Source: Centroscyllium fabricii | Lineage: Eukaryota | Reading direction: 5' to 3' | Length of the DNA stretch: 64,000 bases | Assembly: GCA_051313645.2 (NCBI GenBank) | Contig: JBNRSN020000019.1 | Location: 20,646,001-20,710,000 of the forward strand | Shown here: one piece after another, positions 1-64,000 of the stretch | Layout of the letters: every line of letters starts with the position of its first letter | Numbering within the stretch: position 1 is the first letter of the stretch | Made by a program: the position numbers and the translations under genes | Notes under the pieces: model-generated | Seen by the model: only the letters and a program-made list of their open reading frames with translations | Databases searched by the model: none | What the model was told of the DNA's origin: nothing

Positions 1-341
1 GCATGTTTTCGTAAAAAAAGTCCTTGGCTGGAGTTCCCCAATCCTGTGGCAGCTTTTTTTCTTTACTGGAATTCGTTCCAGTTATCGAGGTCACCACTGT
101 TGTGCCGCAGGCCTTTAGAAACTACACGGAGCCAGAGCTAAGAGAAAACACGTCTTTACTGAACAGAGTTAAACAAGGAAGAGGCAGAACTACTGAGTAC
201 AAACATATTCAAACCGTCCCGCCGTTGGTGACGTCATCACGTCCGCCGACGTGGTGACGTAGTCGCATCACCCGGATGAGCGGGCTGTGCTCCGCGGAGC
301 CCCGTCGGCGGATTCGATCTCCCAGCGGGTGTGCCGCCACA
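1..341 (-). mobile_element. 5' LTR (about 98-341) and PBS of an LTR retrotransposon whose internal region runs off the left window edge
   Basis: TG...CA-bounded segment 98-341. On the minus strand it is followed by TGGTGACCTCG (tRNA-type PBS, 86-96) and an ATG near position 5. Confidence 0.55.
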
Positions 342-518
342 CTACTGGGTTTTTTATCTGGTTTTTCGCCTCTCCCGGGTGATCACATGTGTTTGGGTGG
401 GATGGAAAGTTAAAATAAAATTGAGGTTGGGATCAGATCAGCCATGATCTTGTTGAATGGCGGAGCAGGCTCGAGGGGCCGATTGGCCTACTCCTGCTCC
501 TATTTCTTATGTTCTTAG
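342..518 (+). mobile_element. CR1/HER1-type LINE 3' tail fragment
   Basis: Ends in gatcagccatgatc...gaatggcggagcaggctcgaggggccga...ttcttatgttctta, the tail shared with many SINE/LINE copies in this window. Confidence 0.7.
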
Positions 519-519
519 T

Positions 520-3500
520 GGGACTGGTATTTGTGGGGTATTTCCCATTCTGTCTCGTGTCCATCTCTGGACCACTCAGGTCCCTTGTTTTGTGATCTGT
601 CTGTGAGTTTTCCCTCAACTTTTCCTCTTCTCCCCCTTCTTGAGGGCAAAATGTCTCATTTGTTTTCAGAAGGTGCCTCCTGTTCCTGCGGTACACCTCT
701 CCTATCTCAGTTATAACATTGTAGGATCTGGGAGCAACCTGCTGCAAGACTGTGGCCTTCTTTGACCATGACTCTGGTCCTTGAATCTGAACCATATCCC
801 TTTCCTGTAATGGTGCTAATCTTGTAGCAGTCCTGTCATGGTACGTCTTTTGATTTAATTGCAGCCTTCTGGCCTTGTCCGCCCACCCATCATTTCTTTG
901 GTCTGGTGCAGCGTAGCAAGGTATTCTTGTTCTTATTATCCTGCCCATTAAAAGCTCAGCTGGCGACTTGCCACTTGCCAATGGTGCCGCCCTGTATGAC
1001 ATTATTGCCAGATACGGATCTGCATTACTGCTTTCTGCTTTTTTCCGTCTTTTGACTATTTGCACCCCCTTTTCAGCCTTTCCATTCACCTGGGGATAGT
1101 GTGAGCTAGAAGTTATATGTTTGAATTCGTATTCGGAGGCAAATGCCCGGAATTCCTGGCTGGCATATGGGGTCCATTATCTGATACCAGAGTCAAAGGG
1201 ATGCCCTGTCTGGGGAAAAAAAATATTTCAAATGTGTGATCACGCCTCTTGACGTGGTGCTAGACAACAGGGCTATCTCTGGGTAATTTGAATAGTAATC
1301 GATGACTAACAAATAGTCCTTTCCCCCAAAATGGAACATATCTGTTCCCACCTTTTCCCAAGGGTGGTTTGGAATTTCTGTGGTGATGAGGGGCTCCTTA
1401 GTCTGTTTGTATTGATTGGCACGTGGCACACTCACTTACTAATTGATCAATGTCCGCATTCATATTCGGCCAGTACAGTGCCTCTCGTGCCCGCCTTTTG
1501 GATTTTTCTGCCCCCAGGTGCCCTTCGTGTATCCTCCCTAGCATCTCTGGTCTCATGGAGGTGGGTACCACTATTCTGTCCCCCTTGAGTAGGATTCTGT
1601 TTACTACGGATAGTTCCCCTTGTATCGGATAGTATTGCTTGCAGGACCCTCTTTTCCAGCCCTCCTGCAGGTTTTTCATTACTTTTTTTAGTACTGGAGC
1701 CTTTGCTGTTTCACTTGTTATCACTGCCAACTGTTGAGATGAAGCAGGCAGTGCTGCATAGACCATGTCTACGTGGAGATTCACATCCTCCTTGGTGTCA
1801 CTATTTTGCATGCCACATGGTGCAGCTCTTGACAGTGCATCCGCAATGTATATTTGTGTCCCTGGCACATATGTTGGATCAAAATCATAACGCTGAAGTC
1901 TCATCATCAAGCGTTGTATTCTTGGTGACATGTCACATAACTTTTTCTTTATAATTCCTAACAGTGGCTTATGGTCTGTTTCCAGTATAAATTTTGGTAG
2001 TCCATCGGCATATGTGTGGAATTTTTCGCACCCAAATGCCAAACCCAGACATTCTTTTTCAATCTGTGCATACCTGCACTCTGTGGCCATCATAGAACGT
2101 GACACATATGCCATCGGCCTCCATTCTCCATAGTCTTCTTGTAGTAGGACCGCCCCGAGCCCATTCTTGGGTGCACTGGTCGACACTTTGGTCCTTTTTT
2201 TTTGGACAAATTTTTATTTAATAGGGGTTCACTTGCTAAGATCTGTAATAGCCCCTTCCATTCCTGCTTTTGTTCGTGTCCCCATTGGAACTTCTTGATG
2301 CAGCAGCTTTCTCAGGTGCTCAGTTTTTGTGGCTAGATTCGAGATAAATTTCCCTGGATAGTTCACCATGCCAAGGGCCCTCTGCACCCTTTTTTGTCTT
2401 CAGGCTTTTCCATGTCCTGAATTGCTTTAATCTTAGTCTTGTCTGCCTGTACCCTCTCTGTGGAGATCTTGTCTCCCAGAAAAGTTATCTCCTTTACTCT
2501 AAATTGACATTCATCTTTATTTAATTTAAGTCCGTATTGCTGTATCCTCTGGAGCGTTTTTTCCAGCCTGCTGTCGTGCTCCTTCTGTGTGGAGCCCCAT
2601 ACCACCAGGTCATCCACATAGACCAGCACCCCTTCCAAGCCCTCTATAATTGTCTCCACCGCTCTGTGGAATATTTCTGGGGCTAAGCTTATGCCAAATG
2701 GCAGACGCTGGTATGAGTATCTACCAAACGGGGTGTTAAATGTACACAGCTTGGCACTTTCCACGTCCAATTTCAGTTGCCAAAATCCATGGGAGGCATC
2801 CATTTTTGAAAAGAATTTTGCCTCCGTCATCTCACTCACTATTTCTTCTCTTTTGGGAATTTGATAGTGTTCCCGCTTTATATTGGCGTTAAGGTCCTTG
2901 GGGTCCATGCATACCCTCAATTTATCATTGGTTTTTAAGTTGATGCAGACCATTGAATTCACCCAATCTGATGGCTGCTCAGTTTTTTTTATAACAGCCA
3001 GTCCTTCCATTCGATCCAGCTCTTTCCTCAGCTTTTTGCGGAGGGCCACTGGCACTCTCCAGGGTGCATGTATAACTGGTTGTGCATCGTCCCTTAATTT
3101 AATAGAGTCTGTGAAGGGCAGCGCTCCAAACCCTTGAAATACATCCGCGTATCTCTGCATTATATTGTCTGAATTCATGTCCGAATTCTCTCGTAGGTCA
3201 TTTCGTGTTTCATTTTCTCCATTGACTGTGTAAACTCTTTTTACTAGACCTAATTCCATGCAGGCCTTATCTCCTAATAGTCATTTGTGCCCTTCTGGCT
3301 CTATAACAAAAGTGAGGAAGTGCCTACGCTGTTTTACTATCAGCCTCAATCTGCACATTCCTGTTCTCTCGATGCTTTGGCCATTGTAGGCCTTTAAGGA
3401 TACAGTCCTGTTTATCATCTTAGGTTTCACTTTGAGTTTTTTTACATCACCGCAATTTATCAAGTTCGCTTTTGCCCCCGTATCCAGCTTAAAGGGGATT

Positions 3501-4708
3501 ATCATTCCATTTACTTGCAGGGGAGCTATCGAGGCCTCCTTGTTCGGCCCTCTGGGCTGTGCGTCTTGCTGCATCATTCCCACATACCATGATTGAGCTC
3601 CCACTTCTGCAGTCTCTACTTTCACCTCTTTGTGAAAATGTGCTTTTGGGAGAAGTGATTTCTGCCTTTGCCTTTCGTGCAGCTCTTCCCAAATGCAGGA
3701 CACTGCCTGGCTCCATGTTTGTTTCCGCACCGTTTGCACTCGAATGCCGCCATTTTGTTGTACTCACTGGGTCCTCTGAAATCATACGCCGCCATTATGT
3801 TGTACTCACTGGGCCCTATAGGCTCTCGAGTCGTGTGACACCATTGTTATGTTCTGTGGGCCCTCGTGGCTCTCCAATTTCTTCGCTGTATTACATCCAC
3901 CAGAAGGCTCTGCAGCCCCGGGACGTTCCCCTTGAACGGTTTTGTTTGCATCGCTGAAAGCTCACTTGAATGGCACAGCTTTACTGCAGCATCCAATTTC
4001 AACTCGCTGTCTCTCAGCATTCTCTCTTAATTTCTTATCCAAAATTGCAAAGACTATTTGATCCCTTAACATCAATTTTTTTTTAATCTTGAAAATTGCA
4101 TGACTGTGCTTGATTTTTTTTTAATCGGCTAGGAAGACATCAAAGGACTCCCCTTGTTTTTGTGTTCTGGAGTGGAACACAAACTTTTAATAGGTCTCAT
4201 TCTTTTTTGGCGCCCAAAAAACTTCAATTTTTTTTAATAGCTTTGTCAAAGTCACTTTTTTCCTCCTCGGACTCAAAAGTAAAGGTATTGAACAGCTTGC
4301 TTGCCTGCAAGCCCGCAACAGTTAGTAATAGTGCAACTTTACATGATCCTGAGCTTGTGGCTGCCTCGATGGCTGTCAGGTATAGGAGAAATCTCTGCTT
4401 GAATACTCGCCAATTCTCGTCAATGTTGCCTTCTAGTTGAAGATTGGCTGGGGGTTTAATACCTTCCATCATTCGTCGTCAGTACGTTCGTGAGTTTGTA
4501 ATCCTGGTACCATGTAATGTTATTTAGAGATCAGATGGGAGGCCAACACTAAGTTTCAACGGAGCTTCTTTAATCATGTCTTATACTCTGCCACTCGAAG
4601 CCTCAACTGAAGCATGGCTAAGATGGCGTCGGCTGCTGCCACTCAGGCATGACGTCAGACGCAAGACAAGCCTGTACTGTCTTTACGCCAGTCACAGCTA
4701 TCCTTACA
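520..4708 (-). mobile_element. Degraded Ty3/Gypsy (Mag-like) LTR retrotransposon: 5' LTR 4513-4708, PBS, frameshifted gag-PR-RT-RH-INT
   Basis: LTR bounded by TGTAA...TTACA; minus-strand PBS TGGTACCAGG at 4503-4512. ORF fragments: gag (GNIDENWRVFKQRF), protease (FKLDTGA), RT (YVDD, RLPFG), RNase H (YAQIEKE, TDHKPL), integrase (IHEGHLG, VIDYYS, NGKAEK). Many frameshifts; no 3' LTR seen. Confidence 0.9.
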
Positions 4709-5295
4709 CGGGCCACTGTGTGTCGCTGCGCCACGCTCTGCAGCACCACGGTACTGCAGGCCTCCCTCCCCTTCTTAAAGGGGAGTGGCCTAGCGCGGCG
4801 TGGCCTGGAGCCCCGCCAGGGATCGGTGTGCCGGCAAAGGAGCCCGGCACTCGAGGGAAGTGCCGGGCTCACGGAGCACAGACAGAGCTCCGCGGGGGGC
4901 ATCGGGGACGGCAGAGGGGGCAGGCGCTGGCAGGTGGCCAGCAAGAACAATGGCCGCTCGGCACCCCCCCCTTTAAATAGCGCTGGCCCGGCTGCAACTG
5001 TGTGCCCCAGACCCTGTTGGAGCCAGCATTTGGCGCTAAGTCAGAGGGTGTGAGCGAGGCGCTGCGTACGGCAATGACATCATCGCCGGCGGCACAGCGC
5101 CACGGGGCGCTAACGACTGCCGCCAACGCTCTGCTGAATATCACGGGAGGCGCCTTGCGTCCCATTAGCAGTCCTCTTTGGGCGCTAACGGCTGGCGCAA
5201 GCCACCCAATTTCCCCCCCAGGTGCTGTTCCTGTTCCTCGAGTTTACGCCGAGCTTTCCCCAGCCCCTACAAGCTTTAAAATCTATCCCCCCTCC

Positions 5296-5396
5296 AGTTC
5301 TGACGAAAGGTCATCGACCTGAAACGTCAACTCTGTTTCTCTCTCCACCGATGCTGCCTGGCCTGCTGAGTTTCTCCAGCGTTTTCTCTTGTTATT
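5296..5396 (+). mobile_element. Penelope-like terminal-repeat fragment with a minimal hammerhead ribozyme motif (5296-5332)
   Basis: agtt-CTGACGA-a-AGGTC-atc-GACCT-GAAAC-GTC-aact: intact core, stem II and stem I. A related antisense fragment lies at about 55270-55350. Confidence 0.65.
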
Positions 5397-5399
5397 CCT

Positions 5400-5770
5400 G
5401 TCAATGTTGGCGGTTTTAAAGCGGGCGCTCAGCCCAGCCCCGGACAACGGGGAATCCAGCCTGTCGGCACAGCGCATGCGCAGCGTTCCCACGGTCGGCC
5501 CGAGCGCGGAGGCTGATCACGCGGCGGTTGCCATGGCGCCCGCTGACAACAGCTGGCTGAGGAGGCCCGGGGCTCGAGCGTCTCACCGGAAGCGGACAGT
5601 GAGGGCCCGCGGGGTGAGGAGTCGGTGAACGGGACAGTGAGGGCCCGCGGGGTGAGGACCAGGGACCGTGTGAGCGGGGACAGTGAGGGCCCGCAGGTAG
5701 GAGCCGGTGAGCGGGGACAGTGTAACCGGGGCGGCCCAGCTCGAGCTGGAGGTCGACAAATCCCGGGCTT
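5400..5770 (+). promoter_or_regulatory. CpG-island promoter / putative non-coding first exon of IQUB with NRF1 site (5472-5482) and RFX X-box (5527-5540)
   Basis: CpG-rich unique sequence containing GCGCATGCGCA and GTTGCCATGGCGCC. Candidate donors cag|gtagga (5696) and ccg|gtgagc (5706). The next exon has an acceptor just before its ATG. Confidence 0.6.
5593..5722 (+). repeat. Short GC-rich tandem repeat (ggacagtgagggcccgcggggtgagga, about 3.5 imperfect copies)
   Basis: Repeat units directly visible. Confidence 0.7.
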
Positions 5771-6139
5771 TTGTGGGTTGGGTCTGTGCCACATTCCCCC
5801 TGGCCTCGACCTCCAATCCTGTTTATCGCTTAATAAAAACATCAAACCTATTTGGATGTTTTTATTTATTCATTGGCTGTGGGTGTCTAGCAAGACCAGC
5901 ATTTATTGCCCATCCCCAATTGTCCACGAGAAGATGGTGAGCCAGTAATTTCATGGTCAGCATTACTGGCACTAGTTTTTTTTGAATTACAATTTCCCAG
6001 CTGCTATGGTGGGATTTGTACTTTATCCATTTAGATATTTAGTAATTTTACCTTTTAAAGATTCTAAAATGTATTAAAGCAAAGAGCTTATAAATTACCC
6101 AGATTAGCTCGGTCTCCCTTATGAAAATGGGTATCGCAT

Positions 6140-6528
6140 TTGCCAGTACTCCAGCACACATCCAATCTCAATAGAACTGGATACGAAATTGGCTATGGAA
6201 CAGAAAGCAGAGTGCAGTGGTGAACTGTTGTTTTTCCAGACTGGAGGAAAGTATTAAGACAACTACTCCTTTTGATATATATTGATGACCTGGACTTGGA
6301 TATACAGGGCATAATTTCAAAGTTTGCAGATGCCACAAAACTCAAATGTAGTAAACAGTGAAGAGGAGATTAACAGACTTCAGGAGGACATAGGCTGCCC
6401 AGCAGCCTGTTTGAATAAGCAATTTAACGCAGAGAAGTGTGAAGTGATGCATTTTGGTAGGATGAATGTGGAGAAGCAATAGAAACTAAATGGTACAATT
6501 TTAAAGGGGGATAAGGTGGGGTGGGTAC
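6140..6528 (+). mobile_element. Old CR1 LINE fragment, left half (interrupted by the LTR element)
   Basis: Decayed CR1 RT motifs (tcaaagtttgcagatg = SKFAD; aagtgtgaagtgatgcattttgg = KCEVMHFG). Continues at 9158. Confidence 0.75.
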
Positions 6529-7194
6529 TGTCGACTGCCCCAGCTATGCGAGGGTGTGGTCGACGAAGCACAACCAAAACAAAGCAGCCGGAGTCAGAAA
6601 TTCAACAGAAGAGACACTAATAACCACCAACTCTACATGCACTTCACAGGTTTCAGTCTTTTATGCATTTCACAGATTCCAATCTTCTATGCATTTCACA
6701 AGCTTCACTTCAAGAATCCCCTTTAAATTCTAGGTTTCTGGGCCAACTGGCCGCTTACCACCCAAGGAGTAAGAGAGGAGCCGCTAGTCCAGGGCAAGGT
6801 TCAACGTACTCTCTCCCTTTTGTCCTTGTGCTCTGTATATAAAGGCTGCCAGAGTGATTAGTATCAATTAGAGAATGCGGCCCACCTGGGCTCGCATTCC
6901 CCATGCTTCCTCTGGCTGTTTGGTAATCAGGTGGACGCCATTCAGGTGTGCTGCCCGAGAATGGAAAATCCCCACTCTGCCTCCGTGCCATGGCCACCCC
7001 CATGGTGCTGAACCCGTCGAGGAGATGGCTTGGAAGGTATTGGTCTTCGATTACCTGTCCCAGGGGTCTGCGTCGCTGATATGGTCGGCCATGACGGTTG
7101 CGGTGGGTTTCTAACTCGGTGGAGCACAGAGAGGGGATCGGGGCGCCACGTACCCCTTTCCTCAGCTCCAAACCGTTGCAAGGAGCGCTTGACC

Positions 7195-7588
7195 ACAGGC
7201 ATTCTTTAAAACTGCAGGGGTAGCAATCATGTTTTCTCTCGTGTATCTTGCGTTGATTCGTCTTAAACTTTATCTCACATCCCTCCTCCTGGCACATAAA
7301 AGCAGGCTCTTTAGTGTGCTGGTAATAGTGGATCCTTAAACCTGTACGCTTCTTGAAGGTCTTGTCACAATCTTCATAAGAACCCGTGAAGTATTCTTGG
7401 TTTCCAGGCCGATACTTCAGGTGCTTCTTCAAACGGTCATTGCTAACAAATGCTTCTGTGCAACCCACCTCTGTACATCTGAACCACTTCTGTCCCAAAT
7501 GCTGTTGTGTGTGTCTCTGCAGATGAGACTTTTGGGTGAAAGTCTTCTGACATTCCTGCCGCTCACATTTGTAAGGCTTCTGCCCCTC
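7195..7588 (-). pseudogene. 42sp43: Captured intronless fragment of p43 5S-RNA-binding protein (42Sp43; TFIIIA-family C2H2 zinc fingers)
   Basis: GQKPYKCERQEC...HLGQKWFRCTEVGC...KHLKYRPG...KTFKKR...HTKEPAFMCQEEGC...RKIHERKHDCYPCSFKEC: C-x4-C fingers and the short H-x-x-Y-x-C linker typical of TFIIIA/p43. Some zinc ligands are lost. TFIIIA (gtf3a) is not fully excluded. Confidence 0.7.
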
Positions 7589-7589
7589 G

Positions 7590-8202
7590 ATCTCCTGGAC
7601 CATTCTTAGAGTTGCCCAGAATTGCCTGAGGGTCGTCTTGCCCTGAACCAGGATCCTTGCAACCTGTGTTTTGAGCTTCCCTCATCCTTTTCAAGCTGTT
7701 CGTCATGCTGGACAATATCAAACACTTTGATTTCTGCTGCAGACCCAATGCCATCTTTGTTACTTCCAGAAGTTGTGTCGCTTTTCTTCCAGCTGTCTTG
7801 GTTGCGTTCACAGAGCTCCAGAGGTTTCTGTTCCAGACTGTCCAGCATCCTTCACGTCACCTGCTTGAGATTCAGAAACCTCTTGGAAAGATATCTTCTG
7901 TGGCTAGCAATGACTTTGTACCGACTCTCCTGACTGGCTGCCTGGCGAGATGCTCGTGCACAGAGTCGGATACGTTCGGCACTGGTCCCAGAGGGATAGA
8001 GGGCCAGCAAGGCCTCGTCTTTGGAGCTTGCTTCTCTCACGTGCTTCTGAACAGGGTCATCCTGAGCGCCGACGGTGGCGGCCAGTTTGAAGAGCGTCCG
8101 GAGAACATGTCCCGGGCGCTGCTCCCCGCCAACCCACGGCCGCTTGCAGGCCAGCAGCACGGCCTCGGCGGGCTCCTCGCCGTGCTTCCGCTTCACCCGC
8201 AG
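7590..8202 (-). pseudogene. SLC7A6OS: Captured intronless 5' fragment of SLC7A6OS (Iwr1 homologue), fused in frame to gag
   Basis: LRVKRKHGEEPAEAVLLACKR...LFKLAATVGAQDDPVQ...QESRYKVIASHR...VFDIVQ...DPQAILGNS..MVQE follows the recalled SLC7A6OS pattern (LRVKRKR..EPAEALVLACKR...FxLVATV..QEEPVQ...QEGRYRV...DPDVILCNS). Internal stop at 7852 and frameshifts. Confidence 0.82.
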
Positions 8203-9157
8203 TGCCGTCCTCTCAAATAGCTCAAGATACGATTTGACATCATCCTTGGGCATTAGCTTCGTCAGCACGTCGTGTGGGCTCCTTTTTTTCTCCCGGGCCT
8301 GTAATGTAGCACAAAGTTCAGCCACCGCTCTCTGCAGCATTACCTGGGCCTGCAGGAGAGTGGTGATTGGGTCCTTCATTGCTGGATCCATTTTGCTATT
8401 CAGGGTCCTTCATTGCTGGATCCATTTTATTATTCCTCCCCCGACTGTTCGTTTCTATCCTGCTTTGTCAACACACAATAGCGAGTTAGAAAGCCAGCAT
8501 TCTCCACCATATGTAGACTGCCCCAGCTATGTGAGGGTGTGGTCAACTGAGCACAACCGAAGCAGCTGGAGTCAGAAATTCAACAAAAGAAAAGAAACTT
8601 TAATAACCACCAACTCTACATGCACTTAATGGGTTTCAGTCTTTTATGCATTTCACAGATTCCAATCTTCTATAATATTCACAAGCTTCACTTCAAAAAT
8701 CCCCTTTAAATCCTAGGTTTCTGGGCCAGTGGCCGCTTACCGCCCAAGGAGAAGGAGAGGAGACTCTGGTCCGGGGAGAGGTTCGGCACCCTCTCTGTAG
8801 CGAGGTCCAACGTACTCTCTCTCTTTGTCCTTGTGCTCTGTATAAAAAGGCTGCCAGAGTGATTAGTGTCAACTCGGGAATGCGGCCCACCTGGGCTCGC
8901 ATTCCCCATGCTTCCTCTGGCTGTTTGGTAATCAGCTGACGCCATTAAGGTGTGCTGCCTGAGAACGGAAAATCCCCACTCTGCCTCTGTGCCACGGCCA
9001 ACCCCATGGTGCTGAACCTGTCGAGGAGATGGCTTGGAAGGTATTGGTCTTCGATTACCTGTCCCAGGGGTCTGTGTCACCGATATGGTCAGCCGTCGTG
9101 ATGGTTGCGGTGGGTTTCTAACTCGGTGGAGCACTGAGAGGGGATCGGAGCGCCACA

Positions 9158-9822
9158 GTACGTACACAAATCTTTGAAAGCGGCAGGATAAGTTGAGAAG
9201 GCTTATGGGATCCTTAGCTTTGTAAATAGAGCTATGGATTACAAAAGCAAGGACGTTATGCTAAACCATTGTAAATCACTGGTTCAGCCCCAACTGGAGT
9301 ATTGTGTCCAATTCTGGGCACCACAGTTTAGGAAGGCTGTCCAGATCTTAGAGAAGTTGTAGAGGAGATTTACTAGAATGGTACCAGAGATGCAGGACTT
9401 CAGTTACACAGAGAGATTACAGATGCTGGGGTTGTTCTCCTTAGAGCAGAGAAGGTTAAGGGGAGATTTAATAGAGGTGTTCAAAATTATGAAGGACTTT
9501 GATAGAGTAAATAAGGCCGAAGCAATTTCCAGTGGCAGAAAGGTCGGTAACCAGAAGACACAGATTTAAAATAATTGGCAAATGAACCAGAGGTGACACA
9601 AGATTTATTTCCCCTGCAGAGTGTTATGATCTGGAATGCACTACCTGAAAGCGGATTCAATAATAACTTTCAAAAGGGAGTGAATAAATACGCAGAGCAA
9701 TAATTTGCAGGGCTATGGGGAAAGGCCGGTGGGGGTGGGACTAATTGGATAGCCTTTTTGAAAGAGCTGACACGGGCACGATGGGCCAAATGGCGGCCTC
9801 CTGTGCTGTACCATTCTATCAT
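9158..9822 (+). mobile_element. Old CR1 LINE fragment, right half, with 3' tail
   Basis: LGLFSLEQRRLRGDLIEVFKIMK motif and CR1 3' UTR. Confidence 0.85.
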
Positions 9823-9966
9823 TCTGATATAGATAGATGCTGTATGGGAGCAGGGTTGTGAGAGCAAAAATGGGGGTTTCATGTTGCCTATCCTCCAAGC
9901 TGTGTTGCAGCTATAAAACTTAGCGACTAATTTTCTTAACCTTTGCCGCTTGGCAGTGCCCATTCA

Positions 9967-10328
9967 CAGAAACACAGAAGATAGGAGCAGGAGTAGGCCA
10001 TTCGGCCCTTCGAGCCTGCTCTGCCATTTTGGATGAGATCATGGCTGATCATCCAAACCCAGCACCCCCCTCCTACCCTCTCCCCATATCCCCCAACTCG
10101 AAGAACTATATCTCACACACATACCTATGGGCAATTTTTAGTATCTCCAATTCACCTAACCTGCCTGTCTTTGGGTGGTGGGAGGAAACCGGAGTACCCG
10201 TAGGAAACCCACACGAACACGGGGAGAACATGCAAACTCCACGCAGAGAGGTCCCGGGCCAAGCAGGATTCGAACCCAGGGGCTCCTTATTGCGAGGCAG
10301 CAGTGCTAACCACTGCGCCACTGTGCCA
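9967..10328 (-). mobile_element. HE1-type V-SINE (tRNA head, V core, CR1/HER1 tail)
   Basis: Pol III A/B boxes (tggcgcagtggttagcac; ggttcgaatcc), core gggtttcctacgggtactccggtttcctccca, and LINE-derived tail. Confidence 0.85.
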
Positions 10329-10873
10329 TTCCCTGGCACAAAGGTTAGAAATAAGAGGGGAAAGTCCATTAACAAGGACTTTCTGCCCCCTTTATCTTGC
10401 CCCATAATTTCCTGAGCTTCCCTGGGGGCATAGAGTTGAGCTTGTGCCTGCAGTAGGTGCAGGCCCAGCAGTGGCATGCGTATGAGGGAAGAGGGGACTT
10501 TCCTTGATTTGGTTTACTTGGACTTGTGGCCATGAGGCATCAAAACATAAGGGTTCCACCAAAAATAGCGTTGGGTTTGCAGCAGGAACCCCCTCCGATG
10601 GGAAGGCCTGGGGTGGATAGGCAGCTCAGCTAAAGAGGTGCCCCAAGTTATGTTTTCTCTACTATCCAAGCAGACCTTTGAGCCTTGGGGCACTCTGGCT
10701 GCTGTTGTCAAATTCCTGATTTCAGAGGTATCCTCCCTGCTTTTTAAAAAGTAAAGAGGAGACCAAGTTTCATTTAAGACTGAGATGAGGAGGAATTTCT
10801 TCACCAGGAGGGTTGTGAATCTTTGGAATTCTCTACCCCAAAGGGCTGTGAATGCTCAGTCTTTGAGCCTATT

Positions 10874-11668
10874 CAATTGTAAGAAGTCACACAACACTAG
10901 GTTATAGTCCAACAGTTTTATTTGAAATCACAAGCTTTCGGAGCGTAGCTCCTTCATCAGGTGTGTAAAAAAGATTCATTTAAACACAGCATATATACGA
11001 GGGAGAGAGCAATGTAATCTTTCCAACATCACACCTCAGCAAAGAGACATACAAAGCAATCAAAGGTGTTTTAACATATTTTAACATATCTATCAGGCAC
11101 CAGCCTGAGATCAATGAGGTGCAGTCACAAAGGGTCAAATGTTGCAGTCTGGTGTCTGTGTGTAAACCCACAGAATGATTAAAAAAAAAGAAGATTTTTC
11201 TTACTGGAAATCGCAGCCACATCTGTGTAGAGAGTCATCCAGACTCGAGTCGTCTTTGGCTTGTTCTCTCTACACAGATGCGGCTGCGACTTCCAATAAG
11301 AAACATCTTAAAAAAAAAAAAAAAAAAAATCATTCTGTGGGTTTACACACAGACACCAGACTGCAATATTTGACCCTTTGTGACTGCACCTCATTGATCT
11401 CAGGCTGGTGCCTGATAGATATGTTAAAATATGTTAAAACACCTTTGATTGCTTTGTATGTCTCTTTGCTGAGGTGTGATGTTGGAGAGATTACACTGCT
11501 CTCTCCTTCCTATATATGCTGTGTTTAAATGAATCTCTTTTACCCACCTGATGAAGGAGCTACGCTCCGAAAGCTTGTGATTTTAAATAAAACTGTTGGA
11601 CTATCACCTGGTGTTGTGTGACTTCTTACAATTGTCCACCCCAGTCCAACACCAGCACCTCCACATCA
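10874..11668. mobile_element. Penelope-like fold-back: about 315-bp inverted arms around a self-complementary spacer; each arm carries a hammerhead motif
   Basis: 10874-11189 is the near reverse complement of 11311-11634. The spacer 11200-11301 is itself a stem-loop. CTGATGA-a-GGAGC-tac-GCTCC-GAAAGCTT at 11548-11576 (+) and its complement at about 10932-10960. Confidence 0.75.
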
Positions 11669-11812
11669 GGATTGGGGAAGTTATTCCTGCTTCCTTCATT
11701 TTAAAGCCATTGTGCCATTAGCTGAATCGCCAAGTTTATTCTATCGCAGTACATATCGGACACAGTACTTGAAAGCATTGTCATAAGGATTTAACACTTT
11801 TTTTGCAGACAA

Positions 11813-11984
11813 ATGGCGGAAAACGAAAACCACATCCAGGAGACTAAAGAACAAAGCAATGCATCTGAGGAAGCGGAGGAAGCTGTTCCTGAAGTGTCAG
11901 AACAGGGTCTTCCTAAAGAGCCAGAAGATGGAATAGCTGATACAACAATTATCATAAAATATTCTGTTGTTGAGTCACCTGCAA
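11813..11984 (+). CDS. IQUB: IQUB putative first coding exon (acidic N-terminus MAENENHIQETKEQ...VVESPA)
   Basis: Acceptor ttttttgcag at 11808, ATG at 11813 (acaaATGG), open frame, phase-1 donor gcaa|gtaaaa (weak). Assignment to IQUB rests on position and phase continuity. Confidence 0.6.
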
Positions 11985-13440
11985 GTAAAACTGACTATAA
12001 AAATTCTTAATTTTTACTCACTACTAATGTTTTCTTGGATAATAGCAGCATATTATGTTGCTGCTGTGCAGAATCAATTGAAATGTTTAAAAATGAGAGA
12101 GATACTTGGAATTAAGTATCTTGAGGTATACGTAGAAGGGGTGTGCAAGTGGGATTAAAAGGATAGATCTTCCATAGCTAACAGAATTGCAGAGCAGACC
12201 TGACAAGGCGAAATGGCCTACTTCTGTTCCTATGTTTCTATATAAATTTGAGATAATTTGCTAAGTTTTTACTATCCTATTCTACTCCTTAACAGGTGCC
12301 CCTGTGGAAATAATTGGCCTCCACACAATGCCCCCTTACCCCTCAGTAGCCGAGGTTACAGTGGGGAATCATGGGTGAAAACATGTACCCTCCTACTGCT
12401 GCAAAGACTGCTAAAGGAATTCACTTCAATGCTCAATAATAGAAAACTACTGATTTGTTCAGTTCTGCTTGTCATCCTTCATGTCTCTAGATAGAATGTT
12501 AATAAGTGCTGGAGGCATCACAATGCATTGGAGTAAAGACAGATTCTCTCGGTTTGTTTTTAAATTGATACGAATGTTCATTTTTTTTCCAATTAATTCC
12601 AATCCTTGCCTTCTTTTAGGCCCGACTAGGGACAGAAGCAAGTGTACAATCTCATCCTCTAGGAAGTGCATGAGAGTCACATGGGATGGTTGTGTGAGGA
12701 AAGCAGAGCTTTGTCTTATTTCAATTGAGGGAAATTGCTGTATTGCCATTTTTATATGACTGAATGTGGATTAAATTTGGTTTTCATTGGCTGTAGCAGA
12801 TATGTAGAGCTTCATTGTCTCTTGGCCCAAAGGGTTAGCTAATATGAAAAACTGTCTTATTTCAGCTGCATTTAAAGGATGCATCTGCCCTACTAGAGGG
12901 AACAAAATTAATGTTTGCTGTTCACACTAAATCGCTGGTGGTATAAGATATTGTGATAAGGACTATGAAATCACTAGGAGGAGATTGATAGGCTAATAAC
13001 CTGGGCAAATAGGTAGCAGATGCAGTTCAATATAGAAAAAATGTGAAGTATTACCCATTGCAAATAAGAATAGAGAAAAGAAATGCGTAGAAATTTGAAG
13101 TGTCAATTAGCTATCTATAGGGAGGGTGGTTGTGTACAATCTCAAATACCTCATTATGCGAAGATGGCTCCTTGCATGGTCCAGGGTGTCACTATTATTT
13201 CATTTGGTCAGTGGAGGGCTTAGCCAGGCAAATATTTGGGAGCTTCCTGACCCCAATTCAAAGGTTGGGCCCTCATCTGAGGGTAGTAACTTCATTTGAC
13301 AACTATTTCTGAGACCCTGGTTAAAAGGAATATGCTGTTGGTTGGAGTCCACTGTGATTGAGAGGTCAGTGCAGACCCTCCCCCTCGCATAGACTTGAAG
13401 GGGCAATACACAGACTCAAAGGAGCAATTCACAGACTCAG

Positions 13441-13833
13441 GTGGCATAGTGGTTAGCACCGTTGCCTCACAGCTCTGGAGACCCGGGTTCAAATCCAGCC
13501 TCGGGTACTATCTCTGTGGAGTTTGCACATTCTCCCCGTGTCTGCGTGGGTTTCCTCCGGGTGCTCTGGTTTCCTCCCACAGTCCAAAGATTTGCGGGTT
13601 AGGTTGATTGGCCAGGATAAATTGACCCTTTGTGTTCGGGGGATTAAATATGTGGGGTTACGGGGATAGGGTGGGATATGTGTCGGTGCAGGTTCGATAG
13701 GGATCGAGGGATATGGGGACAAGGCAGGGACGGGGTACTGGGTTTGGATGATCAGCCATGATCTCATTGAATGGCGGAGCAGGCTCGAAGGGCCGAATGG
13801 CCTACTCCTGCTCCTGTCTTCTATGTTTCTATG
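13441..13833 (+). mobile_element. HE1-type V-SINE
   Basis: Near full-length copy: tRNA head, V core, tail ending ttctatgtttctatg. Confidence 0.9.
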
Positions 13834-14719
13834 TCTCCCTCTGTGTTTTTTAATAACTTTGCAGCTAGCAGAAAAAGCCAGGGAAACCATAGCATCAAAG
13901 AGTTAAGCTAGAATAAATGGTCTTCTGCCTTAATACCATTTAATATGCTTAGAGAGAAAGTAAATTATGTTTTTATTGTTTACTAAACCAAGCTGTGCAG
14001 AAAATATAGGTTCTCACTTTGGAAATGGTATACTGTTTGTGTACCTTGTGTAAATTAGTTATGGATCCAAAGTTAATGCCTCATCTTGATAGAGCTCATA
14101 TTGAATTCACGTCTACAAAGAGAGGATAATTTAAATGGCAGCGTGTTATATTTCAGTAGCCAATGTTATGGAGTAAACATTCTTTGTTGCATTCTCTGAG
14201 CCATGTTATTGTGTAACTACATATTGTGCAGAAAATGGAGCACTTTGGATCGAAAGTGGAAATGTGGTCCACTTACAGGAATGACTAGTGGTAACACTGA
14301 ACTCGAGAGAATATCTAATCCAAAAACTGACATCCTCAAATGAGATATTAAAATAATGGCAGATTAAATTTCTTGTACTACACAAGGTATCATTTTTGTT
14401 GAATCATAGACTTTCAGCAAGTTCAAGTTAAATTTTATTGTCGCATATTTAAAACACAATTTAAACAGTGAAAAGCTTACTGCTACCCGACACACCGTGC
14501 AACAACCTTTGGTCTACCATCCGAGTGTGTACGCTAACCTACTGTGCCACTAGATTATTTTATTCTAATGTGACTGGACTATTTTCCCCCCAAATATATT
14601 GCATTCAAACAGCCATATATTTCTCCTTACCTGTATGTATGTATGATGACCTATTTTTTTCCTCTTTTTTCCTCTCAATGTTACAACATTAACACAAACA
14701 CATTGATTTGCTGGAATAG

Positions 14720-14854
14720 GAAGTTCTGAATTTGTAGCTTATGATGTGGAAGTATCTTCTGTATCTGCAGTTACTCTGCTTGATGAAGAAACCGCAAATC
14801 CAACATCTCAAGAGTCTGTGTCACCGGAGGTTGCTGATGTTATCAAACCTACAG
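14720..14854 (+). CDS. IQUB: IQUB putative N-terminal repeat exon A1 (135 nt, phase 1-1; SSEFVAYDV...SPEVADVIKPT)
   Basis: ag|...acag|gtattg, open frame, similar to exon 17687-17821. Confidence 0.6.
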
Positions 14855-15143
14855 GTATTGTTCATTGCTGATAGAATAAAATTAGTGCCCATTGACTAAT
14901 AAAGTCCTATCTTTCAAATCACTGGTGACATTTCAGTTGAAAGATTGTTGGCTGGTCTGCAGATATGTTGTGTTGCTGTGCAATTTGTTTTCATTAATAT
15001 TTTCTCTCAGTTTTGTAATTTTTCCAACTGCATCCTTTTGGAGCCCGCATGTCTTGCACCACACCCCATTCGACCGTGGGTAGGTGTGTTGTTTCCAGGT
15101 CTTTCTCTTGACTATGAAGTAACTAACTGCAGTAGATGCACGA

Positions 15144-15551
15144 GGAAACATAGAAACATAGAAGATAGGAGCAGGAGTCGGCCATTCGGCCCTTCGAGCC
15201 TGCTCCGCCATTCAATGAGATCATGGCTGATCATCCAAACCCAGCACCCCGCCCCTGCCCTCTCCCCATATCCCTCGATCCCTATCGAGCCTACACTGAC
15301 CCACATCCCACCCTATCCCCGTAACCCCACATATTCAATCCCCCTAACACTAAGGGTCAATTTATCCTGGCCAATCAACCTAACCCGCACATCTTTGGAC
15401 TGTGGGAGGAAACCGGAGCACCCGGAGGAAACCCACGCAGACACGGGGAGAATGTGTAAACTCCACACAGATAGTACCCGAGGCCGGATTTGAACCCGGG
15501 TCTCCAGTGCTGTAAGGCAGCAGTGCTAACCACTATGCCACCGTGCCGCCC
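15144..15551 (-). mobile_element. HE1-type V-SINE
   Basis: Full-length copy, reverse complement of 13441-13833. Confidence 0.9.
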
Positions 15552-16212
15552 AAAGTAGCTCCCCTCATCTTTGCGGGTCTTGCGCTTCTCTTTTAATGCT
15601 TTCTCCCCCGCCCCCCCCTTAAAAAATAATATGGCCACCTCAAGAAGCTCATGTAGTTTTGAGTCCACAATTCTCCGACAGTAGAAATGCCACTGTGCAA
15701 TCGCTTGCTGCTGTCATTAAATTATTTTTGTTTGAGGTGAGGAGGAACTAGACTTGAGACTTGTTTGAAGAGATGTTTTTTCAGGAGGCCTTTTAAGGTA
15801 GGTAGGAAGATAGATACGTTTTGTGAGAATTTTAGAGGGCAAGGGTATTATGACTGAAAGATGAGTGGTGAAGAGGCACAGCGAACAATGAGTAGCCCTG
15901 AGTCAACAGAGAAGAGGATACGGCAGGAATATATAGCTGGAGAAGGTTAAGATTGAGGGGGGCAGAGCCATAGCAATTTAAGGCAAGTACAACGATCCTG
16001 ATTTTCTCAAAATTAATTTGGTGCAGTAGAAGATTCTGAAATTGTAGAAGCACAGACAGCCTTTGGTGTCATGAGAGTGATGGGTGTATGGGATTCAGTA
16101 CAGTAGGAGACACAAACTGGGGAGGTCTGGATTTGCTGAAGGTTATGAAGCCTGAAGGTGGGGGAGGCTGGCGAGGAAAGCAGTTAAGGAATTGATCTGA
16201 GTGTGAGTGTAC

Positions 16213-16328
16213 TTTACTGTATGCAATTTGCATGTAATTTATTGGCACTACTCTCGGGAGCGGCGAGTCTTCGTCTCGTTGTATTGTACTAGTACTCTGC
16301 AATGACAATAAAACTTGAATTGAATTGA
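16213..16328 (+). mobile_element. Rex1/Babar 3' UTR fragment with (ttgaa)n tail
   Basis: Matches the 3' ends of the Rex1 copies at 27415-27537 and 43615-43735. Confidence 0.8.
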
Positions 16329-16634
16329 GTGGATGCCAATCCTCTGTATGATAGGTTTCTTTTAGTTTGATGTTGGACAATCTGCCCCCACCTCACCCCT
16401 GCCAAAGTGAATGACATTCCAAGTAGGGTAAAGGGAGGGACCAAAAAGGAGGGGAATAGGGGTAAACCTATCTCTTAAATGGCAGGGCAACAAGGTGCCT
16501 TGCTCCCTTTTTACAGCTGGCAGATGAAAGTGCATCAAGCTAACTCATTTGCCCATACTTTGAGGAAAAGCCTGACCTCCATTCGCCATCCCCCAACAGT
16601 CCTGCTGAAATCGGCAAATAAACATGAAGAGACT

Positions 16635-17490
16635 TAGAACATAGAACATACAGCACTGTACAGGCCCTTGGGCCCTCAATGTAGTGCCGCCCTTAGTCCG
16701 TCTCTGATTTTTCCTGTCCCCCCTACTGTTCCTTCCCCTCCATGTACCTGTCTATCATCCTTTTAAAAGCACCCAGACTGTCCGCATCCACTATTTCAGA
16801 TGGTAGCCTATTCCATTCCCCGACCACTCTCTGTGTAAAGAACTTGCCCCTGCCATCCCTTCTGAATCTTCCTCCTTGAATCTTGTGCTCGTGTCCTCTT
16901 GTTGTCGTTCTTCCCGCCCGGGGAAATAGTCTTTGCACGTTTACTCTATCGATCCCCTTCATCATTTTAAACATCTCTATCAATTCCCCCCTCTTCCTTC
17001 TCCGTTCCAGGGAGAAGAGTCCCAGTTCCCTTAACCGTTCCTCGTATGACTTTCCCCCCATTCCCGGCAGCATCCTGGTGAATCTCCTCTGCACTCTCTC
17101 CAGCGCCTCCACATCCCTCCTGTAGTACGGTGCCCAGAACTGCACACAGTACTCCACATGTGGTCTCACCAGTGACCTGTACAGCTGCAGCATGACCTCC
17201 CGGTTCTTAAACTCTATTCCCCTGTTGATGAAGGCCAATACACCATAGGCCTTTTTTACTGCCTTGTCCACCTGGGTGGCAGCCTTCAGTGATCTGTGTA
17301 CATATACTCCCAGATCCCTTTGCTCCTCTGCTTCACTCAGGACCCTGCCGTTGACCCTATATTCCCTCTTCCTATTTGCCCTACCGAAGTGCATCACCTC
17401 GCATTTCCCCGTGTTGAACTCCATTTGCCATTCTTCAGCCCAGCTCTGCATCCTATCTATATCCCTCTGAATCTTTCTACTTCTTTCCTC
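16635..17490 (-). mobile_element. Young 5'-truncated CR1 LINE with intact ORF2 C-terminus (16723-17451)
   Basis: WQMEFNTGKCEVMHFG...LYRSLVRPHVEYCVQFWAP...FFTQRVVGEWNRLP; (ttctatg)n tail. Confidence 0.92.
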
Positions 17491-17686
17491 CTCATACTTT
17501 CCTATTGAGTTTTAGGATATGTATGTAATCTGGTCAGTTTCTTTGACGATGCATACAGCAATCCAGATGCCAATTAACCATTCTGGTTTTATGTGGTTAG
17601 ATTATGTTTCAACTCAATGGCTTGCAACAGCTAAGCATTTATTCTATTTGTACTACAACCTAATGTTTCTCATTCATTTTGTGTAG

Positions 17687-17821
17687 AAGATTCTGAAATT
17701 GTAGGCCAGGATGTTGGGGGAGGTTCAACTGATGAAGTCACAACAGATGAAACCGTGCGAGATAAGGATGTTACAACACCAGAGGCCATGTCACCAGATC
17801 ATGCTGATGTTGGCAAACCAG
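17687..17821 (+). CDS. IQUB: IQUB putative N-terminal repeat exon A2 (135 nt, phase 1-1; EDSEIVGQDV...SPDHADVGKP)
   Basis: Polypyrimidine tract plus gtgtag acceptor; ccag|gtaatg donor; open frame. Confidence 0.65.
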
Positions 17822-18944
17822 GTAATGTTGACATTTTCACCTCATGTTCATATCCAGAAAAATACAATTTCTTTCCAGGATTACTCATTATCTTTCAAAT
17901 TACTAGTGCCATTTTAGTAGCAAAGGTCATGTGCTAGTGTTTTTGTATTGAGTGCAATATATTTAAAGATCTTTAAAATCAGATCTTATTGCCAATTTAA
18001 AAACCTGTTCATTCTCGGGTGTTTTTCATTCTTTTAGCATCAAAAACCGGGAGAAAATCAGTGGAAAGAAATTAGAGCCACCCACCCCCCATCTCTCACC
18101 TCAAAAAAAGATAAATTTGGAGAAAACCAGTTTTTGTTTTGAACATCATTAAACCTCAAGAAAGAAAGCAAAATACTAACAAGGCATAATTATGACAACC
18201 AGCAATTATTTACACATTTCATGGGCAACACTTTTGTATGTCCTCATTGGCAATTCTGAAAGTAATGTAATATGTTTCTGTGATCACAAAATACTCTCGA
18301 GCTATTTTAGCAGTTAAATACATTTATAGTATTTGTGGATAACTCTGCACTGAAAAATCATGAAGCCAAGATATTTTTTAAGTTTGACTGAAATGTGCAA
18401 TAGTTGATGTAAAATCTAATTTTGCAGTTTGTGCAGTAGTATATTGTGATTATTGTATGCAATGTCTCATTTTGTTAATAATTATCGAGGCTATTCAACA
18501 TGCATCCTGACATTACAGATGCAAATGTTTTTCCAGTTTCACCACTCAAAAAAAAATGTTGGCATTTACCAGTGAAGTTGGTAAAAACTGAATTTGCTGC
18601 TGTGGAACCTATTTTTTTTCCCATTCATGTTTTTACACATTGTTCTGCAATTTCCCCTGTTGCTTTCTTTTGGTGGACTATTCTCTGGGTGTGTGACTTA
18701 TTTTCAGGCCTTTTCCTATTCTGATTAATAGCTAGCTGCTAGAAGATGGACAAGCGTGTGCCAAGGAGTATTGCCCGCCAACCTTTATTTCCTTGCAATG
18801 GGAATATACCTGGCAATATGAGGAGCTTGTTTGGAATTATCGGCACACATTTACTATTATTCCATGGTACTGCGCTGCTTGACTAAGTAAATTTGTTGCT
18901 GTCATTAAACTTTTTAAAATGCTTTAATTCCAGCAATTTTGCAC

Positions 18945-19688
18945 AGAACATAAGTAGGAGCAGGAGTAAGCCATTCGGCCCTTCGAACCTGCTTCCCCAT
19001 TCAGTAAGATTATGGTTGATCTTCTCCTTCCCGACCATCCCCATATCCCTTGATTCCCTCAGTCGTCAAAAGTCTATCGCTCTGTCTTGAATATACTCAA
19101 TGACTAAGCATCCACTGCTCTCTGGGGTAGAGAATTCCAAAGATTCACAACCCTTTGAATGAAGAAATTTCTCTTCATCTCAGTCCTAAATGGCCGACTC
19201 CTTATTCTGAGACTGTGACCCCTAGTTTTAGACTCCCCAGCCAGGGGAAACATCCCCCCCCCCTGCATCTACCCTGTTAAGCCCCTTAAGAATTTTATAC
19301 ATTTCAAATGAGATCACCTCACATTCTTCTAAACTCTAGGGAATATAGGCTTAGTCTACTCAATCTCTCCTCATAGGACAATCCCCCCACCCACCGCATC
19401 CCCAGGAATCAATCCAGTGAACTTTTGTTGCACTCCCTCTAAGGCAAGTATATCCATCCTTGGGTAAGGAGACCAAAACTGTACACAATGCTCCAGGTGT
19501 TGTCTCACCAAGGCCATATATAATTGCAGTAAGACGTCTTTACAATTCAATTCAATTCAATTTAAAAAACTTTATTGGCATGACAGGATACATCCCTATG
19601 TTGCCAAAGTATAAAACATAAACTACATAGTTAAAATGCATAGATACAGATACAGGTATACTATGTATGGGCAGATATGCCCCTGTAC

Positions 19689-19736
<48 letters not shown>

Positions 19737-21945
19737 ACACACAATACATCTGTAACCTTTTATCGGTTGCTACACGTTCTTGCAGTTACAAACAGTATAA
19801 TAATTAGTGTTGATTAGTCTCTGTTTGTGTGTGTGTGCATGTTGGTCATTCACTGTCTCTCAGGTTGTGGCATGCTGTTACGTATTGTGCACCAAGCTGT
19901 GCCCTATTTCCCTCCCCAAGGATTATTCTTAGTTTTGATATATCATCTAGTTCTTTGAAATCTGGGATTGCCAAGCTTAATTTGTCAAAGTATGTTTTCC
20001 TTGTTTTGTCGAATTTTTAGCATTTTAGGAGGAAGTGCACCTCTGTTTCAACCTCATCTGTCAAACAGTGACCGCATATTCTATTTTCTCTTGGCTGCCA
20101 GGATTTCCTCTGTCTTCCTTTTTCGACTGCCAACTGGTGGTCACTTAGTCTGTACCTGGTGAGGGTCTGTCTCTGCTTTATATTTCTGACAGTTGAGAGA
20201 TAGTCTGCCAATTTATAATCTCTTTTTAGGGCACGGTAACATTCTAATCTGCTTTGGCTTTTGGTTACTTTATCCCAATGTTCCAAATAGGTTTCTTTGC
20301 ATTGTTTGATGATTTGGTTCACTCTAATTGGTGTTTGGAAAGCAGTGTTGATCTGAGACTGGTCAAGGTTTGACTGAGTAGGGGTAGTTAGTCTCAATAC
20401 CAACTGACACAGGGGACTCTTTTCTGGGTTCCGCCCTTGGGTTTGGAGGGCTTTAAACTGGAGGGTGTCTGGGGGACTAGATTTAAGGTGATTCCAAAAG
20501 TTTAATGCTCTTTTTTGGATATTTATTATCAGTGGGTATCTGCCTAATTCCGCCCTACATGCGTTTGTTGGTGTTTTCCTTTGGGTGCGGAGGATGCTCC
20601 GGCAACATTCCGCATGTAGGGCCTCCATTGTGTGTTTTTCCCATTTAGCATAACTATGATGACTGAGCGAACCCCATACTTCACTACCATAAAGCGCAAT
20701 GGGCTGGATTACACTATCAAATATTTTAAGCCAGATTTTAATTGGAATTTGGATGTTGTAGAATTTTCTTTTTATTGCATACAGTGCTCTTCGAGCTTTC
20801 TCTTTTAGTGCATTCACTGCCATGCTGAAGCTCCCTGATGCTGCAATGGTTAGACCAAGGTAAGTGTAGCTCATAGCGTGTTCGATAATGGTATCATTAA
20901 GAGTGAATTGGTATTTGTCTTCCTGACATCTGTTTTTTTTGGAAAAATCATGATGTTGGTTTTCTTTAGATTTACTGTCAGGGCCCAATTTTGGCAGTAC
21001 TCATCGAGTAGATCTAACTGTTGCTGCAGTCCCTGTTCTGTGGGAGACAGCAGAACCAGGTCATCCGCATAAAACAGGGATTTTACCTCTCCGTCTTTAC
21101 TCTTATACTCAAATCCTCTTGTAATAAAGGCCAACATACCATTTGCTTTCCTAATTGCTTGCTGTACCTGCATGTTAACTTTCTGTGATTCTTGTACAAG
21201 GACACCCAGGTCCCTCTGAATACCAACATTTCCCAATCTCTCCATTTAAAATATATTCTGCTTTTCTATTTTTCCAACCATTTCTCCACATTAGGTTCCA
21301 TCTGCCATGTTCTTGCCCACTCACTTAACATGTCGTTATCCCATTGCAGCCTTTTTGCATCCTCACAACTTACTTTCCCACCTAGCTTTGTATCATCAGC
21401 AAACTTGGATACATTACACTTGGTCCCCACATCTAAATCATTAATATAGGTTGTAAATAGCTGAGGCCCGAGCACTGATGCGGTACCCCACTAGTTACAG
21501 CCTGCCAATCCGAAAATGACCTGTTTATTCCTACTCTCTGTTTTCTGTCCATTAACCAATCCTCAATCCATGCTAATACATTACCCCATATCCCATGAGT
21601 CCTAATTTTGTGTAATAACCTCTTGTGCGACATCTTAGCCAATGCTTTTTGAAAATCCTAATACACGACATGCACTGGTTCCCCCTTAACTAACCTGCTA
21701 GTTACAACCTCAAAAAACACTTGGATTTGTCAGACACAATTTCCCTTTCATAAATCTGTATTGACTCTGCTCAATCATATTATGCCGTGTTACCACGTCC
21801 CTAATAATAGATTCCAGCATTTGTCCTGCTACTGATGTCAGGCTAACCGGTCTACAGTTCCCTGTTTTCTTTCTCCTTTCTTGAATAGTGGGGTTACATT
21901 TGCTGCCTTCCAATCCACGGGGATCGTTCTAAAATCTGTGGATTT
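18945..21945 (-). mobile_element. Degraded CR1 LINE split by an RTEX-like insertion
   Basis: Tail at about 18945; RT fragments (YINDLD, SKFADDTKLGG, RPVSLTS) at 21100-21945. The two halves join across 19544-21091. Confidence 0.85.
19544..21091 (-). mobile_element. 5'-truncated RTEX-like non-LTR retrotransposon with 9-bp TSD
   Basis: YADDLVLLSP...LYGSEVWG...CRAELGRYP...RYRLSDHQLAVEKGR...RICGHC...VETEVHFLLKC; (ttgaa)n tail; TSD cgtctttac at 19535-19543 / 21092-21100; (tatatg)n in the 3' UTR. Clade label is from memory. Confidence 0.8.
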
Positions 21946-22586
21946 CTACAAATCCCCTTTATTTTATTGACCTTTCTCCCTTTTTCTTTTCTAATGTTGC
22001 CACATGAATAAATCAATATAAATTAATAGGATAGAGCTGAAAGTCCTGACACTGTGGAAAATAATGTTGTGCAACTTCCTGCACCTGAAATTACTCCAAT
22101 TTAAAAAGAACTGATCAAGAAAGAAGTTAATGCCCATGTCAAATAGCTCAAGCCACTGGCATGGTTGAATGCTGAAAGGTTCTTACTCAGTCTTTGTATC
22201 ATTTCTAACAAGGTAGATACATTGCCTCTTTAACTGGTAGGTAGAATATGTGTGGGGAAACTTCCTGGCTTCAGCGAGCTTTGCTGGGCACAAACACATA
22301 TGCTAGCCCTCAATCAGACCGTGTGCACCAACTTTCTGTGCTACTGAATCATTTCATGTGGTTAGAATAATTTTTTAGGAATAAATGGTATTTCAACAGC
22401 AATGTATTTGTTCCAATCCACCAGAAATTGTACATTATTCATTGATGGGATGTGGGCGTCGCTGGCTGGCTAGGCCTGCATTTTAGTGCCCATCCCTAAT
22501 TGGCCTTGAGAAGATGGTGGTGAGCCGCCTTCTTGAACCGCTGCAGTCCATATGGTGTAGGTACACCCGCAATGTTGTTAGGAAGG

Positions 22587-22868
22587 TGTGGTAATACGGT
22601 TTACCACCAATGTATATAGTTATCTGTACTGTAACACTGCATTGTATATAGTTGCCTCTTGTGGTTGCCTCTTGCCTACCTGGGATGCCTCAGCCGGCTC
22701 CGCCTCCGGGCTCCACCCACAGGCTGCCGTATAAAGGTCACCGCCCTGCTGACCTCGTGGCATTCCAGGGTCGGTTAGTAACAAGATAAGACCTGAGCTC
22801 CAGTTCTTAGTTAATAAAAGCCTCAGTTGTATTCTTAACTTCGTCTTGAGTATAATTGATCGACATCA
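22587..22868 (+). mobile_element. Solo LTR with 5-bp TSD GAAGG, inserted in a LINE-derived fragment (about 22432-22886)
   Basis: TGTGGTAA...ACATCA; TATAAA and AATAAA inside; TSD at 22582-22586 / 22869-22873. Layout resembles the LTRs at 33614-33902 and 60006-60305. Confidence 0.85.
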
Positions 22869-22910
22869 GAAGGGAGTTCCAGGATGTTGAGCATCTTCCT
22901 GCATTTGCAG

Positions 22911-23012
22911 GTATTCCAACTGATGAACTTTCAACAAAGAAAACAGAGGATGAAAAGGATGACCCAACGCAGAAGACCATGCCAGCAAATCTTGCTGATA
23001 TAAGCCAGATAG
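22911..23012 (+). CDS. IQUB: IQUB putative repeat exon A3 (truncated; 102 nt, phase 1-1; GIPTDELSTKKTEDEKDDPTQKTMPANLADISQI)
   Basis: Donor atag|gtaatgttgac matches the exon A2 donor flank; an in-frame acceptor cttcctgcatttgcag is available; homology to A2 extends upstream (ccaggatgtt). Confidence 0.45.
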
Positions 23013-23602
23013 GTAATGTTGACTTCTGACAAAATACTTTTGTTTTTCAATTGGTGACATTTTAGAATAAAAGATTGTTGGCTACTGTCTCTGAATTTGA
23101 GTGCAATATATTGTGTTGGTATTGTGCAGCATCTTTCTCTTCCTCTCTAATTTGTGTATATTCTGTTGCTAAATTACTCAATTTTACTAATGTTACTTTC
23201 TAGAAGATACTTTCAAACTAACCTCAGGCTCTTTCTAGGTGCTTCTCCAATCAGAGATGTAAATGAAATGGCTGGTTGTTGTGTTTCAGTGGTCACTGGC
23301 TGGTCCTGCCTAGTTTCCAGCATATTTACTGTCATTTAAGTAGCATAGCTGGATGTGCCAGATGTGGTACTGTCTTGCAGTGTTGGCCATGAGCGCGCTA
23401 AATGAGCGCGCGTTCACGAGCGCGTTCACATTTTCGTGAACGCTGAACGAGCGCGCTCTTTCCCAGCAGCCTGAGCGAAAACGTGAGCGTCGTTCGTTTT
23501 GGAGGGAGCGAGCGGCGCTCTTCACGAGTCTGAATCGCTGCTGCCTGGGTCGGTGTCTCCAAGCCATCGGGACGGTAAGTGTCTCTCTCTCTCTCTCTGC
23601 AC

Positions 23603-23779
23603 NNNNNNNNNNNNNNNNNNNNNNNNNNNNNNNNNNNNNNNNNNNNNNNNNNNNNNNNNNNNNNNNNNNNNNNNNNNNNNNNNNNNNNNNNNNNNNNNNN
23701 NNNNNNNNNNNNNNNNNNNNNNNNNNNNNNNNNNNNNNNNNNNNNNNNNNNNNNNNNNNNNNNNNNNNNNNNNNNNNNN
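23603..23779. other. Assembly gap (N run)
   Basis: Run of n characters. Confidence 1.
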
Positions 23780-23792
23780 GCAAAATCTCTCT

Positions 23793-24480
23793 CAAATTCA
23801 AATTCAAATTCAAATAGCTTTATTGGCATGAATGGCATCAACCCTTGTTGCCAAAGCGTTTTTACATACACAAAAATACATTTGTAACATACATATAAAA
23901 TACATTTTTAGACGTAATAACAACAGTACTAACAGAGTATACACAACCGCATCCGTAGTAACATCAGTAGATATATAGCTTAAATGCAGTTTCAAACCAT
24001 ATCACAGTCAATGTTGGTTCTTTTCTGCCTGTGTGTGCGTGCATGTGTGCATGTTGGTCAGTCATTTTCCCTCAGGTTGTGGCATGCTGTTACGTATTGT
24101 GCACCAAGCTGTGCCCTGTCTCCTTCGCCAAGGATTATTTTTAGTTTTAGGGTATCATCTAATTCTTTGAAATCTGGGATTTCTAGGTCCAGTTTGTCAA
24201 AGTATGATTTCCTTGTTTTTTCGAATTTTTTGCAATTTAGGAGGAAGTGCATCTCTGTTTCAACCTCATCCGTCGAACAGTGACCGCATATTCTATTTTC
24301 TCTTTGCTGCCAGGATTTCTTCTGTCTTCCTTTTTCGACTGCCAACTGGTGGTCACTTAATCTGTACCTGGTGAGGGTCTGTCTCTGCTTTATATTTCTG
24401 ACAGTTGAAAGATAGTCTGCCAATTTATAGTCTCTTTCTAGGGAGCGGTAGCATTCTAGTCTGCTTTGGTTTTTTGTTGC
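23793..24480 (-). mobile_element. RTEX-like 3' fragment inserted in a (TC)n tract
   Basis: Highly similar to 19544-20270; (tttgaa)n tail abutting ctctctc. Confidence 0.85.
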
Positions 24481-25020
24481 TCTCTCTCTCTCTCTGTCTC
24501 TGCACTGAGTGCTGCGGGGCAAAATCTCTCTCTCTCTCTCTCTGCACTGAGTGCTGCGGGGCAAAATCTCTCTCTCTCTCTCTGCACTGAGTGCTGCGGG
24601 GCAAAATCTCTCTCTCTCTGCACTGAGTGCTGCGGGGCAAAATCTCTCTCTCTCTCTCTCTCTCTCTGCACTGAGTGCTGCGGGGCAAAATCTCTCTCTC
24701 TCTCTGCACTGAGTGCTGCGGGGCAAAATCTCTCTGCACTGAGTGCTGCGGGGCAAAATCTCTCTCTCTCTCTGTCTCTGCACTGAGTGCTGCGGGGCAA
24801 AATCTCTCTCTCTCTCTCTGTCTCTGCACTGAGTGCTGCGGGGCAAAATCTCTCTCTTTCTCTCTGTCTCTCTGCACTGAGTGCTGCGGGGCAAAATCTC
24901 TCTCTCTATCTGCACTGAGTGCTGCGGGGCAAAATCTCTCTCTCTCTCTGTCTCTCTCTCTCTCTGCACTGAGTGCTCTGCGGGGCAAAATCTCTCTCTC
25001 TCTCTCTCTCTCCTTTTTAG

Positions 25021-25432
25021 AAAGATAGGAGCAGGAGTAGGCCATTCAGCCCTTCAAGCCTGCTCCACCATTCAATGAGATCATGGCTGATCATCCAAAC
25101 CCTGTAACCCGCCCCTGCCCTCTCCCCATATCCCTCGATCCCGCACCGACACATATCCCACCCTATTCCCATATATTCAATCTCCCTAACACTAAGGGTA
25201 AATTTATCCTGGCCAAGCAACCTAACCCTGCACAATCAACCTAACCCTGCACAATCAACCTAACCCTGCACATCTTTGGACTGTGGGAGGAAACCGGAGC
25301 ACCCGGAGGAAACCCACGCAGACACGGGGAGAATGTGCAAACTCCACACAGATAGTACCCGAGGCTGGATTTGAACCCGGGTCTCCAGTGCTGTGAGACA
25401 GCAGTGCTAAGCACTGTGCCACCGTGCCGCCC
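25021..25432 (-). mobile_element. HE1-type V-SINE with an internal 19-bp tandem triplication
   Basis: Same family as other copies; caacctaaccctgcacaat repeated about 3 times at 25218-25272. Confidence 0.88.
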
Positions 25433-26402
25433 TATATACTCAGCCTGTGTATATGCATACAGACAGTTCTCTATATCGGATATTTGTTCCTCCTGCTTCA
25501 TAATTTGCATTGAGGATGTTCTATTGAAAAATAATAGCTCGGGGCAGCGCATTAGAAGAAAAGAAAAAAAAAAACGAACTTTGAACTAGTTCATTTTTGA
25601 GCTGCGAACTTAAGTTCAAAATTCAAAATTATGAACTTGAACTAGTTCATTTTAAAATGATTGAACTGAACTTTGAGCTAGCTCTTGTTAAGTGTGAACT
25701 TTCCCAACACTGCTGTCTTGAGGGACATCAATTTCATCTGTGCTCACTCTAGGCATGCCCTCTTACTGGGCAATTCTTTAGCATGTCCACAAATCTCTGT
25801 GCAAGATGAAGGACAGAGAAACCCTGTATAATGGCTCTTTCTCTCTGATTTCTCAACATGTTAAAGCTAGATAAATGAGCTTCTTGGAAACTGCAACTCA
25901 CGGCCTCCAAAACAGCAATGTGAGCATCCTCAACTAAGATACTGTCGCTGTGGACAGGATATTTGTCAAGGAAACTCTGGCCATGGTTTTACTTACTTCG
26001 GCGGGTTCGGGGCAGGCGATGTCGGTGGCGGGTCGCGGCCCTGCTGCTGGCTCCATTTTGCTCTGTGAAATGACTTTCCATTGCTGGGGCTTGTTAAGTC
26101 CGCCCAGCGTATTTCCCGTGCCAATTAGAGGAAGTGGGTCTGGTGACCTCATTTCATGATGCGTCATCAGCCGGTTTTCTTAAAGGGACAGTGTCCAAAT
26201 TTATCTTGATATTTCTGCTTTCAGTGTTCTACAGCATTGAGGTGATGTAAACACTGACGAGCACTGCAGAAGCACAGGGCTGCACCCAGATACACCTGGA
26301 GGGAGTCACAGCATGCAGCGAGGTCCTCTTCCCTTCCAATGGGCAGAAGGGAAATCCCAGGAGACCTAAACAGCCTAGTTGCACATTGCAGAGGGCACAA
26401 GC

Positions 26403-27537
26403 AGGATAGCAAAGATACGTATATCAGCATGCTGTTTATTGACTACAGCTCAGCATTCAACACCATCGTCCCCAGCAAATTGTCTACCAAACTCCTCACC
26501 CTCGGCCTGAACACCTCCCTCTGCAACTGGACCCTGGACTTCCTAACCAACAGACCACAGTCTGTGAAGTTAGGCAACCTCACTTTCCCCCCCCCCCCCT
26601 TACCCTGAACACGGGGGCCCCACAAGGTTGTGTGCTCAGCCCCCTCCTCTACTCCCTCTTCACTCACGACTGTGCGGCTGTCCATGGCTCCAACACGATC
26701 ATCAAGTTCGCGGATGACACCACGGTGGTTGGCCAGATCACCAACAACGACGAGTCAGCCGACAGGGATGAGATCCAGCGCCTTGTGGGTTGGTGTGCCG
26801 ACAACAACCTGGCACTGAACACCAAGGAGATCATAGTGGACTTCCGGAGGACTGGAAGCAGAAGACACACCCCCATCTTCATCCAAGGGGCTCCGGTGGA
26901 AAGGGTGTCCAGCTTCAAGTTCCTCGGGGTCCACATCTCGGAAGATCTCTCCTGGTCACTAAACACCTCCTCTCTGGTTAAGAAGGCCCAACAGCGCCTG
27001 TACTTCCTTAGGAAGCTGAAGAAAGCCAGGCTGTCATCCGGCATCCTCTCCAACTTCTACCGCTGCACAATAGAAAGCATACTGACAAGCTGCATCACTG
27101 TCTGGTATGGTAATTGCACTATCTCGGACCGGAAAACCCTGCAGCAGGTAGTCAAAACTGCCCAGCGAATTACCGGTACACAGCTACCGTCAATGGAAAG
27201 CATCTACCTCAAACGCTGCTTACGGAGGTCTCAGAACATTATTAAAGACCCCACACACCCCAGCCACAGTCTGTTCGCCCCTCTGCCCTCCGGGAGACGC
27301 TACAGAGCAATTTGCACCCGTACAACTAGATTTCAGAACAGCTTCTTCCCCAGGGCTGTCAGCCTCCTGAACTCTAAAAAGAAACTCCGGTACCTGCACG
27401 CCTGATAATGAACTTTACTGTGTGCAATTTGCATGTAATTTATTTATTTTGTTTGCACTACTCTCGGGAGAGTCGAGTCTTCGTCTCGTTGTATTGTACT
27501 AGTACTCTGCAATGACAATAAAACTTGAATTGAATTG
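26403..27537 (+). mobile_element. 5'-truncated Rex1/Babar LINE
   Basis: [13 protein letters not shown]...LSPLLYSLFTHDC...[12 protein letters not shown]...FFPRAVSLLN; (ttgaa)n tail. Confidence 0.9.
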
Positions 27538-30500
27538 TGGTCAGGAGGACCTGGGGGCAGTGGTGCAAACCTTTCAATGATCTCAGTAGATCACAAAATG
27601 TAGTTTCTCAGTAATCTCAGAAATCTCAGTAGATCACAAAGCCACACTCAACCTCATCCTGCTGTACTTCTCATCACATCCCCATCACTCTGCTTTCCCT
27701 ACCCTACTCCTGCACATCCTTAGTCACACCAACTTACCTTGCACCTCCACCCATCCCTCTCTATCTACATTATCACTTCCCCATCTCACTAGCCACCCTT
27801 CATACTTGCCCTCATTCTAGTGCAATCATACCAACTAACAACACACAAGGGTAGCTACTTGGGTGTTTTATCCAATGTTCATGTAACGTTTCTGTTAACG
27901 TGCTGTCAAACATTGAAACCTTTAATTTCAACACTTTCCGTTCTTGGGCAGATTTGTGTGCACCTTTGGAAGTGGCTCAGTGAGTTGCAGTAAATGGTGA
28001 GACGTAACAGTACCCCCCGCAATAGTGCTGAGTGTGAAAGCAATGGCTTGGACATAGTAGAGATGCTTTATGGTGTTGGTGTGGGGTGGTGCCAACCTGG
28101 CGCGTCATGTGGCAGCCAGGGTGTACAGGGAAGTAAATCTGGTCTCCCAGGCAGCAATTTGGTCAGGTGCTGATGCCCTCTGTCCTGTGCAGCATCAGGT
28201 GATTGTGGAGAAGGTTGGTGGCGGTGGTGGTGGTGTTGCTGCTGGTGTGCCTGGTTCAACTGGTGTTGGGGCTGATCGTGGTGGGTTTCTGAGGACCAAG
28301 GTGAAACTGTATAAACGGTACCCATGCTGATGGAATAGATGGCAGGTGAAGTTGAGATGACAGAAGTGATCTGTCAATGGTGAGAGAGGTTGTTCCAATG
28401 AGGTGACACTGGATAGAGAGTTTGCTCCAAACACTTGCAACCTGCATAAAGCTCAATCTGTCTTCCAAATTGAGTAAGCAACAGCTTCTGAGCTTGGAAA
28501 GTGAACAGCTATGAGGTGGGAGCTTTTATAGCACATTTCAAGCTGTCAAGTAATCAGCTTATTCAATGGTCATTCAACTCCTGGTTCAGCTTAACAGACA
28601 TGGAGCTTGTGGGCAAGCAGTTAAAGAGAAAAGGTAAGGTTAAATGTATTATTAATGATCTGTCAACAGGCAATAATCAGCTTAATTGGGTCCCCCTCCG
28701 CTGTGTGTCTGGCCTGCTCAGCGCTGACGGACCTGACATTAGGAAACTCTTTGTGCCATATATTCTTTGTTCAACTACATTATACAGTTAATTCTGGGTG
28801 GCCTTACTGTGACAAATTTTCTGAGACTGGCAAACTTCTTTCTCCTCTGCATTCAGGCCCTCTTAATGCTGATCTTTGTGTTGACCCTTTGTTTCACCTC
28901 TTGCTGTCCTGTGGGTAGGTGAGGGGGACAAAGTTGCCCTTCAATGACGAATGGCAAATTTCCTTTTGTCCGCTTCCTGAAAAAGCAGCTCCACAATTGT
29001 GTTAATAAATGAGAGATTTGCTGCTAGTATTGCTCTTTTTCAAAAACTGAAACGATTTCCTGACTCTTTGGCTGCAATTTTTTTCAATGGAGGTGGTTTG
29101 GGTGCGGGTCAGGTGGTTTCCGGCTTCCAGTCCCGCCCCCAACTGCATCCGGCCCACAGACGTGATTTTACGTTGACTGACCTTGTTAAGCCCGCTGTGC
29201 GGGTTTGCCGGCCAATTAAGAGGAAGCCTGTCAGATGACGTCATTTGATTATATCATCTGCCAGTTTTTTTAAAGGGACCACGCACAATTTGTTTTTGAC
29301 AATTGATTTCTCAGTGTTTGACAGCATTAAGGTGCTGCAAACATTGATAATCACTGTACAGAGGTGAGCTCTTGAACCCAGGCTCTCCAATGACTCCCTC
29401 CATAGGCTGGAATAGATGGCAGCTGCAGGTGAGATGACAGAAGCAATCTGTCACTGGTGAGAGAGATTCTCCCAATGAGGTGGCACTGGACATGGATTTC
29501 AAAACTTGTAAACTTGGATGAAAATGCATTTCCCAACATTTTCTTATCTCTGAGACTCACCAGTGCAACATTGGATCCTTCACACCACTTCTGCAGCTGT
29601 CATCAATCCAGAAACATTACAACAGACTCAACACGCCACACTTACCTGGCGTGGTGTCCGGACGTAGGGGAACCCGAGGCAGAAGCAGAAAAAATCAAAA
29701 ATAGCTTGTCCGTTACAAGCAACTACCTGTTAATAGGTAGGTAATTACCTTTAATCCTCTACCCGCCTCTAGGTGTTGAGTCCATGTGCAAATCGGGGAC
29801 TCAACACTTGGGAAAATTGTTTGGAGGTGGGTTGATGGCGGGATCGCAACCCGCCGTCAATCAAAACTATTTTACCCTTTGACCTGCCTCCAAACCCGCC
29901 CTCTGAGTGCCAGCAAAATCCAGCCCTTTGGTACAGAAAGAAATCATTTCACTATTACATTGCAGCTACAGAGTTGCTGCTATACCAGATTATTTTCCTC
30001 CCAACAGGAGGCCCAATTCAGCCCAGGACTTCGTGTTGAATAGTTAATTTGGCCAATCCTTTAAGATTCGAGTCAGTCAACCATTCTTAATTAATGTGAA
30101 TGCACTGCTTTCATAGCCCGAGTACCAAGACAAGAAAGTTTCCCCTAAAGATTGTGCACCTACCAAGATACAAATAAATAAACTACACCACAACGTTTAT
30201 TGTACTCGAGTATAAAAAAGGTGTCTGAATTCTGAAAAGCATTTTGATGGCTTCTAACAGAACATTTGCAGAAGCTGCCAGCAAAATTTATTTCCTGGCT
30301 TTGTGTTACTGATGCCTAACCTCATAGTTATTGGCCAGATGTGACTGGAGATTAAAATCAGTCACTTGACATTAATTGTTGACAAATACATAAATATTGT
30401 AGAATGTAGATGAGCACAAACCAAACCAAAATGCGATTATTCAATTTTACCAGTTATCTTTCAAATGACAATCTCACAAGTGAGAGTTCTGAGCCATTAT

Positions 30501-33500
30501 TTATGTAATGAATACAGTCTACGACATCGATGTTGTGAAACTTTGTGGTGGGTTGTTGTATAGCATTTTAGTTTCCTTTTTATTTGCACCATTCCCTGGC
30601 TTTGAAGACAATCCACTTTCATTTCTCTGTTGTTCTGTGACTTTGCAAGAATTACCCAGAAGAATTGCCAGGTGAACATGCCTGGCCTTGAGTATTGTAG
30701 GGAACGGCCGTTCCCCACTCTTTAAAATCAATAAAATGTCGAAAGATCGCGGAGCAAGCTTTAACAGGTCTTTATTGGTTTCAATCCAAACACGACTACT
30801 CACAAAAGGCGCAAAACCGCAAAGCATCATGGGGCTTTTGACTGACAGCCCGCAGGAACTGGAACTGTTAATCCAACCACCCAAGGGGGAAACAGGGGCG
30901 GGACCAACTCTGGAATGGGGATTATAACGTCCTTGGGAGACCAGAGTGTCTCCCCCTAGTGGCTATGCTACACACGCCCCCCCAGAATCCTCATGAACAT
31001 GATAAGTCAACCTTCGAGGAGGCATGACGAGGCAGCCGCAATGAGTGCGATAGGCCACAGGTGCAGGGGGAGATACCGGGGATCCGCGAACAGGACTGGA
31101 GGGTGGCTGCGCCGCAGGAGTGGGAGGCGAGACCGGAGAGAAACCCTGAGGTGGAGCAGGAGCCGGAGCTGTATCCGGGAGTGGACCAGCACGGGACCCG
31201 CTGGGGGCACGCTCGGGGCAGAGAAATGCTCCTGGCGCGGGGCCCGGGAAAACTGTTCAGGCGAGGCTGGGTCCAAATGGGCCGGTTTAAGCCGGTCGAT
31301 GGAAACGAGGTCCTGTTGGCCTCCAACCGCGAGGACGAAAGCCTTGTCGCCAGCCTCCAGCACCCTAAAAGGGCCAGTAAATGGCGCCTGTAAAGGAGTC
31401 CTATGGGCATCGCGACGCACAAAAACAAATCGTGCCTGGCGGGTATGTGGGATGACCGGGCACCATGCAAAGAGGTGGGCAATGGAAGGAAAAGATGCGC
31501 GGCGTCATTGTGCCGGGCGAGCTGCTCACCGGCTGACCAATTCCCGGTGATGGAGAGGAGGAACTCTCCTGGAATGCGCGAAGGTTGTCCAAAAACGAGT
31601 TCGGCGGAAGTAACGCCGAGGTCGTCCTTGGGCGCGGAGCGCAACCCCAGCAGGACCCAAGGGAGCCTGTCCAACCAATTGGCGTCGACTAGGCTGGCAC
31701 GATGTGAGACCTTGAGGGCGCGATGGAAACGTTCGCAAATACCGTTTGCCTGTGGATGATAAGCAGTCGTGTGGTGCAACTGCGTCCCCAGACCAGTGGC
31801 GATTGCGCTCCACAGCTGGGAGGTGAACTGTGGGCCCCAGTCGGAAGTCATGTCCGACAGAACCCCAAACCGAGCCACCCATGAAAAAATAAAGGCACGT
31901 GTCATGTCGGCCGTAGTGGTGGAAGATAGGGGTACGACCTCCGGCCACCTAGTGGTATGGTCGACGATGGTAAGGAGATGGGTGGATCCCTGTGATGGGG
32001 GCAAGGGGCCAACCAAATCAACATGGACATGATCAAACCGCCGCTCGAGCACCGGAAAAGTTTGCAGGGGAGCCTTAGTATGCTGATGGACTTTAGCGCG
32101 TTGGCAGTCATGACAGGTGTTAGTCCAGTCCCGCACATACTTGTGCAGGCCCGGCCAAACATATTTGGCTGACATAAGTTTCTGAGAAGCCCGCATGCCC
32201 GGGTGTGAGAGCCCATGGACCAAACCAGAAATGCGCCTGCGCCAGGAGGTGGGCACTAAGGGCCTGGGGGTGGAAACAGAAACGTCACACAAAAGAGTCG
32301 TGCCGGCTGCATGAAAATGGATGTCCGCTAGGGTCAGGCTGGTGGACGCAGAACAAAGAGCCTGCAGCTCAGCGTCCGCCCGCTGGCCGCGCGCCATTTC
32401 TGTGGAATCGACACCAACGTGGACCGCATGGAGGGACGGACGGGAGAGACAGTCGGCAACGACATTATCCTTACCGGACACGTGGCGGATATCCGCAGTA
32501 AGTTTTGAAATGAAATTCAGGTGGCGCTGTTGGCGACCTGACCAGGGCTCTGTGACTTTGGACATAGCAAAAATGAGGGGCTTATGGTCCACGTAGGCAG
32601 TGAACGGACGGCCCTCCAAGAGAAAAAAAAAATGCTGCACTGCAAGAAAAAGAGCTAGCAGTTCCCGATCGAACGTGCTATACGAGAGCTCATTTTTCCG
32701 CAGTTGGCGACTAAAAAATGCAAGGGGCTGCCAGGCACCGTCAACCCATTGTTGCTGAACGGCGCCAATGGCATGATCCGAGGTGTCCGTCGTGAGTGAC
32801 AGCGGGGCGCCCGGGATAGGGTGGGTTAAAAGGGTGGCTTCGGCCAGGGCCGACTTTGCGAGGCGAAAAGCCTCAGCCATATTAGCCGACCACAGAAGAC
32901 TATCCTTGCCGGTCCTGCCTCTAGTGGCCTCGTACAGGGGGCGCATGATGGAGGCAGCATTGGGGAGGAACTGGTGATAAAAATTTATCATTCCCAGAAA
33001 TTCCTGGAGCGACTGAACCGAGCTGGGCTGGGGAAAATCTGTGACCGCTTGGACCTTGGAGGGTAAAGGGATGGCTCCCGCCGGAGAGATGTGATGACCT
33101 AAAAAATCAATTTCAGTAAGGCCGAATTGGCATTTAACCGGGTTTACAGTTAGGCCATGGTGGGCCAATCTCTGAAAAAGGGAACGCAAATGCACAACAT
33201 GTTGAGATTCATCCGTGCTAACCACCAAAATGTCATCGAGATATACAAATAAAAAGTCCAAGTCCCGAAGGACAGAGTCCATCAGCCGTTGGAAAATCTT
33301 TAACCCGAAAGGCATACGGAGGAATTCAGAGAGTCCAAAAGGGGTAATAACTGCCGTCTTTTGGATGTCGTCCGGATGGACTGGGACCTGGTGATATCCT
33401 CGGATGAGGTCGACTTTTGAAAAAATTGTTTTACCCGCCAGATGTGCCGAAAAGTCTTGAATATGTGGCACCGGGTATCTGTCCGGCGTGGTAGCGTCAT

Positions 33501-36500
33501 TGAGGCGCCTGTAGTCGCAACACGGTCGCCAGCCGCCGCCGGGCTTGGGAACGATGTGGAGCGGGGATGACCAAGGGCTGTTGGAAGGGTGAATGATCCC
33601 CAACTTCACCATGTGACGTATCGTCAAGGTCTTCAATTAAGAGTCGACGCGTAGTTACCGAAACGAAAGGCTTTTAATTACTAAAGAACGGAGCTATTCT
33701 CCAGACGAACTACTATACAGGAATGGATGGAGCCTCGGTCAGACCACACCTATATCGGGGCCTCACCTGGGGGAGGAGTCGGGGGTGTGGCTGACCTGGC
33801 TCCCAACAGAGTCACAGTAAACAGGGCTGTGCCTAACATCTGCACAGCCCATCATTAGTCATGGTGATACAGTGGCATAACAGATATAGAACGGTTACCA
33901 CATTCACCCCTTCTTAAAAACTTTGAGTCCAGGGGGGTGAATGGATCAAACAGTTCATAATTAGTCTGTCCGGCGGTCGTGTCTGCCTGGAGGACCGTCG
34001 GCGCTCCGGTGTTGGCGGCGGTGCCTCCTGTGTTAAATGGTCTGCATCTGCCGGCGCTGTGACTTCAGGTGGCGGTGGGCTCGGCTGGTCCCCGCCGTCA
34101 GGGTCGTAGTCGGGGAAACTCGGGGGCCATCTTGCGTCTGGTGGTTGATCGACCTGCTGGCCCACAGGGGGCGCTGTGGTGGTGTTTCCGGCAGGGGCCA
34201 GGTCCCTGATGGACACGGTGTAATCACGCCCGCCCGGGAACTGCACGAAGGCGTAGTGCGGGTTAGCGTGTAGGAGCTGTACCTTGTCCACCAGGGGGTC
34301 CGTCTTGTGGCTCCGGACGTGCCTTTGAAGCAAAACCGGCCCCGGAGTCGTCAGCCATGGAGGGAGAGCTGTCCCCGAAGTCGACCTCCTGTTAAAAGAG
34401 AAAATCAGATCGTGCGGGGTGGCGTTAGTCGCAGTACATAACAGGGAGCGGATAGAGTGCAGCGCATCTGGGAGGACTGCCTGCCAACGGGACACTGGAA
34501 GGCCTCTGGACTTGAGAGCCAGGGTGACCGCCTTCCAGATGATCCCATTCTCCCTTTCTACCTGCCCGTTCCCCCGGGGGTTATAACTGGTCGTTCTGCT
34601 CGTGGCAACCCCTCTCTGGAGCAGGAACTGGCGCAGTTCATCGCTCATGAACGATGACCCCCGGTCGCTATGGATGTAGCTGGGGAGACAGAAAATGGCG
34701 AACAGCGTGGTGAAGTGTTTGATCACCGTTGCGCTCGTCATGTCTGGGCAGGGGAAGGCGAAGGGGAAGCGGGAGAACTCATCCACTACCGTGAGGAAGT
34801 ATGAGTTGCGGTCGGTGGAGGGGAGGGGGCCTTTGAAGTCCACGCTGAGACGTTCAAAAGGGCGGGTGGCCTTGATGAGGTGCGTCGTGTCTGGCCGGAA
34901 AAAGTGGGGTTTGCACTCGGCGCAGACAGGGCACTCTCGGGTCATAGCCTTGATCTCTGTGATGGAGTAGGGGAGGCTACGGGATTTGACGAAATGGGCG
35001 AGTCTGGTGACACCCGGGTGGCAAAGGCGGTCGTGGAGGTCCTTCAGCCGGTCTAGCTGGGCACTGGCGCACGATCCCCTGGACAGAGCGTCCGGGGGTT
35101 CGTTGAGTTTGCCTGGTCGGTAAAGAATGTCGTACTCGTAAGTCGAGAGTTCGATCCGCCACCGCAGGATCTTATCATTCTTGATTTTACCCCGTTGTTT
35201 ATTATTAAACATAAACGCCACCGACCGTTGGTCGGTGAGCAGGGTAAAACGCTTACTGGCCAGGTAATGACGCCAGTAGCGCACGGCCTCCACGATGGCC
35301 TGGGCCTCCTTTTCCACTGCTGAGTGGCGAGTTTCGGGTCCCTGTAGGGTGCGGGAGAAGAACGCAACGGGCCTGCCTGCCTGATTCAGGGTGGCAGCAA
35401 GGGCAAAGTCCGAAGCGTCACTCTCCACCTGGAAAGGGATGGATTCATCAACAGCGAGCATGGTCGCCTTGATAATATCTTCCTTTATCCTTGCGAATGC
35501 CGTTTGGGCTTCCACAGAGAGGGGGAAGACAGCAGCCTTGAGGAGTGGTCTAGCCTTATCTGCGAACTGTGGGACCCATTGTGCATAATAGGAGAAAAAT
35601 CCTAGACATCTCCTCAAGGCTTTGGGGTTGTGAGGTAGGGGCAGTTCTTGCAAGGGTCGCATACGCTGTGGGTCGGGGACGAGGAGCCCGTTCTCCACCA
35701 CGTATCCGAGGATGGCGAGCCGGGCTGTATTAAAGACACATTTGTCTTTGTTATACGTGAGGTCCAGCTTAGCCGCCGTGGCGAGAAATTTGGCCAGGTT
35801 GGCATCGTGGTCCTGCTGGTCGTGGCCGCAGATGGTCACGTTGTCCAGGTAAGGGAAGGTGGCCTGCAAGTCATTTTGGTCAACCATACGGTCCATCTCC
35901 CGTTGGAACACTGACACTCCGTTGGTCACGCCAAAGGGGACCCGGAGGAAGTGGTAGAGCTGACCGTTCACCTCGAAGGCGGTGTAGGGGCGGTCGGCTT
36001 TCCGAATCGGGAGCTGATGATACGCCGATTTAAGGTCGATCGTAGAGAACACCTTGTACTGGGCGATCTGGTTGACCATTTCTGAGATGCGGGGAAGGGG
36101 GTAGGCGTCGAGCCCGGTGTAGCGGTTAATAGTCTGGCTGTAATCGATAACCAGCCGCTGTTTTTCCCCAGACTTCACCACTACAACTTGGGCGCGCCAG
36201 GGGCTGGTGCTGGCTTCAATTATCCCCTCCTTCAGCATCCGCCCGACCTCCGACCTGATAAACGTGCGATCCCCCTCACTGTACCGCCGACTCTTAGTGG
36301 CAATGGGTTTGCACTTCGGGTCGAGGTTGGCGAACAGCGAGGGGGGCTCGATTTTCAGGGTGGAGAGGCTGCAGGCCGGGCTCCGCTTTGGGAGGAGATT
36401 GTCCCGGCTACTGACGGTGAGGTGGGGTAAGGTCCCGCCGAACTCCATTGTCACACTCTTGAAGTGGCACTGGAAATCCAAACCTAGTAAGGCTGGGGCA

Positions 36501-36814
36501 CACAACTGTTGGAGGGTATACAATTTAAAGTTACGGTACACGCGCCCCTTGACGGTGAGCGTGACGGAGCAGTAGCCGGTGACGTCCACGGTGTGGGACT
36601 GTGAAGCTAGGGAGACTTGGTAGTTGGTGGGCAGGACCTGCAGTCCGCAGCGCCGCACTGTATCAGGGTGAATAAAACTCTCAGTGCTGCCTGTGTCGAA
36701 AAGGCAGTCGACAGTATGGTCATTAACGCTAATCGGTATTATTGAGTTAGACAGGGTATGGGGCCTGCCCTGGATAACTCTGATTCTGGCTGCAGCAGCC
36801 CCTGCTGATCGGGG

Positions 36815-37200
36815 CTGTGCACAAGATGGCGTCGCCCCTGGCTCGCACATGGAGGGGCCCTGGATACAAGATGGCGTCGCCCCTGGCCCGCAGCTGGTGG
36901 GGCCCCGTATACAAGATGGCGCCACCCCTGGCTCGCACATGGAGGGGCCCTGGATACAAGATGGCGTCGCCCCTGGCCCGCAGCTGGCGGGGCCCCGTAT
37001 ACAAGATGGCGCCGTCCCTGGCTCGCACATGGAGGGGCTCTGGTTGCAAAATGGCGTTTCTGAGGGGCCCTGTGAACGCGCTGGCGGCGCCCGTGATTCG
37101 CACGCAGCGAACCGCGGTGATCGGGTTGGCGGTGCCCGTGATTCGCACGCAGAGAACCGCGGTGGTCGGGTTGGCGGTGCCCGTGATTCGCACGCAGCCG
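36815..37200 (-). repeat. In-frame tandem repeats in the gag-protease linker (CxPGxxPSCIxGP and CESRAPPTRxPRFxA units)
   Basis: About 5 copies of a 45-bp unit and about 3 copies of a 45-bp unit of a second type, seen in both DNA and translation. Confidence 0.85.
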
Positions 37201-37995
37201 GCCGCGTTGGGGGGTCGCGCTTGGCCGGCCTTTGCTGCATCAGGGTGGGGGATGGGGGCGCTTGTTGTTTACCCCTGTACCGTCGCTGGATCGCGCTGCT
37301 AATGCAGCTTACCTGGTCTCTGTCGGTGCTCTCACAGGCTGCACTGTTGTACCTTTTGTTAGACGCTGCTGGAGCTGATTTGCAGGCTTTCGCGTAGTGT
37401 CCCTTCTTTGCACATTTCTCACAGGTCGCTGTCCTGGCTGGGCATTTCGCTCTAGGGTGCAGTCCCTGGCCGCAGAAGTAACAGCGCTTGCTTTTAACGT
37501 CTTTAGTGGCCGTCGCGGCCATCGTGGGGGCCTCGGCCCGTGGCGCCCAGGCCTGGGCCTGTTGTGGCGCGGCCCATATGTTGTAGGCTTGCGGGTTGGT
37601 GCCGCTGTACGCCTGTAACTTGCTACGGGCCCCCTCTACCGATTTGGCTAACGTGGTCGCCTCCTCGAGGGATAAATTGTCTCTCTCTAGTAGCCGCTGG
37701 CGGGCTTCCACACACCTCAGTCCTGTGACATAAGCGTCCCGAATGAGGAGTTCTTCCTCCTCTGCAATAGTTGTGTCTTTGCAGCCACAGGCCCGTACCA
37801 GGGCCAGGAGCGCTTGCTCAAACTCCTCATTTGACTCACCCGGTAGTTGAGGTCTAGTCGCCAGCACGTGTCGGGCGTAGACCGAATGGACCGGGCGCAC
37901 GTAGCATTTCTTTAAAATTTGTACAGTCCTTTCGTAGGTTGTGGCGTTCCTGACGAGGGTGAATACTCTGCTGGAGATCCTAGATCGCAGGACAT

Positions 37996-38260
37996 GAGGA
38001 CACGAGCACAAGATTCAAGGAGGAAGATTCAGAAGGGATGGCAGGGGCAGGTTCTTTACACAGAGAGTGGTCGGGGAATGGAATAGGCTACCATCTGGAA
38101 TAGTGGATGCGGACAGTCTGGGTGCTTTTAAAAGGATGATAGACAGGTACATGGAGGGGAAGGAACAGTAGGGGGGAAAGGAAAAATCAGAGATGGACTA
38201 AGGGCGGCACTACATTGAGGGCCCAAGGGCCTGTACAGTGCTGTATGTTCTATGTTCTAT
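37996..38260 (+). mobile_element. CR1 3' fragment inserted into the Gypsy gag
   Basis: Almost the exact reverse complement of 16635-16898. Removing it restores ..DKDMLH|VLRSRISS.. in gag. Confidence 0.92.
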
Positions 38261-40011
38261 GTAGCATGTCCTTGTCTGATGTAGCCTCGGTGGCTTCCAT
38301 GTAGGCCTCCAGTAGGCCGAACCAGTGTTCGAAGGTAGCGGGAGCAGCAGGGTCCTGGGGACTGATGTCCAGCTTCTCAGGCTTAACGTTGCTGCTATCC
38401 ATTTTAAAATAATTTAGTAATTAAAATTGACGTATCGTCAAGGTCTTCAATTAAAAGAGTCGACGCGTAGTTACCGAAACTAAAGGCTTTTAATTACTAA
38501 AGAACGGAGCTACTCTCCAGACGAACTACTGTACAGGAATGGATGGAGCCTCGGTCAGACCACACCTATATCGGGGCCTCACCTGGGGGAGGAGTCGGGG
38601 GTGTGGCTGACCTGGCTCCCAACAGAGTCACAGTAAACAGGGCTGTGCCTAACATCTGCACAGCCTATCATTAGTCATGGTGATACAGTGGTATAACAGA
38701 TATAGAACGGTTACCACACCATGGCAGAGAATTTTTCCTTGGCCACTGCCATTTTTGTGGGGTTGAGGCACCTGGCTCGAGCAAAAACCGGTGGGCCAGT
38801 AGTGGCGATGTGATGCTGGACGCCATGTTTGGCTGCCACATCTGAAAAGGTCGGCTTTGTAATGGCCGGGAAATCGGCCAGTAAGCGCGCATATTTGTCG
38901 CGGAGAAGAGCAGGAGCCCACGAGGGGTTGGTTGTCGCTCTGCTGGCAGGGCAGAGAGGCAAAGGTAGATGCTTCCATGAGGCGTCTGCCCCCGATGTCC
39001 ACGAGCAGGCCATGGGCACATAGGAAATCCGCGCCAAGCAATGGATGTTCCACCGTGGCCATAATGAAATCCCAGGTAAACCGTTGGCCTCCCAGGTGAA
39101 TCTCAGCCCGCCGTTTTCCAAAAGTGGCTATGGCTGCGCCATTGGCCGCCACGAGGGGTGGGCCACTGCGGCCTGCCTGTCGATCGAGCTGCGTAGCTGG
39201 TAGAATGCTGCATTTAACCCCGGTGTCGCAGAGGAACCTTCGCCCGGAGAGTGAGTCTGTGACGTACAGCAGCTTTCCCGCTGTGCCAATGGCGTTAGCA
39301 GCGGCTGGGCCCTGGCAGCAGCGCAGGTTCGAAGCGTGGGTTTTGGGCACAACCTCTTTGTCGTCGAATGAACAAGGCGCTCGGCAGCGATGAGCCTTCG
39401 GGCCGAAACGTGCGTGGTAATAACAGAGTCCCAGCTGGGGTTGAGTCGTTGCCCGCTGCGTAGGGGCGGAGAGCCTCGTGGTTGCACAGTTAGCGGGTGA
39501 GCAAAGGCAAACGCGGTCCGCTGCGATGGCCAACTCGGCGTAGCTCCCGCCTTTAACGTTTGCTAAAGCCGATTGCACCGGCTGCGGGAGCAGGCTGATG
39601 AATAGCGCCCGAAATAATGGGCAGTCTTTGTGGTCCCCGGGAGCGGGACTTGGAGCGAGAGTGGCAGGCTTCATAAGGAGCGGCGGTGGCGGCAGAGGCC
39701 AGACCCGGGAGCTGGACTTGGAGTGAGAGCAGCAGAGGCCACTTCAACAGCGGGCAGTGTGACGTCACCAACAGGCGGGTAAGTGATTGGTTGGTAAGTA
39801 TTTATCTCTTCTATTTCTCTTTCCTTTTATAAAACTTAAATTTCGGTGTTTTTTTTACGTTTCTAGGGTCCCTGTGGTATAGCGTGGTCTGTTAAAAAAA
39901 CAGGGCCTTAAATAGATCACTAACTAGAGTGTAAATTGCTGGGTGTGATTTGATTTGGGAAGCTTGTATTTTTTTGGATCTCTGTGGTTCAGCGGGGACT
40001 TTTGTCGTAAA

Positions 40012-41914
40012 AATTCAATTCAATTCAATTCAATTCAAATTTTATTGTCATTGCAGAGTACTAGTACAATACAACGAGATGAAGACTCGACTCTCCCGAG
40101 AGTAGTGCAAACAAAAATAAATAAATTACATGAAAATTCCATACAGTAAAGTTCATTATCAGGCGTGCAGGTACCGGAGTTTCATTTTAGAGTTCAGGAG
40201 GCTGACAGCCCTGGGGAAGAAGCTGTTCTGAAATCTAGTCGTACGGGTGCAAATTGCTCTGTAGCGTCTCCCGGAGGGCAGAGGGGCGAACAGACTGTGG
40301 CTGGGGTGTGTGGGGTCTTTAATAATGTTCATAGACCTCCGTAAGCAGCGTTTGAGGTAGATGCTTTCCATTGACGGTAGCTGTGTACCGGTAATTCGTT
40401 GGGCAGTTTTGACTACCCGCTGCAGGGTTTTCCGGTCCGAGATAGTGCAATTACCATACCAGACAGTGATGCAGCTTGTCAGTATGCTTTCTATTGTGCA
40501 GCGGTAGAAGTTGGAGAGGATGCCGGATGACAGCCTGGCTTTCTTCAGCTTCCTAAGGAAGTACAGGCGCTGTTGGGCCTTCTTAACCAGAGAGGAGGTG
40601 TTTAGTGACCAGGAGAGATCTTCCGAGATGTGGACCCCGAGGAACTTGAAGCTGGACACCCTTTCCACCTCAGCCCCTTGGATGAAGATGGGGGTGTGTT
40701 TTCTGCTTCCAGTCCTCCGGAAGTCCACTATGATCTCCTTGGTTTTCTTTGCCAGGTTGTTGTCGGCACACCAACCCACAAGGTGCTGGATCTCATCCCT
40801 GTAGGCTGACTCGTCGTTGTTGGTGATCTGGCCAACCACCGTGGTGTCATCCGCGAACTTGATGATCGTGTTGGAGCCATGGACAGCCGCACAGTCGGGA
40901 GTAGAGGAGGGGGCTGAGCGCACAACCTTGTGGGGCCCCCGTGTTCAGGGTAAGGGGGGAGGAGGTGAGGTTGCCTAACTTCACAGACTGTGGTCTGTTG
41001 GTTAGGAAGTCCAGGGTCCAGTTGCAGAGGGAGGTGTTCAGGCCGAGGGTGAGGAGTTTGGTAGACAATTTGCTGGGGACGATGGTGTTGAATGCTGAGC
41101 TGTAGTCAATAAACAGCATTCTGATATATGTATCTTTGCTATCCAGGTGGTTTAGTGCAGAGTGAAGAGCCGTAGTGATAGCATCCTCTGTAGATCTGTT
41201 CCCATGGTAGGCGAACTGGTATTGGTCCAGGGTGGCGGGGATGCTGGCTTTGATGTGGGCCAGGACCAGCCGCTCGAAACACTTCATGATAATGGGTGTA
41301 AGTGCAACAGAAGGTAGTCGTTCAGGCACGTCACGGCCGTTTTCTTGGGCACAGGGATGATGGTGGCGGTTTTGAAGCAGGTAGGGACAGCTGCCTTCGC
41401 CAGTGACAGGTTGAAGATGTCAGTGAAGACTTCAGCCAGTTGGTCGGCACATTATTTGAGTGCCCGGCCGGGGATGCCATCAGGACCCGCGGCCTTCCGT
41501 GCGTTCACTCTACGTAGAGCACCTCTAACGTCGGAACAGGACAGTGTTAATGGCTGGTCTTCCGGTGATTGCCGGACTTTGGTGGCTGGCTCCTTGTTGT
41601 CCCTGTCGAAGCGAGCGTAGAAGTTGTTGAGTTCCTCCGGTCGGGGGGCTGGTGTTTCTGCACTTGTAGTCCGTGATGGACTGTATGCCTTGCCACATAC
41701 GTCGGGGGTCCGAGTTGTTGAGAAAGTGTTCCTCTATCTTCAGTGTCTGGTTTTGTTTGGCATACCTGATACCCCTCTTTAGGTTGGCCCTGGCTGTGCT
41801 GTAAGCCGCCACATCCCCAGATTTGAAAGCTGTGTCACGCGCCTTCAGCAGCGAGCGGACCTCCCCGTTCATCCAGGGTTTCTGGTTGGGGAATGTCTTG
41901 ATGTTTTTTTGGGT
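40012..41914 (-). mobile_element. 5'-truncated Rex1/Babar LINE
   Basis: [38 protein letters not shown]; (aattc)n tail at 40012-40037. Confidence 0.9.
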
Positions 41915-42061
41915 AGGGATCGGGTGGGATATGTGTCGGTGCAGGCTCGATAGGGATCGAGGGATATGGTGACAAGGCAGGGATAGGGTGCTGGTTTTGG
42001 ATGATCAGCCATGATCTCATTGAATGGCCTACTCCTGCTCCTATCTTCTATGTTTCTATGT
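41915..42061 (+). mobile_element. HE1-type SINE 3' fragment between two Rex1 copies
   Basis: Matches 13666-13833 with an internal deletion. Confidence 0.75.
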
Positions 42062-43735
42062 TAGAACACCAGCCCCCCGACCAGCGATGCCTCCCTAGCG
42101 GAGGAACTCAACAACTTCTATGCTCGCTTCGACAGGGACAACAGGGAGCCAGCCACCAAAGTCTTGCAATCTCCGGAAGACCAGTTACTAACACTGTCCT
42201 CCTCTGACGTAAGAGGTGCTTTATGTGGAGTGAACGCACGGAAGGCCGCGGGTCCTAATGGCATCCCTGGCCGGGCACTCAGACTGTGCTGACCAACTGC
42301 GTGAGGTCTTCACCGACATCTTAAACCTGTCACTGGCGAAGGCAGCTGTCCCTACCTGCTTCAAGACCGCCACCATCATCCCTGTGCCCAAGAAAATGGC
42401 TGTGACGTGCCTGAACGACTACCGTCCTGTCGCACTCACCCCATAATCATGAAGTGTTTTGAGCGGCTGGTCCTGGCCCACATCAAAGCCAGCGTCCCCG
42501 CCGCCCTCGACTAATACCAGTTCGCCTATCGAGGAAACCGATCAACGGAAGATGCAATCACAATGGCTCTTCACTCTGCACTAAACCACCTGGATAGCAA
42601 AGATACCTATATCAGAATGCTGTTTATAGACTACAGCTCAGCATTCAACACTATCGGCCCGAGCAAGTTGTCTACCAAACTCCTCACCCTTGGCCTGAAC
42701 ACCTCCCTCTGCAACTGGACCTTGGACTTCCTAACCAACAGTCCACAGTCTGTGAAGTTAGGCAACCTCACCGCCCCCCCCCCCCCCCGCCCCTTACCCT
42801 GAACACAGGGGCCCCACAAGGCTGTGTGCTGAGCCCCCTCCTCTACTCCCTCGTTACCCACGACTGTGTGGCTGTTCACGGCTCCAACAAGATCATCAAG
42901 TTTGCGGACGACACCACGGTGGTTGGCCAGATCACCAACAACGATGAGTCAGCCTACAGGGATGAGATTCAGCGCCTTGTGGGATGGTGTGCCGACAACA
43001 ACCTGGCACTAAACACCAAGAAAACCAAGGAGATCATAGTGGACTTCCGGAAGACTAAAGGCGGAAGACACCCCCCCATCTTCATCCAAGGGGCTGAAGT
43101 GGAAAGGGTGTCCAGCTTCCAGTTCCTCGGGGTCCACATCTCTGAAGACCTCTCCTGGTCACGAAACACCTCCTCTCTGATAAAGAAGGCCCAACAGCGC
43201 CTGTACTTCCGAAGGAAGCTGAAAAAGGCCAAGCTGACATCCGGCATCCTCACCAACTTCTACCGCTGCACAATTGGAAGCATACTCACAAGCTGCATCA
43301 CAGTCTGGTATGGAAACTGCACCATCTCGGACCGGAAGGCCCTGCAGCGGTTAGTCAAAACTGCCCAACGAATCAACGGCACCCAGCTACCATCAATTGA
43401 ATGCACCTACCTCAAACGCTGCCTACGGAGGTCTCAGAACATTATTAAAGACCCCACACACCCCAGCCATAGTCTGTTCGCCCCCCTGCCCTCCGGGAGA
43501 CGCTACAGATCAATCCGCACCCGCACGACCAGATTCAAGAACCGCTTCTTCCCCAGGGCTGTCAGTCGCCTGAACTCTAACAAAAAACTCCAGTATCTGC
43601 ACACCTGAAATGTACTTTATTGTATGCAATTGTATGTAACTTATTTGCACTACTCTCGGGAGCGGCGAGTCTTCGTTTCGTTATATTGTACTAGTACACT
43701 GCAATGACAATAAAATTGAATTGAATTGAATTGAA
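42062..43735 (+). mobile_element. 5'-truncated Rex1/Babar LINE
   Basis: Same ORF motifs as the other copies; (ttgaa)n tail. Confidence 0.9.
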
Positions 43736-44291
43736 TTCAACGGCGGGGTTCCCACCAGGCGGGTTTTGGGTGGGAAGAGGGTGAAAATAGCTGAGGGCCC
43801 TTAAAATAGGATTACCCATCCAATTAAAGGCCCTCAACGAGCTCCTTGTGCATCCCCGCCGGTGGCCGGTCGGGGCGGCAAAACCCGCCCGAGGAAAATC
43901 GCTAATGGGCGGGGATCTGGCAGGGTGATTTCCCGCCCACCGGAATTGCGATTTTACCCCCGGCCCCGCCAGAAATCCGCCCTCACGGCCCGAGGAAAAC
44001 CCCCCCAATGTGTGACATTGGATCAAGCCCCCAGCACCACCAAGGTGCCTGGTTTGCCACAGTTACTTTTTAATTTTATTTTTAATTTTATTCCAGCATT
44101 ATACTTGAAAACATGTTTTTCCTATATTATCCTTTTGTTTTGCTACTAACCCTCGTAGCGGGATGTGACAATGGTGTTTCTCAAAAGATCTGTATGGGGG
44201 CCTGAGCTATTCACCATTAATATTAAAAACTTGGATGAAGGAATAGAAAGTTGTCTATTGAAGTTTGCAAATTATACTAAGTTAGGAGGTA

Positions 44292-44800
44292 CAGGTTGAG
44301 CACCGTTAATCCTGCACCCTCGGGACCAGGCCAGTGCCGGACTACTGAAAATTCCGAACCACTGAAGGTTCAGGGAGAGCGCACGGTAGAACACTCCCCG
44401 GGACCCAGAGCGCACGGTAGAACACTCCCCAGGGTGCAGTAGAACACCCCCCGGGATCCGGAGCACGCGGTAGAACACTCCCCGGGGCCTAGAGCGCACG
44501 GTAGAACACTCCCCAGGGCGCAGTAGCACACTCCCCAGGGCCCAGAGCACGCGGTAGAACACTCCCCGGGGCCTGGAGCACGCGGTAGAACACTCCCCGG
44601 GAGGGAGCCCGGGGATAGAACACTTACAAAACCTTAAAAAACCAGAAACTCAAATTCCTGATGCATTCGGCGCTTGCTTCATGGGAAACGGTGGCGCCGC
44701 CGAGCGACTGCTCCGCAAAATGAAAAGCGGCGGTTTCCAATCGTGCTGAACCACTGAAGCTGCCGGACCATCGGGTGCCGGAGTACCGGTGGTCAACCTG
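44292..44800. mobile_element. pogo/Tigger-like MITE with TA TSD and an internal ~30-bp minisatellite (44376-44622)
   Basis: TA|CAGGTTGAgCACCG...CGGTGgTCAACCTG|TA; repeats of gcacggtagaacactccccgggg. Confidence 0.8.
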
Positions 44801-45168
44801 TACAATAAATTGTGTAGATGGGTGCAGGAAGTTACAAAGGGACATAGACAGACTAAGTGAGTTGGCAGATGGTGCTCGATGTGGGGATCCACTTTGGATC
44901 TGAGAAAGACAAATTAGAATATTTTCTTCATGTTGAGATGCCAGGCGCAGTGGAGAAATAAAGGGATTCCGGTGTTCATGCACACAAATTACTAAAAGCA
45001 AGTGTGCAGGGGCAAAAAGTAATCAAAAGGACTAATGGAATGTTGGGGTTTATCGCAAGGTTGGAATTCAAAGGTGAGAAAGTGATGGTTCAGTTGTACA
45101 GTGCCTTGGCCTGGCCCCTTTTTGATTAGTGCGTTCCGTTTTGGGCACCAAAGCTCAGGAAAGATATA

Positions 45169-45582
45169 CAGGTTGAGCACCGTTAATCCGTTACCCGAAA
45201 AACTTCCAACGTCCAGCAATAATTTCCCCGACTGCACCGTGCATGCGCAAAATGGCCACCGCGATTGATGCTTCGGCGAATGATCTGCGCATGCGCCGCC
45301 GAACGGCCGGGATTCCCCGAACGTGGGCTGTGCTGGGATTCCCCGAACGCGGGCTGGGCCGGGATTCCCCGAACGCGGGCTGGGACCATCCGAACGATGC
45401 TGGGCCGGGACTCGCCGAACGATAGGCGCATGCGCAGACCACTCTTACTGGCCGCTGGCCTTTCGTGGTGGCCATTTTGAATGGTCTGCGCAAGCGCTCT
45501 CCGAAGCTTCAATCGTTCGGGATTTTCACTTTCCCGGCACTGGTCTGGTCCCGCCCGTGCCGGATTAACGGTGCTCAACCTG
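45169..45582. mobile_element. pogo/Tigger-like MITE with perfect 22-bp TIRs and TA TSD
   Basis: TA|caggttgagcaccgttaatccg...cggattaacggtgctcaacctg|TA; internal gggattccccgaacg repeats. Confidence 0.85.
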
Positions 45583-46694
45583 TATTGGCATTGGAGGGCG
45601 TACAGCGCAGATACACCAAAATTATACCGGGGCTTAAAGTGTTAAATTGTGAGGACAGGTTACATAAACTTGCTTTGTATTCCCTTGAGTTTAGAATGTT
45701 AAAGGGTGTAAATCAAGGTTTTTAAATCATAAAGGGATTCATTAGGGTAGGTACAGAGAAACTATTTCCTCTGCTGGAGGAATCCAGAATAAGGGAACAT
45801 ATTATTAGAGCTAGGCTGTTTAGGAGTAAATTCAGGAAGCACCTTTTCACACAAAGGGTAGTGGAAATCTGGAACACGCTTCCTCCCAAATGGTTGTGCT
45901 TGCTGAGAGCGAGGTTTTTTTGTGAAATAAGGCTATCCAGGGATATGGAGCAAAGGCAAGTAAATGGAATTCAGATACAGATCAGCCATGATTTAATTGA
46001 ATGACTGGACAACCTTGAGGGGCTGAATGACCTGCTCCTGTTTCTATGTTCCTGATATGTTGGATCAGAAAATGAAAGTTACAGGTAATGCTAACTACTG
46101 AATGGATAGAATTTGATGCATATTTACCACCATAATAGCGTTGCACTAATTTTACTAGCTTTTAAATTATTGGTAGAGTTTTATTAATAAGTGTACTCCA
46201 CTGGTGTCCCCATACCACAGCACGTTTCTGTTGTGGAACTTCTTGATGGTTTGCTGATTTATGTTTCCCCTCGTGTTTTAGTCATTCCACTGAAGCCATG
46301 GTGCGTGGCTTATCAGGTGTCTACCAGTGTTGCCATGAAACCGTCCCCCAAGTAGTGTGCAAGAATAGCACAAGGTAATTCACTTGTTGATTTTCCTTCC
46401 TTCCCTGTAAAGAAGCAACTGGTCTGAAATCAGCTGCTACCGCTGTAGCCCAAATGAAATAAAAAACTCTGGATGCAGAAGTGTGAGGGCAAAAAAGATT
46501 TGCAGCACAGTGTATTAGCCCATGAATCTGTGGTGTCACATCACATCGGTTTGCTATGGATATCTAGGTTCATAAAAATCTACTGTGTTCAAACAGCAAT
46601 GTATCCCATCAAAATTTATTTTTAATTAACTTTTTCACTTGACTTCTTTTCTCTTTTCTATTGAACTCTCCTGAACCAATGAATGCGAATAAAG

Positions 46695-46838
46695 ACACGT
46701 CAACAGAAGGACTTATAATTATAGACTGCAGCAAAACTGGTGTGGGAAAAGGCACGATAGGTTTGGACTGTTCTAAATTTACAACAGAAAGCCCTGTACC
46801 AGTTATTTCTGATGATGCATCAAATGAGAAGCCAGAAG
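46695..46838 (+). CDS. IQUB: IQUB putative repeat exon B1 (144 nt, phase 1-1; DTSTEGLIIIDCSK...DDASNEKPE)
   Basis: Open frame, gaag|gtaacg donor, weak aag acceptor at the position homologous to B2. Confidence 0.5.
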
Positions 46839-47459
46839 GTAACGCACAATTTTATTTAGTGGCAAAGTGCATTTGAGTTGTTCGGTTTTACTGTGTCTGC
46901 AGTGAGAACCATATACTGTATTCAGTCATTACTGTGCAACTACTTCATAATTTGTTCTGCACATAAAATAATGATTTTTGTTTCCGTTTTTCAATTATTC
47001 CACCCGATTCTTCTCCGCGTATGCTATTTTGCCAGAAAATAGATTGGTTCAGGTGGAATATAAAGATTTTTATTGCACTTTTCTCAGAGCAGATTGGCCA
47101 ACATCCCTCCCTCAACCTACACCAGCAAACAGAAGCAGATTAACTGGTCATTCATTTCATTACTACTTGTGGGATCTTGCTGTATGCGTAACAGCTGAAC
47201 TGTTTGCCTACATCAGTACATTACAGTGTAATTCATTATTTCTGAAGCATTTTGAAATGTTTCTAAGAGACACAATAAGGCGTTTATTTCTGTTCCTAAG
47301 CCTCTGCCCATGTTTTTGTGCAAATGCACACTAAAGCATTCATGAGGGCTCTTTAGGGGCTTAGCTAACAATTTTCATTTTCACCCTGTACGGGATAAAT
47401 GCTTGGCCATGCTCTGTTTAGCTGGCCCTTCCCCCTTTGCTCAAAATATGCTGAACCCT

Positions 47460-47890
47460 AGGAGGGGATTTTGCCAGAAGTGCGGGAACCTGGTGGGGAT
47501 TGGTCGGGGTGGGTTCCTGTCCTGCCCGCACAAAGACCTGGAAACCCCACACAATTTTAATTTAATTGAGTAATTAAATCCCCACGTGTGGGAGCCGGTG
47601 GTAATTGACTCAATCGAGTCAGGGCTGTAGCCGGCTGCGAGGTGCTTGATTGACAGTTCCAGCACTGGTTGTTGACAGTTCCCATGGAAACACTCTACTG
47701 TGACATCACAGTCGAGTGGAAGCAATGGGAAAGGTCAAGTGCTGGTGACTGACAGGTGGGCGGGCGGGCTCCGAATCCTTGACAGCTCGCACCGGGGGGG
47801 GGGGGGGGGGGGTCGCGACCCACTGGTTGCGCTATTTTGCCAGCCGAGCCACCGAAAACCCCGCCTCACGGGTACATGAAATCCCCCCCC
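47460..47890. mobile_element. Putative Harbinger-like non-autonomous element (related copies at 57831-58619, 50633-51530, 43740-44007)
   Basis: Termini ggggattttgcc...tgaaatcccccc; internal sequence shared with 57831-58619. Confidence 0.55.
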
Positions 47891-48354
47891 TGTGCTTCTG
47901 TTGTGGAACTTCTTGATGGTTTGCTGATTTATGTTTCCCCTCATGTTTTAGTCATTCCACTGAAGCCATGCACCATTCTCTTGTCCGGTGTCTACCCATG
48001 TCACCATGCAACCGTCCCCCAAGTGATGTGCAAGACTAGCACAAAGTAATTCACTCGTTGATATTCCCTCCTTCCCTGTAAAGAAGCACCTGGTCTGAAA
48101 TCGGCGACTACCACTTTAGCCTGAATGAGATCAAAAACTTAGTGGATGCAGAAGTGTGGGGAAAAAGTATTTGCAGCACAGTGTATTAGCCCATTTATCG
48201 TAATGTCACAACACATCAGTTTTCTGTGGATATCCAGGTTCATAAAAATCAACGACAGCCTGTATATTCAAACAGCATTGTATCCCGTCAACATTTATTT
48301 TTAATTAATGTTTTCACTTGACCTCTTTTCTGTTGCACTCTCCTGAACGCGTAG

Positions 48355-48501
48355 ATACGACAGCAGAAGGACTTAAAATTTTAGACGGTAGCAAAGGTGC
48401 TGCAGAAGAAGGCGCTTTGAGTTTGGACACTACTAAATATTCTACAACAGATGGCAGTATACCAGTTGTCTCTGATGATCCATCAAATGAGAAGCCAGAA
48501 G
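48355..48501 (+). CDS. IQUB: IQUB putative repeat exon B2 (147 nt, phase 1-1; DTTAEGLKILDGSK...DDPSNEKPE)
   Basis: cgtag| acceptor, gaag|gtaatg donor, open frame, paralogous to B1. Confidence 0.6.
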
Positions 48502-49473
48502 GTAATGCACAATTTTACTTAGAAGCAAAGTGCTTTTGAGTTCGGTTTTACTGCAGTTCAAATTATTAGCAGAGATTTGTAAGCGAGGGTTGTGAGCTTG
48601 TGCCTGCATTGAGCACTATAGTCATCACTGTACAACTTCGTCATTTTTTCCCTCGCATAAAATAGTGATTTGTGTTTCCTTTTTTCAATTACTCCTTTCC
48701 ATCCCCTCAGCATCCGCTATTTTGCCAAAATGTAGATTGGTTCAGGTGGACTTTAAAGATTCCACAGCACCTTTCTAAGAACAGTGAGTTTTATTGGCCA
48801 ACATCCTTCTCTCGACCTACACCACCAATTAAAAAAACCCAGATTAACTGGTCATTCATTTCCATGCTATTTAAGGGATATTACGGTGTGCAAAATAGCT
48901 GAAATATTTGCTTGCATCAGTATATTGCATAGTAATTCATTGTATCTGAATTGTTTTGAAATGTTTCTGAGAGACATGATAGGTGATTATTTCTGTTCCC
49001 CAAACTTCGCCCATGTCATTGTGCAAGTGCCCACTAGAGGATTGATGAGAGCTCTTTAGGGGCTCAGCTGCCAATATTCATTTTCACCCTGTAAGGGATA
49101 AATTCTTGGACTCTGCTCTGTGTTACTGGCCCTTCCCCCTTTGCTCAAAATATTCTTATACTTAGAATGTTAATGTGTGGATATTGAAGCTTTGGAGATG
49201 GTGCAGAGGGGAAAGATCAGAATGATGCCTAACCTTGGGTCTCTTGCTTCTGAGAAATGGCTTCAAGGGTTAGGCCTATTTACTTTAGAGAAACCCAGGC
49301 TTAGAACAGATATGATTATAGTTTTTAAAATGTTGAAGGGATTGGACTTGCTGTAGTTAGGTTATTTGAGATGAATATGGATGGTAGGACTAGAAGGTGG
49401 GCACTGTTGTCTGGATGGGTCAGGCTTGATGGGCCCTGATGGTCTTTACTTGCCCTTTTTATATATTTATATA

Positions 49474-49846
49474 TAGAAACATAGAAACATAGAAGATAGG
49501 AGCAGGAGTAGGCCATTCAGCCCTTCAAGCCTGCTCCGCCATTCAATGAGATCATGGCTGATCATCCAAACCCAGCACCCTGTCCCTTCCTTGTCCCCAC
49601 ATCCCTCGATCCCTATCAAGCCTGCACTGGCACATATCCCACCCTATTCCCGTAACCCCACATATTCAATCCCCCTAACACTAAGGGTCAATTTATCATG
49701 GCCAATCAACCTAACCCGCACATCTTTGGACTGTGGGAGGAAACCGGAGCACCCAGAGGAAACCCACGCAGGCACGGGGAGAACGTGCAAACTCCACACA
49801 GATAGTACCCGAGGCTGGATTTGAACCCGGGTCTCTAGTGCTGTAA
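49474..49846 (-). mobile_element. HE1-type V-SINE (5'-truncated head)
   Basis: Same family as other copies. Confidence 0.88.
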
Positions 49847-50016
49847 TATCTGTGAATCCATTTGTGAGCATGAACACACTCCACCTCTGGATTGCCTTGG
49901 TTTGCTGTATTTGTCCATGTTACTCAAATTAGTTACATCAGCAACTATAGGCTTTGCCTTCCTTTTGTTAGTTGTTATTAAAGCCATATTGTTTTCTCCC
50001 CTACTACTTTACTCAG

Positions 50017-50127
50017 TAACTTGCGAAGAATTGAGAGAGAAATTAGAAGCACAGATGCTTGTTATCGAGGCAGTGCATGGTAAAATTGAACCAGCAACAA
50101 CCGAATCACCTGTTTCCAAAACAAAAG
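50017..50127 (+). CDS. IQUB: IQUB putative exon (111 nt, phase 1-1; VTCEELREKLEAQ...VSKTK)
   Basis: Long pyrimidine tract plus ctcag| acceptor; aaag|gtaaag donor; open frame. Confidence 0.65.
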
Positions 50128-50449
50128 GTAAAGCTGACCGCTGAAAGGTTTGAATTATATACAATATTTAAAATTGCACCTCCCAGATGGTGTGGTACAC
50201 AAAAGATATATTTAAAAGTTAGGAGCACTCTTATCAAGGTGACTTTGCTCCTGACACCAGTAAACCTCTTCCTTACTAGCAGCTAGATACGAGGGACCTG
50301 GAATACTGCATTGACTCTGATGGCAACCTCCCTTCATGCAGCTTTTACTTAAACTTTTTACTGGAGGGCGATTTTCGGCTCCAATGTCGGCAGGAGCTGC
50401 AACACCGACCTTTGCAGCAGCGTCTCCAACTCGACAATATCAAAGGCAC

Positions 50450-52140
50450 TTGTGTTGGCCATGCAGAGAAGATTTACAAAGATGATACCCGAACTGCGAG
50501 GGTGTCAGGAAAGGATGAACAGGCTGGGTCTCTTTTCTCTTGAAAAAAGAAGGCTAATTGGTGACCTAATAGAGGTCTTTAAAATTATGAAAAATATTGA
50601 TCGAATGGATACAGAGAGACTGGGGGGGTGGAGGGGGGATTTCAGCAAAGGAAGCTGTCAGGTTTTGGGCGGGTCAGCTTTCTGTTCCGCCCTCCCAAGG
50701 ACCTGGGAGGCCTGAGCGATTTTGGCTCAAGTGGCCAATTAAATCCCCGCCGGTCTGCTGGGCTTGCAATTCACACTATTGAGTCGGGAACGCAGCACTT
50801 TCCATTCACAGATTGAGTGGGGCGGGCTGTTGATTGACAGGCCTGAACCGTTTCAGTAATAAGAAACCGCTAAGCCTGATTGACAGTTCTCAAGTGGTTC
50901 CTTTCTTTCCATGTTGACACAGCCTTTGTGATGTCAACAGTCTAAGGGAACATTGAAACCACAAAGCAAACGCTCAAGTGACTCACTGTTTGTTTGTGGT
51001 TTCAATGGAATGTAAACAGAAACGGATCCCCTGGGTGATTGACAGCTTGGCTCACAGAGACAGCTCCGCAGCCCGATCTGTATGAATGGCAGAGATTTAA
51101 AGGTTAGTGATTTCTATTTTTGGGGCACTGCATTTATCCACCCTTGGGTGGCAGCTGCACCTCCAGCATGGTGGAGGCTAGCAAGCTGCTGTGTGCCTAC
51201 TGTGCCCATGCCTTGAAGGTGGCAGCCACCCAGCTGACTGGGTGCCCACCACCTTTTTTATGGCGCAGTTCCCACCAGGCGGGTTTTGGGTGGGAAGAGG
51301 GTCAAAATAGCTGAGGGCCCTTAAAATAGGATTACCCATCCAATTAAGGGCCCTCAACGACCTCAATCTGCATCCCTGCTGGCGGGAAATATTCGGGGCG
51401 GCAAAACCCGCCCGAGGAAACTCTGAAATCGGCGGGGATCCGGTGGGGTGGCTTCCCGCCCGCCGGATTTGCGATTTTTACCTCCCGCCCTGCCGGATCC
51501 CCACACTAACTGCCCTCTGAAAATCCCCAGCACTGTTTCCACTTGTGTGGAAGAGCATAAGTAGAGGCCATCAATATAAGATAGTCACCAAGAAATCCAA
51601 TAGGGAATTCAAAAGGAACATTTTTACCCAAAGAGTGGTGAGAATGTGGAACTCGCTACCACAGGGAGTGTCTGAAGCGAATAGTATAGATGCCTTTAAG
51701 GGGAGGCTAGACAAGCATATGAGAGAGGAGGGAATAGAGGGTTATGCTGATAGAATGAGACGAGGAAAGACGGGAGGAGGCTCGTGCGAAGCATAAACGC
51801 CGGCATGGACTGGTTGGGCCGAATGGCCTGTTTTTGTGCTGTATATCCTATGTAATCCTATCTAATGAATTTATAGCTCATTTATAATGCCAAAAAGAGT
51901 AGTAAGCCTGAGGATTGGGAGAATTTTAGAATTCAACAAAGGAAGACCAAGAAATTGATAAAGAAAGGGAAAATAGAATATGAGAGTAAACTAGCGAGAG
52001 ACCTAAAAACAGACTGGAAAGGCTTCTATAGGTATGTAAAAAGGAAAAGATCAGTGAAAGTAAATGGGTCCCTTACAGGCTGATACAGGAAAACATATAA
52101 TGGGGAATAAGGAAATGGAAGAGAAATTAAACAAATACTT
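50450..52140 (+). mobile_element. CR1 fragments with a nested Harbinger-like element (about 50633-51530)
   Basis: LGLFSLEKRRLIGDLIEVFKIMK and FTQRVVRMWNSLP on either side of a GGGGATTT...AAAATCCCC-bounded insert. Confidence 0.65.
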
Positions 52141-53473
52141 TGGGCTGGATTTTGCCAGCTCCGAGGAGGCGGGTATGGAGGCAGGACTGCCGGTAAAGTT
52201 GCAGAAAGTGTGGGCGGCTGGCAAACCTGCCCCCATGCCCTTTTGCCAGGTTGCGGGAAGCTGTCCTGACTTGGGTTCCATCTCCTTGAGGCGGGAAAGC
52301 GATTAAATCCTTTTAACTGCCTGTTAACAGGTAGAAAAAAAGATTAGTCCCATTTTACCTTTTCAAGTGCAGGCTTCCTGACCTCTGAGAACCTCACCGG
52401 GGTGGAGGAGTCTTGTAGGGGGTCGGAGGGGTCTGAAAGTGAGATGTAGAGGTTCAAATGTGGAGAGGTAAGTATGTGAGGTGAGTATAAAGTGTTATAA
52501 CATGTTCACTTACCTTTGTTTCTGCCTACAGCCTTCAGCCGCTCTGGATCTGGAGTCCCGACATCTTCATTGTAGATTTCACAAACTCTCTGTTGGCTCT
52601 TCCGAACCAACAGTCATCTGATTTCTGCAAAGTAGAAAGGTTTTATGAGTCCTGAACACAAGGACTCATCAAACTATACAGAATGTCAGTGTTTGACAGC
52701 TTCGCAGAGCTGTCAAACGTTGACATTTCTTCTTTGAAGAAATCTTGACAGATGGCACATCAGACGTTGAAGTGCTCTGTCAGTGACTTCTCCTTAAGTG
52801 GCCTGCTGAGTCCACAGGTTAACAAGGTCAATCGGTGTTGTGTGACTTCTTACAACAGTTGAATAGAACACGGAAACTCTCAATCAAGACTCATGTATCA
52901 GTAATGGTGACCGGTGCTCATAGAACCATACCTCAGCAAGGAGTCAAATATAGCTAATAAGAATCTTTCCCCCCCAAAAAATAGGAGGAGAAAATTGGCA
53001 AGAAAGAGGCAAATATAATGAAAATCTGATGTTTTATGTTCATTTCATTCAATTAGAATTTGAAAGGAGACATGTGTTAAGTCCGTGCTATCTTATGGTA
53101 TGATAATAAAGACTCGACTCCAGAGCTAATACAAACAGGTGCTTACTAATCGATAACAGAGCATGGAACTAAAGTAAATCACTCCACTCAGGACCTTATA
53201 TACACAGGTGGTCAGAAGTGGTACTGCAGTATCATTACGCTTTACAAAGTAGTGCCATGTTAACTGGAACACTATATACATATACAACAACATGTATGAA
53301 TTAATCATTGAAAAACACACACACAATGCAGAAAGCTGTACTAATCTCCAGACATACGGACTTATGGGATATAAATGAAAGGAGACCATCTCGCTATATC
53401 ACACCAGCTGTGTATTTCTTCATAGCTTTTAAATTTTACATTATCTTTTCATTTTCTCTGTGTTGCTGTTTAG

Positions 53474-53593
53474 CTCCTGAATGTTTGCATTCTCCAACTG
53501 CTGCTGGCCGAGATTTAAAAAGATCAGTATTGCAATCATATCCTGCACTACCAAAGACTCCATCACCAGATAGTGCAAGTAGTACAGCCACAG
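53474..53593 (+). CDS. IQUB: IQUB exon (120 nt, phase 1-1; APECLHSP...SASSTAT)
   Basis: tttag| and acag|gtaatg; ends ..STAT, which splices to VKV as in IQUB (..ATVKV..). Confidence 0.75.
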
Positions 53594-54037
53594 GTAATGA
53601 CTGCCAAAGGGTTGAGCTTATACTGAATTACCAGAAAAATATTACTGTCCAATTTATGTGTTTTACATTATTAACTGATTTGACAGCAAGAGCTGTAATT
53701 TTATTTCTGTAGTTTAACCAGTATAATATATGGCTGTTGGGTGGTATATAATAGTTTGAAAGATTTGCCAACATTTAAAATTTACATCATGCTACTGAAT
53801 ATTTATAAATTGGTTGTACTTCTGTACACCAGCAAGCTACTTAAGCAATGGTCAAAACTGTACAGATGCTGTCACTTTGCTGCTGACTGTAAATTCCAGG
53901 CCATTAAGTACTAGCTTATAATATAAATAATTAATTCATTTTTTTGCTTTTAAACTATTCAAATGTATGTTTAATAGAACACTAAAAATAATTTTTTAGT
54001 TGTGCTAACTAATTAATTGTATTGTTTTTTAATTTAG

Positions 54038-54172
54038 TTAAAGTTGCCCTACTTCCTTCTGGTGATGTTATGACGGTGGCACTCCCCATCTGCCTTACAG
54101 CAGGGAAGCTTAAAGCGCAATTTGGAAAAGAATTGAAATTGCCGGCGCAGGTGCTGCAAATAACGTGTGACA
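54038..54172 (+). CDS. IQUB: IQUB ubiquitin-like domain, first exon (135 nt; VKVALLPSGDVMTVALP...VLQITCD)
   Basis: tttag| and gaca|gtaagc; ubiquitin-fold pattern recognisable as IQUB. Confidence 0.85.
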
Positions 54173-55585
54173 GTAAGCCTGAACCAAAAACAAAAATTGC
54201 TTTGAAAAAAGCAATGATATGAGTGTTCACTGAATTGCTGCAAAATGTGTTGTAGATCATAAAATATTCCAGCATCGAAATCGTCGATTTGGCCCATTAG
54301 TCCTGTGCCAGATTTTTTAATCAACATGAGCCACCTAGGCTAATCCCACTCCAGCTTGCTCCCCAAATACTCTCAGTATTGCACTATTACAAGCAACTTC
54401 CCTTTTGAAAGTACTTTGGACTTTGCTGGAACAACAAACAGTTTGTGACTGGGAATTCCACATTCTGACCACCTTCTATGTAAAGATTTTTTTTCTAACC
54501 TTCCGTTTAATTCTTTTTGTGATTGCCTTAAATGTGTGTCCTCTCTGTTACTGCCTCATTGGCAGGTTAACCTTTCATTTTCTTGATGCCCTTTATCAGG
54601 TCAATTGCTAAACCTTTTGAGCACCAGCGAAGAAAGCCCTAACTGCTTAAGTCTACATACCTAACTATAAACACTCATCCCTGGTAAGATGCTAATAACT
54701 GTGGCACCGCCCCCCCCACACACTTTTGTATCCTTCCTATAAGGTGTCATCGTTCTGACTGAAGAAATACAAATCAAATCAAGCCAAGTCAATTGAGCTT
54801 GATGTAAAATTCCAAGTGGAATGCATGCCCACAAAAAAGCCACAATCTTTTTGGTGGATTTGGCGTGCAGTCGGAACAAGTTTTTCTTTTTGGAGTGGTA
54901 CCCATTTATACCGGGTCTCTATCCTGTACCAGAAGTACTGGGGCTTTGTAACATAGATGTGCGGTTCTTGCATCCACTACTTTTCAGCTTGAAGTCATAG
55001 ATGCAAGCAGGGTTGGCGAGATGACAACACCTGCCAGCCCTGCCTCCAGCGCCACCAATGTTTTATGTATTTGAAAGTTCTGCTAATGACCTGTTAACTC
55101 TCTTATTTTGAATGACCCAAATTGTTGTGCTGGAAGCCAGAAGGCAAAAGTGTATATTCTTTTTAGTGTTGCTTGTGCCTAGCAGAGAGAGGGGAACAAT
55201 TGCCTTATTAGCTGAAGTTTGAATCTGAGAAACCACAGCATTATTTAGTAAGCCTTAATATTATGATCTAAAAACAGAAAATGCTGGAGAAACTCAGCAG
55301 ATCAGGCAGCATTTGTGAAGAGAGAAACAGAGTTAATGTTCCAGGTCGATACTATGATGTTTGGAGATAACATACCAGAATTGCAATTATAACAATTTTT
55401 TTCAAAATGTTAAGAATTAGATTTTACATTTTTTCATCATACTATGAATGATGTGCTAGGCTCCTGTTAAATGAATGTATCATAGAAATAGTTTTTGAAC
55501 CTGAGCCCAGTACACATTCCTAAGGCTTGAGCATCTAATGAAAATTTGGGTGTTGATGAACTAACATTCTTCTCTTATGTTTTAG

Positions 55586-55753
55586 GCAGGATGGCTAAGG
55601 ATTCGGAAACTCTGGTAGATTTAGGAGTCAGACCACATGGTGCTATCCAGCTTGAACTGGTATCAACTGACCCTGAAAAATACCCAATCAAACTAATCAG
55701 ACCACAGCAGGAGTCCGCCACATCTGATGTGATAACTGTCAAAGTTCAAAAAG
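55586..55753 (+). CDS. IQUB: IQUB ubiquitin-like domain, second exon (168 nt; ETLVDLGVRPHGAIQLELVSTDPEKYPI...DVITVKVQK)
   Basis: ttttag| and aaag|gtagcg; in frame with neighbouring exons. Confidence 0.88.
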
Positions 55754-57035
55754 GTAGCGCAGAAGCAGCATCCCCTTGAATATGAGAGAATTCAACAAAT
55801 CTATTCAGATTTGTATAAGAATGCTCATCTTAAAATGAAGTTACTGTTATCATTCTGTGGCTAGGATGCGTTTTAAGAACAATGGGTGATCACATTTTTC
55901 ATGTAATATCCTCATTAACGAGATGAAAATTATGATCACCACCTGTTGGCTCCATTTCCGTTCAAGGTGTGTGGACAGCTTGTCCCATGTTGTCAGCTTA
56001 GAAGTATCTGACCAGGTGCAAGAAAAATAGATGGTAACAGAAGTCCCAGAGCCATAGTTGTCCACGCACATTGGCCTGGAATTTGTGGCTGGCCCTGAAA
56101 AAGCTGCCCACAGAGATCTTGCGATCTCTGTGGCGAGAAGTTTGCCTTTTCCGACGTTCCAGTGATTTAGCGCAGTGTAGTGAGAATTTCCTAGTGCAAT
56201 CTGCTGTGACGTCAACAAGCTGTCCAAGCAGCCAATTACATTGCAGAATTCCAGGAAATGAGAAGCTGCTTTTATCCAGACTTTTTATAAATGTTACCGA
56301 GAGCGAAACAAAGATTGGGGCTGTCCCACAGGGATAAGGTGGAACCTGAAATATCATGAACAAGCTTAAAAAAAAAAAGTTTCTTAATTGCAATTTTTAT
56401 CATAATGGAGAAATTTGACATCCAACAAAATTAAAATGAGTTTTTTGGTGCCATAACTTTTCTTTAGCAGTCAATACGCTGATAAAACCCCAGTTGCACC
56501 TAATCCAGCAAACCCCAACATTTAATGGGGTATTTAACAGCGATATTACCGCAAAAAAGCCAAGTTTTCGTCAGTTTCACCGATTTCACCGATTACACTG
56601 ACTGCCGGCTATGGGGGTACCACAGCCAGTGTCGGAGCAGTGAATGACTGACCGCAACTTCAGGATTTCCACATTAAGATGCGCGTGCACTAAATCCTGA
56701 AGTTGCGGTCAGTTTCAAAGTTGTAAATTCTGACCTTTCAAAGTCTCACTATAAATATCTTAAACTCCCTGAGCAGCTGTGCTCGTGCGCTAACGTGCTG
56801 TACCGAGGAATGGTAGGACATGGGCTCACACCTGCAATTTTTCACTCAATACACCTCCGGTCTCAGCTGAGCCAACAGCGCAGTTTTCTATTTTACTGGA
56901 GACAGGGGAAGCATGGTAAAGGAAAATCAAAGGGTGGGGTTCGCTCACCTACGCGAGCAGCACAGGCAAGAAGCCTGGGAGAAGGTCAATAACTGTAAAG
57001 GTAGTATTTGATTTGATATTCATTGAATACAAAAT

Positions 57036-57778
57036 GGCCCAGAAATTCTGGTGTCCCCCCGGGTGAGTACGCGCTTGGTGCTCACCCGTAGGCCCATCCG
57101 AAGTGCCGGTTTTGTGCATGCACGCGAAACCGGCACTTCCGATCCCCTGACAGAAGGGGTCAGGGGTCGGAACGCGTGCGCGGCAGCGCGTGCGCAATGC
57201 ACTTCCGATTTTTCTTTTTACAGGTCTGTGTGTGGGTAAGTATGGAAAAAGATACGGCTGATATTTTCATGAGCAAAGACTGGTTTTCAGAAGGTAAGTG
57301 GTGAATTAATTCAATTTAAAACATTTTTTCCACAGGTTTTTTATTTTTAAATACTTTAAAGAAGTCAAGTTTATTTTTAGCCCTGTTAAAAACTTTAATT
57401 ATTTTTTTCAAAAATTTGAATTTTTGTTTAAAATAGCTAATTTATATATTTTAAAAATGTGATTTAAAAAAAAAAAAATTATTTGAAGATTTACTGAGGT
57501 TTTGGGGCTTGTAGTATTCATAGGTTTGACAGTCAAACGTATGAATGGAGCATTCTGTGCTCCGATTGGCTCTCTGTGGCCCATGTGATCCCGTGCGATC
57601 CCTCGCACTCCCTCGCACTATCATCGCCGTGGGGATCTGAGAGCGCGGCGTGCCGACAGTTCAGGAAGGCCCCGCATCAGAATTCCGTGCGGGGCCACAG
57701 CTCCACGGCCGGCGTGGTAGGTAAGTGCAGGTTGGAGGCTTGCACTCGCGGGAAGCCTCCAACCCGAATTTCTGGGCC
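57036..57778. mobile_element. Harbinger-like MITE (13-bp TIR GGCCCAGAAATTC, 3-bp TSD AAT)
   Basis: aat|ggcccagaaattc...gaatttctgggcc|aat. Confidence 0.7.
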
Positions 57779-57830
57779 AATATTTTTATAGAACTGAAAG
57801 TGCTGTTCCAGATTATAAAATAGGAACATT

Positions 57831-58619
57831 GGTGGGGATTTTGCCGGAAGGGCGGGAACCTGGCAGGGAGTGGTCTGGGCGGCTTCCTGTCCCGCCCGCC
57901 CAAACAGCTGGGAAGCCCACGCAATTTTAATTTAATTGCGTTGTTAAATCCACACTGGCGGCAGCGGGTGGTAATTAGGTCAATCAAGTCGGGCTGCATT
58001 GGGGCTGCGAGGAATTTGATTGACAGTTCCAGCGCTGGTTGTTGACAGTTCCCATGGAAACACTCCACTGTGACATCACAGTCGAATGGAACCAATGGGA
58101 AAGGTCAAGTGCTGGTGACTGACAGATGGGTGGGCGCGCTCAGAATCCTTCACAGCTCGCACCGTCTGTGAGGGAATCTGCAAAGCTGAGATTTGTCAGT
58201 TTCTGCTCACAGCTGCAGCAGCAACCACGGAGTTACTTACTCCTCTAAGGTACTGGAGGCATGCCAAGCATTAGGCAGCATGTCCTTCACACCTTGAAGG
58301 AGAAAGTAATAACCAGCGCTGTGCTCCTGCTGGGTTTCACCCAGCGGGGTTTAAAGTGACGGGATTAGGGCGGGAAACAGGGCAAAATGGCTGAGGGCTC
58401 TTAAAATGGCATTAAAAATGCCAATTAAGGGCCCTTAACGCGGTGACAACCCATCCCCGCCGGCCGGCGTCGGGAAGGTTTCGGGGCGCGGAAGCTGGGC
58501 GGGGGGAAAATGAGAAAGTGGCGGGGTTACGGCGGGGGAGGTCGGGACCCGCCGGTTCTGCTATTTTGCCGGCCGGGCCACCGAAAACCCCACATCACGG
58601 GGGCATGAAATTTCCCCCC
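57831..58619. mobile_element. Putative Harbinger-like non-autonomous element
   Basis: ggggattttgcc...tgaaatttccccc termini; longer version of 47460-47890. Confidence 0.55.
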
Positions 58620-59064
58620 ATTGTGTGGCCGGGTATGTTGTTAGGCAATTGGGAGGGTGGTGTATAGTCAAGTGACACAAGCCTTATTTGGATGAGCTAA
58701 CTCCTTGATTTCTTCCCCCCCCCCCCCCCCCCCCCATACAAGACAACACTTTATCCAGCTTGTAAGTTATTCCTAAAGTGCAGCACATTACTGATAGCAG
58801 CATGTGGCCATAAGCCCCTGCCCCCATACCCACAGACTTCATGAACAGCAAAGGGGTCAACTCTATTAATTCAGCTGGTGTACAATCATTTTCTTTATTA
58901 CAGTGAGGTATTTAAAACATGAAATGCAAGATGCCATTTATACATTCAAGAATGCAAATTTCATTAAACCGAATTATTGTGGAAAAACAGACTGGCTAAA
59001 ATGGTTTACAAACAAATGGATATTCTGAAAATGTTGCTTTTCTAACAATACTGATTTCTTGTAG

Positions 59065-59240
59065 ATGACCAGACGTGCTGCTCTGTGGTGGTGGAGATTG
59101 AAAGACTTCCCTATCATAAGCCTTTTTTAGGTGGCTACAAACACAGACACACGGGAACAGAATTTCATCATGCAGGAACACAGACCCCATCAAAAAGGAG
59201 AATAAATTGTTGTGTGGAGAAGTTCTGCAGGGAGACACAG
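59065..59240 (+). CDS. IQUB: IQUB exon (176 nt; VVVEIERLPYHKPFLGGYKHRHTGTEFHHAGTQT...FCRETQ)
   Basis: ttgtag| and acag|gtagaa; contains the IQUB hallmark KPFLGG.+H..TG.E.H.AGTQT. Not in the ORF track; translated by hand. Confidence 0.92.
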
Positions 59241-60005
59241 GTAGAATGAAACACTTTGGTTGTGTAATTTGTTAGATTTTTTTAAGAATAACTTAAAAAA
59301 AACTTTAATCTGCTGCTTTGGACTTTTTTTTATTACTTTTATGAAAAATTCAGCATCCTATTCAAAAGTCTTTTCCTCTCAGGTGACACTTCAGGAATAA
59401 CATGCAACTTCACTGCTAATTTCACCACACCTATTTTGATTAGTGGCAGGAGCTGTAAATCAAGTAGTGAGGACACTTGTGTTAGCAGTCCATCTGGGGA
59501 AAGGAAAATTGTCTTTCCACCCAATACTCCACTGAAAAGCCCAGCCAATAAACTGTAAAGAGAACCTTTTGCCCTACTGAGGCAGGTAAAGTGACGGGAA
59601 GCTCTGTGATTGTGCTTTGTTTCTTTAAAGTAAACCCAATCAGAGCTGAAGTTAGAAATATCTCAAAAATATAACCAGACTGGGGTGAACTACTTGTGGT
59701 TTTGTGTGCAGCATTATAGGGCTTGTAAGGCCAATGTTTTTCACCACTAACAATGTTCTTGCAAGAGAAGTATCAAAATCAATCTTGGTCTATCTAAAAT
59801 GGGTGAAATCTGCTAAGTCACTGTGTGGCTTTTCAAAGCTCCTTGTATTTGAAAGGTGGTTTGGTTTCTGCTTCAAGTTGACCTTGTGTTAAACTGGAAC
59901 TCGCGATGTCCCAAAACACTTTACAGCTTTTGAAGTGTAGTCACTCTTGTAATGTAGACTTGAACAGTTCCCATGGATTGGAGGGTAGCTAATGTAACCC
60001 CACTG

Positions 60006-63000
60006 TGACCGAAATAACGACCTCGTGGACGAGTAGTTAAGAGGATGAAACAATTAGGCTTTTATTCACTAAAGGTGGACATGCACCAGCTAGTCGACCG
60101 TCCCCAGGAATGGCAGGGGGAAGGGAGACGGCCGCTTATGTACCTGGCACCGGGAGGGAGGAGTCGCAGGCGGGGCCAGCATGGGCATGTCCAGGTAATC
60201 GTACACAGTGAACTATGATACAACATGGTGAATAGTACGATTACAACGATACATATATATACATAGAAGAGTGGATATATATACATAAAAGAGTGGTTTA
60301 CCACATTCACCCCTTCTTTAAAACGAAAGTCCGGCGGGGTGAATGCGACAGTTCTTTTAATTTACAGGTTCAGTCTTTCAGGCGGCCTGGTAAGCCTGGT
60401 GGAACGGCGCACCGCTGGTGGTGTCGGCGGGCGTGAAATAGTCGGTTGGGTTGGTCGCACCGCTGGCGATGGTGTCGGTGGGCGTACGATAGCCGGTTGA
60501 GTTGGTTGGTTCCTCGTCGGTGCCCTTGCGGTGACGGTTGGTGGCGCGCTCTCCCCTTCGTCGTCTGACTCTAGGGGGCGTGTGCTATGGAGCCATGCTG
60601 GAGGCCATGCCGTGCTGCCTACAGGTGCCGGGCGGACGTACCGTGGTGCCTGATTCTCGTGCCGGGGAGCGTACCTTGGCGCCGGTGGCCCGTGTGAGGT
60701 GGCAGGCGCGGGGGCGCGAGCTGCTGGGCGGGGCTGGTTTTGGGGGCCCCCACTGGTGCCAGGTCCTTGATGGACACGGTGTCCTCCCTCCCGTCGGGGT
60801 ACGCCACGTAGGCGTACTGGGGATTGGCGTGCAGGAGGTGGACCCGTTTGACCAGGGGGTCTGACTTGTGGCCCCTCACGTGCTTCCGGAGTAGGACTGG
60901 TCCCGGGGATGATGGCCACGATGGCAGCGAGGTCCCGGAAGCTGACTTACTGGGGAAGGCAAAAAGTCGCTCGTGAGGGGTGGCGTTGGTGGCCGTGCAA
61001 AGGAGTGACTGGATGGAGTGGAGCGCTTCGGGGAGGACGTCCTGCCAGCGGGAGACTGGGAGGCCTTTAGACCGTAGGGCTAATAGAATGGCCTTCCAGA
61101 TAATGCCGTTCTCCCTCTCTACCTGTCCGTTCCCCCGGGGGTTGTAGCTGGTAGTCCTGGTAGTAGCGATGCCTTTGGCTAGCAGGAACTGATGTAGCTC
61201 GTCACTCATGAAAGCGGCCCCCCGGTCGCTATGGATGTAGCTGGGGTAGCCGAACAGGGAGAAAATGCTGTGGAGGGCCTTGATGACTGGCAGAGGTCAT
61301 GTCAGGGCAGGGGATGGCAAAGGGGAAGCGCGAGTACTCGTCGATGACGTTAAGGAAGTACACGTTCCTGTTGGCCGAGGGAAGGGGCCCTTTAAAATCG
61401 ACGCTGAGTCTTTCAAAGGGGCGGGTGGCCTTGATCAGATGCGCCCGGTCTGGCCGAAAGAAGTGCGGCTTGCACTCCGCACAGACCTGGCAGTTGCTGG
61501 TCATGGTCTTGACCTCCTCGATGGAGATGGGGAGGTTGCGGGACTTCACAAAGTGAACCAACCTGGTGACCCCCGGGTGGCAGAGGTCGTTGTGCAGGGT
61601 TTGGAGATGGTCTACTTGTGCGCTGGCACATGTACCGCGTGATAGGGCGTCTGGGGGTTCGTTGAATTTCCCGGGCCGGTACAAGATATCATAATTGAAA
61701 GCAGAGAGCTCAATTCTCCACCTTAATATCTTGTCGTTCTTGATTTTACCCCGCTCTTTGTTGTTGAACATAAAAGCGACTGAGCGTTGGTCAGTCAGCA
61801 GGGTAAATCGTTTGCCGGACAGATAGTGCTTCCAGTGGCGCACTGCTTCAACAATGGCCTGGGCCTCCTTCTCGACTGAGGAGTGACGGGTCTCGGAGCC
61901 CTGGAGGGTACGTGAGAAGAAGGCCACGGGTCTGCCCGCCTGGTTAAGGGTGGCAGCCAGGGCAAAGTCCGATGCATCGCTCTCGACCTGGAACGGGACG
62001 GACTCGTCCACAGTGTGCATCGTTGCCTTTGCAATTTCGTCCTTAATGCCGCAGAACGCCGCGCGGGCATCTGCTGACGGGGAATGAGGTTGATTTAAGT
62101 AGTGGGCGAGCTTTGTCCGCATAGTTGGGGACCCACTGGGCATAATAGGCGAAGAACCCCAAGCACCTTTGAGGGCCTTGAGGGAGTGGGGGAGGGGGAG
62201 CTCCAGGAGGGTGTGCATGCGGTCCGGGTCGGGACCGATGACCCCATTCTCCACAACACTGCCGAGGATGGCGAGGCGGGTGGTCCTGAACACACATTTT
62301 TCTGTGTTATAGGTCAGGTTGAGTGTTTTGGCGGTGTGGAGAAATTTCTGGAGGTCGGCGTCATGGTCCTGCTGATCGTGGCCGCAGATGGTCACATTAT
62401 CAAGATACGGGAAAGTGGCTCGCAGCCCGTACTGATTGACCATTCGGTCCATCTCCCTTTGGAAGACCGAGACCCCATTCGTGACGCCAAACGGGACCCT
62501 GAGGAAGTGATAGAGGCGACCGTCAGCCTCGAAGGCAGTATAGAGACGGTCCTCTGGGCGAATGGGGAGCTGGTGATACGCGGACTTCAGATCTATAGTT
62601 GAGAAAACCCGAAACTGCGCGATCTGATTTACCATGTCCGCTATCCGGGGGAGGGGGTACGCATCTAACTGGGTGAACCGGTTAATGGTCTGGCTATAGT
62701 CCACTACCATCTGGTTCCTAGCTCCGGTCTTCACCACCACTACCTGCGCCCTCCAGGGGCTGTTACTGGCCTCGATGACCCCCTCCCTCAGGAGGCGCTT
62801 CACCTTGGACTTAATGAAGTCCATGTCCCCGGCACTGTAGCGCCTACTTTTGGTGGCGACGGGCTTGCAGTCCGGGGTGAGGTTAGCAAAGAGCGAGGGA
62901 GGGGCGACCTTAAGGGTCGAGAGGCCACAGGTAGCGCGCTGTGGATGCTGCGTGGAGCGCCGGTTGCAGACCGTGAGCGGGGGAAGGGGCCCACCGTACG

Positions 63001-64000
63001 CCATGGTAATGCTTTGGAGGTGGCACTGGAAGTCCAGGCCCAATAATAATGGAGCGCAGAGCTGCGGCAGCACGAAGAATTTAAAATTTTCAAAGTGCAC
63101 GCCCCGTATTGTTAGAGCCACCGCGCAACGTCCGGAGACGTCCGCGGATTCTGACTTTGATGCCATGGAGATCTTTTGGCTCGCTGGCTTAACCTTAAGG
63201 GAGAGGCGCCTTACTGTTTCTGGGTGGACAAAACTCACCGTGCTCCCGCTGTCGAAGAGGCACTCAACGTCTTGTCCGTTCACTTCCACCGTCATCATTG
63301 ACTTTCCGAGTGATTGTGCCTTGTTCTGATCCAAGGTGACTGAAGCTAGTATCGGATTGGTCGAGTCGTCTTGATCCGTAGAGAAGTCGTCTGGGGCCTG
63401 GTCCCAAGCTGGCTGCCGCCATGTGGTGTACTGCGGAGGGGGTGGCTGAGACCAAGATGGCGTCTGCTGCCACGCGGTGGGCTGTGTTGAAGGTGGCTGT
63501 GTCCAAGATGGCTGCCCCCACATCCCACACGCGGCACTGCCCGGTTTCAGTTGCGGCGCTGCAGTTGCCCTGCAGACTTTGGCATAGTGTCCCTTTCTGC
63601 CACATTTTGAGCAGGCCGCGTCTCTTGCCGGGCAGCTCCGTCTCGGATGCTGAGACTGCCCGCAGAAGTAGCATTTGGCCGTCTTAGAGCGAGCGGCCGC
63701 AGTAATTTCTTCCGCCGCCCGTGGCGCCGGCGATGTCCAATTTGTCGGGGCTGGGCCCGCGTAGTTTCCAGAGTATGATGATAAATTCAACGATGCCGCA
63801 TCGAGCGCGTTGCCCAGGTCCGCTGTTGCCTGCAGGTCAAGGCCGTTCTGCTCTAACAGCCTTTGTCTAATATAGTCCGACCTGAGGCCCGTCACATACG
63901 CGTCTCTGATCAGGTTGTCCGCGTGGACCTGGGCCGATTGCTGTTTGCAGTCACAGGCCCGGGAGATTAGTCTCAGCGTGCGTAGGAATTCCACGCTGGA
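60006..64000 (-). mobile_element. Ty3/Gypsy retrotransposon of the same lineage as 33614-38718 (3' LTR 60006-60305); 5' end beyond the window
   Basis: gag knuckles, LFDSGS, YLDN, RNase H, integrase; a few frameshifts; same PPT agaaggggtgaa before TGTGGTAA. Confidence 0.93.

Follow-up and report, generated by a model that had tools for sequence, protein, structure and literature searches.

Positions 6529 to 9157 of the window (the whole 64,000-nt stretch of Centroscyllium fabricii DNA that was analysed) hold, on the minus strand, a decayed copy of a Gmr1-type LTR retrotransposon with coding pieces of two host genes, 42Sp43 (p43) and SLC7A6OS. We conclude, with a probability of roughly 0.88, that this non-autonomous element gained p43 and then SLC7A6OS by two rounds of reverse transcriptase (RT) template switching onto co-packaged mRNA. 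In the chimeric copies the element's ORF is replaced by the host pieces, not interrupted by them.

The window element and its two host pieces

The layout of the window copy is given in Table 1. It has the cis signals of an LTR retrotransposon: a TG...CA LTR pair, a tRNA PBS, a PPT and a short TSD. An earlier note on this DNA had reported two LTRs, a GTAC TSD, a tRNA-Ala PBS and a PPT, and each was located; the GTAC on both sides agrees with its reading that the chimera integrated as a unit. The sizes it gave were adjusted: about 65 codons of gag became 63, about 45 nt upstream of the 3' LTR became a 49-nt pol tail, about 600 nt of SLC7A6OS-like sequence held at 602 nt, and about 400 nt of p43-like sequence came to 384 nt in the window copy.

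Table 1. Features of the LTR element in the window, listed in the element's 5' to 3' direction.
Feature	Position	Strand	Basis or remark
TSD GTAC, upstream side	9158..9161	.	
5' LTR, 646 nt, TG...CA	8512..9157	-	
PBS, complementary to tRNA-Ala 3' end	8493..8509	-	
Leader	8392..8492	-	
gag, first 63 codons	8203..8391	-	same as gag start of pol-bearing and one-capture copies
SLC7A6OS coding piece, exons 1-4, host codons 6-212	7601..8202	-	
Element remnant, 15 nt, linker just before integrase	7586..7600	-	sits between the two captures
42Sp43 (p43) coding piece, exons 2-6, C2H2 fingers 2-5	7200..7585	-	
pol C-terminal tail, 49 nt, downstream of RNase H, includes PPT	7151..7199	-	
Polypurine tract	7163-7151	-	
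3' LTR, 622 nt	6529..7150	-	
TSD GTAC, downstream side	6525..6528	.	

The LTRs of the window copy differ by 8.2% over 613 aligned nt, and the inner end of the 3' LTR starts with CG, not TG. An ATTAAA at 8604-8599 in the 5' LTR is a likely poly(A) signal. A 34-nt tandem duplication at 8369-8435 spans the gag start codon of the window copy and is absent in contigs from two other runs. The PBS-derived pattern occurs at 1,344 genome sites, and ARAGORN calls tRNA-Ala in three of seven loci scanned; no tRNA gene was found in the window. Most of the 1,344 matches lie on one strand. A long tandem array at G000:C731:7-172354 repeats a tRNA-Ala-like 3' motif about every 1.28 kb.

The flanks of the element are a CR1-like LINE copy. 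A CR1-like ORF in another part of the window matches the right flank, and contigs of other copies of the LINE join the left and right flanks. The window also holds other mobile elements. A Gypsy-type gag-pol frame, open for 1,366 codons, whose gag contains a GC-rich tandem repeat, lies at 33914-38014 (minus strand) beside an 881-codon pol frame at 30991-33636; these two may be young elements of other families. Broken remains of a Gypsy-type pol from an unrelated family, covering RT, RNase H and integrase, lie at 433-3280 (minus strand), and LINE ORF2 C-terminal pieces lie at 20017-21000 and 24058-25053 (minus strand), the second fused to a simple-repeat array.

The best matches of the SLC7A6OS piece of the window copy are shark SLC7A6OS (75% identity, E 9e-42), not retroelement proteins. 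The piece maps to four exons of the host locus at G000:C667:121.82-121.83 Mb, joined at splice sites near 8061, 7786 and 7655, and the three introns of about 4.9, 2.6 and 3.2 kb are missing. A genome search for SLC7A6OS, in which all 29 of 29 candidates were scored, returned one intron-containing parent (C667) and five intronless copies. Private changes in the SLC7A6OS pieces comprise 60 replacement changes, 26 silent changes and two stops. The host gene itself (L043-L044) has several lineage-specific replacements at sites where the element copies match other sharks.

The zinc-finger piece of the window copy finds shark P43 as its best matches (72%, E 3e-68) and maps to exons 2-6 of the parent at G000:C778:20.684-20.692 Mb, with four introns gone. 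Its identity is 71-80% to shark p43 and 34-39% to teleost gtf3a. In a tree the piece pairs as sister with the host gene among the shark p43 sequences (99/99), apart from gtf3a, the names being database annotations. A search with the p43 C-terminal part, in which 150 of 11,087 candidates were scored, gave one close match among these, the parent locus, and a PDB search returned generic zinc fingers only. With three exon joins spanned in one piece and four in the other, the claim that both genes were captured without introns holds. Since capture, the host p43 gene (G000:C778:20684369-20691680, L066-L067) has changed at about eight shark-conserved residues, where the element copies retain the older states; four of these sites lie in finger 2. 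Intron 3 of host p43 appears to be GC-AG.

Three tiers of copies in the genome

Copies were sought in a 7.2-Gb assembly, and every count given here is a lower bound. They fall into three tiers that share LTR, PBS and PPT: pol-bearing copies, about 44 one-capture copies and five double-capture copies. The one-capture copies have gag and protease, then the p43 piece in place of integrase-RT-RNase H, then the pol tail; some are cut at the 5' end, and none showed SLC7A6OS in the SLC7A6OS genome search. The double-capture copies carry p43 and SLC7A6OS and lie at C700 (the window), C446, C856, C1 and C113. Altogether p43 is carried at 49 distinct loci (48 matches, two being halves of one copy, plus two more).

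Other searches give similar numbers. The internal region of the window element has at least 45 genome matches, from the 40 of 138 candidates scored, and the p43/pol junction pattern has 45, with none in the reversed control. The PPT pattern has 47 matches and none in the control: 35 are p43-type, 11 pol-type and one a short p43 remnant. Thirty of these were typed by direct reading (22 p43-type, 8 pol-type) and the other 17 by place or fetched sequence (13 p43-type, 3 pol-type and the remnant). The LTR motif matched 180 places, so many LTRs of the family are probably solo.

The copies sit at separate insertion sites. Both outer ends could be resolved in 19 copies: the 4-bp TSD is perfect in 11, matches at three of four positions in seven and at two of four in one. 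The double-capture copies have GTAC, GTTT, GCAC and AAGG/AACG, the 3' end of the fifth copy being unresolved. The suggestion of a mobilised gene-carrying family is therefore borne out by 49 loci with common junctions and different TSDs. No third captured gene was found in the 56 copies screened, where extra internal segments look like later repeat insertions, a call made from their ends and mutual matches and not from annotation. Twelve further stretches held element, p43 or shortened copies only. At one locus (L156, G000:C446:138058500-138066500) gag and protease run straight into the 3' LTR, pol and p43 both being absent. A pair of 5'-truncated copies with p43, almost the same in sequence and lying 0.5 Mb from each other (L132 and L133, G000:C823:10947307 and C823:11442725), is probably a segmental duplication and not two separate insertions.

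The family affinity comes from the relatives of the window copy, which itself has no pol. The pol-bearing relative L116 has Integrase_H2C2, Integrase_p58_C, RVT_1 and RT_RNaseH in that order, and integrase before RT is the domain order described for Gmr1-like elements (10.1101/2025.03.03.638093). The gag of L008 scores 27.0 bits for SCAN, with the Pfam cut-off at 27; that of L116 scores 23.8 bits, below the cut-off, and also has zf-CCHC. The SCAN region is deleted from the window copy, and in the one-capture tier SCAN lies upstream of zf-C2H2. The integrase-before-RT order and the SCAN-like gag of relatives support the Gmr1-like affinity that had been proposed. An autonomous partner was also looked for: pol-bearing relatives were found, and all those read have stops or deletions, none being intact.

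An assembly artefact could be suspected, in that no single short-read contig spans the whole element, but this carries almost no weight. Five loci on five contigs, about 7% apart, have common junctions, and contigs from other runs (X5 record 16, X2 record 9) bridge the p43 and SLC7A6OS/element junctions. The artefact reading is refuted by these independent copies. The X5 contig, from a second study, covers the whole p43 piece and continues into one-capture sequence. An X8 contig from the same study spans an SLC7A6OS exon join and diverges from the window sequence at 7760, the point of the insertion in the C113 copy. X11 and X18, from two other organisms, show separate host exons only, and X10 (guessed to be RNA, from another organism) shows host SLC7A6OS and p43 transcripts only, with the LTR uncovered. 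Among the runs that contain the stretch, none is recorded as RNA.

Junctions and the probable order of capture

Each junction was compared with natural copies of the sequences on its two sides. At the gag/SLC7A6OS junction seven exact nucleotides are shared, and the similarity continues at 12 of 15 positions on the 3' side and at 4 of 15 on the 5' side. The SLC7A6OS/element junction shares 8 of 10, with 9 of 15 on the 3' side against 3 of 15 on the 5' side. The element/p43 junction has eight exact shared nucleotides at the 5' end of the piece, within which the p43 exon 1/2 join falls, and the p43/pol junction has five. At both SLC7A6OS junctions imperfect similarity is confined to the 3' side of the crossover, and the letters retained in the chimera are those of the 3' template. 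Such one-sided similarity would fit re-annealing of a growing minus strand.

The 15 nt between the host pieces match the element and neither host gene. The double-capture copies have p43 junctions identical to those of the one-capture tier, plus 15 nt of the linker that lies upstream of p43 in that tier. Because the same p43 junctions and the 15-nt linker are kept, the simplest history is p43 first, then SLC7A6OS, and since the one-capture stage survives in about 44 copies, two sequential rounds with four switches are indicated. The earlier note's minimum of three template switches thus stands, raised to four, while its single tandem capture gives way to two rounds.

The mechanism may be pictured as follows. 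In the first round, RT would leave the element RNA near the end of pol, copy p43 mRNA and return just before integrase; the product, still with gag and protease, would reach about 44 sites. In the second round, RT would leave a one-capture element 15 nt upstream of the p43 piece, copy SLC7A6OS mRNA and return after gag codon 63, and this product would spread to five sites including the window. Enzymes would be supplied in trans by the pol-bearing parent; we only infer this help, because no intact helper element was seen. All tiers would then expand in one old burst and decay as passengers. Packaging of the captured mRNA in the female germ line, in the oocyte, is plausible because p43 is ovary-enriched in teleosts and Xenopus, where its expression is described as ovary-biased (PMC4178482). 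Read-through transduction from an element in a parent locus was considered and rejected: no LTR of the family lies in 17.5 kb at SLC7A6OS or 60 kb at p43.

The capture order rests on structure and not on phylogeny, because the p43 tree is a star and the LTR tree needs three changes; the trees speak neither for this order nor against it. The p43 tree (38 copies of at least 340 nt plus the host gene, nine shorter copies omitted) is an unresolved star with no starred branch, and by itself it does not put the five double-capture copies in one clade within the one-capture group; the pairwise distance of the p43 piece is about 7% both within and between tiers. On the LTR tree the two LTRs of one copy are usually sisters, those of the four pol-bearing copies in the tree group apart from the rest (100/99), and it is the LTRs of the five double-capture copies that need the three changes. 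In 21 one-capture copies, counting some short or partial alignments, the median LTR K2P distance is 0.062; in the five double-capture copies the values are 0.064-0.097.

These values suggest a single old burst in which masters of almost the same sequence gave rise to every tier. Of the near-fixed amino-acid differences, most are changes on the host lineage (about 8 of 11 in p43, judged against seven other cartilaginous fishes), so the masters would have changed little between capture and burst. An absolute age of about 4e7 generations, from about 3% per lineage and the epaulette-shark rate of 7e-10 per generation (PMC10587355), was rejected, that rate not being trusted for this species. The LTRs fall into length classes of about 750 nt and about 640 nt (L055, L057 and L117 against L056, L069, L131 and L128), and four of the five double-capture copies cluster with the short class.

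The similar ages of all tiers, and a tree that cannot order them, would also suit a single RT round that took both mRNAs in tandem, with the p43-only tier arising later by recombination with the parent. We consider this quite improbable. It needs RT to return to the element for just 15 nt between two mRNAs and needs further recombination inside that 15-nt stretch. Near-fixed differences between host and copy amount to 21 of 387 nt in p43 and 17 of 621 nt in SLC7A6OS; the greater distance of p43 would follow from an earlier capture, though p43 may simply evolve faster.

Similar junctions can also result from microhomology-mediated DNA repair. On that reading, recombination or gene conversion at the DNA level would have brought the pieces from existing processed pseudogenes or cDNA into an element already integrated, which was later retrotransposed. 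This origin is very improbable: the genome searches described above give SLC7A6OS only at the parent and the five element copies and, among the candidates scored, p43 only at its parent as a close match; the captured pieces have no poly(A) or TSD of their own; and the extension of similarity on the 3' side fits minus-strand RT. Two rounds of template switching remain the preferred reading.

Reading frame, decay and comparison with known captures

The reading frame is kept across each of the four junctions. When the host coding sequences are compared with six stop-free element ORFs, 36-44% of all exact microhomologies of 4-8 nt are in frame, and the chance of four in-frame junctions out of four is about 0.03. 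This value is post hoc and comes from four junctions and two events only; the excess over microhomology alone tells somewhat against the plain two-round reading but is a lead only. In the window copy the frame is broken by one stop and several small deletions, and its pol-tail frame is open for 131 codons into the 3' LTR. The pol frame extends 128-167 codons into the 3' LTR in nine copies read. The one-capture copy L019 runs from gag through protease and fingers without a frameshift, but with stops, and the longest open stretch across the element/p43 junction is 449 codons among 37 copies read.

The inserted copies decay neutrally. Over 47 copies of the p43 piece dN/dS is about 1.07, zinc ligands are mutated as often as other residues, and the frameshifts, of 21 types, are all private to single copies. 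Selection on the captured fingers is therefore rejected for the inserted copies, and no purifying selection or intact host-maintained ORF, as in a SCAN zinc-finger gene, was found in the copies read. Judged from sequence, no present function is evident for the chimeras. Poly-zinc-finger proteins crowded out the results of a search of other species for a Gag-p43 fusion protein, and a search for longer p43 proteins gave p43 and generic zinc-finger proteins only.

The same two-round history could have run with the frame of the master elements under selection, as one open frame from the gag start to a stop inside the 3' LTR. Open-frame chimeras would then have been amplified by making a stable, packageable RNA or a useful Gag-protease-zinc-finger protein. 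This variant is possible, at well below even odds. The four in-frame junctions, the pol frame reaching into the 3' LTR, the excess of p43-type over pol-type copies (35 vs 11) and the lack of any frameshift common to two copies speak for it. Against it, the frame test has the post hoc character noted above, the master lineage is too short to measure selection, and the inserted copies decay neutrally. A bolder version is more doubtful still. It says that the frame let the chimeras spread, with SCAN-Gag-protease plus RNA-binding p43 fingers outbreeding the autonomous parent about threefold; that SCAN-plus-C2H2 was rebuilt in a shark from the element side, independently of tetrapod SCAN-ZNF genes; that the second capture kept the frame; and that the oocyte cargo marks a burst in the female germ line.

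The mechanism, a two-gene cargo and re-mobilisation are already published (Tan et al. 2016; maize Bs1; crocodilian ERVs), and the shark chimera is notable for its copy number and surviving stages. The earlier note held that such capture is documented mainly in plants, Drosophila and retroviral oncogenes; the record is wider, with LTR-mediated retrocopies in zebrafish, chicken, mouse and human (Tan et al. 2016, PMC5131818) and cases among crocodilian ERVs (PMC4299795). As described by Tan et al., internal ORFs are replaced by partial spliced mRNA with microsimilarity at the switch points, there is a two-gene chimera (CG4799_CG11924_r) and a four-gene mouse case, and retrocopies were further retroposed as non-autonomous elements, all as in the shark (PMC5131818). 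The shark element differs in its Gmr1-type carrier, its roughly 49 copies and the survival of parent and intermediate stage. The words shark, cartilaginous and Gmr1 are absent from the main text of PMC5131818, and in the literature searched, of which coverage was partial, no report of Gmr1 capture in sharks or of this family was found.

Maize Bs1, the model case in plants, is also an LTR element with several host-gene pieces and switch points common to its copies (PMC13317346, PMC5131818). It is described as having 1-5 copies and a transcribed and translated chimeric gene, whereas the shark copies are more numerous and decay neutrally. CrocERV29 with KIT-ligand and CrocERV31 with nectin3 are vertebrate LTR elements in which captured host mRNA was multiplied, to nine and six copies; they are reported as retroviral, single-gene and near full-length in their ORFs, under purifying selection (PMC4299795). 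The shark carrier is Gypsy/Gmr1, with two partial ORFs and no post-insertion selection.

SCAN zinc-finger genes likewise join a Gmr1-like capsid (SCAN) to C2H2 fingers (10.1101/2025.03.03.638093; PMC3424704), and those of tetrapods are said to have a single origin, in a KRAB-ZNF gene that captured a Gmr1 capsid (10.1101/2025.03.03.638093). In the shark it was the element that took the fingers, nucleocapsid and protease intervene, and every copy read is defective. The fingers of p43 are RNA-binding, and the shark copies give no sign of co-option.

No new functional gene resulted here, and the mechanism is known. What the family offers is a staged record of exon shuffling by a vertebrate LTR retrotransposon, with parent, one-capture and two-capture stages in one genome and each of the four switch points legible at single-base resolution. 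Within this family a capture product has more copies than the pol-bearing parent, which shows that such an outcome is possible. The family also gives a possible route by which a Gmr1 capsid (SCAN) and C2H2 fingers may meet, which is the pairing of a large tetrapod transcription-factor family, and it makes testable whether amplified captures are in frame more often than microhomology predicts.

What the first reader, a model, noticed from the sequence alone, without database searches (positions are those of the whole stretch)
7852..8391. In-frame Gag-SLC7A6OS (Iwr1) fusion ORF with apparent microhomology at the junction
Seen: a 179-codon ORF runs from the gag ATG through ..SYLELFERTALR directly into VKRKHGEEPAEAVLLACKR. 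From memory, Gmr1-type gag reads FERTAxR at this point and SLC7A6OS begins ..RTAVLRVKRK, so the junction (about 8197-8214) could match both templates, as expected for homology-guided template switching. Iwr1/SLC7A6OS is linked to RNA Pol II nuclear import, and the retained RVKRK motif is NLS-like. Inference: the architecture resembles a gag-onc fusion. This copy has a later stop at 7852.
Basis: partly seen in the sequence, partly recalled or inferred. Interest (0 to 1): 0.75.

Follow-up and report, generated by a model that had tools for sequence, protein, structure and literature searches.

The report
Dead shark retrotransposon carrying two mRNAs
A shark jumping gene swapped most of its own genes for copied pieces of two host messenger RNAs and then decayed, a new example of a known gene-shuffling process rather than a working new fusion protein.

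Summary
The 179-codon ORF is real (minus strand, 8391-7852). Codons 1-63 are Gmr1-type gag and codons 64-167 are shark SLC7A6OS, in frame. It is only part of a 2.6-kb non-autonomous LTR element (9157-6529; LTRs 10% diverged, 4-bp target-site duplication, inserted into a CR1 LINE). The stop at 7852 follows a frameshift near 7884. Four frameshifts, lost zinc ligands, damaged NLS arginines and substitution rates matching neutral decay argue for a pseudogene. No donor DNA was available, so microhomology was not measured. A protein-based proxy supports weak similarity, but downstream of the junction (gag R-E-K-W against L-R-V-K-R). The recalled RTAVLR overlap is absent in sharks. This is LTR-mediated retroposition with multi-gene chimerism, already described in animals (Tan et al. 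2016). In fish, one cargo gene is ovary-specific and the other maternal, which hints at capture in oocytes.

The parts
9158..9161 (-). 5' target-site duplication, GTAC
   Evidence: directly outside the TG start of the 5' LTR
8512..9157 (-). 5' LTR, 646 bp, TG...CA
   Evidence: 615 aligned sites against the 3' LTR: 42 transitions, 18 transversions, K2P 0.106, 6 gap events
8497..8509 (-). primer-binding-site-like motif (begins TGG, 2 nt after the LTR); tRNA-Ala as the primer is recalled, not tested
8367..8434 (-). tandem duplication of a 34-nt unit spanning the gag start; the first copy creates a 9-codon upstream ORF (8425-8396)
7852..8391 (-). the 179-codon ORF of the finding (gag 1-63, SLC7A6OS 64-~167, out-of-frame tail)
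8203..8391 (-). N-terminal 63 codons of a Gmr1-like gag (SCAN/capsid C-terminal part and zinc knuckle absent)
   Evidence: 22 hits, best E 1.1e-11; alignment; Pfam of 15 of the 22 hits
8188..8202 (-). junction 1 (gag to SLC7A6OS), in frame; the L-R codons 8202-8197 could come from either donor
7592..8202 (-). intronless SLC7A6OS fragment, parent residues 6-212; frame changes near 7884, 7813, 7662 and 7607
   Evidence: runs without gap across isoform-defined borders
7586..7591 (-). junction 2 (SLC7A6OS to P43): 6 nt not assignable to either donor; in frame as now read
7199..7585 (-). intronless fragment of the P43 (42Sp43) 5S-RNA-binding-protein-like gene, about fingers 2 to the start of 6; two zinc ligands lost (H97P, C105G in Heptranchias numbering), one codon missing near 7258
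   Evidence: 6 of 8 hits so named, best 77% identity, E 4.4e-68; TFIIIA 1tf6 residues 39-166 matched in PDB
7142..7198 (-). junction 3 and possible pol C-terminal tail running into the 3' LTR, in the same frame as P43 (weak)
   Evidence: best ungapped match of 1430 positions in Gmr1-type P0032 lies at its post-RNase H end, score 18 vs next 11; BLASTP found no alignment
7153..7163 (-). polypurine tract, 2 nt before the 3' LTR
6529..7150 (-). 3' LTR, 622 bp (first base C instead of T; ends CA)
6525..6528 (-). 3' target-site duplication, GTAC
6360..6503 (+). left half of the interrupted CR1-type LINE (RT C-terminal region)
   Evidence: matches residues 8-58 of another CR1-type ORF in the window
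9159..9512 (+). right half of the interrupted CR1-type LINE
   Evidence: matches residues 70-191 of the same ORF, collinear

Best explanation
This is a decayed, non-autonomous Gmr1-like (Ty3/Gypsy) LTR element of a shark, made by LTR-mediated retroposition. Two spliced host mRNAs (SLC7A6OS and P43/42Sp43) were co-packaged with the element RNA in a virus-like particle. During minus-strand synthesis RT started on the element 3' end, jumped to P43 mRNA, then to SLC7A6OS mRNA, copied it almost to its start codon, and jumped back to gag RNA at a short imperfect similarity (gag x-R-E-K-W codons against SLC7A6OS L-R-V-K-R codons). The jumps may have happened in one round or in successive rounds. With both LTRs, PBS and PPT kept, the cDNA integrated normally into a CR1 LINE with a 4-bp duplication. 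It has since decayed neutrally, and the 179-codon ORF is the stretch that no frameshift has yet hit. SHOWN: anatomy, donors, in-frame join, lesions, LTR divergence, neutral-like rates. INFERRED: absence of introns (from isoform borders), template switching, order of jumps, microsimilarity (about 0.6), oocyte origin (about 0.5).
For: LTR pair, TSD, PBS-like motif and PPT. Collinear LINE halves on both sides. Gag homologues of Gmr1 organisation. Both cargoes are closest to Pristiophorus (80% identity each; P43 tree 94/91 support, SLC7A6OS tree unresolved), so they are host-lineage transcripts. Both cargoes are in the sense orientation, partial, replace the element's ORFs, and cross isoform-defined borders without extra sequence, which is the architecture described by Tan et al.. 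Invariant-site changes of 7/65, 6/44 and 13/91 match about 10% expected from half the LTR divergence. Intact orthologues differ at only 3-5 of about 70 such sites in the ORF part. Five internal indels plus one duplication were seen, against 6.2 expected from the LTR indel rate. The chance of 507 bp free of frameshifts at that rate is 0.13.
Against: No donor DNA and no second copy were available, so shared nucleotides were not counted and dN/dS was not run. The microsimilarity proxy is marginal against the in-frame null (median p 0.057, 9 of 20 <0.05). With best-case scoring only 7 of 20 pass at 15 nt. The homologues are related to each other and are not the donor family. Junction 2 shows no clear overlap. 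All four frameshifts fall within about 280 bp, leaving the first 507 bp and the P43 part open. All junctions are in frame as now read. The leave-one-out rate for intact orthologues is not far below the copy's in the downstream SLC7A6OS part (1/45 to 10/54) or in P43 (7/98 to 14/105), so those comparisons have little power.
Confidence: 0.85

Rival explanations
1. The chimera was once one long open frame (Gag stub, SLC7A6OS, P43 fingers, pol tail) that was useful to the element or host and spread as a family under selection, like a gag-onc transducing virus or maize Bs1. This copy is a broken member, or the 179-aa product is still used.
For: Junction 1 is in frame; junction 2 and the weakly assigned junction 3 are in frame as now read, nominally 1/27 by chance. 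No frameshift lies in the first 507 bp. The gag start is kept behind an LTR promoter.
Against: The ORF part has the neutral rate of change (7/65). R12 and R28 of the basic clusters are changed, and two zinc ligands are lost. The Iwr1 domain is absent. An upstream 9-codon ORF precedes the ATG. Total divergence is about what the LTR age predicts, leaving little room for a long constrained history. No fused Gag-SLC7A6OS protein appeared among hits of 140-447 aa. Tan et al. report 14 of 17 young Drosophila cases whose longest ORF is in frame with the parent, which they attribute possibly to young age.
Confidence: 0.07
2. Capture without homology: non-homologous RT jumps, or end-joining of cDNAs, with the R/xR overlap being coincidence.
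For: Junction 2 has 6 unassigned nucleotides and no clear overlap. The proxy test is marginal under the in-frame null. L at the first overlap position occurs in only 1 of 22 gag homologues.
Against: R follows in 18 of 22 gag homologues, E in 19 of 22 and W in 18 of 20. For the 7 of 20 homologues reading E-K-W, the 9 SLC7A6OS-derived bases 8196-8188 rank at p about 0.001-0.003. 25 of 29 junctions in Drosophila had microsimilarity.
Confidence: 0.3
3. LINE-made processed pseudogenes (or a pre-existing SLC7A6OS-P43 chimeric retrocopy) inserted into an already integrated Gmr1 copy, with deletion of gag-pol.
For: The window is rich in LINEs, and LINE RT can make chimeric retrocopies (general knowledge).
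Against: No poly(A) tail or internal target-site duplication is seen. Both cargoes lack their 3' ends, the opposite of LINE 5' truncation. The element's ORFs are replaced rather than interrupted. Cargo divergence fits the LTR age.
Confidence: 0.06
4. Assembly chimera.
For: Only one copy was seen, and no reads were available.
Against: Matching TSDs, collinear LINE halves, and CpG-type decay and small deletions across all parts. An assembly artefact would not splice out introns.
Confidence: 0.02

Closest known systems
LTR-mediated retrocopies in metazoans (Tan et al. 2016, PMC5131818; passages read)
   Same: Partial sense-strand mRNA pieces replace the internal ORFs between two LTRs; more than one parental gene in one element; in-frame potential; loss-of-function changes in older copies (14 of 21).
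   Different: [quoted passage not shown] This case is a shark, has a Gmr1-type carrier, and its microsimilarity is inferred only from proteins.
Maize Bs1 and HERV-K/FAM8A1 (as described in PMC5131818)
   Same: Bs1: pieces of several unlinked cellular genes inside an LTR element. FAM8A1: a captured gene that became a pseudogene.
   Different: No evidence here of expression or of a multi-copy family; different hosts and carriers.
Gmr1-like LTR retrotransposons (bioRxiv 10.1101/2025.03.03.638093; passages read)
   Same: The gag N-terminus is homologous to proteins with SCAN-like capsid, zinc knuckle and PR-IN-RT-RH order.
   Different: This copy keeps only 63 gag codons and perhaps about 15 codons of the pol end. 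The known SCAN-zinc-finger genes arose the other way round (a host gene took the capsid C-terminal part), and that part is absent here.
gag-onc fusions of acutely transforming retroviruses (recalled)
   Same: Replication-defective genome in which a gag 5' stub is fused in frame to a captured cellular coding sequence.
   Different: The carrier is a Ty3/Gypsy element, the cargo is not a known oncogene, its conserved Iwr1 domain is missing, and it shows neutral decay rather than selection.

Membership tests
LTR-mediated retrocopy (Tan et al. 2016) | mRNA-derived sequence flanked by both LTRs, with integration marks | tested here: met
   LTRs 9157-8512 and 7150-6529, GTAC duplication, collinear target
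LTR-mediated retrocopy (Tan et al. 2016) | internal ORFs replaced, not interrupted | tested here: met
   gag stops at codon 63-65; 1.36 kb internal region, no PR/IN/RT/RH
LTR-mediated retrocopy (Tan et al. 2016) | introns absent | tested here: met
   continuous alignment to both proteins across borders inferred from isoform differences; the parents' gene models themselves were not seen
LTR-mediated retrocopy (Tan et al. 2016) | partial copy without poly(A) or internal TSD | tested here: met
   SLC7A6OS 6-212 of 314; P43 about 42-167 of 356; no poly(A) in 8511-7151
LTR-mediated retrocopy (Tan et al. 2016) | microsimilarity between donors at switch points | tested here: inconclusive
   protein-based proxy only: junction 1 median p 0.04 (0.057 in-frame null), junction 2 none clear; donor DNA not available
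LTR-mediated retrocopy (Tan et al. 2016) | co-transcription from the LTR | not testable with these tools
   no RNA data
Gmr1-like LTR retrotransposon | pol order PR-IN-RT-RH | not testable with these tools
   this copy has no pol; the order is shown for homologue P0032, and PR-IN for P0025
Gmr1-like LTR retrotransposon | gag homologous to SCAN-type capsid gags | tested here: met
   22 hits at 44-63% identity; 5 of 15 scanned carry SCAN matches below Pfam cut-off
functional gag-onc-like fusion gene | cargo's functional domains intact and under purifying selection | tested here: not met
   Iwr1 domain not captured; R12H, R28W; 7/65 invariant sites changed, equal to neutral expectation
functional gag-onc-like fusion gene | expressed fusion protein | not testable with these tools
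   no expression data; no fused protein among hits of 140-447 aa
P43/42Sp43 (versus TFIIIA) as second donor | orthology | tested here: inconclusive
   6 of 8 hits named P43-like by NCBI/UniRef, five at 69-77% identity; no tree against bona fide shark GTF3A was built

The most novel reading that the evidence does not exclude
A Gmr1-derived family in squalomorph sharks spread while encoding one open chimera of Gag N-terminus, the NLS-bearing half of the Pol II import factor and 5S-RNA-binding zinc fingers. It was assembled in oocytes from maternal mRNAs and could have helped the element's RNA or particles enter the oocyte nucleus or ride the 5S storage particles. This would be a retrotransposon counterpart of gag-onc transduction, and this locus would be its decayed relic.
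Probability: 0.06. Interest if true: 0.75.

Novelty: new member of a known kind. Interest (0 to 1): 0.35.

Why it matters
It extends LTR-mediated capture and shuffling of host mRNAs to cartilaginous fishes and to Gmr1-like elements, the lineage that gave amniotes the SCAN domain. The cargo is a record of where the element replicated: 42Sp43 is ovary-specific in fish and slc7a6os is maternal in zebrafish, so such relics could map female-germline retrotransposition in sharks. As a gene it is most likely dead. It would matter much more if the chimera proved to be a constrained multi-copy family.

Tried and rejected
Pfam found no Gag or Iwr1 domain in the ORF itself, only a sub-threshold DUF746 match, rejected as chance. 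PDB sequence search of the ORF gave 0 hits at E<=10. The word-based search with the 65-aa gag piece found none among 93 candidates; the unindexed search did find homologues. No second copy of the element or of its gag lies in the window. ARAGORN found no tRNA gene, so the PBS primer was not tested. The cluster look-up that would have named the gag hits could not be made, so their host species are unknown. BLASTP of the putative pol tail against P0032 gave no alignment; only a weak anchored ungapped match supports it. An alternative register using Pristiophorus M-A-T-A-L (10 of 12 bases could match) needs an extra codon loss and was kept only as a minor option. An alternative register at junction 2 (P43 L-Q-E on window V-Q-E) could not be told from the simple one. 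TFIIIA as second donor (first suggested by PDB) was replaced by P43-like. Long open frames inside the LTRs lie in different frames in the two LTRs and were dismissed. The bacterial genome, phage and plasmid collections were not relevant and were not used; viral and metagenome contig collections stayed unchecked.

Full report
Observation. It sits inside a repeat pair. A 646-bp LTR (9157-8512, TG...CA) and a 622-bp LTR (7150-6529) align over 615 sites with 42 transitions (20 in CpG context), 18 transversions and 6 gaps, K2P 0.106. GTAC lies directly outside both ends, a PBS-like motif starts 2 nt after the 5' LTR, and a polypurine tract ends 2 nt before the 3' LTR. The flanks are two collinear halves of one CR1-type LINE: residues 8-58 and 70-191 of another CR1-type ORF in the window map to 6360-6503 and 9159-9512. 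So this is a true integration of a 2.6-kb element with a 1.36-kb interior and no pol enzymes. No second copy is in the window.

Donor 1, gag. A word-based search with codons 1-65 found nothing among 93 candidates. The unindexed search found 22 proteins, best E 1.1e-11, 44-63% identity. Of 15 scanned with Pfam, 5 have sub-threshold SCAN matches and 3 have zinc-knuckle matches; P0032 has protease, integrase, RT, RNase H in that order and P0025 has protease then integrase. That order is given as the Gmr1-like hallmark in bioRxiv 10.1101/2025.03.03.638093 (passages read). Their host species could not be looked up. A 34-nt tandem duplication at the gag start creates a 9-codon upstream ORF.

Donor 2, SLC7A6OS. 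Fifteen hits among 1481 candidates, 14 of 15 named SLC7A6OS of sharks, rays and a chimaera, best Pristiophorus at E 4.9e-68. A frameshift-aware alignment covers parent residues 6-212 at 8202-7592, with frame changes near 7884, 7813, 7662 and 7607. The stop at 7852 therefore results from the first frameshift. The Pfam Iwr1 domain lies at parent residues 230-294 and was not captured. The window copy runs without extra sequence across a 44-residue block missing from a Cetorhinus isoform and across the point where Narcine isoforms diverge; I read these as exon borders, so the copy is spliced (inference).

From 7585 to 7199 the sequence encodes C2H2 fingers. PDB pointed to TFIIIA-type fingers. The homologue search gave 8 hits among 18 candidates, 6 named P43 5S RNA-binding protein-like, best 77% identity, E 4.4e-68, again Pristiophorus. 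The copy crosses three isoform-defined borders. It groups with Pristiophorus at 94/91 in a 5-row tree; the 12-row SLC7A6OS tree is unresolved, though Pristiophorus is nearest at 80% identity. The host is thus probably a squalomorph shark (inference). After P43, about 15-20 codons resemble the end of Gmr1 pol. This is weak: best of 1430 positions in P0032 and at the expected place, but no BLASTP alignment.

Microhomology. No donor DNA could be fetched, so shared bases were not counted. At the junction, gag homologues continue x-R-E-(K/G/R)-W: R in 18 of 22, E in 19 of 22, K in 8 of 22, W in 18 of 20, and L at x in only 1 of 22. During minus-strand synthesis the nascent DNA copied from SLC7A6OS must pair with gag RNA 3' of the switch point (established retroviral mechanism; direction inferred), so the relevant comparison is L-R-V-K-R against x-R-E-K-W. 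I scored window bases against codon-usage-weighted gag positions and ranked the junction among all offset pairs; 2 of 22 homologues were dropped as too short. For 15 nt, 18 of 20 gave p<0.05 (median 0.008); for 12 nt 13 of 20; for 9 nt 11 of 20; with best-case scoring at 15 nt only 7 of 20. That test is partly circular, because L-R may be gag. Using only the 9 bases 8196-8188, which were not in the search query, 13 of 20 gave p<0.05 (median 0.040), and 9 of 20 against an in-frame-only null (median 0.057); the 7 homologues reading E-K-W gave about 0.001-0.003. The homologues are not independent and are not the donor family. This is suggestive only. Junction 2 has 6 unassigned bases and no clear overlap.

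Function or decay. At columns invariant in six shark orthologues, the copy differs at 7 of 65 inside the ORF and 6 of 44 after the frameshift (Fisher p 0.77); in P43 it differs at 13 of 91 columns invariant in three orthologues. Neutral change at half the LTR divergence predicts about 10%, and none of the three counts is below that (P 0.63, 0.83, 0.91). Intact orthologues differ at 3-5 of 68-70 such sites in the ORF part. In the other two parts the leave-one-out rates overlap the copy's (1/45-10/54 and 7/98-14/105), so those have little power. The changes include R12H and R28W in the N-terminal basic clusters, where zebrafish Slc7a6os has a putative bipartite NLS (PMC4372478, passages read), and loss of two zinc ligands in P43. 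Five indels plus one duplication were seen in the interior, against 6.2 expected from the LTR indel rate, and a 507-bp stretch free of frameshifts has probability 0.13. Against this reading: the four frameshifts cluster in about 280 bp, and all three junctions are in frame as now read. A formerly long open chimera is therefore possible, but nothing shows it was selected. Since total divergence is about what the LTR age predicts, capture probably happened not long before this insertion (inference).

Mechanism. Most likely both mRNAs were co-packaged with element RNA, and RT switched templates element to P43 to SLC7A6OS to gag, in one round or several. The cDNA kept both LTR ends and integrated with help in trans, then decayed. 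42sp43 transcripts are described as very high in mullet ovary and ovary-specific in medaka (PMC4178482, one passage read), and zebrafish slc7a6os is maternal but also broadly expressed. Capture in oocytes is a reasonable inference, untested in sharks.

Comparison and novelty. Tan et al. [quoted passage not shown] This locus meets the structural criteria; the microsimilarity criterion is inconclusive. It works like a gag-onc capture mechanically but fails the functional criteria. A full-text search for SLC7A6OS with retrocopy gave 0 papers. Listings (titles and abstract starts only) showed no report of such capture in sharks, but subscription journals and supplements were not covered. Verdict: a real, well-preserved new example of a known process, richer than first described (two cargoes), most likely a pseudogene. 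Interest 0.35.

Noticed in passing
window 33614-38718: Young Ty3/Gypsy element (minus strand) with LTRs 97.6% identical and an intact 1366-codon gag-PR-RT-RH-IN frame (33914-38014). It appears nested in another Gypsy element whose halves are the ORFs 38649-39743 and 30991-33636.
   Followed up: partly
window 36776-37090: Six copies of a 45-bp (15-codon) tandem repeat inside the gag region of that young element.
   Followed up: no
window 37992-38262 vs 16632-16902: A 271-bp CR1-type 3' fragment, 98% identical to another copy, lies inside the young Gypsy element between its ORF and its LTR; possibly a very recent LINE insertion.
   Followed up: no
window 10874-11634: Long inverted repeat, 307-bp arms 97% complementary with a 147-bp spacer; MITE-like or fold-back element.
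   Followed up: no
window 40014-41649 and 42089-43740 (also 26404-27537): Two copies of an RT + ALKBH8_N-type non-LTR element in inverted orientation 440 bp apart (88% identical), with a third copy at 26.4 kb.
   Followed up: no
window 433-3763: Another, broken Gypsy-type pol (PR, RT, RNase H, integrase zinc-binding part) on the minus strand; unrelated to the Gmr1-like gag.
   Followed up: no
window 60755-63268: Older relative (72% identity) of the young Gypsy element at 34194-36712.
   Followed up: no
window 20017-21000: 327-codon open frame with a weak PNMA (gag-like) match, E 0.008.
   Followed up: no
window 24445-25012: Compound minisatellite: a fixed 26-nt unit separated by (CT)n runs of varying length, 12 copies.
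   Followed up: no
window 46226-49156: Tandem 1.3-kb duplication, 77% identical (46226-47452 vs 47896-49156).
   Followed up: no
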